Assembly: GCA_044892525.1 (NCBI GenBank) | Contig: CM097885.1 | Location: 190,216,001-190,280,000 of the forward strand | Reading direction: 5' to 3' | Origin: Schmidtea polychroa | Taxonomy: Eukaryota | Length of the DNA: 64,000 nt | Shown: positions 1-64,000 of the stretch, in pieces | How positions within the stretch are numbered: position 1 is the first letter of the stretch | Layout: every line of letters starts with the position of its first letter | Notes under the pieces: generated by a model | Database searches by the model: none | What the model was told of the DNA's origin: nothing | What the model saw: the letters and a program-made list of their open reading frames with translations, nothing else | Translations under genes and position numbers: made by a program

Positions 1-422
1 GTTGCAGGATCATTTCTTCCATGGCAGTGTTTTCTTGCTCCTTTATTGATATTTTCATTGCCAAGTGCGTCTCGAAATCCATGGCCTTGGTCTGCCAGGT
101 TTGACTACGGACGGCGATTTTTCTGAGCCTTCTCAGCTCTTCTCTTTGGTCTAGGTTTTCTTCCCACTTTCCTTGCTCGCTTTCATATTCCAGTTTCTGG
201 GGCAATTCTCTCATTTCTTTCTTTATTTCTCTATATTGCCTTTTCCACTTTCTGGCTTCTGCCAATAGTTGGTTGGTTTTCCTCTCTTCCTTTTGTTTTT
301 CTATTTCCCGTTTCTTATTTTCGTCGGTTAACCTTTTCCTCGACTCCTGCACTAGTTGATTCAAGTAGTGGCCGTGTGCCTCCTGTCGAGTGCTTTCTAA
401 TGCCGACCAATTGGCTGCTATT

Positions 423-1000
423 TTACAGGCCTCTGCCCCTGCTCTTAAATTCTGTACCAACCACTGGAATTGATGGTTCTCCCATTCTCTTGCTTCCAAA
501 GGCGTCTGCTTTGTCTAGCCAAATGATATGCAGGTCGTTTTTCCTACGATAAGAAGAGTCGTTTATAAGTTGAAGGATAAGGTTGTGTTCTGCACATCCA
601 TCCGGTGCACAGATGGCCTTCTGGTTGGGTGTTAAGAGGTTTCCTTTACTGATCCAGTGAAGGAGGCGATTGTTCATCAGTGAGGTGAAGATCCCGTAAG
701 CGATGTTCATAAAGGAGATCGGTTTCCAAGAGTTAGCCTCGTTGCTTATTTCTGCCTTACCAGATTTAAGGATGAGTCTGGTACGAAAGGATTTCCAGCA
801 AAGGGGAGATTTGGAGTTACTTAGTATATTGTTGCAGAGAGCAAGGATGAGTTCGTAATTAGGGGATATCTTTTTCCAATCAGTTAAGGAGATTTTATCA
901 GTACCTGGGGCAGTATTGTCTAGTCAGAAGATACTTTTAATGTCATCGATGTCAAAAGGAGTGATAGTGAAGATTCGGAGAGTGCTGGGTATTGGTGGTT
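423..1000 (-). pseudogene. Non-LTR retrotransposon reverse transcriptase fragment (R2/NeSL-like, RLE-type clade)
   Basis: Minus-strand translation gives TAPGTDKI..WKKI, ..SWKPISFMNIAYGIF, DGCAEHNLIL and WLDKADAFGS, matching the early RT motifs (PGxDG, WRPIS, GCxEH, LDxxxAFGS). It breaks off after AFGS. Confidence 0.8.
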
Positions 1001-4000
1001 AAAATCAAAGATACAGTTAGAGGCTTTGCCAGCAAAAAGGTTCAAAATGTCATTATAACATTTTAAAATCATATTTAGAAATAATTGATTCCGGGGAAAC
1101 ATTAGAAATATCTCTAAAAACTGTCATATTAAATCATCTAAATTCAAAACGAGGGTCTTATTTAATGTCCGATTGTGTGTATTTTTATTATAAAAATTTT
1201 ATGAGTCGTTCTATATTAACGGTTCCCAATATGGGGTACGTGTACCCATAAAGGTACACAGAAGACAGATATTTACATTGATAAAGTCGGAACTCAATAG
1301 GACATTTCACAAAAAGATAAATATTTATTTATGTATATTTATATAAAATGTTTATGTTATGATTATTTGTCTCACATTAAATACAAAAAAGGTTGCTTAA
1401 AGCCTAAAATAAATAAATACATTCAATTAATATATGCCTTCTATGAATTTCTAGTAGTTATTGGGGATCAGATCAGTTCAGGAATGAAAGGGTACTCACA
1501 AATAAAAAATTGTATTCAAGGGTGATATGAAAGGAAAAAAGGTTGGTGACCGCCGGTCTATATTATAGGATCCTAGTAAATATTAATTTTATAATAGATT
1601 TCTTTTGAAAATATTGAATTTAAATAATTATTACCCAATGCTCTGATTCATTTCAAATTTTTGATTTCAAACCTTTATTAACGGAAATGTCCAACGGATT
1701 TGCTAGTTATACTGGTTCACTGAGTTGTGACTGTAATACATTACATGAAACATCTATAAATAGTAACATACAATTCAGATGCAATAAACAGGCATAATTT
1801 ACACACATAAATTATATTAATACTGTTGAGGTCAGTAAATTAAAATAAATTAAAATAAATTTAGGTTGAAAATTTAAATAAAAAGTAGGTAAAGGAAAAA
1901 GACAAATAAAAGCGTGATCATGCACAGAATTGATAGTAAAGGAAAGTATGATGGAAGCAGTATTAGGAAATGGCAACAGTAGTTGCGAAAGGCAAGGAAT
2001 CCGGAAATCCAAGAAAAATCAATAAATTGTAAAATCATCGAAATTGAATTGGGAATACGGGACAGGTATAGATTAGCTAATGATCAACAAAATGTTGATT
2101 AGGGATTTATCAGCAAATGGTTAGAAAGGGTCGAAAAGCATTCAAATATGTTTAAACAGAAAACGTTAATTAATTAATTAATTGGCTAATAGAAAACCCG
2201 AGCCAATGGAGAATGAAGGAAACACGAGCTGGGTAAACAAAGAGAAAAGTAAATAAAAGGAAGATTTGGGCCCATAATCTTGACACAATGATTAATGGGA
2301 AAAGACCAAGGAGAAGATAGTGCGTGCAGAAAGGCCGGACGGGCCATTAATTATATTTGTTCGTTGGACCATTTTGGGTGACAACCGAATCAAATATGTG
2401 GAGTCGAATGTCAAGTGAGAGATTGGCTCGGCACTAACCATTTGTCATCTCGATTTCGAAGAGTATATAAGGAAGGGGAAAATCAGAGCAAATCGGCATT
2501 TTGTCTCAGTTAGGATAAGAAGAAATGAGAATAGGCGAAAGGTAAAAACAAATTAAGGAGAATTGGGTAAAAAGAAGATATAGAATAGGAATACGAAAAG
2601 GTGAAAAAGGATCGAGTCAATGAGAAAAAGGAAAACGTTGGTCAAGAGAACCTAAGGAAATAAAAGGTGAATATTATCTTTTGTCAAAGTATCAAGACCG
2701 AGCGGAGAATCGGTCAAACTTTATTGTTGAGAAAAGAATATATTTTTGTGATTCACATATACGTTGGGTAGTTTATCGTTTTGATTAAAAGGACACGAGG
2801 AGTCAGAGGTTACCGATTTAAATTACCTAAAACCCAACAATGCATTAATATTTAAATGTTTATCAATGGAACTAAATCTCGACCCGACTACTTGTGTTCA
2901 GCAATCTAAGGAAAAAGCTGAAATCCAAACAAAATCGTTATTTAAAAATTGTTCAAATTAGTTAAACTGTTAAACGAATGCATGGTGAGTATCACCATCG
3001 AAATGAAAACACAATCTCGTTTTTTTCTCATCCGAATTTCTCCACGTCTCGTTCACTGTCTTCATTTAATTCTTTTCAACTGACAAGTTTTCTCTTTGAC
3101 CAACTGGCGCTTTGTTTTGTTTGCACTTTTATACTATTTTCTCATTAATTTTTCGTATAATAATTATGCAAACGAGTGAACAATTTATTGCTCATTACCG
3201 ATGTTTTGCTAATCAACTAAAATTTATGCATCCATTAAGCTGACGTTAAGCTGGATACTCCCTGATTTATGGGCTTGAATTACAACTCAATTGACTTCTT
3301 CTATAGAGTTCTAATCGATTTAAAATTATTCTATTTGCCTTCGAAATCTCATTTGTTACCGGTTAATACTCCCCCCCCCCCGAAAAATATTGATTTTTTA
3401 TGCAAATTTTTAATTAATTTTGATAATTTATAATTTTTTATACTTTATTTCGTATCTTTTATATAATCCCAACATATTTACACTATTTAATTAGAATTCG
3501 TCCTCGAATTCTGTTTTACAATTAATTATATATATTTCGACATTCAAATTTTGATTTGCTGATTTTATTAGTAATTGTGCATTGGTTTAACAACAAGTTA
3601 TTTCTTGTCGCAAAATTTGTGTTAAAAATTCTTTAAAAAATTCAAAATTTATATAAAAATATTAAATTAATTAGATTTCCCAATTTTAAATTAAATTTAA
3701 CCCCATAATGAGGTTTCTTCATTTCAAATTACATATTTTCCTTTTTAATATGAATTATTTGCATTTTTTTTCCTTTGATAAAGATATTTTCCCATTACTG
3801 GAAATATCGGTTGAAAAGAAAAAAAATAATTTTAGTTCTCCAGTTTTGTTTAAATTAAAATTTTTGAAAGTTTAACAGTGGTGTAGCAATATGTTTGTAT
3901 TAGTGCATCAGGCGTATATTTCTATCCTAAATTTACGTGATTGTCTTAGTCTAGCTGACATAAAATACTGTAAGACACAGAGAACTAAAATTAATTGGAC

Positions 4001-4085
4001 AAAATGAACAAGCCAATTCTTTTGAAAATCATCATTCTGTTGGGGTGCTGCAAGGTCGACCTCAACTTTCAATATTGGTCTAGAG

Positions 4086-5988
4086 CAGGGTTTCTTAACC
4101 TTTTTGGTGCAATGGACCCCTTTAAATATTTTAAATGTCACGGACCCCTCTGTGAAAAAAAATTGTTTAAACGTCAATTATTACAAAATATATTTTATTT
4201 TATTATTTAAATATTTTTATTTCAACCGAATTCGTTGGAATTCGTCCAACATTTGAAAGTTTGCATATATCCCATTTTGAATTATAATTTTCCAAACGGA
4301 CATTTTCGATAAAAATGCTTGTAGTTTTTCAGTGGCATCCATAATTGTTGTATCAAGCCCCTGAATTGAAATATTTATATCGTTCATGTGGTTAAAAATG
4401 TCTGCCAGGTAAGCCAATTTACATATAAAATCTTTGTTATTGGAATATTCGAAGAGCGAGTTATCTTTTTCTTCCAAAAATAGTGATACTTCTGTCTTCA
4501 ACTTGAAAATTCGTTTCAAAACCTGCCCTCGAGACAGCCAGCGCACTTCCGTGTGGTACAGAAGTACCTCATGTTCTGCGTTCATTTCTTGACACAATGT
4601 TTTAAAAAGACGATGATTAAGAGCTCTACTTCTAATAAAATTCACGGTTTTAATAACTATTGAAAATACATCTTTTAAGCTGGTTGGAAGAGTTTTTGTA
4701 GCCAGCACATGTCTATGTAAAAAACAATGTGTAACAATAACATTAGGAGCTTCTTTGTTTACCAAATGTGCAAAACCAGATTTATTGCCAAGCATTGCAG
4801 GTGCTCCATCGGTAAAAAGAGAATGAAGTTTTTGTTTCCAGTCGAAATCGTGTTTGGAAAAGAAAACATTCAAAATCGCTAAAACATCAACTGCTTTTGT
4901 AGTTTGCAAAAGAGGCTCACAAAATAAGAATTCTTCTTTGATAGTATCAGCTGACACGTAACGAACAAAAACCAGAAGTTGACTACAATTCGAGATGTCT
5001 GTAGTTTCATCAAGTTGCATACTAAAGGGAAATGGCGATGCTTTCAATTCATTGATGATCTGTTTCAAAATATTACAAGAAATTTCAACTATTCTTGACT
5101 GTATCACATCATTGGATAATGGAATAGCCTCAAGTTTTTTTCTCTGTTGAAGTCCACAAACTAATTCAACCATTTCTAGCACACATGGCTTAATTAATGT
5201 CTCTCTAATAGTATGCGGTTTCTTACTTTTGGCAATACGATATGCAACTCTGAAAGATGCTTCAACCAAAGGTTTTTGTGGAATACCAAATCCAAGTTTG
5301 GTTAATGTTCCAGATTTCGAAAACTGGGCTTTCTTCTTTGTAAAAAATTCTAGATCTTTAGATGCATTTTCAGGATGAAGAGATTTGAGATGCTCTATCA
5401 ATTTTGCCGGTTTCATACTGGCGTTTGCCAAAATTTTTCCACACAGAAAGCGTTGTGGCTTTTCAACATCGTCCGATTCCTTCATGCAACAGAATCCATA
5501 TTTAACGTAACTTTCACCGTACTTCCTTTTTTTGGACATTTTGGGCTACAAAAAATATCAAAAAATTATTAAGAAAAAAATATCAATAAATTATTAAGAA
5601 TTCAAATTGAAATTGTTCACAAATGAATTACTTGACTGAACTCACCTTTACTTGAAAACACCGTTGATAACACAAAAAAAAACACTAGAAAAAACTATGA
5701 TACAAAAAAGCACTCGAAAAAAAATACTAGTAAATACAATACTTTACGAACAAATATTTCGCTTTAAGAATTTGCAAGAACTTTGCGGAACTGATTCTAA
5801 CGCACTTTATTCCAAGTGAAATAAAAATCAAAGGCTACTCAGTGTTTCAAATTTTCAAATTTTGACAAAAAAAAATTTTTGAAGAAATTTTAAAAATTAA
5901 GAGCAGAAATTAGGCGCAGTCGGCGAACCCCCAAAATATGATCCATGGACCCCCAAGGGGTCCATGAACCACAGGTTAAGAAACCCTG
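4086..5988 (-). mobile_element. hAT DNA transposon, Buster/SPIN type, internally deleted
   Basis: TIRs CAGGGTTTCTTAACCT / AGGTTAAGAAACCCTG. Perfect 8-bp TSD GTCTAGAG (4078-4085 and 5989-5996) with the central TA typical of Buster targets. Confidence 0.95.
4217..5539 (-). CDS. Buster-type hAT transposase (SCAND3/ZBED5-like), C-terminally truncated
   Basis: 440-aa ORF with a degenerate BED finger, QLDETTD, TDGAPAM, HCFLHRH and TEVRWLSRG. The C-terminal dimerisation region and catalytic Glu are missing. Confidence 0.9.
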   Translation of the reverse strand: MSKKRKYGESYVKYGFCCMKESDDVEKPQRFLCGKILANASMKPAKLIEHLKSLHPENASKDLEFFTKKKAQFSKSGTLTKLGFGIPQKPLVEASFRVAYRIAKSKKPHTIRETLIKPCVLEMVELVCGLQQRKKLEAIPLSNDVIQSRIVEISCNILKQIINELKASPFPFSMQLDETTDISNCSQLLVFVRYVSADTIKEEFLFCEPLLQTTKAVDVLAILNVFFSKHDFDWKQKLHSLFTDGAPAMLGNKSGFAHLVNKEAPNVIVTHCFLHRHVLATKTLPTSLKDVFSIVIKTVNFIRSRALNHRLFKTLCQEMNAEHEVLLYHTEVRWLSRGQVLKRIFKLKTEVSLFLEEKDNSLFEYSNNKDFICKLAYLADIFNHMNDINISIQGLDTTIMDATEKLQAFLSKMSVWKIIIQNGIYANFQMLDEFQRIRLK

Positions 5989-6529
5989 GTCTAGAGGATG
6001 GCGGTCTCTCACTTCAATTTTTCTCGCTTATACATCGACCCTAAACAGTACTCCAAATGACTGTTCTCACGGCATGATACCCATGAATTACTTTGTGATG
6101 ATTTAACTTTCACTCTGCTAGTGCCGGCCGCAATAACTTCCGGGGTGGTAGGTGAGAAATCGGCATCTACGCACCCATGACACGACTTTCTGGATGATCT
6201 TTGGGCACTATCTGAGTGACTATGGTGAGCTGGATAGACGTTACCCTCCTATGTGATCGGAATTTGTGCAATATTTTTAGTTTCTGTTGCTTGGATGTAT
6301 ACTTTGTGAAACGCCATTGTTTGCTCCTTTATTAGCAACCTCTGAGATATTTGTTTTACCAAGTAGACAATTTTTCTTGGGGGGAGAGTTGAAAAAAAAT
6401 GCTTGTGTATAATAAATATTTGGGGCATTATACAAAATAGGACTTTTTTTCATTAATTTAAGAGATAGAACAACTTTTTTTTATTCAATTATAAAACAAA
6501 ATTACATAGACTTATGAATCATAATATTA

Positions 6530-9440
6530 CTTTTTGAAAAGAAACTGCAAACGTCTGTGATCTTGACCAAATTAATTGATCACTTTGTCCATTATTTTTC
6601 GTTTTTTTACTGTCATTGATTCTGTCGCGATGAACACTCATCATGCAAAATCCAGAAAGTCTATCTTCACACATTGTTGTCCTAAGCCACGTTTTGATTC
6701 TTCTCAGTGTGCTAAATGATCTTTCAAACGTGTTAGTTTTTCAACTGCTTTCTGAATAGCTGGAAAAAGGTCTGTGAATTGTAATAAATCCATCATTCCA
6801 TCGCGACTTTTGATTTCAAAATCCGACTTTATTTGACCACATCTCAAACATAAGTGCTTGTCTCATCATCAAAGTTTTCAATTTGATACTCCATTATGAT
6901 GTTTTCTGTGAGTTTTGAATTCATCTTTTGAAAGCTTCAACATTTCCGCTGGGTGAAGTGAAAATAGACTAAAATTGATTTTGTTTTTGTCAATAAATCT
7001 GCTCTCCAACGATGAGATGATTGAATCCAAGTATGGTATAAAGACAGTACTTCGAAAGTATTCTTCAACAGTTGAACCACCATTATTTGAACGGTGTGTT
7101 TCCCTCTTACATTATCTCGGAATTGTCAACTGGATGCTTAATTGTTCTGCCAATTTCTCACTTTGAGAAATAAAGGTCTTAAAAAACTTTTCAGCATTTT
7201 GTCTGAGCGTGGAAGATTTTTAGGAGCTCCTGGACGTGGTCAAAGACTTTCAGAATGTCTAATTGTGTTGATTGTAGGGCTTGTGCTACTGACTCTAATT
7301 TTGAGGAGTAGTAAGTGATGATTTGAAGACAAATTAGAAAACTTGTTGTACTTGAAGAACACTGTAACTGGTGGGCATTCTGTCGTGTTTTACCATTTGC
7401 TTCGATGACCAGTGAACTCAGCTGATCAAAAATGTCTTCAAAACTTGCAGCAAAAAGTCTGATACTTATGTATTTTGCAGACCAAGGTGTTTCACAAAGC
7501 AAGGGAACATTTGGAATCAGATTTATTCTCTTTGGGCTTTCTCAAATAAATCTTATAATGCTCTTAATTGTTCCAATTGTATTCATAACATCTGGTACAG
7601 CATTGAGATCATTGATTACAAGATTAAGTCGATGTGATGCACAATGCACATAAACAGCTTTAGGGTATTTGCTCTTAAATTTTGCCTGAACGCCACCTTC
7701 TTTACCAGCTATGGTAGAGTAGCCATCATAGCCTTGCTATACTTTTTGTCAAGGTTTAATCCATACCTTGTGCACTGATCAATGATTTTATCAGCTATGG
7801 ATGTAGCATCAAAATGATTCAGTTTTGCAAATCCAAGGAATTCTTCATGAATAACAGTTTCTGTGAGGCTAGAATTCACAAAACGAACTCCTATGGAAAT
7901 TTGATCTTTTCCAGATATGTCAGATATAAAATAAATTAATTTTCAAATAATTTAATAAATATTATATTTAAAATCAAAGTTTAATTAAATTTAAGACTGC
8001 ATTGAAAAAATCTGCTCTGTTATTAAAATAATAACAAAATTCATTAAGAATATCCTGTCTTTTTTCTGTTAAAACACCTTTCTTTCTTTTGATTTCTAAC
8101 TTTAATTCATTGTGGAATGATTCGATAGCTTGAGTGTTAATTCCATTCCTTTTATTTATAAAGCCATACTTATGACAAAATGCCATGATAAAAACTGTAT
8201 TCATCAAGATTGAAGTACGCTTTATGTTCATCTGTCCATATTACGCTATTATTGGCCACTTGATTACATATCATAGGCACTATTGTTCTTTCTTTCTTGT
8301 CTGGTATTGTAACTGCAAGTGCTCTTTCAATATTATTATATACCTCTACAATACACAATGAATCAGTTCTGTTACTAGGAGCTCGGCCACGATGACTTTT
8401 GACCTTATAATTAAGCATGGTCTGATCGATTTGTACTATTTTCCCAGGCCCCCTAGTTTAGAATTGCTAAAATCAACTCTAGGTATTTTGCTTTTTAATC
8501 TTTTTATCACCTTTTCAATTGTTGAATCAGAGGTATCTAATGACAATTTGATACTAAAAGTAGGCTGCCTTAATGAATATTTTATAATTATTCTTAAAAT
8601 CAAAGCCACCTGAATACTTAATCCATCAAAAAAAGAATTTTTCCTAACCGATTCATAGACTTTTGTACCTCCAAGCAATTTTGTCTATAGATCTTTTATG
8701 ATCTACCAATTTCATAAAGGTATTACATGTGCTGTACACATGTTCATTCTTCAAAAACGAGTTTGTCATCAAAAATAAAGCAAGATTTTTTTCGTCCAGT
8801 GTTATACATATTCTTTCAAATTCATAAGTAGTCATTTAATGTATTGAAAAATTAATTATTATTTTAATTAATATTGAAAAATTTATTATTTTAATTAATA
8901 TTAATAAATAAATATTACTATTTATTTATTTTTGGGGGTTATTATGGGGTTAAATTAAAAGGTTGATCCAATCTTTGTAAAAGGCCCTGTGATGAATGCA
9001 CTTTGAAAACCATGATTTATTGGCTGGGGAAAAGTATGCAAAATTTGCAAATTGCTCCTTTTGAAAGAACTGATTAATTGAGTCATGGTGAGTACTGACT
9101 TAACCAAGCATAGCGGAAACAACGATTTCCTTTTGGATCTTTTTTTAAAATCATAGCTTTCTGTTTTTGTATCGACTGTCAAGAGATTGAATTTGAGATC
9201 ATTGTTAATATTAGTTGATAAATTAATGTATTCACCGATATCATTTTCTTGTGAACAGAGCCTTGTTTCATTTGTATTTGTGCAAATATTTGTCTTTATT
9301 GATCCTGAAAGTGTCCTCAATTTTGCTTGAATTGTCTTCAATTTTGCTTTTCTTACAAACAGGCAAGTCTAATTCTGTCGTTGTGTCTTCAGTTTGTTGC
9401 CTTTTTAAATACTTTCGTATATCCATTTCTAAAAAGGCAA
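6530..9440 (-). pseudogene. hAT transposase remnant (ZMYM1/THAP12-like), split by a Merlin insertion
   Basis: N-terminal piece 9440-8960 (MDIRKYLKR..DIGEYINL). Core 7923-6530 with DISGKDQISIGVRFV..HEEFLGF, VYVHCASHRLNLV and LCETPWS. Many stops and frameshifts. Confidence 0.8.
7974..8835 (-). mobile_element. Merlin (IS1595/ISXO2-like) transposase, frameshifted
   Basis: Consecutive ORF pieces give LGGLGKIVQIDQT, KSHRGRA, IWTDEHKAY, CHKYGF and NTQAIESFHNELK, the Merlin DDE signature. Confidence 0.9.
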
Positions 9441-10520
9441 GAAACAAAATTATAATTATGTTTTGATTTGGCAATATAACAAAAATAAAAAACAGACGGT
9501 ATTTTTCAAAAAGCAAAATCGATTCAAAAATTCCATTAACCAATTATTCAAAGGTACATTTACAAAGACATACATAATTAGCAAATAAAGTTTAGTTCTG
9601 TTTAGGTTTCTCCAACGACAGTTTTACCATTTTTTCTCCCTTATTCAAAATTTAAAACAGAAACAAAATGTAAAGAAAATTATTATAGTTTAGTTTTTTT
9701 TCTATTCCAGCCCAACAATTCATTTTGGATATAATTGTTGGATCTATCAGCTTAGTTCGGGAATGTTATCTATTATCAATTTGGATTGGAATTTAGTTCA
9801 TGCCTGCCAAATCTTAAAACGTTATTTGACTATAGATGTTTCGACCAAGGAAATGATTGTAAAAATGAAAAGGTGATTTTGCAGGAAGGGATACTATAAA
9901 TCTCACCGGGAGATTTTTCCTATGGATAGGCCGAACCAACCAATTCCCAAGCTGACAGTTGGAAAATACAAAATTTAGGACAATACAAACCAGAAAGAAA
10001 GTGCATATATCAGGAGAAGGACCCGAAAGGAAGCCAGTGTAGCAGGTCATGTTCTCCGGAGATTAGAAAAAATCCAGGTGCCCAAAATGCGCACAATTCA
10101 TGCTGAAATTGGTTTTTAAATCTCAAATATACGTTAGAACCGAAAACGATAGATTTAGTTCTTTGCTACAATTTATTTTGCTGGAATAAAAAAAGAAAGA
10201 TGACCACAATGAAAGATGAACAAAAGCCTTCTATCGGCAGTCTACAAACCCATACGAATGTTTGAGGATTATAATACACCAGTATGTGGTCACTTTACGC
10301 AAACATTCACCCAGTCGATGCAGTACCAATGTTGAACACTCAAACGTCATGGAGAAGTTAACACACTTGGGTTACGTTGCAAACAGCAAGAAAAAGTAAA
10401 ATGTTGACTACCTGTAACCTACCAATGGGCAAACATTTTATTTATCTAACTTGTTTTAGATTTATAATCGATCTGCTCATTTAGTTAATCTCGATTCTAA
10501 CTTTTATCATATAATATTAA

Positions 10521-11990
10521 CCCATTCACTGCGGCACAAATTTATCAGACTTTCGTCAGGAGCGGCGTCGGTTTTTTAATGAATCTGCCGTTTTTAAAGT
10601 AAATAAAATTAATTATGATTAATGTGTCTTTACAAAATGTTTTTAGTGTGTTTTGGGTCACGTCATTTATCTGTGCTTTGCATACTTGGCCACCGATTTG
10701 ACGTGCAGTGCACTGACACGCATGTGAGACGTAACGTCTTCAAGGAATCTAATAGTACTAACATAATAATACATATTTATTCTTAAAATTAAATACAAAG
10801 AAAACTTAAAAATGAGACCGATATTGTAAATATTGATAAAAACATAAAAATAAGTTAATATTCTAAAAAACAACAAAATAAATTCTACTTATGAAAGTTG
10901 TCAAAACATGATGCACACAGTCCAGGTTTATCAAGACATCTCACAATGATATATCGTCAATTTTCGCTTATTTTCTGCTGAGCAAACACGGAATCTTGTG
11001 AAATTACGTGTTCTGTTTCATTCACTTTAGTAGGTGCTTTGGTTGTCTTAATATTGAGTAATTTTTCTACTGATAGCCTGTAATCATACAAATAATTTCC
11101 TCACCGAAAACTTATTATATAAAAAATAAGAATTGAGCAGCACGAGCTGGATTACATGTATTTCTAACTTCTTATACCATCTTAGCGTTTGGATAATATG
11201 TACCAAGTTGATCTTGATGTTCAACACCACATATGAATTTGTTGTAGTAAAATATTGGTTTTGGTTTTTTCCCTGAGACGATTTTGTTTATCAGTATACT
11301 CAATCATACTATTCATATATTCATTGGAAATATATAAGTCGTCACGTCTGTCTCTCCATTTTCCTAGGATCATATCGTTTGAGTATTGTGCGATGGTTTT
11401 ACCCCTTTTCCGTATCGGTGTTTTTATTTTTGATATACTGCCGAATGAAAAGTCTATCTTTCCATAACACCACGGACTCATCTATGGAAAGTTCTTTTTG
11501 GGGAAAGTAAAGTGCCGCCATAATGCAATTGAAAAAATTTAAAATTGGATTTATCTTGTGTTGGAGTTCCTGCAGGTGCTTTTTATGCAAAATGCAAGAA
11601 CCTCATTATGAGTAAAAAACGATCCCTGCTCATATGCTTGGTAAAGCATTGGAGATTAAATAATGGGTGCGAATTGTTCCAGTTCGCAAGACTCTAAGCC
11701 CATGAAAGTTAACATTTCTGCTGAAGTGACGGGTTTCCACATACTTATACGCGAACGCTTTGAGACACCAGAAGACGAAATCACTTCTTGAGCGTAATTA
11801 TTTGTTTCGAGTATATCGTCGTCAAATGTTGCCCGAAATATTCTATTTGCTCTTTGTACAATTCAATTCAATACAATTCAAAAAATCACCTTTTTAAAAC
11901 TACTCAAAATCATACATGTTGTACAAAAATCGAAATCAAAAATTTTCTAAAATTAACTCCAAAACTCGAATTAAAATCCAAAATACATTT
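10521..11990 (-). mobile_element. piggyBac transposon remnant
   Basis: TTAA|CCCATTCACTGCGGC terminus at 10517-10535. Transposase pieces ELSIDESVVLWKDRLFIRQYIKNK and GKWRDRRDDLYISNE, plus a C-terminal Cys-rich remnant. The other end was not found. Confidence 0.85.
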
Positions 11991-12029
11991 TTCGTGTCTG
12001 TGCGCGCGTTGGCTTTGAAAGTCTATTTA

Positions 12030-12430
12030 TTATATGTGATCACTTGTCACCTATGGGTGCCGTGCGCACCGCGCTAAGAACCGTTACGTCACGCATAGGT
12101 GCCAGACACAGCCAATGTAGGGTAAGTAACTGAAGTTATCACAACGAGTATACTATGCGTAGTGTCCTTGCTTCTTATGCGTTGGGTCTTTGATATAGTT
12201 GTATGACTGTATGGTGTTGACAGATTCTGAGAAAATAAGAATTAATTATGACATGTGACTAGTTTAGATCGGTTATATCTCATGAGTAGATAGATGTGAG
12301 TGCACTGGCTCAAATGGGCATGACTCATCGGCGAAGCAATGAGTCATCATGATGACTCATCGGACTGATTGGGCTTCAATATGATGTATAATACTCTTTG
12401 TTATGATTAGTAGTCTTTGTTCTACATCAT
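12030..12430. mobile_element. GC-richer LTR-like island with clustered TGA(C/G)TCA motifs
   Basis: Compositional island that truncates the piggyBac. Three AP-1-like TGACTCA/TGAGTCA motifs at about 12322-12360. No confirmed termini. Confidence 0.3.
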
Positions 12431-13589
12431 ATCAAAGTCAAACATTTTCAAAAATTCGGCTCTTTTTTCAAACATCTCAAATTGTGATAACTTTTTAATA
12501 AAAATAACTATGTTGATTAATATAAATTCATATGACAGAAGGTGAATCGGGCTATAAATTGGCATGTCGAATGTTTCTGTGGACTTAATGGTTGCGACTG
12601 GACAAGGGTACAAGGTGTCAAAGTCATGAATTTTTTAAAAATTTAACAGTGGCCCCCCATAAATTGTGTACCAAAAGTGCCATGAAATATATTTTAGTGA
12701 TTTGGAAACAGAAACTTATTCTAAGACTTATCTTAGAAAATATTTTTCATTGGATATTATGTTTGGCCACAAATGGGCTTTGAAAATATATTTTCTTTGT
12801 TATATGTAAAAATTATATGTCAATAGATAATTCTATAGTCACAAGAGCAAAAGTTGGGTTATAAAGAGATTGTTCAAAATTTGATAAGTTCAAAGGACTC
12901 GACTGATCAGGCGGTGCAAAGCAGTCGATATAGGAAATTTTCAGTCATATTTGTTAAAGTTAATTTAAACACAAGTTAGAAAAATAATATTTTCTTTCAA
13001 AAAATTATTATAAAAATTATAAAAGAAAAGAAAACTTTAAGTTAGTTGTATAATAATAATTATTATTATTAATAATAATCTGATTATATAATTTATTCTA
13101 AACATAAAGCATTACATTGCTGTTTGTACAGCTCTTTTAATTTTCCAAATTAGTGTTAATCGATTTTCTGGATCAATTTTGTATTCTTGAATGATTGAAT
13201 CAACATACCAATATTCATCCCTTATAAAAGGGATTTCACGAAATTTTTAATTTTAATTTCGATTAAAAAATCCAGAAAAATTCATTAAAATAGCAAAATC
13301 CATGATGGCCGTCAAAAAGACCTAATAAAAGTTATAAAAAAAATATTTTAGTTAAAAAATAAAAATTTACAAGGAAAATTTGCAGAAAATAAGTTAAAAA
13401 TTATGAATTAGATTAAATTGAACATAGAATGTTCTGGAAATGCCCAAATCCATCGTGATTAGAATAATCCGTTCCAAATTAAAATTTTATAAAATTAAAC
13501 AAAAATTATTACGAAAAAATTGCCATGATAAAAATTGAAATTAGAAAGTTCTGGAATAAAAAAATTCGGATTTGTTTTTAATTTTAATT

Positions 13590-14760
13590 TGTTTTACACA
13601 TGTTTTCATTCATATATTCCCATGTTTTCATTCTTATATTCCCATGTTTTCATTATTATATTCCCATAAAAATGAATAAATGTTAACATATATTTAAATA
13701 TTTATATAAATAAAAAACTATCAAAACAATTTATAAACAAAAATTTATAAACGCATATTCAGATAAAAACTCTCGCATTGATTAGAATAATCCGTTCCTG
13801 CTGTTAATAGATTATCTAAACATATTTCGATTGTTCTTTCTGTGTTATTTAATCGTAAACCATGAAAACGTGATTTAATCCTAGAAAAAAATTCTTCTAT
13901 TGGGTTAAGTTCTGGTGAATAAGGCACAAGATATGTTATTGGTATTTGCAAATCCGAAGAAGTTCGCAATACGGTAGAAGATTTGTGAATTCTCGCATTG
14001 TCCATAACTAAAATTTTATGAGGATACCTTCTAAAATATGGCGATAGCTCTTAGTGTAATATAGTTTATAAAACTTTCTGAGTTATATGCACCAGTTTTA
14101 TATTCATATGCTATCACACCTTCATACCGAATAGCACACATTAAACTTATATTAGTGCCTTTATTGGCCCGCACTTGCACATATGCTTTAACATTTTCAG
14201 CAGAATAACCATAATATCTGCGTGAATGTTGATTAAATCCAGTTTCATCCAAAAAAATTATATTTTCATTGTTTATTCTGGATATTTCAGATGCATAAAT
14301 TGCTCGAGCACCAATATTTCACTCTATTGGTACCAATGTCAACCTCTTTCTACTCAATCCTATTTTCCTGATTTTTCGACTGATTGTAGGCAAGCTTAGA
14401 GTCACATTATGTCTTGAATGATATTTTTGACCTCGTATTGAACATGCGAATTTTCGATCGCAAAAACTTGAAAATGGTCTGTTCTACTTCTGAGAAATTG
14501 TTGTTTCTGGTCAAGATTGTGTTGGACCTTTTCTCTGCAGCAGGAACAAAAGGTTCATTATTTTCGTGCTGTTTTATTATTTTCCCGACAGTCTTTCTCT
14601 CTAGACTTACTATTCTGCTGATCTCAGCTATACTATGTCGATTTGTTGCATATAAAGTGCAAACCAAATCAAATAATTCTCGAGTTACGGTTTTACTTGT
14701 TTTCCTCTCCATTTATAAAATTAATTAAGTTTTTAAGATTTTTATTGAATAATTCTGTTT
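13590..14760 (-). mobile_element. Tc1/IS630-family transposon, degenerate
   Basis: HTH-like N-terminus (14407-14712), FLDETGF, VMDNARIH and YSPELNPIEEFF (DDE triad). Subterminal CATATTCCCATGTTTT repeats at 13600-13670. Confidence 0.9.
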
Positions 14761-15904
14761 CATAAACGGGAAAAATCCCCAGACTCAAAATAGCCACAAT
14801 ACACTCATTAATTGTCGAATAAAATGGTGTTCTTGTAAAGAACTTTGGTTAAAATTAACAATTTTATTAATTCTAAAATATGGCTATTCTTTAGAAAACA
14901 TTGATACTTTTAGCTAGTCACATTATCTATGAAGTATTATCATTCTACTTAACAATGTTCAATTGAGAAGTAAATACCTATTCTAACTAACTCAAATCCC
15001 TTAATTCTATTACTTATAAAGTATTATTATTCTACTTAACAATGTTCATTTGAAAAATAAATGCCCAAAATCTCGATCTACCTCTACATATGCTTCTATT
15101 CATTTTTATATTCATTATAGTCACTTAATTTTATTATTTATAAAATATAATCATTCTAGTTAGTAGTTTTAATCTACAAAAATAACCCTTAAAAAGCTCG
15201 ATCTACCCCTATAGCTGCCTCTATCCCTTATTATCCCTTAATTATAGTGTAGATAATGCGCTCACTTTTTGTGGGCACTCACGCATTTGATGCATTACCA
15301 ATGTTGATTGCTCAACGGGTATCAAGCGGAGAAATGTTGTTGTATTCTGGGTTACGCTGAAAGCGCACGATGAGGTAAAATGTATGCTTACCTGTAACCC
15401 ACCAGCTGTTTCCATAATTCAAATTTATTAATTTGTTTGAATATTTTATTTAATGAATAAGAGTCTTCGCTTGAAATTGATGACATCATTTATGAAAAAT
15501 TCATCTTATTTAATTTGATTGGGAATGAAAACTTGAATTTAATTGGTTTTCAGGAAAATTAATTTTAAAATTATGAAACATTTGAACTGGTCTGAAAGAC
15601 ATTTTTGTAAATATGACTAATTTTCACCGAGCTCTTTTTTATAGTGTTATTGTCCAATCAGATTCATGCATGTGCGTTGCAATTTAACTGCAATGACTTC
15701 CTTTTCGATTTGTAAATGCAAGTTATTTTTTATTGGTATTTCTATTATTACTATGTCTCTATTATTATTATTATTATTAATATTATCATTATTATTTTTA
15801 ATACTATTATTTTTAATACTATTTCAAAGATAAGTCAAAGCAAATAATAATAATAATAATAATAATAAAACATATTAAACCTTGTTGAAATTAAAATTTT
15901 TCAA

Positions 15905-16129
15905 TTACCTTCGTAGAACCCATACATTGTAAGATCTCTGCCTATCACAAGATTCACAACGATATGTGCGTTGATATGGATTTTCCCGCGCATTAATATC
16001 TTCATTAGGCGTAGTCCAATGTTGAAACACGATTTCAAATAGGTCAATCCCTGTACGACCTCGAAGTCTCTGACAATAACTCTGTAGCTGTGCTGGATAA
16101 AACCAACCGAAGTTCTGGGTATAGATCAT
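15905..16129 (-). CDS. Candidate exon of an unknown gene
   Basis: GC-richer 74-codon frame with CESC, ending at a canonical AAG|GTAATT donor and flanked by AAT microsatellite. No family recognised. Confidence 0.3.
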   Translation of the reverse strand: MIYTQNFGWFYPAQLQSYCQRLRGRTGIDLFEIVFQHWTTPNEDINARENPYQRTYRCESCDRQRSYNVWVLRR

Positions 16130-16652
16130 CCATTTTCCTCAGAATTTCCAATGATAATGATTAAATAAAATAATCAATATAATAATAGTGATGAGAGATC
16201 CGAATAAATGTTTGATAATTGAGGCCAAAATAATAATAAAATCCAAATGGAATGTCCGATAAATTTAAATTGAGACCAAAAATAATGATATCCAAATGGA
16301 ATGTCCGATAATAAAGTAAATTAAATAAAATATCTATTATTTAAATAATAAAGTGAAATATCCGTTAACTTGAGTAAGAGCGAAAATGCAATAAATATAA
16401 TCATGATTTCAATACGTGACTCAGAATATATATGTATGTATAAATAACATATATGTAAAATAGGTAATATCAAATAGCAAAATAATGAAATTAAACATCA
16501 TGAAAATCCCAAGCATCGAACTTCGATGTTTGAGGCTCCTATCATAAATTATCATAACCGCCTACAGCGTTGGCGTAACCAACGGATATGCTAATTTTGA
16601 GTATATTAAATGCCTCGAGTTAGTGGTGAATCAAATATGACGAATCAAATAT

Positions 16653-16813
16653 NNNNNNNNNNNNNNNNNNNNNNNNNNNNNNNNNNNNNNNNNNNNNNNN
16701 NNNNNNNNNNNNNNNNNNNNNNNNNNNNNNNNNNNNNNNNNNNNNNNNNNNNNNNNNNNNNNNNNNNNNNNNNNNNNNNNNNNNNNNNNNNNNNNNNNNN
16801 NNNNNNNNNNNNN
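16653..16813. other. Assembly gap (N run)
   Basis: Run of N. Confidence 1.
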
Positions 16814-17906
16814 TACATTCCTAGTGTGAGCTATTGTATAGAGTTTTAATGTTGATTTTGATTGTGTACTGCATTTAAGTCAGAAAGAGTGCCTGCTTAC
16901 ACAGCCCCACTGTGACCGCTACGACAAGCCTTACTGTTGTATGGAGTCGACATTCCACTGTCGACCTATAATAAGTAGATTGAGTCATAACGGAGGGGTT
17001 TTATCGACTCAACTCCATGGCAGAACCATGAAGTGGACGACCTCCGATGACCGAACAGCAAAAATTACATATAGACACTGGCATAGATACTGCATGGCTG
17101 CGTGCTAGTGATTTTAAATTGTAGTTGCATAGTTGAACGCAGAACTGAATAGAGACGCAGATAAATCAATGCGTCTATGAACACTCTTACATTCAACACA
17201 AAAGCAAAAAATATTTAAAAATTGTTATAAATTGTAATCGAATCAATAAACATAAACATAGTATATAATAACAAAGGCTTACTATCGAGGGTTTTCTTCA
17301 AATGAATTTATTACAAAAAGTAATTTGGCATAAAGAATGTTTTTGTCACTAAAATGCATCGGTATATATACCTATTTTTGTGTGTGCAATACATGTGTAT
17401 GTATTGATGCATTAAAACAAACTCGAATTCTTTCTATTCTGGAATTTTCTATTTTTGATGATTTTAATGACAATTTTAGTGCCATAATTTTTATTCTTTA
17501 ATTATTTTTTGTTAAATTTGCCTCCATGATGGATTTGCAGCAATTCCAGAACATTCCATATTAAATTAAAGTTAATTTTTATTTTAATGATGTTTTTCCT
17601 AAATTCTTTTTTCAAATTTTTATTTTTAAAACTAATTAGTTTATTTTTATCAACTTTTGTTGATTTACATAACTTTTATGATGGATGCCGCCATTTTATA
17701 ATTTGTCTGGAATTTCTTCTAGAATTTAGTATTTTACTATATCATTATATATATCATTTTCTATATCATTCGAGTCTGTTTTCTGTACTTTTATGTTTCT
17801 CTGTTGTATTTGAGTTAGCTTTCTTGCAATACTTCTTGCATTTGTGAGATTTTAGTTAATTTCAGTGTTTTTATTTTTTGTTGTCTTTCTCTTTGTTAAT
17901 ATGGTT

Positions 17907-20106
17907 TATTTGATGTTTTTTATCTTTATATTTAACTAAACTTATTGCTATTATTGCGTGCTATGTACCAACACACTCTAGTCACAAAATAAAGTTTTGG
18001 GTCTAGAAATCAGTTCTAGCCCAACAAATTGAAGAATCTCTTTTGGTTCAGTTTTGGTCATTTTCTTGATGTTTGCATTTTTCGGTCGCAATAGTATAGT
18101 TTCTGCAGAAATCTCATACCATTCGTTTGATTCCCATAATCTAGGGCTATAATATAGAACTAGCGCTAAAATTGCTACTGTATTATTTATTTTTATTCTC
18201 TGAATTAATCTACTTCTATTTAAGCAAGGATGGGGAGTCGATTGGAAAACGATCGACTCCGAATCTCGACTCCTTTCAGTTTCATTAAGGCACTACTTGA
18301 TTCCGAAAATTGTTCACTGAAAAATTTGTTAACCTTTGAAATTTGATTGTCAAAATAAGTTAATTTTTTTAGATAGTTGTTCTACGTTACTCCGATAGAA
18401 GAAGCTTCAGGATATTNNNNNNNNNNNNNNNNNNNNNNNNNNNNNNNNNNNNNNNNNNNNNNNNNNNNNNNNNNNNNNNNNNNNNNNNNNNNNNNNNNNN
18501 NNNNNNNNNNNNNNNNNNNNNNNNNNNNNNNNNNNNNNNNNNNNNNNNNNNNNNNNNNNNNNNNNNNNNNNNNGTATCCAAGAAATTAGGTTAAACATAA
18601 TTAAATTAAAATAAAAATAAAACAAAACAAATTTAAGAATAAAATAGAATAGGATATAAGAAAAATAAAAAATTAGAAAATAAGAGTTAAAACAAAAAAT
18701 AAGGAAAATTGAAATAGGACAATAGAATGACAAAAAAATAACGTAAAATGTAGTAAATAATAAAGAAATTAAAGAAAATAAATAAAAAACACAATAAAAA
18801 TAAAGAAAATAGGAAAAAATAACTCAAAACCAAGAAAAATAAATTAAAGCAATAAAATTAAGCGGCACTCAATTCTGATTGGTCCGCACACATCAAAAAT
18901 TAATATATAAGGAAACACAAAAATTATAAACTTACAGTTAAACAACCAACTTTACAGGTAAGATAAATTTTAACAGTAACAGTTAAACAACCAACTTTAC
19001 AGGTAAACAGCAGCAACGTACGAGAATCAATCTAGAAACCAGGAGATATTGTCAAACAGTTAACAATCGACGTAAATTTCGAGTAACCATTTATTCGATT
19101 CGATACCTTCCGACTCAGCCTATAAATCTATACAAATTACTTGGTAAGGAATTTTCGATTTATGCTTTTATCTAAGTAATAGTAGTCATGTAATTTTATG
19201 AAATAATTATAATTTAAACTGAAAATAGTTTTTTCTTTTCGTTTGATTCCTAATGATAAATTTGCTAATTAGATGATTTAGTTATTTAATAAATGAATTA
19301 TTATGAACTTTTTATGATTGATTTTCATGCATTATTATTTAATGATTATAAATTTCCGAGAAACGTGGCGTTGAGAAACTCCATGTCATGGTATGAGGTG
19401 CCTTCGGGAGCTCAGCCGGTGGACATGGCGTTTTTCAATCACGCAGCTGATTCGGGCCGTAATGTGGGGGCTTCCTCACGGGTCCGTCGTTGAAGATGCG
19501 ACTAAAATATGTGAACAATACTGTAGAGAGATGGTAACTATCAAGCAATGGGAAGTGTAGTCATATGAGGAAAAATCTTGTTCGAGAGTTCGCACAGTGA
19601 TTGAGGGCGTCATACTATTGTCTTTGTCAAATTGAAATTGGTACTATCATCTGAAGATCTATACAGGATTTTCCGTTAAATCAGTCTGGACATCATTTGT
19701 AGCATATTATCTGCGTTCATGATTCCACTCGAAATTATTCCTGAAACCTTCAGCCTAAGGATCTTCACAACTGCTACTTTCATCATCTATATCCATCACG
19801 TGCAATCAACTTTGCTGCGTCTCTCTAAAAACCTACTTGTGGTGAATTGTGACAAACAAATAGTTCTCAAAAATAATAAACCATAAAATAATAAGGAATC
19901 TAGTCAGGAAAAATGTATTTATAAAAACAATCAAACATGTCATTCCCTTGTATATCGAATACCAAACGTTTGTGGCAACTGATGCAAAGTTGGGATGGGA
20001 GGTAACTGATCCGACAGACCCTCCATGGGAATAAAATCCGAGTCTTAGAGATGTCATAGAGGATGATGAAATATCCGCATTTCGTCGAATTGTATTTCCA
20101 GCGATA
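17907..20106 (+). repeat. Direct repeat copy 1 (of 29929-32034)
   Basis: Matches copy 2 from TATTTGATGTTTTTTATC to TATTTCCAGCGATA. Only two substitutions were noticed by eye. A 157-N gap replaces the 63-nt (TA)n-containing stretch of copy 2. Confidence 0.97.
18417..18573. other. Assembly gap (N run)
   Basis: Run of N, corresponding to 30439-30501 in the second repeat copy. Confidence 1.
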
Positions 20107-20227
20107 ATAATAAAATTAAAGATATAAATAAAGTAACTTTAATAATGGAGAAATAAGATAAAAGTAAAATAAAGTATAACGATTTAAAAGGAAAATGTTT
20201 GATGAAACAACCACTAATTAGTTATGT

Positions 20228-20740
20228 ATGACTAAAACATTTTTTTTAATAGACATGACGGAATTCGTGGACCAGATTCAACAACTAATCAACTTCATAA
20301 ACATCGAGAATAACTCCCTTAAAACGCTGACACAAAAGAGAGAAAGAATTAACATCATACTACTCCAAGCAATCGGGCAAACACCAGTCGTCCCCAACCA
20401 CATGTTATTAGCTGCAGGACTAAGTCACCCAGATGGGAAGATAAACCCTGAAACCGTGTATCAATGGTATCAAGAGAGATTGAACCACCCAGCATTAAAT
20501 CTTGATTATCAACGTATAAAAGATCCATTAAGTACCATATCAGATACAATCGAGCGAAAAATACAAGAAAAACTGACCCTACTACGAACTTGTCTTGCTT
20601 GTAAACGTCGTCCTATTCGCGTACTGTTCTTGCCGTGTGGACACCTCAGTCACTGCGAAGAATGTGTGAACAACTTAAAACGATGCACGATATGTAAGCA
20701 TGAGATAAAAGAAACTCATATGGTTTATTATGGTGAATGA
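20228..20740 (+). CDS. IAP-type C3HC4 RING protein without BIR domains (putative E3 ligase)
   Basis: C-terminal CLAC..VLFLPCGHLSHCEECVNNLKRCTIC..I (20591-20695) preceded by a coiled-coil-like IERKIQEKLTLLRT. AATAAA downstream near 20856. Confidence 0.85.
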   Translation: MTKTFFLIDMTEFVDQIQQLINFINIENNSLKTLTQKRERINIILLQAIGQTPVVPNHMLLAAGLSHPDGKINPETVYQWYQERLNHPALNLDYQRIKDPLSTISDTIERKIQEKLTLLRTCLACKRRPIRVLFLPCGHLSHCEECVNNLKRCTICKHEIKETHMVYYGE

Positions 20741-20963
20741 ATAGTTAAAGATACAGTAACATCTATGAACATTGAATTAATACGGGCGATCGAATGAGAT
20801 AAGTGTAATTGATGTGTGAAATTTTATTAAAGTTTTAATTTTTATTTTTATGACGAATAAATTTTTGTTATGAACTAAGTAATTATGGCTTTTAATTCTA
20901 TTTTTTTTTTGAATCAAACGAAAAGAAAACCGAACTAACGTGGAATTAGTCCCAATATAGGCT

Positions 20964-21918
20964 GTAAGGGTACAAACCGAGCCACCTTCGGGCGGTACGT
21001 TCTATCATACGAAAAACCAATTGGGAGGGGATAACCGATCAACCCAAGTAAGAAGCGTAGGGCGGGGTATCATCGCATATGATGAGAAGTTTCTGCGGCA
21101 TGTCTGATCACCATGCCAATGTAGAAATGGATCATCGCGATCGTCGTGCGTTTTGAGCAAGGGGGAAAGGGGACACACTCCCGAGCGGTAAAGATTAAGT
21201 CAACAAATTAAAAATAGACAGAGAAAATGATAATTCAGGGTAAAAGAGGAAAAGAGCAGTAGAAGCATGCAGAGTGGGGAATATTAAAGCCGAGCTGTTG
21301 AATAGTCCAGCCGGTCAAGGAAAATGAAAACTGAGCTGTGAAAAGTCCAGCCAGTTCGGAGATATTAAGATCGAGTTGTTGAATAGTCCAACCGATCAGA
21401 AGGAAGAAGATTGAGCTGTTGAATAGTGCCAGCCAGTCGTAAGATCGAGTTGTTGAATAGTCCAACCGATCAGAAAGAGGAAGATTGAGCTGTTGAATAG
21501 TGCCAGCCAGTCGTAAAGGCCTAGAAAAGCGAGAGATAGCAGTTGAGCTACAATGAGATAATATTTAAATTAATAGTGAAATGGAATATTAAAGCTAGCT
21601 AGAAACAAATTGAATGTAATTACGAAAATTTGAGTTTAGAGAGGAAATAAACGAGCTCGTGGAAAGGATGATAGGATTATAATGAAAAAGGAAGGGGAAG
21701 AAGGAAATGAATTAAAGAGATAATGGAAAATAAAGAATAGGTGAAATGATGATAATGAGTAAAGAGGAAAGTAACTAACTAATTAAAGGGATCCCAGTGA
21801 AGTAGAGAAACCCTACGAAATATTTTTGTTTTTGGTTAAATCGGGAAAATACATTTTTATTGGTTCCAGAGTAGAACCGAGCGAGATAATAGTAAATACG
21901 AAAAGTAAAATAGCGACA
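20964..21918 (+). mobile_element. Putative single LTR of the Gag-Env element
   Basis: Starts TGTAAGGG, contains a tandem enhancer-like array and AATAAA, and ends GCGACA directly followed by TGGCGC (weak PBS-like). It lies just upstream of the gag leader. There is no second copy in the window to confirm the ends. Confidence 0.4.
21292..21514 (+). repeat. Tandem array of GAG(C/T)TGTTGAATAGT(G)CCA(G/A)CC cores
   Basis: Six cores, including a 74-bp higher-order duplication (21367-21440 and 21441-21514). Confidence 0.9.
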
Positions 21919-22882
21919 TGGCGCAAAAGGATTAGAAAAACGAAGGGGGGTAACAAGCAGAGACCGACAACGACCTATTTATATTATAATTGATAGCGAA
22001 TAGATAATTATTACGACTTTATAGATAATTGTTACTACCCCATATAGATAATTTAAAATCGACGAAAAACGGGCTGATGGGAAATTATAACCCGCGGAAA
22101 GGATTTCACAAAAGATAGGGGAAGCACAAACAGAAACCTAAAAGGTGTCTGTGTTTGAATGTTGCAGAAAGAATGATGAAGTCGTGTAAGCAGATGCAAC
22201 ACGAGATCATTTTTTCATTTTAGATATCAAATCAAGCCAGCCAATCAAGCCAATCCAGAACCTGTACAAAAGGAATTCGAGGAAATCGACAATCGACCAA
22301 GAATAAATCCATTCAGAACCCGCACCAAGAAACCCAGCAACCGGAAGATTCCAGAACGGAGGAAGATACAGATAGCGACATCTCCAACTTCGAACGAATT
22401 ACCGATATATTCAACCTCATAGTATTAGCAGCCATCTGCCAAGGACTAGTAAATCCCCTCAGAATCTCAGTAGCAGATTCATACAGGATACTTTTCGAAG
22501 GAAACGCAATCAGATCCGAACTCTTCCGGTTCAGTAGCCGCTAATTACAAAGAAGCGTAAGAAAGGAATCACGGATAAACCCCATCTCAGATCATCAAGT
22601 AAGTCAGGCGACGTATTATTTTCAGGAGACGAATTACAACAACTCAAAAGAGGACGATCTATTAAACATCAAAGAGGAATATCACAAGGAGCAAGAAGAA
22701 CCAATCAAGTACCTATATTTGACCAAGAAAATCTCGGATACACCCCTAGTCGATCTCGAAGCAGGGAAAGTCTGTCCGATATCACTAACAGTTTAGCAAC
22801 GTCAACCGAAGAATTATCAGCCCAAAGTTTAGTCACATCGTTAGACAATTTAAAAGAAACAGACGAATCTAGAACACCAATC

Positions 22883-24847
22883 ATGACGAATGTCGTAAAA
22901 ACCGACGAGTATAAAGAGAAGTTCAGAGGAGAACCGTTCAATGGAAATGCAAACAAGTTAGCAACGTTCATAACAAATTTTGAAGTTTATATCACCGTGT
23001 GTGGATGGACACCCGAAGCAATTAGCAAAAGGATGCCGTTGTTTTTGTGCGATAGCGCATTAGAAGTATATCTAGAAGCTAAAGAGAGAGATACGAAATT
23101 AGAGAAGTGGGAAGATATCAAAACATTCTTGAAGAAAACCTTCGGAGCCAGTAAGCCAATCAACCAGGCGTGGGGCGAACTAGCAAATAGGAAACAAAGA
23201 GCGAACGAATCGATAACATTATATGCCAGTGAATTACGAAGGTTAGCGAAGAAAGCAATGAATGGGAAATTACCCGAGGAAAATCTGATCGGCTATTTCA
23301 TAGAGGGATTACGCCGAGAGGAGGTAAGAGCCTCAGTAGGTTGTCAAATGTGCAAAACGCTAGAGGAAGCCATAGACTGGGCTACAAGATGCGAGCTCCA
23401 CCTTCCAGCTCAAATGAATATTATGCAAGAGGATGGGAGGATAGCGACAGCAATAGCGAAAGCGGATAACGGAGATAACAACAATCAGGAACCGAAAATG
23501 AATCAATTTATACCAGGAGCGCATCAAATTTTTAAACCACCACAAGGACGATCAAATGGGAATAATGGTAATCGTAACAACTTGAATAATGAGAACAATT
23601 TTAATAATCGACGAAATATGAACGATAACAAGCAGTGCCGAACATGTGGTAAACCAGGACACTGGGACAGAGATTGTTATAGAAACGCAAATTGTAATCG
23701 TTGCGGACGACGTGGACATACGGAAAATAGATGCCAGTTGAGAGGTTGTTTTAACTGTGGTCAGCCAGGTCACATCTCCAGAGACTGCCGAGAAAGGGGC
23801 CAACCACAACGACCACCACAACGAAATACTAATTACATGTCGAACCCGCAACGACACAGTAACCCTAGCGAAGGAAAACAAATGAACGTTATGCAGGAAA
23901 TCTCACAAATGAAACAGATGATGCAACAAATGATGAGACCAAGACAAGAACCAGCACCACAACAAACCCAGAATATACGCATGATGAGGAGTACCGAAAA
24001 TCTCAATAGTTATGAAGTACATCAACATGTACAAGAATGGCAAAGACTACAGGCCGAGGAAGAGAGGATAAAACAAGAACGCAACCAACAACGACAAGAA
24101 CAACCATTGCGAATAAATATGATGAAGTTAGTAAAAGACATGAAAAGCCAGTACTGTTACAATTACGGGAAATACCCAAGGATAGTACCTATGACTGAAC
24201 CAGAAAAGGTAAAAGAAACAACAACGGAAACGAAAACAGAGAACTCAACCACGATCTTAAAAGGGAACCAGAGAATTAAGAAAATATTCTGGAAAAAGAT
24301 AAAAGATAAAATAGAAAAGAAACATGAAGAAACGGAAATAAGAATAAAAGAGGAAAACAACCAAAACAAGGAGCAAATCAGTCAGCTAAACCACCAAATG
24401 CTACAAGAATTGGAACCAGAAGAAACAACGATATTTGAAAGAAGGAAACTAAAGCGAGTACCACGGATGAGGAATCTGCGAATCAACATGATGAAAAGGA
24501 CAGAAGATGCGACATCGTCAGACGAAGAGGAAGACTATGTGAGCAGTTTGGGTGGAGAAATACTACAGCTAAACGAAACTAGCGAACCTCCAAAGGGGGA
24601 AATCAAAGAGGAAGAAAGCGAAAGCGAGATAACCAGTGAAAGTGAAGACGAGGATATCGAAATAAAGTTGAGAAAAGCGAGGGAGGAAACGATAAAACAA
24701 GTAGCTGAAATACTCCCGGTGGTAGTGAGAAACCAAGAGTTCATCGATGTAATACCATTCAGGCGATTCGTACAAAAAGTGATGACATTGGAAAGAAACG
24801 AGAAAGATTTAATACCAAGCGAAGAAAAGTTGATAATAAAAAAGTAA
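22883..24847 (+). CDS. Ty3/Gypsy-type Gag (capsid plus three CCHC knuckles) with a long Q/E/K-rich extension
   Basis: Retrotransposon capsid pattern (FNGN..F..NFE..W..L..F..L..RKQ..ES...Y..EL..L....FIEGL). Knuckles CRTCGKPGHWDRDC, CNRCGRRGHTENRC and CFNCGQPGHISRDC. The frame is open back to 22538. Confidence 0.95.
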   Translation: MTNVVKTDEYKEKFRGEPFNGNANKLATFITNFEVYITVCGWTPEAISKRMPLFLCDSALEVYLEAKERDTKLEKWEDIKTFLKKTFGASKPINQAWGELANRKQRANESITLYASELRRLAKKAMNGKLPEENLIGYFIEGLRREEVRASVGCQMCKTLEEAIDWATRCELHLPAQMNIMQEDGRIATAIAKADNGDNNNQEPKMNQFIPGAHQIFKPPQGRSNGNNGNRNNLNNENNFNNRRNMNDNKQCRTCGKPGHWDRDCYRNANCNRCGRRGHTENRCQLRGCFNCGQPGHISRDCRERGQPQRPPQRNTNYMSNPQRHSNPSEGKQMNVMQEISQMKQMMQQMMRPRQEPAPQQTQNIRMMRSTENLNSYEVHQHVQEWQRLQAEEERIKQERNQQRQEQPLRINMMKLVKDMKSQYCYNYGKYPRIVPMTEPEKVKETTTETKTENSTTILKGNQRIKKIFWKKIKDKIEKKHEETEIRIKEENNQNKEQISQLNHQMLQELEPEETTIFERRKLKRVPRMRNLRINMMKRTEDATSSDEEEDYVSSLGGEILQLNETSEPPKGEIKEEESESEITSESEDEDIEIKLRKAREETIKQVAEILPVVVRNQEFIDVIPFRRFVQKVMTLERNEKDLIPSEEKLIIKK

Positions 24848-26374
24848 ATGGAAAAAATGAAGCAGGTCGATACCACTCGATATGTAATAAAAATCGGAAC
24901 GAGTAGAGGACTTGAAAGAATGTGGATTAAAAATACAGTCACTGACGAACTTTTCGATTGGATACGAGAACATTTGGGAAGTTCGAGAAAGAAAGAATAT
25001 CTGTATCAATACCAAGGAGAACAGATCAAACCAGATATGCACTTAGTGGATGCACTAATATGGCCAGGAGAAACGCAAATACTGAAGTTGCACAAAGAAA
25101 AACAACCAGCTAACCTGTACGATTGGGCTAAAGATGCCAAGGCGGAATATGATTTTAATATCAAATTGAAATTAGAACAAATAAAGCAATGTACTCTGAG
25201 ACGAAACCTGGACAAGCTGATCAAACAAATTCAAGAACAAGTGGAAGATAACTGGGATTTACTCATCACCAGACGAGCCCCAGCCATGTACGAACTAATG
25301 AGCCGGTTGCAAGATACAGAATTGCTCCGAATGAGTGATTGGAGAACCATAAATTTGATCCACAAATATGGAAGGTTAAAGGAAACCCAGCCGCAGAGGT
25401 TGGAAATAACCATATGGTTACCGAACGAAGAGAAACGACGAATAAAAATGAGCAATCAGAGTACAGTGGATGATTTGGTATCAAAGATAAACCAAGAGAT
25501 AACGGAAAAGGTACGTAGCGAAAGTAGTGACGGTATGGTGGATGATGTAGTCATGATGTACGACAAAATAATATTACGAGCGGAAGACGACACCTCGTTG
25601 AGCGAAATGGGTATGTGGGACGATCATCAGATAATCAGGATAGTACCAATGGATGAATTTCGAACAAGAGATGTAACGTATCAAAAAGAAATACGAGACC
25701 GGATGAAAGCGTTATATCAAAAATCTACAGAAATAATTGAAATTCACCAACGATGGTTAAAAGAAAAGGAACTACAAGGAAAAATCACGAAACTAAGCAC
25801 CAGATCCTGCAGACGAACCCCATGGGAAAGAGTGTGGAATACAGAAAATAAGGAATGGGAAATCCGGAAAGGAATCTTCGTAGAAACAGACATTGGTGAG
25901 ACAGAAAGTGAATCGGAGGAAGAAGAAAAGGAACCTCCAGAATATGAAGAGGAAGCAAGGGGACAGACATCAGATGACGAAAGCGAGACGGACGTCACGT
26001 CAGAAAGCGAAAATGAAGCAAGACATATTCATGCAATGCGGAAAAAGGAACGTGAATATGCCGATATGGACGGCGAGGAAGCGACAGAAGCAAGAGAACG
26101 AGAAGAGAAAGAAAGATATAAACAATTAGGCGATATTTTAGCAATAGGAGCGAAAAATCAAAAACGCCAGGTAGTAGCGCTGGCTAATATCATCTTAAAG
26201 ACATCAGAGAACATCCACAATCTGAGAGGAATGGCAAAGGCAATAGAGGAATACCGGCAATATAATGAATATTCAGAACAGTTAGGAAATGGAGAAATCA
26301 GGAATGGGCACAAGACACCCAGGAGAGGTATCACATCCGAATCAAGTATCCGGACAAGAGCATTGAAGAACTAG
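24848..26374 (+). CDS. ORF2: two ubiquitin-like domains and an acidic region, in frame with Gag after a single TAA
   Basis: UBL-like segments RYVIKIG..QGEQIKPDMHL..ILKL (24878-25096) and RLEITIWLPNEEKRRIKMSNQSTVDDL..DDTSLSEMGM..IIRIV (25397-25648). Confidence 0.7.
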   Translation: MEKMKQVDTTRYVIKIGTSRGLERMWIKNTVTDELFDWIREHLGSSRKKEYLYQYQGEQIKPDMHLVDALIWPGETQILKLHKEKQPANLYDWAKDAKAEYDFNIKLKLEQIKQCTLRRNLDKLIKQIQEQVEDNWDLLITRRAPAMYELMSRLQDTELLRMSDWRTINLIHKYGRLKETQPQRLEITIWLPNEEKRRIKMSNQSTVDDLVSKINQEITEKVRSESSDGMVDDVVMMYDKIILRAEDDTSLSEMGMWDDHQIIRIVPMDEFRTRDVTYQKEIRDRMKALYQKSTEIIEIHQRWLKEKELQGKITKLSTRSCRRTPWERVWNTENKEWEIRKGIFVETDIGETESESEEEEKEPPEYEEEARGQTSDDESETDVTSESENEARHIHAMRKKEREYADMDGEEATEAREREEKERYKQLGDILAIGAKNQKRQVVALANIILKTSENIHNLRGMAKAIEEYRQYNEYSEQLGNGEIRNGHKTPRRGITSESSIRTRALKN

Positions 26375-29300
26375 AAGTGCATCCAACAACGAAAATTAGG
26401 GAATTAAAAAAGAAATTAGCATATGAAACCCCATTCCATCTGCAACTATTCGGAAAATCACTAGACGATAATGTAGACGTCGGAATAACACCCATGAGAT
26501 TAGAAGAGACTAATGTGTTAACAATGGCGGAAACGTTGGGAAAACCGTTGAAAAGGAAAAGCAAAATTAATAAACCAACAAAAGGTAGTTTGAGTACTCC
26601 AATTCCAAACAAAGCCCCAAGTAAATCTAATGAAACTGAAGAAGTTGAAGAGATTATCCTAGAAGATAGTTACGATGAACCAGGAGAAAGATCACCACTA
26701 TTAGTGAGATGGCCAACAGGAGCCGAAATATGGACCAACAACCAACCATCAACAAGTTATCAACAACCAACGAAACTGAACATCAAGGAAATCATCGACA
26801 ATACTACGGAAACCGAAACGGATGAACAATTCCAGAAGCAAAGAGAACCAACAAAAATAACACCGGAAGGTCAAACCGATAAAATAATAGATGAGTGGAA
26901 TGAGTGGCTGAGAAATAACGATAGTTCATTACCCAGAACGGATAACGAAAGAAATCCGCAATATGAAAATACCAGAGAAGCTGGAACGATGATGGAAAAA
27001 CGGGCAAAAGGAAGACCTAAGAAACAAGGAGAGAAATCTGAGTTCAAAACCAAGGAACAAGTAAAACAAGAACAAGGACAAGTTCGATTGGAAAAGTTAG
27101 ATAAAATAGTATGGGATCTAAAGGAAGCCCAACCAACGATCGGAAGAGGAGAAAAATGGATACGAGAATTGATCAAAGATATGTTAATAATAACAAATCC
27201 ACAACTTAGACGCTTGTGGCAACGGAAAGTAGCCAGTGTAGAAGCTAGACAATTATGGCACATCGTATCGGGGATAATCCCAAAGCTAATCAAAGAAAAA
27301 ACGAAAACTACCAAAACGGATTGGGATGAAACCAAGAGAGTGATTGAACAGCTCACGACAAATGCAAATGATGACGAACATCATCTAGTGGTAATCACTT
27401 ATTTGATGTATAATTTGATGGGACTAGCTGCGAGAAAAATACCAAATAAACAGTTTGCAAATCACGTGGAAATGACTGCTTCAGTCATTGAAAACACTAT
27501 TGAACCACATATTATTCGTGCCGGAGGATGGAAAAGACTTATACAAGCGCCACGAAAAAATGAGCAAGGAAGGTCGATGCAAGTTAGATTGAAAAAGCTG
27601 TTAAATGAAATAGAATGGGAACTACCGGTGAAAGACCCAGCAAGCAGAAAAGCATCAATAAATTCGTTAATGATGACTATGATGATATGGATGTTGTGCA
27701 CAAGTGGAGCAACGGGTTTTACCATCTACGATTGTGATAATATGATAATGAGAGATAAATACTCATTGAGAGATATAGAAGAATGCAGACAAGCATCACC
27801 CAACAAATTGGACATAGTAAGAACAAAAGTTACCTACCATGTATATCAAGAATCAGATTTCATCAGAACGCAAGCAAGGGAATGCGTAGTATCAAAAAAG
27901 GTACTCGCATATTACTGTGGACAATATTCGTATTCAACTCTTATACTACCCGGTCTGGATAAAGAAATCGTATCAATACAAAGAGAGGACTGTAAAGAGC
28001 TATTTAGAATCGGAGCGCTAAAAATGCATAACGGAGTGACGATACACGGACAAACTGGAATGATTAAAACCGAAAGTGTTTACGTATCCGGAAAAGTAAA
28101 GTCATCAGAAGGGTCATGTAACGGAGGTACGTATACGATCCGAGGCGAGGTAATATCGGGAGTAGTAGTAATCGAGTCCTATACGGTTGAATTAAAAGAA
28201 TATGAAGCGCAATTTGACGCAAATAATTACCAAATGAAGACCAACCCGGCATGTAGGGCTACAGAAAACGTATGCAGGACAGGAGTGTCAACTATAATCT
28301 ATGAAGCTAACACGCAAAAATGCCGACTCCAACTGTTAAAAAGTGCTTTATTCAATGAAGTAAAAGGAGAAATTTATGAGAACGAGAATGACGAGGATGG
28401 AAACGAAAGAGTGAGAATGCGAAATGGAAAACCAATGCCACCATCCCCCAGAGAAAAAAGACTCTCGACGCAGAAAACACCAACAGCATTAATAACCGAC
28501 GACCCAGATCTAGGTATGAGATTCATTAAAGAGAAAGAAACCACCAAATGCGACAGTATAGTATATAAAACCAATTACGCTGGTATCTATATGTCAAGAC
28601 AAATAATCGATAGAGCAGTGGGAAAGATAGCAGCGGAGGACGTGAAATTATACTTATATGCGAATAATAAAATGGATTTTTTATTTCATCGTGGACAAAC
28701 GACCCTACAAAAAGTATATTACGATCTGATACAAAACGATTGTTCATTGAATAAAGAAATACTGAAAATAAAGCTAGCTATTGCGATAACGCACCCGGAT
28801 AACACGATGCCATCACTCCCATTACCAGACGGACATTTTGGTAGAATGGTAGGAGAAGTGATGTACACATACCAGTGTACCAAGACGTATGCACGAATGC
28901 CAGAAAAATCCATACTACCCGAAAAGAGATGTGCAAATGAATTAGAAATCCGCTATAAAGGACAAAATCGATTCGTCCAACCCGTCACTAGAATTATGAA
29001 TCCAGTGGGTTTCTACCCAAATCTCTTTAACTGTTCTAATGCATACGGACCATTGTATGAAAGACCCGATGGAAAATGGATGATGTTACCGGGAAAAACC
29101 ATATCCGAGGAGCCCAAGAAATTTGGATTGATAGAACTCGCCACAGAGCTGGATTTCAAACCTATAGACGTGTCAAACGGTGGTATGTATTCCCCAGAAG
29201 ATTTAGAAACAGCTCGGCTTAACGTATTATTCCCAGCAAGGCGAGAATCTATTTTGTCCAATATGGTAACAATAACTGGGGGAACGAATTACCAATCAGG

Positions 29301-29961
29301 CCCAAACTATGAACTACTGCTGTCACCAGACCATTTCCAACAAGCAACCTCAAATATGATGAAAGCAATGTGGGGAAGATTCTTAGTTTTTGGACAAATG
29401 ATGGCCGGAATATTGGGGATCATACTCATAATTCAGATCGTCAGAGTAATACTAACACAAATGTTAGCCTGTTTTGATATATACAAGCGGGAAAAGAAAG
29501 TTAACTGGAAAATGATAGTAGGCTTTCTACCATTTTTAGCTAAAACCATGGTATTACATGGTCACTCAAAAGACATTCATCGGATAAAGCGATTGATCAA
29601 AATACTAACAAAGATTAAAGGAACCGACGAAGAAGTAGGCAGACGATTCCGGAAAGTAATGTACGATGAAGCAACAAGACGACAATTGAAAAAGAATAAG
29701 CCAAAATTTTTGGACCGATTCAGAAGTCAATCATCTAACAGCGATAGTGACGACGATAATAACGGGAACGATAAATGTCTATATCCAAACAGAAACCCAA
29801 ACAAAAAACCGATGGAAACAGCACCGTATTGGGAAAAGGAAAAGACAAACACCTGGATCGCCAACGGAAGCTATATACCACCGGATATCGTGGGACCACA
29901 AGCCGCTTTGACCATGACACAGAATATGTATTTGATGTTTTTTATCTTTATATTTAACTAA
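26269..29961 (+). CDS. ORF3: ubiquitin-like domain, Bcl-2-like domain, signal peptide and chuvirus-like class III fusion glycoprotein
   Basis: The frame is open from 26269. UBL at 26326-26526. BH1/BH2-like helices ending IEPHIIRAGGWKRLIQ (about 27148-27552). Hydrophobic signal ending GATG|FTIYDC (27718). Cys-rich ectodomain, REKR site, and TM segment WGRFLVFGQMMAGILGIILII from 29371. The last residues come from the flanking repeat. Confidence 0.85.
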   Translation: MFRTVRKWRNQEWAQDTQERYHIRIKYPDKSIEELEVHPTTKIRELKKKLAYETPFHLQLFGKSLDDNVDVGITPMRLEETNVLTMAETLGKPLKRKSKINKPTKGSLSTPIPNKAPSKSNETEEVEEIILEDSYDEPGERSPLLVRWPTGAEIWTNNQPSTSYQQPTKLNIKEIIDNTTETETDEQFQKQREPTKITPEGQTDKIIDEWNEWLRNNDSSLPRTDNERNPQYENTREAGTMMEKRAKGRPKKQGEKSEFKTKEQVKQEQGQVRLEKLDKIVWDLKEAQPTIGRGEKWIRELIKDMLIITNPQLRRLWQRKVASVEARQLWHIVSGIIPKLIKEKTKTTKTDWDETKRVIEQLTTNANDDEHHLVVITYLMYNLMGLAARKIPNKQFANHVEMTASVIENTIEPHIIRAGGWKRLIQAPRKNEQGRSMQVRLKKLLNEIEWELPVKDPASRKASINSLMMTMMIWMLCTSGATGFTIYDCDNMIMRDKYSLRDIEECRQASPNKLDIVRTKVTYHVYQESDFIRTQARECVVSKKVLAYYCGQYSYSTLILPGLDKEIVSIQREDCKELFRIGALKMHNGVTIHGQTGMIKTESVYVSGKVKSSEGSCNGGTYTIRGEVISGVVVIESYTVELKEYEAQFDANNYQMKTNPACRATENVCRTGVSTIIYEANTQKCRLQLLKSALFNEVKGEIYENENDEDGNERVRMRNGKPMPPSPREKRLSTQKTPTALITDDPDLGMRFIKEKETTKCDSIVYKTNYAGIYMSRQIIDRAVGKIAAEDVKLYLYANNKMDFLFHRGQTTLQKVYYDLIQNDCSLNKEILKIKLAIAITHPDNTMPSLPLPDGHFGRMVGEVMYTYQCTKTYARMPEKSILPEKRCANELEIRYKGQNRFVQPVTRIMNPVGFYPNLFNCSNAYGPLYERPDGKWMMLPGKTISEEPKKFGLIELATELDFKPIDVSNGGMYSPEDLETARLNVLFPARRESILSNMVTITGGTNYQSGPNYELLLSPDHFQQATSNMMKAMWGRFLVFGQMMAGILGIILIIQIVRVILTQMLACFDIYKREKKVNWKMIVGFLPFLAKTMVLHGHSKDIHRIKRLIKILTKIKGTDEEVGRRFRKVMYDEATRRQLKKNKPKFLDRFRSQSSNSDSDDDNNGNDKCLYPNRNPNKKPMETAPYWEKEKTNTWIANGSYIPPDIVGPQAALTMTQNMYLMFFIFIFN

Positions 29962-32034
29962 ACTTATTGCTATTATTGCGTGCTATGTACCAACACACTC
30001 TAGTCACAAAATAAAGTTTTGGGTCTAGAAATCAGTTCTAGCCCAACAAATTGAAGAATCTCTTTTGGTTCAGTTTTGGTCATTTTCTTGATGTTTGCAT
30101 TTTTCGGTCGCAATAGTATAGTTTCTGCAGAAATCTCATACCATTCGTTTGATTCCCATAATCTAGGGCTATAATATAGAACTAGCGCTAAAATTGCTAC
30201 TGTATTATTTATTTTTATTCTCTGAATTAATCTACTTCTATTTAAGCAAGGATAGGGAGTCGATTGGAAAACGATCGACTCCGAATCTCGACTCCTTTCA
30301 GTTTCATTAAGGCACTACTTGATTCCGAAAATTGTTCACTGAAAAATTTGTTAACCTTTGAAATTTGATTGTCAAAATAAGTTAATTTTTTTAGATAGTT
30401 GTTCTACGTTACGCCGATAGAAGAAGCTTCAGGATATTCAAATGTATTCATCTTATAAATAAATATATATATATATATATATTGTTGGGCTGAGTCGAAG
30501 GGTATCCAAGAAATTAGGTTAAACATAATTAAATTAAAATAAAAATAAAACAAAACAAATTTAAGAATAAAATAGAATAGGATATAAGAAAAATAAAAAA
30601 TTAGAAAATAAGAGTTAAAACAAAAAATAAGGAAAATTGAAATAGGACAATAGAATGACAAAAAAATAACGTAAAATGTAGTAAATAATAAAGAAATTAA
30701 AGAAAATAAATAAAAAACACAATAAAAATAAAGAAAATAGGAAAAAATAACTCAAAACCAAGAAAAATAAATTAAAGCAATAAAATTAAGCGGCACTCAA
30801 TTCTGATTGGTCCGCACACATCAAAAATTAATATATAAGGAAACACAAAAATTATAAACTTACAGTTAAACAACCAACTTTACAGGTAAGATAAATTTTA
30901 ACAGTAACAGTTAAACAACCAACTTTACAGGTAAACAGCAGCAACGTACGAGAATCAATCTAGAAACCAGGAGATATTGTCAAACAGTTAACAATCGACG
31001 TAAATTTCGAGTAACCATTTATTCGATTCGATACCTTCCGACTCAGCCTATAAATCTATACAAATTACTTGGTAAGGAATTTTCGATTTATGCTTTTATC
31101 TAAGTAATAGTAGTCATGTAATTTTATGAAATAATTATAATTTAAACTGAAAATAGTTTTTTCTTTTCGTTTGATTCCTAATGATAAATTTGCTAATTAG
31201 ATGATTTAGTTATTTAATAAATGAATTATTATGAACTTTTTATGATTGATTTTCATGCATTATTATTTAATGATTATAAATTTCCGAGAAACGTGGCGTT
31301 GAGAAACTCCATGTCATGGTATGAGGTGCCTTCGGGAGCTCAGCCGGTGGACATGGCGTTTTTCAATCACGCAGCTGATTCGGGCCGTAATGTGGGGGCT
31401 TCCTCACGGGTCCGTCGTTGAAGATGCGACTAAAATATGTGAACAATACTGTAGAGAGATGGTAACTATCAAGCAATGGGAAGTGTAGTCATATGAGGAA
31501 AAATCTTGTTCGAGAGTTCGCACAGTGATTGAGGGCGTCATACTATTGTCTTTGTCAAATTGAAATTGGTACTATCATCTGAAGATCTATACAGGATTTT
31601 CCGTTAAATCAGTCTGGACATCATTTGTAGCATATTATCTGCGTTCATGATTCCACTCGAAATTATTCCTGAAACCTTCAGCCTAAGGATCTTCACAACT
31701 GCTACTTTCATCATCTATATCCATCACGTGCAATCAACTTTGCTGCGTCTCTCTAAAAACCTACTTGTGGTGAATTGTGACAAACAAATAGTTCTCAAAA
31801 ATAATAAACCATAAAATAATAAGGAATCTAGTCAGGAAAAATGTATTTATAAAAACAATCAAACATGTCATTCCCTTGTATATCGAATACCAAACGTTTG
31901 TGGCAACTGATGCAAAGTTGGGATGGGAGGTAACTGATCCGACAGACCCTCCATGGGAATAAAATCCGAGTCTTAGAGATGTCATAGAGGATGATGAAAT
32001 ATCCGCATTTCGTCGAATTGTATTTCCAGCGATA
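29929..32034 (+). repeat. Direct repeat copy 2 (of 17907-20106)
   Basis: Near-identical to copy 1, 2106 bp. Confidence 0.97.
30483..31052 (+). mobile_element. About 570-bp element bounded by 19-bp inverted repeats (solo LTR or MITE), inserted next to (TA)n; duplicated at about 18574-19124
   Basis: TGTTGGGCTGAGTCGAAGGGTATC at the left and GATACCTTCCGACTCAGCC at the right. Internal ATTGG box, TATATAA, and a duplicated ACAGTTAAACAACCAACTTTACAGGTAA. Confidence 0.6.
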
Positions 32035-32315
32035 GTTAATGAATTTCCAACTCGATATAGACAGTGGGCATGTTGATGATGATAAAATCCATGAGGGGAG
32101 TAGAAATTATAGCTTGAATAGTTGACCAGTTTGTCTACGAAACGAATTACATCCAGTAATAGCGGTACGCACCATCTGCCTATGCAAAATTTCCACGAGA
32201 GATAGAAATTCAACACGGTGTAATATAACATCTGATGATTCATGCCTGCTGCCAAATAGGATAAGAGTCTCACGAAGTGAGTACCCGCACACATGTGTAA
32301 ATGCACACATTGCAA
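31761..32315 (-). CDS. Orphan ORF (184 aa), His/Tyr-rich with a hydrophobic C-terminus
   Basis: Open frame that crosses the right end of repeat copy 2 and is truncated in copy 1. No family recognised. Confidence 0.35.
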   Translation of the reverse strand: MQCVHLHMCAGTHFVRLLSYLAAGMNHQMLYYTVLNFYLSWKFCIGRWCVPLLLDVIRFVDKLVNYSSYNFYSPHGFYHHQHAHCLYRVGNSLTIAGNTIRRNADISSSSMTSLRLGFYSHGGSVGSVTSHPNFASVATNVWYSIYKGMTCLIVFINTFFLTRFLIILWFIIFENYLFVTIHHK

Positions 32316-33133
32316 GTTCTAATAGCCAAAGTCCACATGCTGGTGCTCACCAATAATAACACGGATATCACTAGCCATAATTCTACGAGTCTATCTTCCA
32401 GGTGATACGTTCCTTGAGATCGCATCGTCATCTAACCCGATAGTAGATAATTCACCGCGAACGGCTAACTTGAGAAAAGTCCACCGGGTGTGTCAGATAA
32501 AAATCTCGGCTATTTACCGAAAGCACTAGACATGAGTGATGATAACACGAGTCACCAACAACTCAATAATTAATTTTAAAATAGTAACTAAATGTGAGAT
32601 TTGAAAACAAAATTATAATAAATTATAGACAATATAATCGAAAGCCTAAATAAAATACAAACAAAATGCAATTCAATTAATCCAAGTCTATTACTGGGAC
32701 TGCAAAAATTTAGTATTTTTACTTAATGATGAATTAAAACCAACTTATCTAATTATCTATAAAATCATTATAATGATTAGCTAAATTTTCACTTAGTAAT
32801 TATTTAGTTCGGGTTGAATTTTCAATGCTATTTACCCTCTTCAAGAAACATTTCCGTCATCAATAATCCCTCTTAAACATGTAATTTTCATTTTCTTTAA
32901 TAATGATGGACAATCTTCGTTAAGTAAAGCCTAATGTTTTCAGTTGATTTTCTAGTGGATAAATACCCAGAGTACGCATAGGTTGATGGCATCGGAAATC
33001 CCTCTTGATAAAAATCCGTTTTCCTTTTCCTGTAAAAATGTCTTATATTGATTAACGAATGGTGGCGAAAAATGATGATTTTCTAAATTTGATCTATCCC
33101 ATTTAGTGTTATTATTCTTCTTAGCTAGCAGAC

Positions 33134-33905
33134 ATGTTACCCACTGCAAAGACCGTCCTCAGACCCTGTTTTTCTTGTTCCGACAAGAACGCGATAATCA
33201 AGGACCTGCAGACCCAGATCGGACGGTACAAAAAGAAGATAGACGAGTTAGAGGGGACATGGTTTAGTCCCGCCCAGATGAAAGAGACCCAAAAGAAATT
33301 ACACCGAAGTGAACATTGCCGGGACGCTCTAATCTCCGAGAGTCGTGCCCAAAGAAGTTTGATCAAGGAGCAGTCCGAGGCGCTGCATAAAGTGTACATC
33401 CAGGCCGCGGCAACTAGAAAGAGAGTGAAAATTCCCATCGGTGAAGCCGACAATCTCTTTCCGGCCCACCATGATACTTCTGCCAAATCGTCGCTCCCTT
33501 CGAAAAAACCTTGCCGGCCGTGCGTAGAAACACAACTCTCGCCAGGGCAACTAGAGGTGGTTTTTGTTGGAAATAGTCGGGTACTGCCTAACGTCGCCTC
33601 TACATCGGCGGTAGCCCCAAACAATTCATCGACCAACAAGCCAAAGCGTCGGCAGCTATCAAGGGCTGAACGGAAAAGGAAACAGCGTGAGCGAATAGCT
33701 GCGAAGCAGCCCAAGCAACTGCCGGACCTCGAGAGTAATGTCAATAACGTCCCTGCTGTAATTGACCTAACAACAAGGCCACTGGGGCGGATCATATCTG
33801 CCACTGGGGCGGATCATATCTGCCGCTGGGGTGACGTGGGAGGAAAACGCCTCCGAATTCTTCGATTTGGATGAGTTACTCGCCGACTCCGAGTGGGAAA
33901 AATGA
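33134..33905 (+). CDS. Orphan nuclear-like protein (CxxC, coiled coil, basic NLS-like stretch, VIDLT, acidic tail), frameshifted by a 22-bp duplication
   Basis: GC-rich 246-codon ORF. Removing one CCACTGGGGCGGATCATATCTG copy (33779-33800 / 33801-33822) gives the ending AAGVTWEENASEFFDLDELLADSEWEK* at 33905. Confidence 0.55.
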
Positions 33906-34438
33906 GGATTTTCCCGCGAGATGACCTCAGCCGTCGGAGAGTCCTGAATCAACTAATATCGTGTCTTGTCCTTGTGTTTTCTCTTATTCTAATTATGATG
34001 TATAAATTACGACGCGCCTGTATTGCAATGTTTGAAATAAACAATTTTTGTCTGTATACGGTTTTGTTTTTCGTTCATAAGGGATTTAAAATTGAGTGGT
34101 AAATAGCATTGAGGTTTTGAGATTCGGAGAATATTGTTCAATTTGCAATCCAAACCAAGGGTATGGCGACAGGGTGACAGAATGTGTAGACGTAAGTCCT
34201 TCTATCGGCTGTCAGGGTTAGGAAGTCGGGGTCTCAGTGAGGAGTAGTCCGAAGGAGGTGGCTCACCTGCTCACTGGCACCTCGCCATCATAGCACAGTT
34301 CCAACGTGAAGCAATTCACGGGTGCTATGTTGGATTATAGATTATGCACGGGCCCTGCTCGGGGTGACACAGTAATGACAGGTATAATCGTAACGGGCGT
34401 TCATCCTCTAGGCTAGAAAGTTGAACTAAGGGTGGTCA

Positions 34439-34569
34439 NNNNNNNNNNNNNNNNNNNNNNNNNNNNNNNNNNNNNNNNNNNNNNNNNNNNNNNNNNNNNN
34501 NNNNNNNNNNNNNNNNNNNNNNNNNNNNNNNNNNNNNNNNNNNNNNNNNNNNNNNNNNNNNNNNNNNNN
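34439..34569. other. Assembly gap (N run)
   Basis: Run of N following a GC-rich, LTR-like stretch (about 34140-34438). Confidence 1.
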
Positions 34570-35439
34570 AGTTACGAACTTCCAAATGCAGCTGAAGAAA
34601 TTTTAAAACCGGAAAGATTGTCATCCTTTGAAATGAGGCTGGCACTCGTAAATATTATTTTATCAGCTCAAAAGTGTTAATATTGTTTTCCGATAAATAT
34701 TAATGAATTTACGAATTTCCAAATGCAGCTGAAAAAATTTAATATTAGAAGAAATTGTCCCATTTTGAAATAAGGCTGTCACTCCCTCATTTTTTTGCGA
34801 AAAATGTATTGCATCGTTTCGCTAGAGAAACATACCAGCAATTTCAAAATGTTATAATTATTAGTATACGATAAATATATCCGGAGATATGGATTTTAGA
34901 ATATTTTATTTTAGCATTACAATAGACATAAAAAAGTTCGGGAATCGTAGAAATATTACCGATTTCGATTCCTGAAAAATATTCGATTCCCGTTTCCGAT
35001 TCAGTCGCTTTCCTACCATTTCGTATTGCATATTCATAAATCATAATACATATTGGAAAATAAAACAATTTTCTTAATAAAGAAATGATGATTTTTATTT
35101 TTTTGTATTTTAAATAGTATAATAGTTGTATTGAATGCCAACGAATAACTATAAACAAAAACTTTCCTCTTATTAATAATTATAGAACCTAAATTTTAAC
35201 TATAGTACTATCATAGACAGTTATTAATAATAGAGTAACATATAATACTTTCCCTCTTCTAAAAAAAGTAAAGAACTTGCAAAATTTTATTATTATAATT
35301 TCGTAATAAAACTCTAAACAAGTATAACAATATTTAATTTTAATAGTATCATACTTTGCAATTTGCATGTATATATAATGAAATTTGAAAAAAATTTAGA
35401 TAAGGGAATTTGTTCTTAAAAAAAGAATGGCTTCGGTTA

Positions 35440-37590
35440 TGTCCTCTTTGAAGTTAGCTCGTAGGTGTGACTTGATCAATCTCAGAGCGGAAAATAAGCG
35501 TTCCACACTGACTTGAGTAGGTGGAAAGGCAGTAACAATACTGGCAGCATTTTGTACTATTTCAGGATATTTTTACATCAAGTTTTGGTTTACGATTAAT
35601 TTAAATTTTTAAATTTTGTCAATTATTATATCCTCGTTGTCTTCAGCGTCTTTGTCTTGCATTAAACAAATGCGTTTGGATTTCTCTTCATGATCAAGAT
35701 ATTTTTCAAAATTCATTTCTATATCAGAGTTGGATGTGGAGGATTCACTAAGGAGAGAACCAGGGCCACTTTCAGATTATCAATTACCCTTAGAATCACC
35801 TTCCGTTAACGATTTGATTCGGACAGCTACATCACACAGAGCTGATTTCCCTCTTTCTAGCTGGTTGTCAGTTAAGAGTACCCTGTGCATAGGATCTACA
35901 TAAATTGCAGCCAGCAACACAGCATTGTTCATTATATCTTCCTCTCTACGTTTCATAGAATTTCTTATACCATCTGAAAAAATGCCATCAATTTGAGAGC
36001 ATTTGTAGCTAAGGTTTTTCCATTCTTTGTAGAATGATCCTGGTGTCAATTCGGCAGCTTGAATTTTTTTTGTGACTAAATACGGGATTTTAAGTAATTC
36101 TTCAAGTTTTAAGCCTCTTCCCACTGCATATCAGTCAGAGTAATGTTTGCGTTTGCCATATCGATTAATATTGGCTTTAATTCAAGAAGATGCTGAATCA
36201 TCTCATAGGTTCTTCCCCAACGTGTAGCTTGATCTAGAATTGGCCCCTTATCTGATCGTCGCCTTAAAATTGAATCAAGTTTTGGTGTTCTGGCCGCAAC
36301 TGCTATGTTGCGCAGCCTTTCTATTACATTTGATGCATTTCTTTCTTTTAAGCCATCCCGAATTGCAAGTTGCAATGTATGGACAACGCATGTGGGGGAT
36401 ATTTGAGAAGCCAACAAAATCAGTGACTGCAGAGTTAACAGTTTCATCAACATTAGAGGACTCTTCCTCTGAAAGTTCTTTACTACTATCTTCAAAAAGA
36501 TCTTCCGCTTCCCTAACATTACGACTAAGTTTCTGCACTGCACTGGTCATATTTGAAGCATTGTCTGTAATTATTGACAAAACTTGTTGCATTGAGATAT
36601 CATATTCTTATAAAATTTTCTTAAATAGGTTTTTAATGTACTCGCTAGAATGTTGAGCTTCTGTGTCCCTCACTGCAAGAGTTCGTATTGCCAGATTTCT
36701 TTCATCATCAAAGAACTGGACATTTATTGCAATGTAATTAATTTTGTCAATTATTATATCCTCGTTGTCTGCAGCGCGTTGGGTCTCACAGACCCAGACG
36801 ATCTTTTTTTGCGTAAAAAAAATTTTTGTGGCGTAGCATCAATTCAGAACATTCTGTAGCTGATTCATTTCAGCTTTACTTTAATTTCGACCAAAATCAT
36901 TAATACATTATTAAATCATTATAATTTTTAAATTATTTTTAAATTTTTATAATAATCTTTACTATTTTTGTAATTTTTTTAGCACGCGCTCTGCAGGGTT
37001 AATTCGCAGCCTAGTGCAAGCATCCATCTTTAGAAATAAAAGTTTATCTTTCAGAATTTTGTTTAATCATGTTTTCTGATTTTCAGCTTCTTCGATAATT
37101 AAATTCCGAATATCATGTCTTTCTAAAGACACTCCAAGTTTTAATGCCATTTCCCCTATTAATCCATGGAAAGCTTGCGAGGAAAATAATAAAAGTGCGA
37201 CCCCATTTTTTAAAACCAAGTCTATAAGGTGTTTCCTGAATATTTCTACGATCATCGAAACAGTAATTTTTTGACTGTGAAAATATTCTGTAAGAGAGCT
37301 TTGTTTATTTCTTGAAGTCAAGCTTCCAGCTTCCTCACATTTCTTATCCTCTGCTTCATGCTCCTGTATTGACTTGTGAATATTGGGATGTTTTCTTTGT
37401 AAGTGGCGCTTTTAATTTGAAGCTCTACTTGGAGATTTACTGCCACATTTCTCAGCCACAGTGTAAGCACTAATGTTCGCATTACACAGCTTGTCGTCGT
37501 GTTCTAGTTGACAAATAAAGTGACTTTTATTTTCACTCAATTTAAAAAATTGAAAAACTGCTGATTTCCTAGCACTTCTATGACTCATGG
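35440..37590 (-). pseudogene. Ac-type hAT transposase (BED finger, DDE, hATC), degenerate
   Basis: BED finger (FICQ..LC..KRHLQRKH), IITDNASNM, CVVHTLQLAI, ATRWGRTY, AAIYVDP and C-terminal PPTQVSVERLFS. Confidence 0.9.
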
Positions 37591-37953
37591 CTAATTTTTA
37601 ATTTACTAAATAAATTCTAAATTAAAAAATATACAATATGTAATTAATACAAGTACTAAAACTAACGCACTTAACAAAATAAACGGTTAATATCTGTATT
37701 TGTACGTCAATTAATAAAAAAATCAAATTTAGATTAAAAATCAATTAATTTTAATAGAAGCAGTAAATTATTTGACTTATTATATATTTACTGCTTTTAT
37801 TAAAATTTTTTATTTTATTTTTTTTCGAAGTGGAAAAGGAGTCGAAGAGTCGATCGATTTTTATCGACTCCGACTCCGATTTCGACTTCTGGCAAAACCT
37901 TCGACTCATCGACTTTTCGACTCCGACTCCGACTCCCCATCCCTGTATTTAAC

Positions 37954-39150
37954 CATAGCTCTCCAACTGAAACGAACTCTATCAAGAAGTTGACTTTTAC
38001 CTTTTCGTCTCCAATTATCTGTCTTCGAAAAATTACCTCATCTCCTTGATATGAAATCGATATTTTCTTGGTGTATGGTAGTGTCTGTAATAACCATCGT
38101 GATACAAAATATGTACCCCAACTCCGAAGTACATATTGGTTTACGACTACTCATAACGAGTAATCCTGTTGTGCTGTTAGATCATCGAAAACTTTCACTC
38201 TCTCATCGACATTTAGTTCGAATGTTGAACAATATTCTCCACAAAATGAGAAACTAAACCTTGTTCTATTATCGCAAGTGGTTGATATTTGAAAACTATT
38301 ATGCGTTCGCGCAAAGTGCAAATGTTCAATTTGTACTGCTACTGGATAAAACATTGCTGGTACTGCAGCCTGTATTGTAGTCATTAGTAAAATACAGATA
38401 ACTAAGAACGTGACGCCTTTCGGTACACCTCTAGACCGTAATGGTTATCGGTTCTTCTAAGTATCCCATATAATAGGTTTCGGTTTCTCCTTGAGTTTTG
38501 GAATTTCTGTCTTTTGTTTACTCAATTGTTCTTTATCCTGAACTGGTACTGTACACTTTTACATCGATTTGTATGTATCATAATAGGTTCCGCTTTCCGA
38601 TTAGCTACTAACTATAATATCAAATTCGTGTCAGTGGTTTTTAGGACTTCATATGGACCTTTGAAATTTCGCATTGACTTTGGGGATAAGCCTTTCTTAT
38701 TGTAATGGCTTTCCAACATAACTTAATCTCCCACCAATATTTGCTGATCTTTTGCTTTGCTATTTCGACGCTTCTTGATTATATTTGATGTTGAGACTAG
38801 CTTTTGTCCATGTCTCTTGCATTCGCTCTCTCATCTCCAAGAGATAGTCCACTTGGTCTAGGTATTGTGTAGCTTTCGGATAGAACAACAAATCTACCGG
38901 CATTTTACTCTGTCTTAAATACATCAGGTAAAATAGAGTTTGTCCCATACCTCCGTGAACTGCATTTCGATATGCGAATAGACATGATGGAATATGTACA
39001 TCTCAATCAGTTTGGGCTGAATTGACATATGATGCGATCATATTAGCTAAAGTTCCGTTGAACCTTTCGACTAACCCATTAGTTTGTGGGTGATATGGCG
39101 ATATGTTTAGTTTCATAATACCAAAACAGCTCTTTGTCGCATTGCGTACC
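37954..39150 (-). pseudogene. Ty3/Gypsy integrase remnant plus a downstream signal-peptide ORF interrupted by the hAT
   Basis: SPYHPQTNGLVERFNGTL..LFAYRNAVH. The downstream frame VTFLVICILLMTTIQAAVP.. (one internal stop at 38151) continues in frame across the hAT TSD into 30238-30000. Confidence 0.85.
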
Positions 39151-39189
39151 AGATCAAATGGAACAATACAATACCGCATGAAAATGAAA

Positions 39190-39719
39190 ATAGCGAAAAC
39201 CAGCTCCCAGTATACATAAACACAGATAAACTCTATCAACCAAATCCTGATGCAGAATTAAATTCAACACTCTCAAAGGTCTGTCACAAAATCACGGAGT
39301 TAGTTGAGAAGGAAAGAAGAAAACCACATCTCTCAAACCTAACGAAAGACGAACAGGCAATATTAAAATCCCTTAAAAAGAAACCGTACGTTTACTTACC
39401 AAGTGACAAGGGGGGAGAATTTTGCATTATAGAGAAGAATCGTTACTGTGAAGCTGGTTACGAACACCTCGGCAACATCGAAACATACAAGAAAGTCAGC
39501 CGCATGTCACCAAACACCATCGAAATGAAGATCAACAAAGTATGGAAAGCCATAGCTTTGGAAATGAGGCTCAACAACAGAATAACCAACAGCTTCGTCA
39601 CAAAAAATTCTGATCTTCCTAACTTCTACCACCTAATTAAAACTCACAAAGAGGGTCCTGGTATCAAAATTAGACCTATAGTGTCCAACAAAAATGGACC
39701 AATAGTGAAGTTGGCTTGA
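39190..39719 (+). pseudogene. Penelope-like element RT N-terminal fragment
   Basis: SNLTKDEQAILKSLKK..PSDKGGEFCII..Y, and PNFYHLIKTHK..IRPIVS..P..KLA, typical of the pre-RT region of PLEs. Confidence 0.85.
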
Positions 39720-41330
39720 AATTGAAAAAGCGATATTGTCGGCTTAACTGATTGCTTTTTAAAAAGACTTCGTTAAAAGAAAAAATATACTAACACTCAT
39801 CATGACAAAAATTGTATAATTTATTAATGTTTTTATATTTATTAAATTTTATTAATTTTACATTTTTGAATTCTTATAAAAACCTATAAAAACACTATAA
39901 TAGTTTATAAAATGGAAAATTTGAAAAATTTCCGTATTACTTACGAATGTTTCTTTGTTACCCCATCTGGGGTAATTTACCCCGGTTTCCAGAACGCTGA
40001 TCTAAACAAAGGCGTAGAAAAATTTTTGTAAACTTGGAATTTTTTCGTATATTGAATGTTTTAATATCTCAAATAACTGGGCTTAAAATAAAATAAATAT
40101 ATTTAATGGTACATTGAAAATATTTCTCGAAAAAAATGAACTCATAATTATCATTAGTGGTGGTTTGCATTTGAAAATTTTATACTTTACTGGTCTGTGG
40201 TGCCTTTATGGTTGAGAAGCTCTGCATTAGATCATCGTATTACACCTGTTAATATTACATTGCATTTGACGTAGCCTTTGTAATTATTATTAGTGGTGGG
40301 GTTAAAACAATAAAATATTTGAATAGATTAAAATTACTTTACCTGATTGCTAATTGTGGAAAATTAAGTTGGACATGATTTACATTCCGAATCAAGTTAT
40401 TTATTTTGAATTCGAGATTTTGTTGCAGCAAACAGTTTTTGATAAAATGAGAATTATAAAAGTGGGCCATTTTTATCGTCTATCCAATTTAGCGAAAGTA
40501 GTTTGCAATATTACGATACAGAAAGAAAGGCATGTCATGGGTAAACATGACTGCTATTAGAATGATATACTTAGCAGTGAATGGAAATCTGATTTCAATT
40601 ATTGATATATTATTGCTTTAAAAATAACTAAATAAATCTTAAAGAAGTATCAGAGTCAACAAAATTATTATTTGATGCTGCAGAAGATAAAATCATAATT
40701 TTAGATGAAGATTTACTTGTAAAGTGAAAAGAAGATTATTAGTAACAAATGTTAAAATATTCAATTAGAATTTCTCTGTGTGGAATTTGAAAACATTGGT
40801 ATAATAATTTCGACGTAGTTACTAAAATAAAACTAAAAGATCAAAAGAAATATGTAAAGACGACGATTTTCAGGATGGAGCGGAAAAAAGATTTTCCTTG
40901 AGAGAAAATAAAAAAATGAAAATTATATTTAAAAATATAATTTTAAAAATTTTATTATCGATAAATATTAAAATATTAAATAAATGAGTACATTTCCATA
41001 GAAGGAAACCCAAAAATAAAAATAATAATGAAATAAGTAAATTAATATTAGTAACGAAAATAAACTAATTAGACACTGGTTGCGAAACGGAGATAAACTT
41101 TATTTTTTTAAAAACAATATTAATTAAATGAATAATTGGAAATTTATAACAAACAATTTACATATTAAATTACAATAAAAAATAACAGTTCATTATTGCA
41201 GTCCGCATGGGCAGTGATTGACGGTAACTAGCGGAATTAGTGATATGCAGGTTTCCGCATGGGATCTGTGGTGTGTCATGTAGTGAACTTGGGATGTCGT
41301 TCCAATTTCTATTTGCATCTTCTGAATGTG
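39700..41330 (+). repeat. Inverted dispersed repeat, copy A (of about 58090-60680)
   Basis: Reverse-complement match, including an identical MWKIKLDMIY.. pseudo-ORF at 40354 (+) and 58979 (-). Confidence 0.92.
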
Positions 41331-42340
41331 TTCTCAATGCTGTCTTGAGAGTTCTGTGAAATCTTTCAACTTTGCCATTGCATTGAGAATGGTATGGTGT
41401 TGTGTGTCTGAAATCAATGTTGCGCTTTTGACAGAATTCCCTGAATGTGGACGATATGAATTGCTTACCATTGTCTGTAACCATTATTTCAGGGGCTCAA
41501 TACCGAGCTACCCACTCGTTTTCTACTGTTCTGGTTACTAAACTGCTTGTGATATCAGAGATAGGAATTGCTTCTGGTCGTGAGGTGTTTGTCAATTATA
41601 GTAAGCATGAATCTTTTATTATTTACTGGTGGGAGTGGGCCGACGATGTCGATATGAATGACTTTGAATGTTTCTCCTTCTGGAAGTTTCTTCAAGGTTG
41701 ACTTTGTATGATGCCCCGTCACTTTATTTCTTTGAGATTTTTCCTAATTTGTAAACAATTTGTTCTTGCGTACAGGGCCACGCACATTTTGATGATATTA
41801 GTTTTATTGTCCCATTTGCTCCTGGGTGGCAAAAATTATGAAGCCGCTGGAATTCCCTGATTTGGAATTGTTCTGGCAGTATTATTCGAAGGGAGCTAGT
41901 AGACATATCCACTAGAATTCCGTCATCATCTATACTTATTTTAAATGAGTGATTTGGCTTTAAATTTTGGGCGAATGATTGTTGTCTTTGTTGATGAATT
42001 ATTTCACTTTTTGGCATCGTCAAGATCTTAGCAGTATTGAGAGTATTGTTAACTGAATTAGTTTGTCTTGATAGGAAATCTGCAACAATGTTGTCTTTCA
42101 CTTTAATGTGAATTATCTTTGTATCGAATTCGTTTATAAACTGGATCCATCGCCATTGTCTATTGGATGTATTTTTCATTGTAATTATATATGCTAATGG
42201 CTTGTGATCGGTTAGTAGTTGGAATATGTTGCCATCAGGGTGATATTTGAAGTTTTTGATAGCTAAATAGGCAGCCAATAGTTCTCGGTCAAATGTTGAA
42301 TATCTTTGTTCAGTTTGGTTGAACTTTCTAGAGAAAAAAA
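41170..42340 (-). pseudogene. Ty3/Gypsy pol remnant (RNase H plus integrase)
   Basis: FFSRKFNQTEQRYSTFDRELLAAY, LLTDHKPL, NIVADFLSR, H..CHPG, VTDNGKQF and YHSQCNGKVERFHRTLK. Confidence 0.93.
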
Positions 42341-42439
42341 CTGATTGGTTTAAGTTTACCTTCTGCCGTTCTGTGATTAAGACTTGCACTAATTCCAATG
42401 TCCGATGCATCCGTACATACAATGAATATGCGTTGCGAA

Positions 42440-43900
42440 TTCGGAGGGACTCAGTATATTTGCATAGGCCGGAACCAGTAAAAGGCCTATCAACAAAATT
42501 GCAAAGACCATTTAGGGTCCATACACCGTGTGTGATGTTACAGCAACTAATTTAAAGTTACGTCCAATAAATAACAAAAGAGCAGAAACAATTATAGTTC
42601 ATGCAAATCGATGTAAAAAGGTATCAGAAATGGAATATCAATTACGATCAAAACAAAAGAAACTGAATGATGAAACAATCATTCAACAAAAATTTCAAAA
42701 AAACCCTACGTCATTGGGCTATATGAATAAAGTTTTATTTATAACTGCAGTCTTAGTAACTATCATATCAAATGCAAATGAAATGACAATGAATTTACAA
42801 TATGCAGTCGAAAAAGTACTATTATTGGATAATATATATTCATCGTTTACCAGTATTGTGTGGACATATCATTGTGAAATATAAGAACAAATAGAAGTTA
42901 GCAATCTATTGAATCCTTTCGAACCATTTTTTACGTTGAATTATGATAAAAGCGTATATGTAGCGCGTCGATTGACAACAAATTATAATTATCCTTGGAC
43001 CATTAAACAATACGTATTTCAAACAAACGCTACTCAAAGAATTTATAACCTTATACAAATTAACATTTGGACAAAAGAGTGGAGAAACTTTGTTGAAATT
43101 GAACAGATGATAAATGAAATTCATGTATATTGGAAAGCAGAAGAACACAGAAAGTCAAAATTGTTTTCCAAAACCATACGATTGAAACATTAAATAAAAG
43201 AAAATCTTGAGTTAAATATAAAAATTTACAAGTAAATCTCACTTACAATCTTTCAATACATTATTACGAGAAATTTATTCATGATAATGGAACATATACG
43301 GAGAATCAATGGTCAAAAATAAAAGAGCAGCATGAAATGATACATCTTAACAATGAAACCAATCAAGTCCAAATGCAAATTAACAATAAAATAATAACTG
43401 TTCCATGCGAAATCAGTAATCAAGAAAGAGTAAATATTTTTGTAAATAACAAGATTCAGGTGGTGCTGGATGTCTATCAAACAAAAGCAGAACTCAGTCT
43501 TAAAAACTCAAGAAACGAGCACATATCAAGAGAATTCGCGATAAAAATTCAATATTGCAAGCGAAAAGCGAACTCAGATCGATAACAAGTCACCTTCATT
43601 GAAAATAAACTGATTTATCTGTTTAACAATAACTTCTCAAAAATTGAAAATAATGATTGCAACTTAATATGATCACTTAATTCTTCACTGTTAAAAAAAG
43701 AAAGTCAATTGACAAATTGTGTTAAAAACTCATCTTTTCATAATCATAATAATATGATTTTCATCTATGTAATCATGGCAATTCCAAGTAGTGTCCTAGT
43801 CATTTACATCATAGTCAGTTCAAAAACAAAAAGAAATAACAAGCATTTTTATCATTCACTGTGTTCAAGACCACACACAATATGGTGGTCGGAGACATTG
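42440..43900 (+). pseudogene. Gypsy integrase C-terminus followed by a degenerate secreted or membrane (env-like) ORF
   Basis: VYLHRPEPVKGLSTKLQRPF resembles the GPY/F region. It is followed by MNKVLFITAVLVTIISNA (signal-like) and a hydrophobic stretch near 43760. Broken by stops. Confidence 0.5.
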
Positions 43901-44659
43901 GTGTAGTAAGATACTGTTTTATTGCATGTTAATGACAGTAGAGTATTATTTCCTAAATATTTTATAACATTGTGATCTGAGAAATACTTGATAACTCTTC
44001 CTTGTAAAATTATTATTAAATTTTTAAAAAATTATTTTACTGTAATTTGATTGGTCGAATAATCACACTGCTGAGGGAAGGGATTTTGGGTATAAGATGA
44101 CGGTTGTTTTCAAAATTTTGATTTGGAAAACTCATTTCAAACTAAAAAGAAAGAAATATTCAATCACATGCAACAAATCAGCAAACCAACTAAATTATAC
44201 GCTCAATACTATAAAGAAAAAAGAAGTATCGAAAAAATCAGTGTAATTGAAGAAAATCTACAAATCCAAAATTGGGTCAGAATCACGAGAGAAGATATGC
44301 GAATCAGCATGATAGAACTAGAATGGATATCAAATACTAACTTCTCAGAACTAATGTTTAGAAAAAAGGAAGAAGATTAGCAAATCCACATTTTCAAGGG
44401 AACTGTTGAAATTCTAGAAAACGACGGAACAATTTATAAAGTAATAGCGAATGACACGTCGTAGAAAATTGAAAAGGAAAATTGGATGAAAAAGCTGAGA
44501 GCGGCAAACGGTGTCGCGTGAATAATGTTGGAATGTCGGAGACAAGCCTCAACAATGTCAATAATGGAACAAATCCGATCAAAAGAGGAAAAAACGAGCC
44601 TGATGCCAATTACGGAAGAGATGCTTAAGCACAGAAAATCGTTTTTGCAAAGAAAATGA

Positions 44660-45363
44660 CAACAGAAGAAATTCGAAAAATTATTGTGTTTATGGACGCG
44701 GAATGAATGAAGAAAACAAGATGGCTCCGTTGTCCATTTGCTTAATCGAATATAATGGAAGAATAACTAATAAACACCAGAGAAAAGTTAAAAAATTATG
44801 TGACCCAAATCCATGGCATTACTGAGAAAATGTCGAGAAATCAGAAGGATCAGTAACAGAGTTGGAAGGAAGAGCAATAATTGACAGCAAGAAAAATATT
44901 GATTGGCCATGATCTCCAAAATGAATTATTATATAGTGGAGTGAATCCAAATGAATTATGGGAAATTCGAGATTTAGCTGCAGTTCAAGCTGTTACAAAA
45001 AAGAGAATTACAAAGAATGGGAAATGGTATAAACTATCAATAGTTGCGCAAGAGATATGCAAAATAAACATACAAAAAGGAACTCACTCAGCGCGAGATG
45101 ATACGGACGCAGTGCGAAGAGTTTATTTAGTAATAGAAAGCGATTGGGAAGATGACATCGCTATCAAAGTACCAACACGGATATCTCACTCACTACAAGA
45201 TTACAAAACTCGTCAACTCATGATGAATCAAGAAAGGGAAAATAAAAAACTCAAAATCCCGGAAGAAAAAATAATAAATTGGAACGATAAGTTAATCCAG
45301 GAAATGCCAAAGATCTTAAAATACCATGCTCAGCAAGTTCAATATGAATTGGGAAAAAATTAA
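44660..45363 (+). pseudogene. DEDDh 3'-5' exonuclease (REX4/ISG20-like) within an A-rich polyprotein remnant
   Basis: IVFMDAE (Exo I, 44683-44703), YVTQIHGI, ILIGHDLQNEL (Exo II), IRDL, and IQKGTHSARDDTDAV (Exo III). Confidence 0.75.
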
Positions 45364-46193
45364 AGTTATCAAAGTAGAGATAAAAAGAGAGCTGAAAGTA
45401 ATGACAATATTGGCTCCCAAGTTCAGCCGGCATCAACTTTTAATAAATGTAGGAATGTAATCAAAATTCTACTGATATATTATTAATAAAATCTGAATTA
45501 TAGGCCACATTTCTCGCTATATTTATGTGTAAATGAAGTAATCCGTCATATTGCAGCAAGCTTGTGCATTGATAAAATTTCTCTCCTGCTATTACTTTCT
45601 GTTTCTTAGAAACACATATAAGCACACCGACATGTACACGCTATGGAATGCACACCAACTTGATCTTCGATTGAAATCAAAATATTTCAAAAAGATACGC
45701 ATTGTAATATGTCACACAAATGAATACCGGATGGACACCTGCATGCATGTCTGATTGACTGCATGAAACAAAAACCAACGACTGAGAAAGGTGCTGTGAC
45801 GATTATAGTGGATGCATGCAGGCACAGGGTCACACAAGTTTCTTTTGCATGCACCCACCAGCACATACATATGGAGACACAAATTTTCGCGATGCCTGAT
45901 TGTCAATGATCGCAGTGTTCCGCGGGCGGTCTAGCAACGCCTTTTAGTTGAAAATCATTTCGTAGGTAATGTTAAAAGGCAATGAGTGTTGGCTAATGGC
46001 ACATTTGGTTATCTGGACAAAAAAAAACAGTGTCGGCAGTGATTAAAATATTTTGATACATCCGTTTGCACTGAATAAACGCACCTATATTATAAAACAA
46101 AAAATCAATATGTGTATATTATATAAACATACAAACTTACATGTGTGTTAATTTTTATCGTTGCAATGAATAAACGCATTAAATAATAAACGC

Positions 46194-47070
46194 GTGACAT
46201 TGGTACCTGAACGTCGAAATTGTAGTTCGACAATTGAGATCCGAGCCGTTTATGCAAGCATGTTACGAACCTTAGAAATTGAAAGTGATGATAAAAATGT
46301 TGTCTTCCTCGATGAAGTTGGATTTGCGGTGGTAACACGCCCATCTCGTGGAAGAAGCTCCAAAGGATCATCGGCCTATCTCTCTGTGCCGGCTGCGAGA
46401 AGCAGAAATATTTCTGTCGTTGCTGCAATGAACAAATACGGTATGATCTACCATAAAATCCAGGAAAGAGCTGTTAATGGTGAAGATTTTAAAACATGCT
46501 TAAAAGAAATCCATGATTGCTGTATTCGCTTAGGAATAGTTTCCCCCATCTTTATAATGGATAATGCCCGCATACATCATTACAGGGAGTTGATTGATGA
46601 CGCAGAAATATCGTCCTATAGAATACAATACCTTCCGCCTTATTCTCCGTTTTTGAACCCCATCGAAAACGTGTTTTCCGTTTGGAAAAATTGTGTCATT
46701 CGCAGCAATGCGCGCACTGAAGCAGAATTAAGAAGCAATATTACCGACAATTTTTATTAAATAACACCTGAACATTGTGCTTCTTTTTATCGAAAAATGC
46801 TTAAATATTTACAAAAAGCGGAGTTAAGACTGGAGATTCTTGAATAGTAAATCTTTAGCTTGAAATTTTTTAAGAATATTTTTTATATTTATAAAATATA
46901 TTTATAAAATTGGTGTTTATTTTTTAATTTTTTTTATGAAATTGATTGCAAATATTATGAATTTGATTGCAAAAGTTATTAAATTGGTCGGGAAATTATG
47001 AATTTGATTGCAAAAATTATGGAATTGAACGAGAAATTATGAAATTGGTTGCAAATATTATTAAATTGGT
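46194..47070 (+). mobile_element. Tc1/IS630-family transposon fragment
   Basis: FLDEVGF, IMDNARIH and YSPFLNPIENVF. ATTATGAATTTGATTGCAAA-type terminal repeats at about 46935-47070. Confidence 0.92.
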
Positions 47071-47074
47071 CGTG

Positions 47075-47879
47075 AAACCCTATAAATGACAATCGAGATC
47101 TATGGGAACTCAAAAAAGAAAACGAAAGCAAAAAGAAAGGAGAAATGAGAAAGAGGAAGGAAACAAAAGAAATCAAACATGAAAATAAAAACCAAAGGTC
47201 AGTACTAATTAATTAGTACAAAAATGAAAAGGAATTCCGAAATCCGGAAAATAGGAAAATAACAATATTCTTATCTCAACAGCTTGTCAGAATTACGGGA
47301 AACAAAACAAAAACAGGCCGGAGCCGCAAAAAGGGAAAATTAGAAAATGTCTCGACAGCTGTCAAAGATAACTCGGTCGCAGAGAAAATTGGGAAATCAT
47401 GTTTGAGAAAAAAATATGGAATTGAAGATAAACTTGAGTGCCACAAATTGACGAGGTATAAAAGGAGGTCTTGAGGGAACCATTGAGGGAACAAATTAGA
47501 AGAAATATTTGAAAAAAATTGAAGCAGAGAAACTAAAAAGGAAACAGAAATAAAGAGAATCAGCAAGAGTTTATTCAGTTGAGAATAGAATAAAGTTAGG
47601 CGAGTAAAACCAAGTCAAAATCAGAGAACAACCAGTTAATTACCAATTATTACACCTCAGTTGTGAGAGATTTTTCAAATCAAAGTTATACGAGTATTGC
47701 TATTCCTCACCAAAGTGTTGTAATAAGCACGATATAATAGTTAGCTTGTTGAGTTATTTGTATCATTGTGAAAATATTTGTGATATTCAATAAAGTTTCC
47801 AGTGTTAATTGTTAATTGTAGGTCAGTCTTGGAGTCAGAGTAAGAATTCTAATTTTATCACCAACTCAATAACCCAACA
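47075..47879 (+). mobile_element. Purine-rich LTR-like segment ending CCCAACA
   Basis: TATAAA near 47080, a purine-rich body, AATAAA, and a terminal CCCAACA that mirrors the TGTTGGG start seen at 30483. Unconfirmed. Confidence 0.3.
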
Positions 47880-48552
47880 GTATTGAATTAACTGTGTGTG
47901 CGCATTTGGCTCAACTTGTAAATGAGACATGATTACTGATTAGCTAGTCTGATGTTATTATGAAATTCTTATCTGAAAATCTTTCTTCTCCCCCTCTCGT
48001 CGATCAATGACACAAACTCGAATGAAGGATCTGGTGATGCTGGCGTTAGCGTGAAATCACCTCCACAATCTCTCAGGAAGAACTGCTAATGAAATTTAGA
48101 GAGAAAACAGTCGTTTTGTGGTTTGAATTTTTGTGTAATCTGTTTCACACCAGGTGTTATCATTTTTGTGTATAATTTGATTGGATGAAATATTATTGTG
48201 GAAACATAGAAATCGTTGTCCAATATTTTTTAAGCATTGGAAAAATTATGGAGGGAGCACAGGCCCTCGTGCCTCTAGTTATCTACGGGCCTGTAATAAT
48301 AACAGTAAACCTCTAACATAACTATAAACATATTACAATAATGAGTTTTAAAAAATGAAAGAGTTTCACAAATCGTAACCCACCACTAATAAAAACCATA
48401 ATAACAATCGATGATTATACCTTTAAACAACTGATAACTTGTTCATTTATTGCAAATATTACTTCTCTCTTGAACAACGAAAACATAAATTAACAAATCA
48501 TACCATGAGTAGCAATCAGATTATACATGTTTACCCATTGATAATTTGGTAA

Positions 48553-48852
48553 TTAATTATAAATATTACCTTACTTTTCAAAACATAAAAAAAAGGATAA
48601 AATTTTTTTTGTGTGTGTTAGGGGGATTTGATTACAAAGAAAGATGAGATATGACCTCCAACAAATAATTATCAAGATTTTATAAGAATTTTTGGAAATT
48701 TCACATTTTAAATTATTTGTGTGGATTTTAATGGAAAATTTATTTCAAAAAAAAATAATTTACTTTTATTTTTAAATATAATTAAATAATTATAAAAATT
48801 TATAAACCCATAATTTATTATTTTATCAAGGATTTTGTAAAATAATTTAAAA
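48553..48852 (+). repeat. About 300-bp AT-rich dispersed repeat, second copy at about 54244-54560
   Basis: Shared ACCTTACTTTTCAAAACATAAAA..GGAAATTTCACATTTTAAATTATTTGTGTGG..AAACCCATAATTTATT, diverged with indels. Confidence 0.85.
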
Positions 48853-49011
48853 ATGGTTAAAATGATTTTTAAACAATAATTTAAAGAAAGTATTTTATTA
48901 AAATGGGTATCTTTTTAAGTGGTTATTTTATCGCTTGTTTACATATTTGATTTATTATAAAAATTGCTCACGCCATGATTTTATGTTTCATTAATTTTTC
49001 TACTTTTTCAG

Positions 49012-49064
49012 GAATCCTATAATAAATTGGCAGGTGTAACTGCTAATGAATTTTTAGCACACAG
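49012..49064 (+). CDS. Candidate 53-nt host micro-exon (ESYNKLAGVTANEFLAH)
   Basis: TTTTCTACTTTTTCAG acceptor and AG|GTTAGT donor around an open, GC-richer frame. Confidence 0.5.
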
Positions 49065-50104
49065 GTTAGTTTGTATGTATCTTATCATATAATATATTGA
49101 TTATTTTTTTATATTATAAACTATTTTTATCAATTGCAACGCAATGTACAACATCAAACAGAAATAGCCTTATAAGAATGATTAAAGGATTATAAGAACT
49201 TTTATTTGTGAAACATGTTAACGCTATATATAATTGAAAATTTTTTGATTTAATAGAGAAAATTTCAATCAAATAATAAGCAGCTAAATGAAAGACAGAT
49301 AAGAGATACTAATAGAGAACGAAGCATTGTAAAGTTGCACAGCCCTAAAAAATCTATTATATATAGGGGTCCATATTTTAATATAACAAAAAAAGACTAC
49401 AATTTGGAAAGATGACCGGAGGGATTGGAATTTCTGAATAAAGTAACAAAAACACTTCAAAAAAATACCACTTTATTTTTAAATAATACATTTTCTTTTT
49501 TTAGCAGGAAAAAAAATAATTATTGTAATAATTCAAACGTACAATAAATTTAATGATAAAATTTTCGATTACATTTTCGACGAGACATTCTTAGGCTAAA
49601 AATATATTTATTATAAAAAATCTAATGTCCATGACAAAATTATACAGTATTTTTAAAAAAAAATAATTATAAAAAACCTACGTTCTAATATCACCACGAC
49701 AAAGTTTTATATTATTGGTGACAAAATTTGATATTTTAATATCACCAGGACACGACAAAATTTTGTTTTATTTTATTGACAACAAAATTTAATATCAAAG
49801 GTTAAACCGCATTGTATTTCTATTTGTATGACAGCAGCCGGTGTATTAGTATTTATTTATACTACGAATAGAATCATGATTCATGACAATACATAGACGT
49901 GACTTTATTTTGAGTAAGTCAATAGAAAAATTGTAAAAAAAGAGTACTTTTAATAAAAAAAATAAAAAAGTGAGAGTACAAAAGAGTCAAAGGTTAAAAA
50001 GAGTACGGTTGGTAAGTCTAATTATATATAATAAAGAGATATTAAGAAAGAGGAGACGGTGAATTTTTATATACTTGATATATATATATATATATTCATA
50101 TATA

Positions 50105-50973
50105 CAGTAAATTCTATATATAAGACAATTCTAGATAAGATAATATTATATAAGGAGTTAAAATATTTATTTAAATAATAAGCATCTTTAAATATCACGT
50201 TTTGGTAACGACGACAAAGTAAATGCAATTACAAAAAACAATATCGACAATTTAAGTTTATACTTCTGTACTTATTTTTTTAAAAATGTATATTTACATG
50301 TTTTGAATTGATTTATTTGTTTTTAATTTTTTCGATATAAAACAATTTCAATTGCTTTTTATTTATCACCTGAAATATTGACAATTTAGTTTCTATTTTA
50401 CTCTTAAGAAAATGAAAAAAAGAAATAGCTTTACAATCGCAGAAAAATTGACAATCTCAAATGAAATAAACGCTAAAGTTCCATTTGAATGTCAAAATAC
50501 AATATATCCGAAGCTTCCCAATATCGAATCAAACGTAAAAAACTGTTATATGGTCAGGTTGATAATCTAAAAAATAAGCAAAAGTATAAAAAACTGAAAC
50601 CTAGTAAGTATCAATCTGTAAACGATCATATTCTAGAGTTTATAAACACATGCAACAACTATTCAGTACCCATTTCAAATGATATACTAAAAACAATTGC
50701 TATAAAATTTGCAAACAATAATAATATAAATAGTTTCAAAGCTTCAACTGGATGGATAACAAACCTGAAGAAAAACAACGCGCTTGTAACAAAGAAAATT
50801 TCAGGGGAGTCTAAGTTACCTGTAATGTTCATTACATATATGTATTTGGCTCCTTTACAGGTGTAAAGCCATTTTAAATAACAAAAACAACATCTGTAAT
50901 TCTTTTTATATTTAAGACAATATAATTGTCGAATTTAATTTTCAAAACCCCTTCTTATATAAAGAATTTACTG
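50105..50973 (+). mobile_element. pogo/Tigger-like element, internally deleted
   Basis: TIRs CAGTAAATTCTATATATAAG / CTTATATAAAGAATTTACTG with TA flanks. CENP-B-type HTH (..FKASTGWITNLKK..KKISGES) but no DDE. Confidence 0.9.
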
Positions 50974-51111
50974 TATATATATTGAAATTAAAAGTATTGA
51001 ATGGTAATTTTGAATATATTTTGGAACTCAAATTTACAGTCCACAGATTATGTCAAACGATGTGCTGAAATATCTTGAAATATAAAATTAATGGAAATTA
51101 TGAAACTAGAC

Positions 51112-52200
51112 CAGTGGTGGGCAAACTCTCAGACTAAAAGAGTCAAATACCGGGTAGCGACACGCTTAAGGAATTCTAAAAAGCCACAAATTTATTTTGT
51201 ATAGCACAATTAAAATACTAGTATAATTATAATAATTTAACAGGGGAAGATTGAGGAATGCTTAGTATTTGTTGCAACATAGTAAAAAAAATATACAGTA
51301 GAATACCGTTATAACGAAATACTAAGGACCGATGAAAACCGTAATACTGAAAATTCCTTATATTGAATATGGATGATTATACTTTATTTTTATCAAGGAC
51401 AAAAAACATTCTGTATACTGAAAAATTTATTACATTGGAATTCGTTATAATGAGATTGTACTGTATAATGCTTAATAACAACCTCATTAATAAAAATCAA
51501 AGTTGAAAGTTCAGATTAGTTTGGTTTATATGTGGTAGTTTTTAATTTTAAGCACGATTCTACGTTCTCATCACTAAGACGACTTCTTAATTTATTTTTA
51601 ATAAAATTCATGTTTGAAAAAGACTGTTCGCACGAATACGTAGAACCGAATATGGAAAAAACGCCAAATGAAAATTTTTTCAACTTATCATATGAGTCCA
51701 GGAATGATGTTCCAATTATTGAAAATCATGATGTCTTCTTTTTCCAAATTTTTCAAGGCAACCCATTTGTGCTGTGAACTAAATTCAAATTTATTTTTCT
51801 CCTGTATTTCCAAATCAGCACAAAGACGTTTAAATTTACAGCTCCATAATTCTTTGTATTTTAGATCCAGCAAAGTCGTCAATATCAACATTAAAGGAAG
51901 AAAAATTTAGTTCTGTTACATTGGCATTGAGAGGATTTTTAACAAAAGCTAAAGTTGCTTTACTGCTTCTGAATTTGTGAAGCCTATTGAAAAAGGCTTC
52001 CTTCATATTTAAAAATGCTTCTTTAAAATAACAATTATTAATAATGGAATTATTCTCATGGCGAAATTTCAGTAAACTTGGAAAATTAATTAACGTTTCT
52101 CTTTCAAAATCTTGAACAAATATGGATAGTTTGTTTTCAAATATTTTAACTTCTAACATTGAAAAAATTATATTTCCTTTCCTTGTAGTTTTAAATTTAG
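51112..52200 (-). mobile_element. hAT remnant (Charlie/GTF2IRD2-like), 3' part
   Basis: CAGTGGTGGGCAAACT terminus at 51112. IFGSTYSCEQSFSNMNFIKNKLRSRLSDEN on the minus strand. Confidence 0.85.
51296..51463. mobile_element. Tigger-like MITE
   Basis: TA|CAGTAGAATACCGTTATAACGAA at the left and TTCGTTATAATGAGATTGTACTG|TA at the right. Confidence 0.85.
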
Positions 52201-54579
52201 CTGATTTACATGATTTGTGACATCAACCATAAAATAAAATTTTTGGATCAATTGATCAACTGTTAGTTCCGGTCACTAGACGCTTGAATGTATGATGATT
52301 AAAAGCAATGGGTTAATAAAAATAAAAGTGGAGGAATGGGAAAAAAATTAATTAATTAAAACCTGCTGACTATCTGCCATGCAGGTAAACATATTGTGGG
52401 GAAATGGAGTGTATGGCAGAGACGGTGTGTATGATGGGGAAACAATAAGGTTTGTAACAATGACCTTAAGTTGAATAAAACTAAAAAATAAACATCAGAA
52501 CATGAATAAATAAAAGAAAACGTCACAAAAAAATAAACACGAAAAAATAAAATATTAACAAAGGCACCAAGTATATAACAAAACATCAAGCGAAACAAAA
52601 TTAAAATTCGTCATGGCAATGATGAACAATGAAAAATAATATGAAATTTAAGAAATGGTAAATGATTTAAGAAGCAAAAATCGCTTTTTAAATCAAATAA
52701 AATTGAAAAATAATAGAATTTAATTTCATATTTTCGAATTTGTTTTATCAATTGAATTACACACACCTAATAGCACACAAAATGTAAGTATAAATACAGA
52801 TACGGAAAAACAAAATATTAATGTCTTATACCAAAATATTCTGCGTTATATACTTAATCTTCTGAAAAATTACAAAGTAAAAATTTATTTGTTTGATTAT
52901 TAGTTTAATTATTTGACAATGACAAGTAAAATTGTAAGATTAGATTATTCAGAAAAGGTTCAGAAAGTGTTAAAAACCAATAGAATGATTATTAAAACAG
53001 AAAATAGCTAAAAAATTAATTAATTTAAGGAAACTGAAATGAGTAAACAACAAGAAAAGTTTAAAAAATAGATTTCAAAGAGCCATTATCATGGCAACAT
53101 GATGGATGGAAATCAATGGCAGAAAAGATTAGACAACATTAAAACATAATCCAAAATATTTTTTTATTTTATTATATTGATTATTTTAGATGACAGCCAA
53201 AGGGATTGCAGTGGCAGGATGTCAAAACAGAAGAGTTATTATAAAAACAATAATAAGAAGTACATAAAGAAGTCAAACTTAAGAAATTTGGCCTTTAGTC
53301 TTAGAACTTAGGAAAAGAATAAACGACATTAGGAAAAATGAAATTTATATAAGGAAAGTAATCAGTTAAAAGATTCGGATTATATTGTGTCATTTTCTTG
53401 CTCTTTTCTTGATTTTTTAAGCTTTTATTATTCTTTTAAGATGATTTGTAATCTATTTTTTATTAAAGAACACAGTGAATCAGAGACTGTTGTTCATTTG
53501 TTGAAAAAAACTAAACAAAGAGGAAATCATAGTTCTTAAAGAACTAAGGATAGATTCAACCCATACTAAATAGTTAATCTTTCAAATGGAAATTGGCGGT
53601 ACATGTTTGAGGTGCGAAGATATAATTCTACGAAATTAATAAATTTAAGTGAAGCTGGTAATTTAAAATCTAAACTTACAAAATTAATTTTGGTTATTAG
53701 TTATTTTTATTCTTTAAATATGTGGGTAAATTAATTTTACTACAACAAAAAAGTCATTAACCATAAATTTATATTTCAGACAAGAATTAATAACTAAATA
53801 AATATAAAGTAGCTTAAAAGTTAGTAACTACTGTAAAATACTGCAATACTGCACGAATTAATGTAAACACGAAATATTATACATGTTTTCTCAGTTGGCA
53901 ATACGGTCTTGTCTTTATTAGTGACCGTTTTGTTTTTAATTATATTGTTTTTAATTGTTTTACTAAGACTGTCTCCAGTTTGTCCTAATCTTTGTTTCTA
54001 TCTTATTTTAGACGAATAATTATCCCAAGAAGAGCAAAAAGATTGTTACTTTAAGTGAACACACATCAATGAGTCCAAAATATTGCCAAAAAGGTTGGTG
54101 AGTTTAGGATCTCTAAACAAGATTTTAAAATATAGGGACATTGGGACGATTGAGGTGAATAGAAACGAAATGTGAAAGGAAAAGGGAGACCCTAACCCAA
54201 AGAGATGAAGCTTTTTTAATAATGGAAAATAGATTCAATAATAATATTATAAATGTTACCTTACTTTTCAAAACATAAAAAACTGTGATTTCCAATAATG
54301 ATTAGATAAAAATTTTATTGCGTGTGTTAGCAGGATTTGCATACAAAGAAAAATGAGATATAACTGCCAACAAATTATTGTCAAGATTTTATAAGAATTT
54401 ATGGAAATTTCACATTTTAAATTATTTGTGTGGATTTTAATGGTTAAATTTATTTCAAAAAACGTAATTTATTTTTAATTTTTAAATATAATTAAATAAC
54501 TATAAAAATTTATAAACCCATAATTTATTATTTTATCAAAGATTTTGTAGAATAATTTAAACTGTGATATAATGTTCAT

Positions 54580-55395
54580 ACTATGTATGGTGGTCGCAGG
54601 CCCGGTTTAGGGCATAGGCGACGTCGGCAGCAGCCTAGGGCGCCGATTTACAAGCGGGCGCCAAATAGTTCTGCTAAATTCAACATTTGGATTTCTATAC
54701 AACATACATAATTTGCAATATATTTCGTCAAAGAAAATATTAGAGGATTGTCTTAAACTGGAAAATTTTTTACGGCACGATGATTCTAAAGATATTGATG
54801 GTACAGATTTATTGAACGAATTGATATTTATAGCTAGACATATTCCAAAAAACTTATTGCCGGAAGATGTACTTAATTATATTTGTAAAAATAATATAGT
54901 GGACAGCGTTCCAAATATATTTGTTGCTTTGCGAATTTTATTAACCCTACCAGTTTCTGTGGCAAGCGGTGAACGAAGCTTTTCGAAGCTTAAACAGATC
55001 AAAACATATATAAGATCTACAATGTCACAAGAACGGCTTGTGGGATTAGCAATATTGTCGATTGAACACGAAATGGCGCGTGATATAGATACGAAGTTGC
55101 TGCTTGAAGATTTCGCTAAACTAAAAGCACGAAAAATTAAATTTTAAATGGTTTTTGTTTTTATATATATTTTTGTGTAATAAATAAATGAAGTATAGTT
55201 ATTTTATTTTCATTTACTTCTTTAATTATTGGGTTTGTTTCTAGACTAGAGGCGCCATTTTTTTAGTTTGCCTAGGGCGCCAAATACTCTAGCGTCGGGC
55301 CTGGGTGGTCGTGAAGCGATTCATAACAGCATGATGAAATGTGATGTTGATATTCTAAAGAATTTATATATAACGACAATGAGGGGGGGGGGTGC
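54580..55395 (+). pseudogene. Degenerate actin fragment split by the hAT
   Basis: Removing the hAT gives TMYGGREAIHNSMMKCDVDILKNLYITTMRGG, compared with actin [27 protein letters not shown]. Confidence 0.65.
54597..55303 (+). mobile_element. Short non-autonomous hAT retaining the hATC dimerisation ORF (54713-55147)
   Basis: TIRs CAGGCCCG / CGGGCCTG with perfect TSD GGTGGTCG (54589-54596 and 55304-55311). ORF with LTLPVSVASGERSFSKLKQIKTYIRSTMSQERL. Confidence 0.95.
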
Positions 55396-55538
55396 TATTC
55401 AAATCTGGTTTATAAATGGAAAAATGGAAAGTAATTGCGTCAGACTGTTGTGGTTTAGTCCTTGTTTGATGAAGGATTTTCTTTAATTCTTTTAACAACT
55501 TGTTGATGGTTTTCGTCACGAACATTGAAACCGTTTAA

Positions 55539-56337
55539 TTAAATAGAAGAGTCGTTTGTTAACAGCCCAGCTTGGAATGCTGGAGAATCCGCAACGACGT
55601 GGCCGATAAATTGACCAGGTTTATTGGCTTCCAGACGTAAATTAAATCCATAGCCTTCTATTCCAGATTTGACAGAGTAAGCAGGATCGGTTTGTTTAGT
55701 GGTATCAAATAAATGCGATTTCAAAAAGGTTCCGATTAACTGGCCATTCGGATTAAAAATCATTGACGAATTGTAAATTTTATTCGACCTAAGTTTGAGA
55801 ATGGATTCACCAACTATCCAAATGGCGTATTCTTTAAACGCTTTAGACAGCATTTGACAAGTTTCTCCATTGTGAATATTTTTACTTTGATGCATAAGAT
55901 CTTCACTTCCAAATAAATAGTTGAAGTATTCTGATAAGCAGACTAATTTAATTTTTTATTCAACTTTAGACAGATTATAAGCTTCGCAAGAAGAAACAAT
56001 ATTTTGCATTAAAGCTACTTTAAGCATTCTAAATTTAGTAATGAAATTTATAAAACTACGCGCATATTTAGTTCCAGCAGATTTATAAATTAATGAAGAT
56101 TCGACGGAAAGTTTGCCTTCGACTCAATTATTAATTGGAACCACAATTGCATCACCTTGTAATTTATAAATATCTCCAGACCAAAATCCAATTTTTCCGT
56201 TAATATCGGGTGAAAATTCGAATACAGGATCTCAATCTACTTTATTAAATGTTCCATAGATGATTTTAATTTATTCCTGCCAATTGTTTAACGAATTTAT
56301 ATCAACAAGATTTTCGGAATGCAACTTCTCCATCATT
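55539..56337 (-). pseudogene. Chimeric host-gene fragments: GDAP2-like macro domain, nitrilase (Nit-like) and PDZ (NHERF-like)
   Basis: FSPDINGKIGFWSGDIYKLQGDAIVVPIN..SLIYKSAG (macro, with stops). IWIVGESI..KIYNSSMIFNPNGQLIGTFLKSHLFD (nitrilase). GYGFNL..GQFIGHVVADSPAFQAGL (PDZ). Confidence 0.75.
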
Positions 56338-57549
56338 TAATAATGAAATAATCTTTTAAATTCTTCAATAAAAATTATTAGAAATCAAAAACAAATTAGC
56401 TTAATAATTTTTTTAATTCAAAATTTTTTTTATACAATTAAAGAATATATAAACAGATTGTATTTTTATCACATAAATGTTTTAAATCCCGAACTCCTAT
56501 AAAATCACTACAGAGACGATAGAGAAATTGAGAAGATGGATACAACAAGATGCCTATATACTAATATCCACAAACGAAGTCGTGTATGGACTCAACCAAA
56601 TACCAGGCAATCTGATTGGTCAAGAGTAGAAGGTATGTCAGTCAAGAGGATTAGAAGCGCTCCAATGGGACTAAGCTGGTCGGACGAATTTTACGATGCA
56701 ACCAGATGGTGGAATCAAAAGTGAAAAGGTGTTTCACGTAAATAACTATAACAAGTGGTGAAAGGGCACCGCAAAAACAGCTAATTAAATTTGTTTTATT
56801 GAATTTTATATAAAAAATATATTTATAAATAGTTTAGGTATTTATGTTTGTAACTAATAGTTGGTGTAATTAAAAATTGATTTAGAGTCACAGAATTGTG
56901 TGCAAAGCAATAAAAATATAAAATTCAATGCGTAATTAATTAAAAATTTAAAACATTGAAAAATTTCAGAAGAAATGTCAAATATGAATATAGTTCTATA
57001 AAATCTGTTGAGTGTTCCTTGACAAAGTAATTTAGAAAATACAAACTAATTATTTATTTTTTTAAATATTAAATTTAATTTGGAACGAGATCCTCGAGGC
57101 GAAATGTCAGTTTGTAAAGTTAAATATAATTAAATGAACTTTTCAGGTTATCGTGAGCAACTATTTCAATTTTAAAGTAATTAATGAGAGAAAAGCCATA
57201 TAAAAGCAACAAAAATTCTAATCAAATTGCCATTCTGGTCGAAGACAATCAAGAAAAGAAAAAGCGAAGTTTACGAATTCAAAAAGAGAATAGGGTTTTT
57301 TAGAGTTAATCTGGTTCATTTAATTGCTTGAGGCAGTTTCCCTTAGAGTTACTTGTACTTATAATCAAGAAAATGATCATTTGTATCTGTGAAAATTCGA
57401 ACGATTGTAATTTGTAGTAATAATAAAAAGTTATTGTGTTGAGTTATTATTCTGATCAAAAGCACGTGGAATTAGATTTGTAGTACTAATTACGAATCAA
57501 CATAAAAAAGATAGAGTTCGAGTCACATTGTTTCGGTTCATTTTTAAAA

Positions 57550-57880
57550 TCAATAAAGAACAAGGTGATCATCATCAGAGTATCTGTGATGGAGTAGATA
57601 TATGTATTCATTAAAAAAGTCCAATAAAAGGTAAAGCTTAGGTTCAGTTCAGCTTCAAACTAAGAATTCCCAGATAGGTTTTAACAGTGACGCGAAATCC
57701 TTGGATAATGCTATTGGTCTGAGAATGATAAGTGGTTGATCGAAGATGCTGAATGCCCCGCTTTTCAATTAATTTTTGAAATAGGTGGGATTCATACTGA
57801 GTTCCTCTCTCGGTGATCATTGACTTCGGACTACCATGTCGAGAAATTTAATGTTAGAATAGCATTTGCCAAGATTTCGA
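57550..57880 (-). pseudogene. Ty3/Gypsy integrase core remnant
   Basis: RHGSPKSMITERGTQYESHLFQKL..GIQHLRSTTYHSQTNSII on the minus strand. Confidence 0.8.
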
Positions 57881-59395
57881 AAGAAGTGCTTTATAAAGTT
57901 AAAAACCTCAAATCAATGTGTCTTGTGATCAGTCATTGTTAAAATATAAGAAAAGCCGTGTGTGGAAGGTAAAGGACCGACGAAGTCTATATAATTTAAT
58001 CCCTGTTTCCAGCCGGATAACGAATCATTGGTGGTTTGATATGTCAAAATATCTTGGATGACAATTCAACTATAAAAATAAAAAGACCGAAAAGCGCCAC
58101 TCCCGGCAGAAATTGGAATGACATACCAAGTTCACTATATGACACACCATAGATCTCATTCAGATACCTGCATATCACTTATTCCGCTAGTTACCGTCAA
58201 TTACTACCCAATATGAAGTGTTATTTTTTCATTGTAATTTAATATGTAAATTATTATTTATTATAAGTTTGCAATTATTCATTTAATTAATTTTCTTTTT
58301 AACAATTTTGAATTTATTTAGATTTTAACAAAATCTTTTTAAAAAAATAAAGTTTATCTCCGTTTTGCAACCAGTGTCTAATTAGTTTATTTTCATTACT
58401 AATATTAATTCACTTATTTCATTATTATTTTTATTTTTGGGTTTCCTTCTATGGAAATGTACTCATTTATTTAATATTTTAATATTTATCGCTAAAAAAA
58501 TTTTTAAAATTATATTTTTAAAATACAATTTTCATTGTTTTATTTTCTCACTTAAGAAAAATCTTGTTTCCTCTTCATCCTAAGAATCGTCGTCTTTACA
58601 TATTTCGTTTGATCTTTTAGGTTTATTTTTCGATGTTCCTTCCAGAATTTTGTTCTATGAATTAGTAACTACGTCGAACGTATTATACCAATGTTTTCAA
58701 ATTCCACGCAGAAAAATATATCCAAAATTGAAATCAGATTTCCATTCACCTTCTACTGCTAAGTATATTATTCTAATAGCAGTCATGTTTACCCATGACA
58801 TGCCTTTCTTTCTGTATCGTAATATTGCAAACTACTTTCGCTAAATTGGATAGACGATAAAAATGGCCCACTTTTATAATTCTCATTTTATCAAAAACTG
58901 TTTGCTGCAACAAAATCTCGAATTCAAAATAAATAACTTGATTCGGAATGTAAATCATGTCCAACTTAATTTTCCACAATTAGCAATCAGGTAAAGTAAT
59001 TTTAATCTATTCAAATATTTTATTGTTTTAACCCCACCACTAATAATAATTACAAAGGCTACGTCAAATGCAATGTAATATTAACAGGTGTAATACGATG
59101 ATCTAATGCAGAGCTTCTCAACCATAAAGGCACCACAGACCAGTAAAGTATAAAATTTTCAAATGCAAACCACCACTAATGATAATTATGAGTTCATTTT
59201 TTTCGAGAAATATTTTCAATGTACCATTAAATATATTTATTTTATTTTAAGCCCAGTTATTTGAGATATTAAAACATTCAATATACGAAAAAATTCCAAG
59301 TTTACAAAAATTTTTCTACGCCTTTGTTTAGATCAGCGTTCTGGAAACCGGGGTAAATTACCCCAGATGGGGTAACAATGAAACAGTCGTAAGTA

Positions 59396-60260
59396 GGGTT
59401 TCTGAAAAACCGCATAATTTAAAACTACGGTTTTCGGTTTTGTGAAAATTGATAACCGCGGTTTTGGCGGTTTCCCAAAAAAATATTTAAAAATAAATGA
59501 AAACAGGCATAAATTAAATTTAAATTTTTTTATTGAATCAAAATACTTTAATTATTTAAGTATTGAAATTTTAAAAAAGTTAAAGCATTCAAAGAAGAAT
59601 CGGAAAATCTGGATCTTATTTTTGTGCAAAAGTTTGCAGCTATAGAGAAAGCTCTCTCACTTTCTGTAGGCGTAGGTTTAATGGTTTTTATTGCTTTGTA
59701 CAATAAAGTTATGTTTTTAGTTTTATTATTTGTTCTTTTATACAAAGTGAACTCTTGTTTCAATAAATCAAAATCACATTTTGGCTTTGATTCCAACAAG
59801 GCTTTCTAAATTTAACTCATGTTTAATGAGAGCTCACCTGGGTTTTCAACGCAATCATTGTTTTCTTCATCCAAACTTTCGATGTCAGTTGAAATTTCAG
59901 CAATTTTAGTGTATAATCTTTTAAGCATTTCACTTCCAATACTTAAAATCTGTTTGTATGGTTGAATAGTTGGAGTTAGAATAAATTTAGCCAAATTAAT
60001 TAAATTTTTATTTCTTCTGTGTTTAATTCAATTTTGCATTGATACTAAGAGTTTTCGACTAATTTCGGTATTCAATTCTTCCAGTTTAATATAAATAAAA
60101 TTAATGGCTCCTTCGGCCTGTATACTATTATCATTGAAACGATTGAGTTCCATTGAATATTACAATCCAAAAGTAATTCAAGTTCGTGATTATGCATTTT
60201 CTTTACATGAACTTGTAATATATTATTTCTAACAGTAGAATTTCGAAAAAATTTCACTAC
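59396..60260 (-). mobile_element. Ac-like hAT 3' remnant
   Basis: TAGGGTTTCTGAAAAACCG terminus with AAACCG subterminal repeats. PTPTESERAFSIAANFCTKIRSRFSDSSL. Confidence 0.85.
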
Positions 60261-60389
60261 TTTTCTTAGTGACTCAAGATTCTGATGAAGTTTTGGATTA
60301 AGATTTCTTGTTTGGGAACAAACAATATCATTTTCGTCATCTTCAATGAAATCATTAAACCTTTTTTTATTTTTGTTACTTCGACTTAT

Positions 60390-60458
60390 ACGCGGGTTTC
60401 CAATTTAGGACTTAAAAACCTCTTAAAATTAACTCGACTTATACGCGAGTATATACGT
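60390..60458. mobile_element. pogo-family terminal sequence
   Basis: Duplicated TCGACTTATACGCG ending GAGTATATACG, typical of pogo/Tigger TIRs. Confidence 0.6.
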
Positions 60459-60879
60459 TATATTGTTTTTACTATAATGGGTTAACTTGAGAGTTTTTCC
60501 AGGAATTCAAAAATGTAAAATTAATAAAATTTAAAAAAATATAAAAGCACTAATAAAAGTTATACGTTTTTTGTCATGATAAGTGTTAGTATATTTTTTC
60601 TTTTAACAAAGTCTTTAAAAAGCAATCAGTTAAACCCGGCAACGTCGCTTTTTCAATTTCAAGCCAACTTCACAATTCTTATATGAAAAACAAACAACAA
60701 CATAAACCTATGTGATTTAGTTTTTGAATTTTATTGTATTAGAGATCCGATTAGAGATCTCGTGGAATTGACGTGTATAACAAAGTCAATGAGTACTTTA
60801 ATACTGAAGGCATTGATTTAAAGTGGGACAATGCATTATAGTGTCAGTTGATGGACCACCAGACATGTTGGGTCATAGT

Positions 60880-61570
60880 AATGAATTTTCCGCCTTCGTA
60901 AAAAAATAATCCAAAAATTGAAATAAATCATTGCATTATCCAGCGCAGGGCACTTCTTGTAAAACATTTGGAACCTACATTGAAAGCCGTCATGCACGAT
61001 GTCATCAAGATTATTAATTTTGTTAAAGGAAATGCACTAAACACGCGGCTATTTCGTGAATTGTGCCAAGACAGTAAATTTATACAAAATGAGAAATGTT
61101 ATAAATCGAGTATGGGCTCTCAAAACTGAATTGGAAATTTTTATGGTCGGTCATCAAAAACATCATCTTGCAGATAAAATTAAAAATTCTTCATGGGTTG
61201 CATATCTCGCAAATTTAGTCGACATTTTTAAGCATATAAATGTATTGCATAAAAATTGCAAGGAAAAATATAAAAATGTCATTTCACCCATAGAAAATAT
61301 GTCAGCATTTGGGTCAAAACTTTTGCATTGGAAGAAAAAAAAGAACAAAACAAAATAGCTTCTTTTTCAAAATTAGCTTAGTTTTTGGAAGATTGTGACA
61401 ACACTTTTCATGACATCAAGAATATAATCAGACTCAGAGAATGGTTCTCTCATTACTTTCCATATTTAGTCCTTCATATTTACAATTGGATTGTTGATCC
61501 TTTGAAATGTGATGAATTTTACATACCAGAACATAGCAGATCACATCAAAAAGTCCTAATTTTGAAATCA
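60880..61570 (+). pseudogene. Buster-type hAT transposase remnant
   Basis: HCIIQRRAL..DVIKIINFVKGNALNTRLFRELC, and WVAYLANLVDIFKHIN. Confidence 0.8.
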
Positions 61571-61710
61571 TTTTAACAAAAATGAAACATCATTTTTCTA
61601 AAACGTAAAAGCGTTTGAATTATGTTAATGTTTACCGTTTTTATTTACTTTCAGAGTTTTTATAAAAATTTCAATAAGTAATAAATAATATACATATATG
61701 CTTTTTTGCT

Positions 61711-63078
61711 TTTCATAAATAAACGTCCAAATTTCATAAATAAAAAACCAATTTTCATAAATAAAAAACCAAATTTCATAAATAAAAAACCAAATTTCAT
61801 AAATAAAAAACCACATTTCATAAATCAACGTCCATAATTTATTAATTCAAAATCAATTATTTCATATAATATTACATGTTTTATTTCCTTATGTCTGACG
61901 ATAAACTAGGAAGAAAATTAAGGGTTGCGATGACTCCAAGCATATTTAACCAAATAAAAAGGCTTTAAAAAGTGAAGTCTAAGGAAGAAATGATGGAGAT
62001 TACATCACATAGCAAGACAGCTTTAAATTCAGCCATTCGAAAGATTGAATCTTGTGGAAATGATGATCCTGCTTTTGAGGCATTATACAAAAGTGCAGGC
62101 AGGAAAAAGAAAAATTATGACGCCCTCCATACCGAGATCCGTTTTTTAATGGGCAATGATAATTCATTGACTCAAGTTGGATGTAGAGGGCGTCTCCAGA
62201 ATAATTCAATATCATTGTCTACTGTAAATAGGGCAGTTAAAGAGGCCGGCCTTTCCCGGAAAAGGCTGAAGAGGAGAGCTAATATTGTTCTTACTGAAGA
62301 ACATAAGGCGACCCGACAAGCCTTTTGCTCACGAATCTTGGGAATGAGATCCAGACACATCTTGTTTTTGGACGAATCTGGATTCAATCTGCATACCTCC
62401 ACCAACTATGGATATTCTCCAGTTTGGCAGGATGCAGTCATCTACCAACCAAGATCTCGAGGAAAAAACATCTCGCTGTGTTCTATTATTTCCATGAATG
62501 GAATAGAACATTTTAATCTTGTTGATGGTGGATGCAACAGAGAAATTTTCTTGGGCTTTTTAGAAGAATGCTTTCGAAAAGGTATTTTTCAAAATAATCC
62601 TGTTTTGATAATGGACAATGTTCGTTTCCATTGTGGGGAAGAAATTAAGGATTTTCTGATTGCCAGAGGAGTTTAGGTAATAATGTTGCCTACGTATTCA
62701 CCGGCTCTAAATCCAATCGAGAATACTTTGGTTGCATTAAATATAAGCTCGATCGCATTAGACCAAGGGCCGAGACAAGGGAAGAATTGAAGGAGGGGAT
62801 TAGAAACGTTATCCATGATTTCGGATCTTGCGATGAATATTATCGTAGTTTCTGGCAGCATGTTAATTTGATTAATAACAGGCAAGAAGAATAAAATATC
62901 TCAATAAATAAAAGTAATTTGAAATTTTTTATGGATTTTTATTTTAATGAAATGTGGATTTTTATTTATGAAATTTGGATTTTTATTTATGAAATTTGGT
63001 TTCTTATTTATGAAATTTGGATTTTTATTTATGAAATTTGGTTTTTTATTTATGAAATTTGGACGTTTATTTATGAAA
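61711..63078 (+). mobile_element. Tc1/IS630-family transposon with minisatellite-built TIRs
   Basis: About 120-bp TIRs made of 21-bp TTTCATAAATAAAAAACCAAA units, inverted at the two ends. Transposase 61972-62890 with FLDESGF and IMDNVRFH, then an in-frame TAG at 62674 followed by YSPALNPIEN. Confidence 0.93.
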
Positions 63079-64000
63079 TGGACCTACGCAAAAATATTTT
63101 AGGGTAATGGTTAAAAAGGTCTCCCGAACACTGATCTAAATGTTATATTATATCATAAAATTCTCTACAAAAAAGATTTTATTCATTTTTTAATGTAACC
63201 AAACATTTTCGTGATTTATCACAAATAAAACATTTATCAGCCATGATAAGTAATAGTCTGAAACTAATGGAACAAAAGCTCAATGATCTAAGTGGAAATA
63301 ACTTTTCGTGCTTAAAGTTTTACGTATATAACGACAAAGTCAGCTACTTCGATGTGGATGCTATAAATAGATTCGTTATATTGTAAGGAAAAAAACAAGA
63401 AAAGTCCAAAAACACGTAATATTTAAATAATGAAATGCAACACATAGTTGTAAAATTACACAAACTACTGTCGAATATCCCCATGGTGGGCGAAAGGCAT
63501 TGAACAAGATATATTTTATTTTTTCTTAAATATGTAGATATAAGTGGTGAAAACTAGATATTTTACTTAATAAATGCTGTTTATTAACACAAATGCAAGT
63601 AAGATATCATTAATGGGATTGCTGCTGATTTTTTTTCATTGGATAATTTTTCAATTCTGGGAGCTATATTTGTTACAGCTAAAGCAGAACCAATATTTTT
63701 TTTATTTAAAGTGTCAGATAATGGTAATAATAATCTCATTGCTTTTTTATGGAAATTTTCTCATCCATTCACAAAGAATTTATTTGTATTTTTTTGAGTC
63801 GAACTGCAATTTTAATGCCGAATTGCAACATAATTCAAATAACTGTTTTTGTTCGAAATCAGTCAATCAGTTATTATCATGTTCGACAAATGGTTTACAA
63901 TCCACATATTTCCTTTTCGCACATACTTTATTTAAAATATAATCATAATAGTTTACATGATCTTAGAAATACCAAAATGTTGATTGTTGTAATCTCGCTG

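What the first reader, a model, noticed from the sequence alone, without database searches (positions are those of the whole stretch)
20228..29961. Pol-less Gag/Env retroelement with an anti-apoptosis and ubiquitin toolkit
Across about 7 kb of coding sequence there is Gag, three UBL-like domains, a Bcl-2-like domain and a complete fusion glycoprotein, with a RING gene adjacent. There is no D(S/T)G protease, YxDD RT, RNase H or integrase motif, and no obvious in-frame scar where pol was lost. It retains the parts needed to build an enveloped RNA-carrying particle and keep the producer or recipient cell alive, while relying on a helper for replication. This would be a satellite or defective virus-like system, or a domesticated capsid-fusogen RNA-transfer module (inference). 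From memory, giant planarian Gypsy elements (Burro) were reported with an anti-apoptotic domain; that link needs verifying. I do not recall this pol-less, chuvirus-env combination being described.
Basis: partly seen in the sequence, partly recalled or inferred. Interest (0 to 1): 0.92.

Follow-up and report, generated by a model that had tools for sequence, protein, structure and literature searches.

The report
Pol-deleted copy of Burro-like retroelement
This is one young copy of a known kind of giant flatworm-type retrovirus-like element (Gag, ubiquitin-like and Bcl-2-like domains, a viral fusion protein) that has lost its enzyme half, most likely by a deletion; it does not look like a new kind of polymerase-less system.

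Summary
There is a Gag with three zinc knuckles, a Monjiviricetes-type fusion glycoprotein (Pfam E 6e-69) and an IAP-type RING (E 8e-12). A Bcl-2-like domain and three ubiquitin-like segments are weak singly but consistent across tests. No protease, RT, RNase H or integrase lies between two 2.1-kb direct repeats (17907-20106, 29929-32034; 2 mismatches in 2043 comparable bases).

The order Gag, ubiquitin-like, Bcl-2-like, Env is the published layout of the planarian 'Burro' giant Ty3/gypsy elements (PMC6431247) and of flatworm GAG-ENV-POL elements (PMC13524379). In those, Env sits in frame between gag and pol.

All 13 relatives with at least 200 residues after the Env membrane anchor carry a protease in the same reading frame. 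Several continue into RT, RNase H and integrase. The window's reading frame follows its closest tail relative up to the edge of the 3' repeat, about 25 residues before that relative's protease. It then runs 11 codons into the repeat and stops. No purine tract precedes the repeat.

So there is a scar, and the copy is best read as a deletion derivative, probably private to this locus. The RING gene belongs to the element. Domestication is unsupported. A pol-less subfamily could not be tested without the genome.

The parts
17895..17900 (.). Candidate target-site duplication, copy 1 (GTTAAT). It lies 6 nt before the start of the shared repeat.
   Evidence: The same 6-mer directly follows the 3' repeat. 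Chance is about 0.4% in random junction pairs of this window. An alternative 3-bp GTT lies directly next to both repeats.
17907..20106 (+). 5' long direct repeat (LTR-like). It contains an N run that was left unfilled.
   Evidence: blastn against the 3' copy: 510 nt at 99.6% and 1533 nt at 100%. No other copy in the window.
20228..20740 (+). Accessory ORF of 170 aa with a C-terminal IAP-type RING and no BIR domain.
   Evidence: zf-C3HC4_3 E 8.4e-12. cIAP2 RING E 5.4e-11, then cIAP1, ML-IAP and XIAP. Aligns over aa 17-162 with the N-terminus of the RING-Gag fusion proteins P0004 and P0012, E 1e-15.
20741..22882 (+). Leader between the RING ORF and gag, with tandem repeats at about 21278-21516 (74-nt unit).
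   Evidence: Repeats. No Pfam domain in any stop-free piece of 50 aa or more. No Rfam family and no tRNA. Relative L002 also has tandem repeats just upstream of gag.
22883..29961 (+). Polyprotein gene from gag to env, listed as one part. It reads as three abutting or overlapping ORFs: one in-frame stop, one frame change, and one large 3' deletion that removed protease through integrase.
   Evidence: ORF list and translations. Pfam. Colinearity with relatives.
23036..23317 (+). Gag capsid-like domain.
   Evidence: PF03732 Retrotrans_gag E 3.9e-10, aa 52-145. 40-54% identity to the Gag proteins P0002-P0013.
23636..23788 (+). Three CCHC zinc knuckles.
   Evidence: PF00098 E 2.3e-10. Motif count.
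24869..25111 (+). Ubiquitin-like segment 1 (plausible, not confirmed on its own).
   Evidence: No Pfam or PDB hit alone. The low-confidence single-sequence model shows a beta-beta-alpha start. Contributes to the three-segment profile that finds ubiquitin folds.
25394..25663 (+). Ubiquitin-like segment 2 (plausible, not confirmed on its own).
   Evidence: Weak hits to beta-grasp families: PI3K_rbd E 0.024-0.054 and UN_NPL4 E 0.37. Beta-beta-alpha start in the model. Profile result.
26326..26541 (+). Ubiquitin-like segment 3, directly upstream of the Bcl-2-like region.
   Evidence: PF00240 ubiquitin E 0.0075. The best PDB sequence hits are ubiquitin variants, E 0.11-0.21, over almost the full length.
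27094..27636 (+). Bcl-2-like helical domain.
   Evidence: Pfam Bcl-2 E 0.028-0.072. Conserved in L001, L003 and L005, with invariant Y, L and G-G-W columns. The profile search of PDB returns mostly Bcl-xL, E 0.007-0.1. The AF2 model is all-helical with pLDDT 52, and its 50 best Foldseek matches are all Bcl-2 family.
27658..27717 (+). Hydrophobic signal-peptide-like segment between the Bcl-2-like domain and the Env ectodomain.
   Evidence: Read from the translation. Its function is inferred.
27718..29379 (+). Env ectodomain (Monjiviricetes-type fusion glycoprotein).
   Evidence: PF24664 E 5.9e-69. 948 library proteins at E <= 0.001. The nearest are 32-46% identical.
29380..29466 (+). Env membrane anchor.
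   Evidence: Hydrophobic stretch conserved with P0001 and P0037.
29467..29961 (+). Env cytoplasmic tail and linker. The frame ends 11 codons inside the 3' repeat.
   Evidence: 41% identical to P0037 over 227 aa, up to the edge of the repeat. In P0037 a retroviral protease begins about 25 residues further on.
29929..32034 (+). 3' long direct repeat (LTR-like).
   Evidence: The last 30 nt before it are 53% purine. The only purine run of 8 or more in the preceding 200 nt lies about 100 nt upstream.
32035..32040 (.). Candidate target-site duplication, copy 2 (GTTAAT).

Best explanation
The region is the inside of a 14.1-kb LTR-type retroelement (17907-32034). It belongs to the Burro-like group of GAG-ENV-POL Ty3/gypsy elements, the endogenous-retrovirus-like giants described from planarians.

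In the full-length family one long polyprotein reads, in order: Gag, coiled-coil spacer, ubiquitin-like domain(s), Bcl-2-like domain, internal signal sequence, class-III-like fusion glycoprotein, membrane anchor, protease(s), (ankyrin), RT, RNase H, integrase. Accessory ORFs lie upstream; here that is an IAP-type RING.

This copy has lost everything from just before the protease to the start of the 3' repeat. It therefore cannot make its own protease, reverse transcriptase or integrase, and it lacks a plus-strand primer tract. It is a young, defective copy. The deletion is most likely private to this locus, made at or after integration.

Shown: the domains, the repeats, the absence of pol, the colinearity with pol-bearing relatives up to the repeat edge, and the RING's membership of the element.

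Inferred: that the repeats are true LTRs; that the deletion is private; and the topology, in which Gag, the ubiquitin-like domains and the Bcl-2-like domain stay cytosolic, the signal segment acts as a tail anchor for the Bcl-2-like domain, and the Env ectodomain is translocated.
For: Repeats and age:
- The two 2.1-kb direct repeats differ at 2 of 2043 comparable bases and bracket the RING ORF, leader, gag and env.

Family layout:
- The domain order matches the published Burro description, including three CCHC knuckles, Ubi2/SUMO-like then BCL2-like then Env in frame, and tandem repeats (PMC6431247).
- GAG-ENV-POL order is reported for Platyhelminthes elements (PMC13524379).

Relatives carry pol:
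- The nearest Env relatives are polyproteins in which Env is followed by protease, and by RT, RNase H and integrase when the protein is long enough: P0017, P0021, P0026, P0029, P0032. With protease: P0001, P0018, P0019, P0023, P0030, P0037, P0045, P0079.
- Loci L002, L003 and L004 show gag, env, protease/ankyrin, then RT-RH-IN.

The deletion:
- The tail is colinear with P0037 up to the repeat edge, and the protease starts about 25 aa later in P0037.
- The frame stops 11 codons into the repeat, with no purine tract before it.
- No pol similarity inside the element. A Burro-like integrase fragment lies elsewhere in the window, so pol-bearing relatives live in this genome.
- A 6-bp candidate target duplication places the true 5' LTR start 6 nt before the shared repeat. 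This means the 3' copy is clipped, so the deletion post-dates cDNA synthesis.

RING:
- It is homologous to the N-terminus of RING-Gag fusions in relatives.
Against: - The repeats have no canonical TG...CA ends, and I recognised no primer-binding site next to the 5' repeat. They are called LTRs by position and duplication only.
- The target duplication is ambiguous: 6 bp offset by 6 nt, or 3 bp directly adjacent.
- Near-identical repeats and only two interruptions in 7 kb mean the copy is very young, so a large deletion had little time to occur.
- No other copy of this element from the same genome could be reached. The claim of a private deletion rests on the junction anatomy alone.
- No reference Burro sequence was available, so the link to Burro is by architecture and literature, not by alignment.
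- The middle ORF has no detectable homologue in any relative.
Confidence: 0.7

Rival explanations
1. It is a member of a propagating, non-autonomous pol-less subfamily. Such a subfamily would keep Gag, Env, the Bcl-2-like domain and the RING, and would be copied in trans by full-length Burro-like elements of the same genome: a 'satellite' of an endogenous retrovirus.
For: The repeats are about 99.9% identical and the 7-kb coding region is almost fully open, as expected for a recent insertion. Burro-like integrase fragments in the window show that potential helpers exist in the genome. Non-autonomous deletion derivatives are common among LTR elements (established knowledge).
Against: No purine tract precedes the 3' repeat. 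The reading frame has no stop of its own and ends by chance 11 codons inside the repeat. The 6-bp target-duplication reading implies the 3' repeat lacks its first 6 nt, which a copy made from a pol-less RNA would not show. No second copy was found in any collection, although the source genome itself could not be searched.
Confidence: 0.12
2. The apparent loss of pol is an assembly artefact. The assembler joined the env tail of a full-length copy to the 3' LTR through short similar sequence, or collapsed the repeat.
For: The window has three N runs, one of them inside the 5' repeat. Planarian-type AT-rich genomes with giant repeats are reported to be hard to assemble (PMC11410931). The bases on either side of the junction resemble the bases at the start of the 5' repeat, AATATG..TATTTGATG. 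Perfect identity of 1.5 kb between the repeats could also arise from consensus polishing.
Against: No N run lies at or near the junction. The flanks of the two repeats are otherwise unique, and a plausible target duplication frames the whole element.
Confidence: 0.13
3. It is a host-domesticated Gag plus Env module (a capsid-fusogen RNA-transfer system) kept by selection.
For: Long open frames for Gag and Env. Gag belongs to the Retrotrans_gag/PNMA-type capsid family, from which known domesticated genes derive.
Against: Near-identical long repeats still flank it and it sits among other transposon remains. The polyprotein is interrupted twice and ends inside the repeat. There is no close orthologue in 5.8 billion clustered proteins, and the best Gag hit is 54% identical. 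Without protease, the Gag-to-Bcl-2 part has no evident means of being processed.
Confidence: 0.03

Closest known systems
Burro / GYPSM1 giant Ty3/gypsy LTR retroelements of Schmidtea mediterranea and Burro-like elements of Dugesiidae (Jurka 2007; Grohme et al. 2018; Arkhipova & Yushenova 2019, PMC6431247)
   Same: Gag with Retrotrans_gag and three CCHC knuckles; a coiled-coil spacer; a ubiquitin/SUMO-like domain then a BCL2-like domain then a mononegavirus-like Env in the gag frame; RING/IAP-type apoptosis and ubiquitin motifs; upstream accessory ORF; tandem repeats; long LTRs; a very AT-rich host genome.
   Different: This copy is 14.1 kb instead of more than 30 kb. It has no protease, dUTPase, RT, RNase H, integrase, ankyrin, MATH or BIR. 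It has three ubiquitin-like segments where the literature describes one.
GAG-ENV-POL 'errantiviruses' of Platyhelminthes, Nematoda and Bryozoa with class III (gB-type) Env (eLife 2026, PMC13524379)
   Same: Env sits between gag and pol in a Ty3/gypsy element. The relatives found here (L002-L004, P0017, P0021, P0029, P0032) have exactly this order.
   Different: The window copy stops after Env. That paper does not mention Bcl-2 or ubiquitin-like domains (0 occurrences of 'Bcl-2').
Mosquito BEL/Pao and gypsy elements that captured a Chuviridae-like glycoprotein (Dezordi et al. 2020, PMC7642597)
   Same: An LTR retroelement carrying a glycoprotein of the same broad Pfam family as chuvirus glycoproteins.
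   Different: In those elements Env is a separate ORF after pol, in arthropods, and no apoptosis or ubiquitin domains are described. The window's nearest Env relatives are other gag-env-pol polyproteins. The roughly 650-aa stand-alone glycoproteins are only 22-27% identical.
Internally deleted, non-autonomous derivatives of LTR retroelements and endogenous retroviruses (general class; established knowledge)
   Same: LTRs and part of the coding region are kept, and the enzymes are lost.
   Different: Propagating non-autonomous families keep the primer-binding site and polypurine tract and occur in many copies. Here no polypurine tract is present and copy number is unknown.
Cellular and viral IAP RINGs and Bcl-2 homologues
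   Same: The RING is most similar to the cIAP2, cIAP1, XIAP and ML-IAP RINGs. The helical domain matches only Bcl-2 family folds.
   Different: No BIR domain accompanies the RING. The Bcl-2 likeness is below family thresholds in sequence, and no BH3-groove function has been tested.

Membership tests
Burro-like GAG-ENV-POL giant Ty3/gypsy elements | Long terminal direct repeats flanking the coding region | tested here: met
   2.1-kb repeats at 17907-20106 and 29929-32034, 2 mismatches in 2043 comparable bases. The termini are not canonical TG...CA.
Burro-like GAG-ENV-POL giant Ty3/gypsy elements | Gag with a Retrotrans_gag domain followed by two or three CCHC knuckles | tested here: met
   PF03732 E 3.9e-10, PF00098 E 2.3e-10, three knuckles.
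Burro-like GAG-ENV-POL giant Ty3/gypsy elements | Mononegavirus/Monjiviricetes-like Env placed downstream of gag and upstream of protease | tested here: met
   PF24664 E 5.9e-69 downstream of gag. Relatives show Env followed by protease. In the window the downstream partner is missing.
Burro-like GAG-ENV-POL giant Ty3/gypsy elements | BCL2-like domain directly upstream of Env, preceded by a ubiquitin/SUMO-like domain | tested here: met
   Bcl-2-like. Ubiquitin-like. Each test is below curated thresholds but all are mutually consistent.
Burro-like GAG-ENV-POL giant Ty3/gypsy elements | Protease, RT, RNase H and integrase | tested here: not met
   No Pfam hit, no motif and no tblastn similarity inside 17907-32034. 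The copy is therefore filed as a defective derivative, not a complete member.
Burro-like GAG-ENV-POL giant Ty3/gypsy elements | Sequence similarity to reference Burro1-4 / GYPSM1 | not testable with these tools
   No reference sequence is reachable. Grohme et al. 2018 is not held.
Propagating non-autonomous LTR retroelement family | Polypurine tract next to the 3' LTR | tested here: not met
   The last 30 nt before the repeat are 53% purine, and there is no purine run of 8 or more within about 80 nt of the repeat.
Propagating non-autonomous LTR retroelement family | Primer-binding site next to the 5' LTR | tested here: inconclusive
   The bases after 20106 are A/T-only. No tRNA gene is in the window to compare with.
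Propagating non-autonomous LTR retroelement family | Several copies with the same internal structure at different loci | not testable with these tools
   The source genome is not searchable. No close copies in the protein collection, JGI metagenome contigs or IMG/VR.
Domesticated Gag or Env host gene | Loss of LTRs and fixation as a single-copy conserved host locus | tested here: not met
   Near-identical repeats are retained. There is no close orthologue in the protein collection. Orthology itself is not testable here.
Non-retroviral endogenous chuvirus/mononegavirus element | Viral glycoprotein integrated without retroelement genes, or together with N or L genes | tested here: not met
   Env is in one coding run with a retroelement Gag and lies between long direct repeats. 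Pfam found no other RNA-virus domain in the ORFs.

The most novel reading that the evidence does not exclude
The pol-less form is not a one-off. It is the master or a member of a helper-dependent subfamily that keeps only the particle-building genes (Gag, Env) and the host-manipulating genes (IAP-type RING, ubiquitin-like and Bcl-2-like domains), and is copied by full-length Burro-like elements. This would be a 'satellite' of an endogenous retrovirus-like element in a flatworm genome.
Probability: 0.1. Interest if true: 0.6.

Novelty: new member of a known kind. Interest (0 to 1): 0.25.

Why it matters
The Burro-like family is remarkable: a retrovirus-like element that places a borrowed RNA-virus fusion protein, a Bcl-2-like domain and ubiquitin-system parts inside its polyprotein. 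That is already in the literature.

This locus adds four things:
- a clean, young, defective copy;
- independent profile and fold support for the Bcl-2-like call and for three ubiquitin-like domains rather than one;
- evidence that an IAP-type RING accessory ORF belongs to the family and is fused to Gag in some relatives;
- the observation that the Bcl-2-like domain sits directly before the Env signal segment.

It does not establish a new pol-less class. If genome-wide counts showed many copies with the same junction, it would be a useful example of a helper-dependent envelope-bearing retroelement.

Tried and rejected
Searches that found nothing usable:
- Word-indexed protein search with the middle ORF: no hit. 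phmmer and tblastn of the middle ORF, the Gag C-terminal half and the region upstream of the Bcl-2-like domain against all 165 fetched relatives and the ORFs of five loci: no hit. That part is lineage-specific or evolves too fast to trace.
- Single-sequence AlphaFold2 of the middle ORF: pLDDT 41, unusable for fold search. Only its secondary-structure pattern was used.
- PDB sequence searches with the Env part and with the single Bcl-2-like segment: nothing useful. Ubiquitin-like segments 1 and 2 alone: nothing useful.
- Rfam at gathering thresholds and tRNA scan over the whole window: nothing. The GC-rich patches in the leader and in the repeat remain unassigned.
- tblastx of the repeat, leader and flanks against the relatives' loci: no hit.
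- Close copies in JGI metagenome contigs and IMG/VR: none.
- Cluster names for relatives: uninformative. One is mis-binned as a Flavobacteriaceae MAG, and beetle 'Glycoprotein' entries appear for the distant stand-alone Envs.
- Grohme et al. 2018 is not held.

Considered and rejected:
- The missing pol was moved nearby by a rearrangement. The integrase-like fragments at 38486-39155 and 42448-42764 are short, lie partly on the other strand, have no matching repeat next to them, and no protease or RT of this family is in the window.

Not done:
- RING and Gag are one protein in relatives P0004 and P0012. I did not build a splice model that joins them in the window, because no tool predicts an intron there and no genomic locus of those relatives is available.
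- dN/dS was not computed, because no close paralogue DNA is available.

Slip to report: my first notebook entry copies the ORF bounds printed by the ORF listing. These coincide with the two interruptions of the polyprotein. I noticed this later, left the entry in place, and do not repeat those bounds in this report.

Full report
**What is there.** Window 20001-30000 stands out from its 25-33% GC surroundings. It has 37-41% GC and a strong purine excess on the + strand. It holds a 170-aa ORF followed by about 2.1 kb without long ORFs. Then come about 7.1 kb of + strand coding sequence that read as three abutting or overlapping ORFs. The coding run is interrupted twice: one in-frame stop and one frame change.

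Two direct repeats of about 2.1 kb bracket all of this, at 17907-20106 and 29929-32034. They differ at 2 of 2043 comparable bases. The 5' copy contains an N run, which I left alone. The whole unit is 14.1 kb. No second copy of the repeat or of the interior exists in the window.

**Domain calls.**
- Gag is solid: Retrotrans_gag E 3.9e-10 and three CCHC knuckles, with 40-54% identity to a set of Gag proteins.
- Env is solid: PF24664 Monjiviricetes_fusion E 5.9e-69. It has a hydrophobic signal-like segment, an ectodomain, a membrane anchor and a tail in one open frame. It gives 948 library hits.
- The small upstream ORF ends in a RING of the IAP type: zf-C3HC4_3 E 8.4e-12. The best solved-structure matches are the RINGs of cIAP2, cIAP1, ML-IAP and XIAP.
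- The Bcl-2-like call is below threshold in each single test but consistent across four:
  - Pfam Bcl-2 scores E 0.03-0.07 here and 0.00096 at the same position in relative P0020.
  - The segment is conserved in three relatives, with invariant Y, L and G-G-W columns.
  - In a profile search of PDB with those four sequences, most of the best 60 matches are Bcl-xL.
  - The AlphaFold2 model is all-helical (pLDDT 52, pTM 0.45). Its 50 best Foldseek matches in PDB are all Bcl-2 family, with probability up to 1.0 and TM up to 0.62, but E only 0.1-0.5.
- Of the three ubiquitin-like segments, only the third has its own support: Pfam ubiquitin E 0.0075, and ubiquitin variants as the best PDB hits.
- A profile of all three segments finds almost only ubiquitin-fold proteins: a redesigned ubiquitin at E 2e-4, then ISG15, RAD23, ubiquilin and UBL5. 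That is better than the third segment alone, so the other two add signal rather than dilute it. I treat three ubiquitin-like domains as plausible.
- No D[ST]G or YxDD motif occurs in any ORF.
- No Pfam domain appears in the remaining stop-free pieces.
- tblastn with pol-bearing relatives finds no pol similarity anywhere between the repeats.

**The RING gene is part of the element.** It lies inside the repeats. It aligns over nearly its whole length (E 1e-15) with the N-terminus of the predicted proteins P0004 and P0012, which continue into a Gag homologous to the window's Gag. In the window the two are separated by a leader with tandem repeats. Whether they are joined in transcripts was not tested.

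**What the relatives look like.** The nearest relatives of the Env-bearing ORF are long polyproteins, not stand-alone glycoproteins.
- Pfam shows Env followed in the same frame by one or two retroviral-type proteases, and then RT and RNase H, in P0017, P0021, P0026, P0029 and P0032. Four of these also reach integrase.
- Env followed by protease occurs in P0001, P0018, P0019, P0023, P0030, P0037, P0045 and P0079.
- Gag or CCHC motifs lie upstream of Env in P0019, P0030 and P0031.
- All 13 relatives that extend at least 200 residues beyond the Env anchor have a protease.
- Four genomic contexts (L001-L004, one ENA sample) show gag, a spacer ORF, env(+protease), protease/ankyrin, then RT-RNaseH-integrase over more than 13-17 kb.

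**Match to the literature.** This is the arrangement described for the planarian Burro/GYPSM1 elements. Those have Gag with three knuckles in S. mediterranea, a Ubi2/SUMO-like motif, BCL2-like, and an Env homologous to mononegavirus fusion glycoproteins. [quoted passage not shown] PR, dUTPase, RT, RH and IN follow, with BIR, RING-type and ankyrin motifs, accessory ORFs and tandem repeats (PMC6431247). GAG-ENV-POL elements are also reported from Platyhelminthes, Nematoda and Bryozoa (PMC13524379).

**Where pol went.** The window's Env tail aligns with its closest tail relative, P0037 (41% over 227 residues), right up to the edge of the 3' repeat. In P0037 the protease domain begins about 25 residues later. 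The window's frame has no terminus of its own. It runs 11 codons into the repeat and meets a stop there. The bases before the repeat are not purine-rich. So there is a scar: the interior has been cut from just before the protease to the start of the 3' repeat, taking the plus-strand primer tract with it.

**Is the deletion private to this copy?** The 6-mer that directly follows the 3' repeat (GTTAAT) also occurs 6 nt before the 5' repeat. Chance for this is about 0.4%. If that is the target duplication, the true LTR starts 6 nt before the shared part and the 3' LTR is clipped. A clipped 3' LTR would make the deletion younger than the DNA copy, and so private to this locus. A 3-bp duplication (GTT) directly next to both repeats is the alternative reading. 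It leaves the timing open.

**Most likely mechanism.**
- Family level, partly inferred: an LTR-driven transcript encodes a polyprotein. Gag, the ubiquitin-like domains and the Bcl-2-like domain stay cytosolic.
- The hydrophobic segment after the Bcl-2-like domain directs the Env ectodomain into the ER. After signal cleavage it could serve as the membrane tail of the Bcl-2-like domain.
- The anchor returns the chain to the cytosol for protease and pol. The RING accessory protein and the Bcl-2-like domain plausibly act on host ubiquitin and cell-death pathways.
- This copy: it could at most express RING, Gag and Env-containing products. It cannot process them with its own protease or copy itself.

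**Rivals.**
- A propagating pol-less subfamily (0.12). Its youth and intactness speak for it. The missing purine tract, the accidental stop and the clipped-repeat reading speak against it.
- An assembly mis-join (0.13). N runs in the window, a genome type that is hard to assemble, and short similarity at the junction speak for it. Unique flanks and a framing duplication speak against it.
- Domestication (0.03).

The source genome could not be searched. The protein collection holds nothing closer than 54% (Gag) or 46% (Env), and the scans of JGI metagenome contigs and IMG/VR found no close copy.

**Verdict.** It is a defective, probably one-off, pol-deleted copy of a known kind of element (Burro-like GAG-ENV-POL Ty3/gypsy), not a new pol-less system. 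Interest 0.25; new member of a known kind.

Noticed in passing
window 38486-39155 (- strand) and 42448-42764 (+ strand): Short integrase C-terminal fragments. The first is 50-58% identical, the second 30-50%, to the pol of the Burro-like relatives (L002-L004, P0017). No matching repeat lies next to them. They show that pol-bearing relatives of the element live in the same genome.
   Followed up: partly
window 41281-42468 (- strand): RNase H plus integrase zinc-binding remains of another, more distant Ty3/gypsy element (RT_RNaseH E 2.4e-18; about 25-39% identity to the Burro-like pols).
   Followed up: partly
window 4217-5539 (-), 46194-46760 (+), 54713-55147 (+), 61972-62676 (+): Other transposon remains: a DUF4371 ORF, two Tc1/mariner-type DDE_3 transposase pieces (one with HTH_Tnp_Tc3_2), and a hAT dimerisation domain. 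The window is largely a transposon landscape.
   Followed up: no
L001-L004 (relatives, ENA sample ERZ25039515): At 14 of 15 junctions between successive called ORFs of the relatives' polyprotein regions, the next ORF is in the +1 frame. One junction is in frame. This is far from random. It suggests either programmed +1 frameshifting, as known for Ty3, or a systematic indel error of that assembly. The window's single frame change goes the other way.
   Followed up: partly
window 20940-21200 and 31290-31420: Two GC-rich patches in otherwise AT-rich non-coding sequence, one in the leader and one inside the repeat. They have no Rfam match and no ORF, and their role is unknown.
   Followed up: no
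window 31764-32318 (- strand): A 185-codon stop-free stretch on the opposite strand spans the outer edge of the 3' repeat into the flank. It has no Pfam hit. It may be chance in this sequence, or an older sequence at the insertion site.
   Followed up: partly
window 21278-21516; L002 924-1222: Both the window element and relative L002 carry short tandem repeats (74-nt and 51-nt units) just upstream of gag. The sequences are unrelated. The literature figure for Burro also marks tandem repeats.
   Followed up: partly
window 18417-18573 versus 30439-30501: The N run in the 5' repeat is 157 bases long. The corresponding stretch of the 3' repeat is 63 bases and includes a (TA)n run. So the two repeats differ in length there, or the gap size is arbitrary. 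It was not filled.
   Followed up: no

Follow-up and report, generated by a model that had tools for sequence, protein, structure and literature searches.

A predicted Bcl-2-fold domain ahead of Env in the polyprotein of Burro-type retroelements of Schmidtea polychroa

The giant Burro-type Ty3/Gypsy elements of Schmidtea polychroa encode, in one polyprotein with their envelope (Env) glycoprotein, a domain that very probably has the Bcl-2 fold, a prediction on which profile, profile-profile and fold comparisons converge. We propose, as a tentative reading whose chances we put just short of even, that this domain is held on the cytosolic face of the endoplasmic reticulum (ER) by the Env signal and would damp host death or stress signaling through a non-standard groove. 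The window in which the domain was found is a stretch of 64,000 nucleotides (assembly GCA_044892525.1, contig CM097885.1, positions 190,216,001 to 190,280,000 of the forward strand), and all features given by coordinate below lie on its plus strand. The initial annotation of this window had implied that the arrangement was new; the BCL2-Env-PR layout is in fact already known and has been in print since 2018-2019 (PMC6431247). What is added here is structural support for a motif annotated from sequence, its conservation in four lineages under purifying selection, the loss of the BH3-binding signature, and a concrete model of processing.

The Burro-type element and its known relatives

The segment 27148-27552 translates into 135 stop-free amino acids that include both motifs quoted in the initial annotation, and the surrounding frame of 1230 aa (26269-29961) continues into a Monjiviricetes-type fusion glycoprotein. 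This frame belongs to a giant Ty3/Gypsy retrotransposon of Burro type, a defective copy truncated at its 3' end and approximately 94% identical to intact copies over 21291-29931. The copy is interrupted by a premature stop at 24845-24847 and by a frameshift near 26281-26284, and it ends at 29931, before the protease and the PR-RT-RH-IN part, where a 2.1-kb direct repeat begins. Because this copy is broken and lacks Pol, our model of processing and function concerns the element family and not the window locus.

The 5' part of a Burro-type LTR (18574-20106) starts under a stretch of N (18417-18573), breaks off prematurely where it joins the internal sequence, and is 100% identical over 1533 nt to 30502-32034, compared with 73-88% to the LTRs of intact copies. 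Another, apparently near-complete LTR (30482-34428) begins with TG after a (TA)n tract, runs at its end into a second stretch of N (34439-34569), and has no Burro internal sequence behind it. The direct repeat itself (first copy 17898-20106, second copy 29923-32034) was considered as the pair of LTRs of the element and rejected, since the true LTRs are about 4 kb long and start inside the repeat. Within the copy, an accessory ORF (20222-20740) with a C-terminal RING finger (C3HC4_3; PF13920, E = 8.2e-12), in which no BIR domain was detected, is also found in the intact copies. The polyprotein starts with a Gag that has CCHC knuckles (22538-24847; PF03732, E = 4.9e-10; PF00098, E = 4.2e-10), is collinear with amino acids 1-1250 of the intact ORF and terminates at the premature stop. 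The middle part of the polyprotein (24848-26374) is separated by the frameshift from the downstream frame, at the start of which there is a weak match to a ubiquitin-like domain (26329-26532; PF00240, E = 0.04-0.08, below the cut-off). Just 5' of the Bcl-2-like domain, a basic GRP motif (26998-27024), recognized by eye in the window, in lineage B and in the database protein P0002, has no profile match and resembles an AT-hook.

A search of the same genome (781 Mb) returned 718 candidate copies, and the 150 that were scored are all 90-100% identical. By-eye counts show the domain to be free of stops in 143 of these 150 best-scoring copies and to lie within a frame of exactly 4732 aa in approximately 58 of them. 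Five intact copies were examined, all with the 4732-aa ORF and with LTRs that align over 3823-4162 nt at 99.9-100% identity; their spans are approximately 29.7-30.5 kb, and two of the five show 4-bp target duplications by eye. The Pfam matches in one copy give a single-frame order of Gag, zinc knuckles, Bcl-2-like domain (weak), fusion glycoprotein, protease, reverse transcriptase, RNase H, integrase and ankyrin repeats (Ank_2, E = 3e-17). The two-part precursor of Bcl-2-like protein and Env that had been envisaged for this locus therefore gives way to a Gag-to-integrase polyprotein of 4732 aa, with Pol and ankyrin repeats included. The RING ORF lies upstream of the polyprotein in the intact copies, and a TRAF-like ORF lies inside the element, 3' of ORF1; a separate TRAF/MATH gene (in L031) was rejected as cargo, as it sits outside the element. 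The spacer between PR and RT, where a dUTPase-like domain was looked for, has no Pfam match, and no BIR domain was matched in ORF1 and the accessory ORFs scanned (a subset of the short ORFs). No GT..AG joint between the domain and Env was found in the contigs of four of the 12 listed runs, although neither splicing nor expression can be read from contigs when an element has many copies.

The Burro/GYPSM1 elements of planarians are longer than 30 kb, with an ORF1 of 4,873 aa in S. mediterranea and 5,140 aa in D. tigrina (PMC6431247). In that description, a Ubi2/SUMO-like domain precedes BCL-2, Env lies between BCL2 and PR and matches mononegavirus glycoproteins, ankyrin and MATH/TRAF are present, and the features also include a dUTPase-like domain between PR and RT and a BIR domain; the BCL2-like motif is credited to Grohme et al. 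2018, and the elements to Jurka 2007 and Grohme et al. 2018 (PMC6431247). The elements studied here agree in their size of approximately 30 kb, long LTRs, 4732-aa polyprotein, CCHC Gag, BCL2-like domain, in-frame Env between Gag and PR, and ankyrin repeats, and possibly in the weakly matched Ubi-like domain. They differ in that MATH/TRAF forms an entire TRAF-like ORF on the 3' side of the polyprotein, not upstream or in ORF1, and in that the RING ORF has no BIR match in the ORFs scanned. Their assignment to Burro is by architecture. The signal, the anchoring and the state of the groove are not discussed by Arkhipova and Yushenova (2019; PMC6431247, section 7), and no statement of a tail-anchor model or an altered groove occurs in the literature searched, which did not comprise Grohme 2018 and Lee 2026, where anchoring may have been proposed or the domain tested. 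According to excerpts of the sources, Burro expression is under PIWI control (PMC8532177), and stem cells are reported to be shielded from apoptosis by the B-IAP region of Burro1 (Lee et al. 2026, via PMC13465017). As far as the latter excerpt goes, B-IAP is an anti-apoptotic cargo of the same family, but it is a RING and BIR region and not the Bcl-2-like domain.

Comparison of the domain with the Bcl-2 fold

The Bcl-2-like domain extends over 27070-27567, with eight predicted helices, and so contains the segment 27148-27552. Taken alone, the window segment matches PF00452 at E = 0.037 and 15 bits, a score that does not reach the gathering cut-off of 31.4, and a phmmer search of PDB sequences with it returned no Bcl-2 protein. 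Sister lineages give a Bcl-2 match at the same position with E values from 5e-7 to 0.022, and lineage B scores 28.5-30.6 bits against PF00452, with one unbroken copy (L086) at 32.2 bits, above the cut-off. A profile of 11 Burro copies, built with cellular proteins excluded, matches Bcl-xL at E = 1.8e-4 over BH1-BH2, where the two align ungapped over 72-73 positions, a result that is not wholly independent, as lineage B had been recovered via a Bcl-2 profile scan. This profile has 113 matches at E <= 1, and among the 60 listed, 59 belong to the Bcl-2 family, mostly as redundant constructs of Bcl-xL. Profile-profile comparison (hhalign) of Burro with seven Bcl-2-like loci of the same genome gave 93.8% and E = 1.8e-7, and a larger alignment of 1554 columns (A3) yielded a diluted profile, with a best E of 0.0097. 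Searches of protein databases found one relative, the Burro-like fragment P0002, 56% identical over part of the domain, and no other; the ESM Atlas gave no usable match, and the repetitive protein P0004, from a representative search, was judged spurious.

An AF2 model from a 22-row alignment of Burro sequences only has eight helices (pLDDT 59, pTM 0.50). When this model was compared by VIA-align with 48,161 chains, the top 15 of 15 rows were Bcl-2-fold proteins with Z scores of 7.8-10.8, values to be read with the caution that for helical proteins a Z under approximately 13 may reflect a common arrangement and that rows within 1 Z are tied. Unrelated helical proteins appear from Z 7.7 with 61-84 residues aligned, compared with 111-140 residues for the Bcl-2-fold rows. 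The best match is A179L of ASFV (Z 10.8, rmsd 3.8 over 136 residues), and this protein, KsBcl-2, BHRF1, and vaccinia A52 (Z 8.6), N1 (Z 7.5) and B14 (Z 7.0) share the predicted fold within a range of Z 7.0-10.8. These viral proteins are stand-alone genes of large DNA viruses, whereas the Burro domain sits within the polyprotein of a retroelement and would have to borrow any anchor from the Env signal. With Foldseek, all 34 listed PDB rows are of the Bcl-2 family (probability 0.89-1.0, E = 0.04-0.18), with no match at an E of 0.001 or better, and the top viral match is a Bcl-2-like protein of lymphocystis virus (E = 0.22); a model predicted from the single sequence (pLDDT 46) matched nothing. 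Residues 20-164 of the model, which correspond to 27127-27561, align to Bcl-2 folds, in agreement with the extent originally proposed for the domain, and the structural alignments with cellular Bcl-xL and Bcl-2 show 8-14% identity. Hence the reading of this segment as Bcl-2-like is borne out by the Burro profile and hhalign, and by the fold comparison that the initial annotation had suggested. The phylogeny with host Bcl-2 genes, suggested at the same time, could be built from six Burro and 10 other Bcl-2-like loci, but its support (75/82 and 79/79), with long branches, is too weak to name a donor.

The Bcl-2 profile scan of the genome yielded 909 candidates, of which 150 were scored, and follow-up searches added lineages. 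In the further lineages B, B2, C and D, the domain is approximately 20% identical to that of the window (lineage A), and in lineage B, a Gag-like knuckle, the Bcl-2-like domain, Env and Pol occupy one frame of 3053 aa. The order of domain, linker, hydrophobic signal and Env is conserved across four element lineages. We estimated dN/dS from four pairwise comparisons, with dS near saturation: between the window and L097 the ratios are 0.027 for the domain core, 0.070 for Env and 0.056 for the upstream spacer; between B and two B2 copies they are 0.11-0.12 for the core, 0.035 for Env, 0.17 for the spacer and 0.37 for the linker; and the comparison of the window with L099 is saturated or misaligned and unusable. 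The Bcl-2-like domain is maintained as a protein under purifying selection. In lineage A, this selection is not specific to the domain, given a similar constraint on the spacer upstream of it and dS values close to saturation.

The BH motifs and the putative groove

The positions described as BH1-like and BH2-like in the initial annotation hold up in the alignment with Bcl-xL, and the canonical NWGR is absent, as stated there. At the BH1 position (27370-27381), alignment A1, set against the Bcl-xL alignment, places DDEH of the window opposite NWGR; the counterparts are NRDK in lineage B, NGD[KR] in C and [SD]ENR in D. All Burro lineages have thus lost the Gly, with D, E or N in its place; the Arg has become H in the window lineage, and its position is still occupied by a basic residue in lineages B-D. 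The BH2-like motif, which ends in GGW (27499-27531), shows the same P, I, G, G, W and L in all of the 11 copies aligned. In shuffles of the ORF, the pattern [WH]IxxxGGW, which was picked post hoc, occurs in 3 of 10000, and GGW alone in 520 of 10000. No BH3-like motif was seen by eye in the domain, and cellular Bcl-xL and Bcl-2 differ from it in both respects, as the Burro domain lacks NWGR and has no clear BH3.

PMC9027176 describes the Gly and the Arg of NWGR as important to the binding of BH3 motifs. Since NWGR reads DDEH in the window, classical BH3 binding by the predicted Burro groove appears doubtful from its sequence. Excerpts on vaccinia N1 show acidic residues in place of GR, as in the window domain, and yet report binding of Bad, Bax and Bid (PMC2885619), so that sequestration of BH3 proteins would still be conceivable for Burro; we regard action by this classical route as possible but on balance doubtful. 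A complex prediction for the domain with a Bak-like BH3 exon of the host (L058), run without an alignment, scored 0.01, a 'no answer' that is neutral as to binding.

The target of the domain may well be the apoptosis or stress machinery of the host, a view to which we lean modestly. We count the RING, TRAF and ankyrin cargo of the element in favor of a role in host signaling. The domain could also be a Bcl-2-fold scaffold that binds no BH3 motif and interferes with innate or ubiquitin signaling, a reading that fits either localization, membrane-bound or soluble. Poxvirus A52 and B14 interfere with signaling in such a non-BH3 manner, and both, together with N1, are among the fold matches of the Burro model. 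The loss of the BH1 Gly in all lineages and of the Arg in the window lineage, the lack of a BH3-like motif by eye, and the TRAF, ankyrin, RING and ubiquitin-like cargo of the element all agree with such a scaffold. The invariant BH2 residues and the basic residue that lineages B-D retain at the Arg position speak against it, as do the best fold matches, which are BH3-binding proteins, though rows this close are tied. We give this scaffold a substantial chance, if one well below even.

The putative Env signal and the fate of the upstream product

Behind the Bcl-2-like domain, approximately 30 linker residues lead to the hydrophobic stretch. They include a likely amphipathic helix (27574-27618, helix 165-176 of the low-confidence model), and a similar amphipathic pattern is seen by eye in lineages B-D. 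The hydrophobic stretch (27658-27717) would serve Env as an internal signal, and signal peptidase is predicted to cut after 27717. The glycoprotein family PF24664 starts at this stretch in four of four lineages (profile position 3, at 27664, in the window and positions 4-7 elsewhere), and in free viral G proteins such a hydrophobic N-terminal start is where the signal is located. Fusion of the domain to the Env signal, as first proposed, is therefore correct as regards the common frame and the start of PF24664 at the stretch, but it is not direct, as the linker intervenes. Of 16 loci tested, 15 have the order of GGW, linker, hydrophobic stretch and xxxYDC, and in these the putative cleavage site lies 62-70 residues beyond GGW. 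The residue before xxxYDC, the presumed -1 position, is G or A in 15 of 15 loci listed.

The Env ectodomain (27718-29367) belongs to the Monjiviricetes (chuvirus-like) fusion glycoprotein family (PF24664, E = 6.5e-69; 233 bits, cut-off 27), with both the N-terminal signal stretch and a C-terminal transmembrane segment present; against PDB sequences, it has no match at E <= 1. The transmembrane segment (29368-29475) reaches a Kyte-Doolittle 19-mer value of 2.53 and is followed by a weaker hydrophobic patch (29512-29556, 1.31).

From these features we infer the following course of processing. Acting as an internal signal, the hydrophobic stretch would direct Env to the ER lumen, the Env transmembrane segment would return Pol to the cytosol, where Gag would also remain, and signal peptidase would cut before the xxxYDC start of Env; we consider this topology likely. 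Such a cleavage would leave the hydrophobic stretch on the upstream product, from which the element protease might trim the Bcl-2-like product away from Gag. We judge it an even chance that the signal stays on the upstream product long enough to serve there as a C-terminal anchor. An anchor made in this way would sit in the ER and not in the mitochondrion. Tail anchoring, as proposed in the initial annotation, would be a coherent, topologically reasonable and plausible model.

In the C-prM junction of flaviviruses, the structural polyprotein of alphaviruses and the core-E1 junction of HCV, the hydrophobic tail of a cytosolic protein is likewise the signal of the next glycoprotein, although the proteins concerned are unrelated to those of Burro. 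The signal-anchor tails of flaviviruses and HCV are often removed afterwards. In Bcl-xL, a hydrophobic stretch begins approximately 22 residues after the BH2 Trp, compared with approximately 42 in Burro. We consider it unlikely, if far from negligible, that one helix serves at once as the Env signal, as the tether of the Gag precursor to the ER, and as the tail anchor of a Bcl-2-fold protein with an acidic groove.

The Bcl-2-fold domain may instead be released in soluble form, with the element protease or a host intramembrane protease cutting in or behind the linker and the hydrophobic stretch serving Env only. The flavivirus capsid and HCV core signal-anchors are released by such cutting. The stretch is weakly hydrophobic in the window lineage, with a highest Kyte-Doolittle mean of 1.49 over 15 residues, and short in lineage B, where its uncharged run is 11-14 residues long; both would fit cleavage of the signal better than its persistence as an anchor. 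The linker is also long and, as its dN/dS between B and B2 indicates, variable, and the AT-hook-like motif ahead of the domain would be in keeping with a protein that is soluble or nuclear. Vaccinia N1 is an example of a tailless, cytosolic protein with the Bcl-2 fold (PMC2885619). In lineage A, the signal begins with a match to a loose pattern of domain borders (one of nine matches in 4732 aa), but this pattern is self-defined, is absent from that place in lineage B (one match in 3053 aa, elsewhere), and is by eye absent in lineages C and D. Within lineage A, moreover, the linker is 85-88% identical between subfamilies despite saturated synonymous sites, a further point against release. We consider soluble release somewhat unlikely, though a serious competitor to anchoring by the Env signal.

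It is improbable that the domain has been repurposed as a matrix-like structural part that tethers the Gag precursor to the Env membrane and plays no role in host signaling. Its fixed position between Gag or the ubiquitin-like domain and the Env signal in all four lineages, and its low identity between them, would fit such a part, but the invariant BH2 residues exceed the needs of a spacer, and we know of no structural role for a Bcl-2 fold. A chance resemblance of a generic helical bundle with a fortuitous GGW, which the initial annotation had named as the alternative to its reading, is highly improbable and largely refuted: the window sequence alone stays under the Pfam cut-off and without a Bcl-2 match in PDB sequences, the single-sequence model matched nothing and Foldseek gave no E <= 0.001, but profile, profile-profile and fold results converge, the Bcl-2-fold rows align over far more residues than the unrelated ones, and the motif was annotated independently in print (PMC6431247).

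If the domain is indeed anchored by the Env signal, then a captured host death regulator would have become membrane-targeted without a tail of its own, and the Burro elements would hold a second testable module for the survival benefit that they are reported to confer on planarian stem cells. If, in addition, a single helix fulfills all three roles, an ER-resident modulator of cell death would be made 1:1 with a fusogen, as a second survival module beside B-IAP.

Coding capacity of intact elements

In intact element copies, the polyprotein is followed on its 3' side by a whole TRAF-like ORF with RING, coiled-coil and MATH parts (L101:130-1563), and these copies carry three further ORFs of coiled-coil or membrane type that have no clear family. 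The end of the polyprotein itself, after the integrase and ankyrin part, holds a second signal-like stretch and a TM pair both in the window's own lineage (aa 4395-4419 and 4658-4688 of the ORF of the intact copy L033) and in the divergent lineage B (aa 2771-2798 and 2989-3018). This arrangement suggests that a second small membrane protein is encoded at the C-terminal end of the polyprotein.

The truncated copy and its surroundings

The truncated internal region is flanked on both sides by a near-perfect 2.1-kb direct repeat (17898-20106 and 29923-32034) made up of flank and the 5' part of an LTR, reflecting either a recent local rearrangement or a feature of the assembly. Within the apparently near-complete LTR (30482-34428) lies a 249-260-aa ORF (33125-33874) that stays open across LTR subfamilies about 70% identical, and for which Pfam gave no match above the cut-off. 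The element's 5' leader contains a tandem repeat with a 74-nt unit (21281-21516), its copy number being lower here than in intact elements. Other features comprise a reverse-oriented fragment 74% like the element's 3' accessory region (9-496, minus strand), a DUF4371-like ORF (4217-5545, minus strand), a decayed gypsy RNase H/integrase region (38655-42551, minus strand) and a Tc1-like DDE transposase inside inverted repeats (61969-62676).

The Bcl-2-like domain and its relatives in the genome

Immediately upstream of the Bcl-2-like domain, an AT-hook-like GRP motif occurs in three sequences, namely the window (26998-27024), lineage B and the Burro-like database fragment P0002; in lineage C the motif is degenerate. 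Exons of a host Bak-like gene, so labelled by eye, carry a BH3-like motif (L058:1239-1692, L060), and a second copy lies about 19 kb away. By phmmer, the Bcl-2-like loci closest to the Burro domain (L057, L064 and L068-L073; L130) include a multi-copy family of the L068 type. One copy of this type adjoins Polinton-like-looking ORFs, with integrase-chromo and Endonuclease_7 matches that both fall below the cut-off, and with polymerase and capsid labels assigned by eye. This neighbourhood hints at an exchange between mobile elements; support in the tree is weak.

Follow-up and report, generated by a model that had tools for sequence, protein, structure and literature searches.

The window, a stretch of DNA of 64,000 nucleotides, contains the remnant of a retroelement of about 10 kb whose features are all on the + strand. 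Two copies of a 2.1-kb direct repeat (17907-20106 and 29929-32034) enclose an accessory ORF that ends in an IAP-type C3HC4 RING finger (20228-20740), 74/40-bp tandem repeats within untranslated sequence ahead of gag (21281-21516), the Gag part of a polyprotein (22883-24847), a middle region that continues in the same frame past a stop codon (24848-26374) and a third open frame (26269-29961). This third frame runs for 1230 codons without a stop and is offset from the frame of the two parts that precede it. Its first ATG, at 26494, begins an ORF of 1155 amino acids comprising a Bcl-2-like domain, a probable signal sequence, a fusion glycoprotein (Env), a transmembrane anchor and a tail.

The Env ectodomain (27718-29364) is that of a class III fusion glycoprotein of the gB-like, Monjiviricetes/chuvirus type. 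It is assigned to this class because it matches Pfam profile PF24664 with E 1e-69 (235 bits versus a curated cut-off of 27, far above chance), because its structure model matches chuvirus G and herpes gB, and because it carries 14 ectodomain cysteines. Alignment with relatives indicates that all 14 conserved cysteines are kept and that no family cysteine is absent, and the same scaffold is common to stand-alone glycoproteins, in which each position is kept in 37-40 of 39-40 rows. The AlphaFold (AF2) model has a pLDDT of 88.6. Its best Foldseek match in BFVD is a chu-like virus G (E 3.4e-40, TM 0.56-0.65) and in the PDB is PRV gB (E 1.4e-13), where the matches listed are all herpes gB; neither a non-viral protein nor another fusogen class is the best match. 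Sequence identity is 17-20% to the top named chu-like virus G and about 11% to herpes gB. With Env as query, phmmer finds no match among PDB sequences at E up to 10, and the Env profile reaches herpes gB only at E 0.005. A word-indexed homologue search yielded none of 7413 candidates with Env alone as query and one of 7998 with the Env profile. There is one N-glycan sequon, at residue 846.

The original prediction drew on nine motifs, and all of these lie in one + frame: GATGFTIYDC (27706-27735), YSLRDIEEC (27760), ECVV (27880), YYCGQYSY (27910), EDCKELFRIG (27985), GSCNGGTY (28111), REKR (28450-28461, exactly as predicted), WGRFLVFG (29371) and AGILGI (29404). Its cysteine spacing of the Chuviridae/Monjiviricetes kind is likewise borne out, as is its estimate of about 740 intact codons, since 737 codons separate F409 from the junction at 29928.

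Other details of that prediction need qualification. A signal-like stretch, placed by position, does lie at 27658-27717, corresponding to a hydrophobic stretch ahead of the xYDC motif in relatives, but there is no start codon at 27658 and the probable signal lies inside the ORF, some 390 residues from its beginning. It is short and methionine-rich, and it stays below 1.3 in a 19-residue Kyte-Doolittle scan. Cleavage probably occurs before F409, again by position in relatives. The furin-type REKR is present, but it sits in a flexible, low-confidence loop of the model, and R-x-K/R-R is missing from the corresponding loop in all 15 retroelement relatives and all 40 other relatives. Thus, REKR is not a family feature, and it is regarded as a possible furin site that lacks family-wide conservation. 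The membrane-proximal region and transmembrane anchor (29365-29484) are clear, with a hydropathy of 2.53 compared with 1.8-2.5 in all 11 relatives whose anchor motif was located. The second hydrophobic patch (29500-29556) is weak (1.31; 1.0-1.6 in relatives), and the topology makes it more likely to be amphipathic than a second transmembrane segment. Beyond it is a presumably cytosolic linker (29557-29928), which leads to the protease in relatives and here ends before any D(T/S)G. Among 13 relatives examined, the eight with both features have the catalytic motif of the protease 31-57 residues past a LYP-like motif; here the junction falls 50 residues past CLYP without D(T/S)G.

The nearest relatives of the Env are Gag-Env-protease-RT-RNaseH-integrase polyproteins (26-45% identical), whereas identity is 17.7-22.5% to 40 stand-alone glycoproteins, a set that may include insect retroelement Envs. 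Seventeen of the best 20 phmmer relatives were scanned with Pfam. An aspartic protease follows the glycoprotein in the same chain in 11 of these, RT plus RNase H are found in five, an integrase in Gypsy order (PR-RT-RH-IN) in four, and Gag or CCHC ahead of the glycoprotein also in four. Trees were made with a quick LG+G4 model from 56 of 123 croppable rows, including every third stand-alone row. The window Env nests among retroelement polyprotein Envs (16 rows, SH-aLRT 99), and a BEL/Pao-type row (P0071, DUF5641 plus G) is in the other clade; the tree is unrooted and therefore no direction of transfer is claimed. An AU test on 31 rows, with six long-branch or intermediate rows dropped, rejected holding the Env with 15 stand-alone glycoproteins (p-AU 0.008). 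Judged by these sequence comparisons, the Env is not a recent chuvirus capture, because its nearest relatives are retroelement polyproteins and because of the AU rejection. The direct capture proposed in the original prediction is largely refuted.

A closer published relative can also be named. Supplement 2 of PMC13524379 contains the 12-mer TVELKEYEAQFD a single time, within Smed_errantivirus_5, and 102 of 183 ungapped residues in domains I-II are identical between the two Envs (about 56%, counted by eye). The best full-length library relative is 41.8% identical over the same 183-residue stretch. Since this copy has no RT, its membership of the Metaviridae rests on Gag and on the relatives.

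The Gag part is composed of a Ty3/Gypsy-type capsid (23036-23317; PF03732, E 4e-10) and a nucleocapsid with three CCHC knuckles (23636-23788; PF00098, E 2e-10). Its best PDB match is the Drosophila Arc2 capsid (E 8e-8), and this Arc2-like capsid, together with PF24664 and the gB/chuvirus-G fold, upholds the prediction that the class III glycoprotein is chuvirus-like and that the Gag element carrying it is of the Ty3/Gypsy type. The middle region probably includes a ubiquitin/SUMO-like domain near 25385-25675, which is given as a lead only: there are weak Pfam matches to PI3K_rbd, UCH_UBL1 and UN_NPL4 (E 0.05-0.4), and its ESM Atlas scores with clusters of PF11976/PF00240 (0.85-0.86) fall short of the 0.9 line.

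The Bcl-2-like helical domain (27136-27567) has a BH2-like GGW motif and lacks NWGR (BH1). It matches PF00452 weakly (E 0.026, compared with 0.00096 for relative P0005), and its structure model is weak (pLDDT 58, 5 sequences). VIA ranks 1-15 with this model are all Bcl-2-fold chains (Z 7.4-6.3), the best of them having an rmsd of 4.4 over 123 residues at a Z of 7.4 that is under the tool's caution line. The best Foldseek match has E 0.028, and the matches listed all belong to the Bcl-2 family. Of the 14 relatives whose upstream sequence is long enough, only four have GGW; the ESM Atlas gave no usable match, and phmmer against the PDB returned only two unrelated rows at E ~1.

The RING finger matches PF13920 (E 8e-12), and its best PDB sequence matches are the RINGs of cIAP2, cIAP1, livin and XIAP (E 5e-11 to 2e-6). 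Judged only by position and strand, this ORF would belong to the element. A Pfam scan of the four element ORFs found no BIR, MATH/TRAF, ankyrin or dUTPase cargo. The original prediction mentioned neither the Bcl-2-like, ubiquitin-like and IAP-type RING cargo nor the broken state of the copy and its lack of pol.

The element is interrupted by an in-frame stop at the end of the Gag part (24845-24847) and by a frame change within 26269-26374, and its coding sequence ends at 29928, just ahead of the protease. Thus, this copy cannot move by itself. Relative P0151 has a single ORF through the position of the stop, extending from gag through the middle region into the beginning of the Bcl-2-like domain, and it aligns continuously to both frames here (40% identity over 1240 amino acids and 42% over 273). 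Programmed frameshifting was considered and is unsupported, as there is no slippery heptamer in the overlap at 26269-26374 and the sole one, at 26406, lies past the upstream stop. There are no pol matches in 16814-22400, 22.9-30 kb or 29601-38400, and a search for protease or RT around the element, using the polyproteins of five relatives as queries, gave one chance-level row per side. No tRNA genes or Rfam matches are present in the window.

Ty3/Gypsy elements with a gB-type Env between gag and pol have been published for Platyhelminthes, Nematoda and Bryozoa by Chary and Hayashi (eLife 2026, PMC13524379), with uninterrupted GAG, ENV and POL as the inclusion rule. The locus conforms to this order in that gag is ahead of env and the linker after the transmembrane anchor matches the pre-protease linker of relatives. 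As described in that paper, the Platyhelminthes C1a gB-type errantiviruses, of which Smed_errantivirus_5 is closest, resemble it in having Env before pol, a class III ectodomain and a furin site that is not always conserved. However, their GAG, ENV and POL are intact, whereas here pol is absent and the coding sequence is broken twice. In addition, the term 'Bcl-2' has no occurrences in the main text of the paper, in contrast to the Bcl-2-like domain here. The nematode ERVs (NERV; Sacco et al. 2022, as cited in PMC13524379) have an RNA-virus-like glycoprotein on a metavirus with the ENV/POL order flipped; by eye, 14 Nematoda_c2 Env rows and one Nematoda_C1 row from the same paper share no obvious motif with the window Env.

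The domain order also resembles that described for Burro, a giant planarian Gypsy element in which Gag (with three CCHC), Ubi2/SUMO, BCL2, env and PR are found in one ORF (Arkhipova and Yushenova 2019, PMC6431247). As in Burro/GYPSM1, three CCHC knuckles precede env here, and a putative Ubi2/SUMO-like and a putative BCL2-like domain would follow the Burro order between them, a likeness in described domain order. IAP-related cargo is another common feature, represented here by the upstream RING ORF. According to this review, the Burro env matches mononegavirus glycoproteins and is followed by the protease; its HHpred match is termed 'gypsy Env', and the text leaves class III status unsettled. 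Burro is 25-30 kb and carries BIR, MATH/TRAF, ankyrin and dUTPase, none of which was found in the four ORFs scanned in the smaller remnant here.

Two further comparisons concern the glycoprotein family. Anakin in mosquitoes is described as a Pao element bearing a chuvirus glycoprotein (PMC7642597), and not as Copia, to which the original prediction had assigned it. It thus pairs this glycoprotein family with an LTR retroelement, but one of the BEL/Pao type, whereas the Gag here is PF03732/Arc-like and there are no Pao domains. Chuviridae/Monjiviricetes glycoproteins and herpesvirus gB have the profile, fold and 14-cysteine scaffold of this Env, which differs in its internal signal and in being embedded in a retroelement polyprotein. 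The openly accessible literature that was searched showed no functional test of any gB-type Env from planarians. Given the published flatworm, nematode and bryozoan cases and the Burro order described in 2019, the novelty that had been implied for the Gypsy association does not hold. The fusion-glycoprotein gene itself is genuine; it belongs, however, to an element type already described in flatworms and adds an example of it rather than a new phenomenon.

The most probable explanation, at roughly 80%, is that the locus is an env gene in a defective planarian-type Ty3/Gypsy copy of the GAG-ENV-POL kind with a Burro-like domain order. The prediction of a non-arthropod host is accepted as probably right. 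In the intact family, one polyprotein would begin with a cytosolic Gag (capsid and three CCHC), followed by the ubiquitin-like and Bcl-2-like domains. The internal signal would then carry the class III ectodomain across the ER membrane until the transmembrane anchor stops transfer, leaving protease, RT, RNase H and integrase in the cytosol. Signal peptidase and the element's own protease may free the parts. By analogy with gB and chuvirus G, an Env trimer would fuse the membranes of particle and target cell, and the Bcl-2-like and IAP-RING cargo might act on host-cell death or ubiquitin pathways. The Env frame is probably still open because the breakage is recent.

The 2.1-kb repeats, whose status as LTRs is unproven, raise other possibilities. 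They differ at only 2 of 2043 aligned bases, with two differences in the 510 bp left of a 157-N gap inside the left copy and none in the 1533 bp to its right. In addition, the outer edge of each copy is flanked by GTT, which resembles a target duplication of 3 bp and would arise by chance at about 0.02 per fixed register. Perhaps these are non-canonical LTRs of a non-autonomous, recently mobile element that an intact relative packages and copies in trans, possibly supplying Env. An open Env frame with all 14 cysteines is in keeping with this, and a gap inside one copy is expected from collapsed LTRs. However, the repeats end in TAT...ATA without TG...CA, no primer-binding site (PBS) matches any of 11 tRNA 3' ends with two or fewer mismatches in 16814-22900 (the best has 3 mismatches of 12), and no PPT was found ahead of the right copy; the 3-bp GTT stands in place of a 4-6 bp TSD. 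The repeat also starts within the coding frame, at the protease start, so that the right copy gives the Env frame its last 10 codons and stop, and Gag is parted from Env by the stop and frame change. Furthermore, G+C is smooth at the outer edges (left flank/left copy 0.27/0.26; right copy/right flank 0.39/0.40) and jumps at the inner junctions (0.42/0.17 and 0.47/0.31), as if host DNA were duplicated around an inserted piece. Trans-mobilization is thus decidedly unlikely. Less probable still is a recently mobile, pol-less satellite of planarian GAG-ENV-POL elements, with these TAT...ATA repeats and 3-bp duplication, Gag and Bcl-2/class III Env as separate products, an IAP-type RING gene and Pol borrowed in trans. 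If true, it would be a minimal enveloped particle-and-survival cassette that could move between cells. Two other candidates were rejected: the TGTAAGGG...GGGGTAACA stretch (~20962-21954) as an alternative LTR has no second copy in the window and no target duplication, and Troyka, which has a 3-bp TSD, requires CG...CG ends (PMC12440569).

The scaffold has N gaps (16653-16813, 18417-18573 and 34439-34569) and has the look of a short-read assembly, which means that assembly errors could account for the breaks. The duplication, truncation or frame breaks would then come from misjoined contigs of an intact multicopy element, as the identity over 1533 bp and the AATATG just ahead of both left junctions might suggest. 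This is nonetheless unlikely, as 18574-34438 is a single gap-free contig containing both 1533-bp copies, the repeats differ at two sites, and PMC6431247 reports decayed Burro fragments, interrupted by stops and frameshifts, from a planarian genome. Far harder to sustain is a directly endogenized chuvirus glycoprotein, recently captured beside a Gag element. The best named viral structure matches and the shared cysteine scaffold speak for it, but it is largely refuted by the lower identity to viral and stand-alone glycoproteins than to retroelement Envs, by the AU test, by the in-frame Gag-side and Pol-side domains of relatives and by the lack of a nucleoprotein or L polymerase among the 13 window ORFs scanned. 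It is also very improbable that the host has domesticated a syncytin-like fusogen or anti-apoptotic gene, kept by selection after pol was lost. Solo chuvirus-type glycoproteins have been proposed as domesticated in mosquitoes (PMC7642597), and the Bcl-2/Env frame here, with its own ATG, is uninterrupted though pol is gone. Yet there is almost no damage in Gag or the middle region either, which leaves no time for selection to show, the surroundings are transposon-dense, and the Env frame acquires its C-terminus by accidentally reading into the repeat.

As a defective planarian-type Ty3/Gypsy copy, the locus adds one member to a described group. It also ties the gB-type planarian errantiviruses, for which the main text of PMC13524379 does not mention Bcl-2, to the Burro domain order, for which the text of PMC6431247 does not settle the env class. 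The finding would be more significant if the pol-less unit were multicopy and expressed. The family raises two questions for which a broken copy is ill suited, namely whether infectious particles can form from a gB-type Env set in frame between Gag and Pol without gH/gL-like helpers, and whether anti-death cargo may aid persistence in stem cells.

The Env region (27658-29928) lies on the + strand within an open frame of 1230 codons (26269-29961) whose first ATG is at 26494. The original prediction placed here a chuvirus-like class III fusion glycoprotein on a Gypsy-type Gag element, and all nine of the motifs it quoted are present in this frame, with REKR exactly at 28450-28461. Its chuvirus-like assignment is upheld by a Pfam profile search, which matches PF24664 (Monjiviricetes fusion glycoprotein) with 235 bits (cut-off 27). 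An AlphaFold model of Env, built on a 123-row alignment, has a mean pLDDT of 88.6. In Foldseek comparisons of this model with the PDB, every listed row is a herpesvirus gB (best E 1.4e-13, TM ~0.43), and among viral models the glycoproteins of chu-like viruses rank first (E 3.4e-40, TM 0.56-0.65, 17-20% identity). All 14 ectodomain cysteines, which are common to both groups of relatives discussed below, are present. Because the profile score, the structural matches and the cysteines agree, the assignment of Env as a class III fusion glycoprotein is solid.

Some details of the predicted protein fare less well. There is a signal by position, but it is internal and short, and it scores below 1.3 in a hydropathy scan; we infer it solely from where it lies. 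The REKR proposed as a furin-type site is in a flexible loop, but in neither group of relatives (0 of 15; 0 of 40) does R-x-K/R-R occur there. The second hydrophobic patch is present but weak (1.31 in the hydropathy scan), and it is also weak in relatives.

A phmmer search with Env against 1.84 billion representatives gives 972 matches, and the best of these are long chains. A Pfam domain scan covered 17 of the top 20, among which an aspartic protease follows the glycoprotein on the same chain in 11, reverse transcriptase (RT) and RNase H are found in 5, integrase in Gypsy order is found in 4, and Gag or CCHC precedes the glycoprotein in 4. Env is 26-45% identical to 15 polyprotein-type top rows, versus 17.7-22.5% to 40 lower-ranking and mostly stand-alone glycoproteins. 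It nests within the polyprotein-type group (SH-aLRT 99), and a tree forcing it together with 15 stand-alone glycoprotein rows is rejected (p-AU 0.008), wherein the trees are quick and unrooted and reveal neither donor nor direction of transfer.

There are additional architectures among these numbered relatives. In P0001-P0004, P0008 and P0014, Env is followed by at least two aspartic protease domains in tandem, with four stretches in P0004. The polyproteins of P0001 and P0006 run on 400-600 residues past integrase (a long tail is also found in P0015), and the hydrophobic segments flanking a soluble part of this tail suggest a second membrane protein. P0130 carries three immunoglobulin domains and a Monjiviricetes-type glycoprotein in one chain, which may be a gene-model fusion.

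Upstream of Env on the + strand are an ORF (20228-20740) with an IAP-type RING at its end, whose best PDB matches are cIAP2, cIAP1, livin and XIAP, and a Gag (22883-24847) comprising a capsid and three CCHC knuckles, whose best PDB match is Drosophila Arc2 (E 8e-8). Coding-like fragments in shifting frames precede the Gag ATG (22226-22882, +), after a possible splice acceptor; the N-terminus of the relative P0151, which is long and of low complexity, corresponds to this region. The Gag stop is followed immediately, in the same frame, by a middle ORF whose ubiquitin-like signal is weak. Before the Env signal comes a helical domain resembling Bcl-2 (Pfam E 0.026; E 0.00096 for the same domain in relative P0005). 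Its model is weak (pLDDT 58, 5-row alignment). The first 15 matches by VIA are all Bcl-2-fold chains (Z 7.4-6.3, below the tool's caution line), and all rows listed by Foldseek belong to the Bcl-2 family (best E 0.028). A BH2-like GGW occurs in 4 of the 14 relatives having enough upstream sequence. NWGR, the hallmark motif of BH1, was not found in the window's domain; thus, this predicted domain likely shares the Bcl-2 fold, and BH3 binding does not follow.

P0151, found in a Gag search, is a single ORF that aligns at 40-42% from gag through the middle region and into the start of the Bcl-2-like domain. Since it is continuous across them, the three window frames represent one polyprotein in the family. 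In the window copy this polyprotein is broken by a stop at 24845-24847 and by a frame change within 26269-26374, an overlap in which there is no slippery site. In 8 of 13 relatives we located both an LYP-like motif and the protease D(T/S)G, the latter 31-57 residues further along. The window sequence enters the repeat 50 residues past CLYP with no D(T/S)G before it, and this copy ends at the start of pol. There is no match to protease, RT or integrase in or beside the element, and the window copy is unable to replicate alone. The window does contain pol fragments, but these are on the minus strand and at least 8 kb away. Gypsy RNase H/integrase fragments on that strand (38552-39143, 41281-42444 and 57671-57990), one of them 56% identical to the P0001 integrase, are situated within or close to a large inverted duplication (39701-41310 / 58108-60677), the 680-bp core of which is 98% identical.

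The element is flanked by 2.1-kb direct repeats (17907-20106, which contains a 157-N gap, and 29929-32034) that are identical at all but 2 of 2043 aligned bases. Their near identity and the flanking GTT favour LTRs. However, the repeats end in TAT...ATA, no PBS was found among the 11 tRNA ends tried and no PPT was found, the right repeat starts inside the coding frame, and G+C runs smoothly over the outer junctions and changes abruptly at the inner ones. The repeats are explained no less well by a misassembly, or by adjacent DNA having been duplicated to either side of an inserted fragment. Compared with the planarian GAG-ENV-POL gB-type elements, the window copy is broken and without pol, and tests of intactness and of LTRs come out negative. 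We consider it improbable that this pol-less copy is a mobile satellite that carries Env along with anti-death cargo.

Within the right repeat, a 19-bp imperfect inverted repeat (30488-30506 / 31030-31048) encloses an A-rich unit of 570 bp that has CCAAT/TATA-like motifs and follows (TA)n, perhaps a nested solo LTR or MITE; the same stretch is in the left repeat, partly in the gap. A GC-richer, coding-like, decayed stretch (31290-32560, +) spans the right end of the repeat. Elsewhere in the window are a frameshifted non-LTR retrotransposon RT fragment (2-923, -; RVT_1 E 0.015), hAT-like transposase pieces (4217-5545, -, DUF4371 E 7e-5; 54611-55147, +, hAT dimerisation domain E 5e-12), and Tc1/mariner elements (DDE_3) at 46170-46760 and 61690-63104, the latter with arrays of 21-bp units in inverted orientation at its two ends (61694-61852 and 62937-63095). 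An isolated GC-rich ORF of 246 amino acids (33134-33874, +) matches no Pfam family above cut-off and has a weak inverted match near 6255-6332.

Chary and Hayashi describe Ty3/gypsy elements with gB-type Env across animals, with a GAG-ENV-POL arrangement in Nematoda, Bryozoa and Platyhelminthes, 114 arthropod elements in which chuvirus-like glycoproteins adjoin gypsy pol, and nine flatworm elements in their supplement (PMC13524379). This 2026 paper supersedes a 2023 survey that found no unambiguous capture by Gypsy or Copia elements in arthropods (PMC10084718). Anakin, the mosquito retroelement carrying a chuvirus glycoprotein, had been cited by the original prediction as Copia and is described as a Pao element (PMC7642597). 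The Env 12-mer TVELKEYEAQFD occurs once in the Env table of PMC13524379, in the planarian Smed_errantivirus_5, whose Env is identical to ours at 102 of 183 ungapped residues (56%, counted by eye), whereas the best full-length library relative reaches 41.8% over the same stretch. Ten bryozoan and fifteen nematode Env rows of that table are, by eye, unlike the window Env. Burro, a group of giant planarian Gypsy elements, is described as encoding Gag (three CCHC), Ubi2/SUMO-like, BCL2-like, env and protease in one ORF, with an env matching mononegavirus glycoproteins and with decayed copies (Arkhipova and Yushenova, PMC6431247). Compared with this description, the window copy has what looks like a Burro-like domain order. 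In its workings and its descent the window element belongs with the planarian gB-type elements that are arranged GAG-ENV-POL. Judged by this likeness, a planarian flatworm is probably the host.

The domain order is Gag-(UBL)-(Bcl-2-like)-signal-class III ectodomain-TM-linker, continued in relatives by PR-RT-RH-IN. Together with general membrane topology, it suggests that an intact element would produce a single polyprotein whose internal signal would direct the ectodomain to enter the ER. Transfer would be halted by the TM, leaving Gag and Pol cytosolic, so the second hydrophobic patch should not span the membrane. Proteolysis would then release the parts of the polyprotein. For Env to be made from the window copy, a transcript using the ATG at 26494 or a later Met would be needed. 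Env trimers would fuse membranes in the manner of gB, and the Bcl-2-like and IAP-RING products may act in cell death or ubiquitin pathways.
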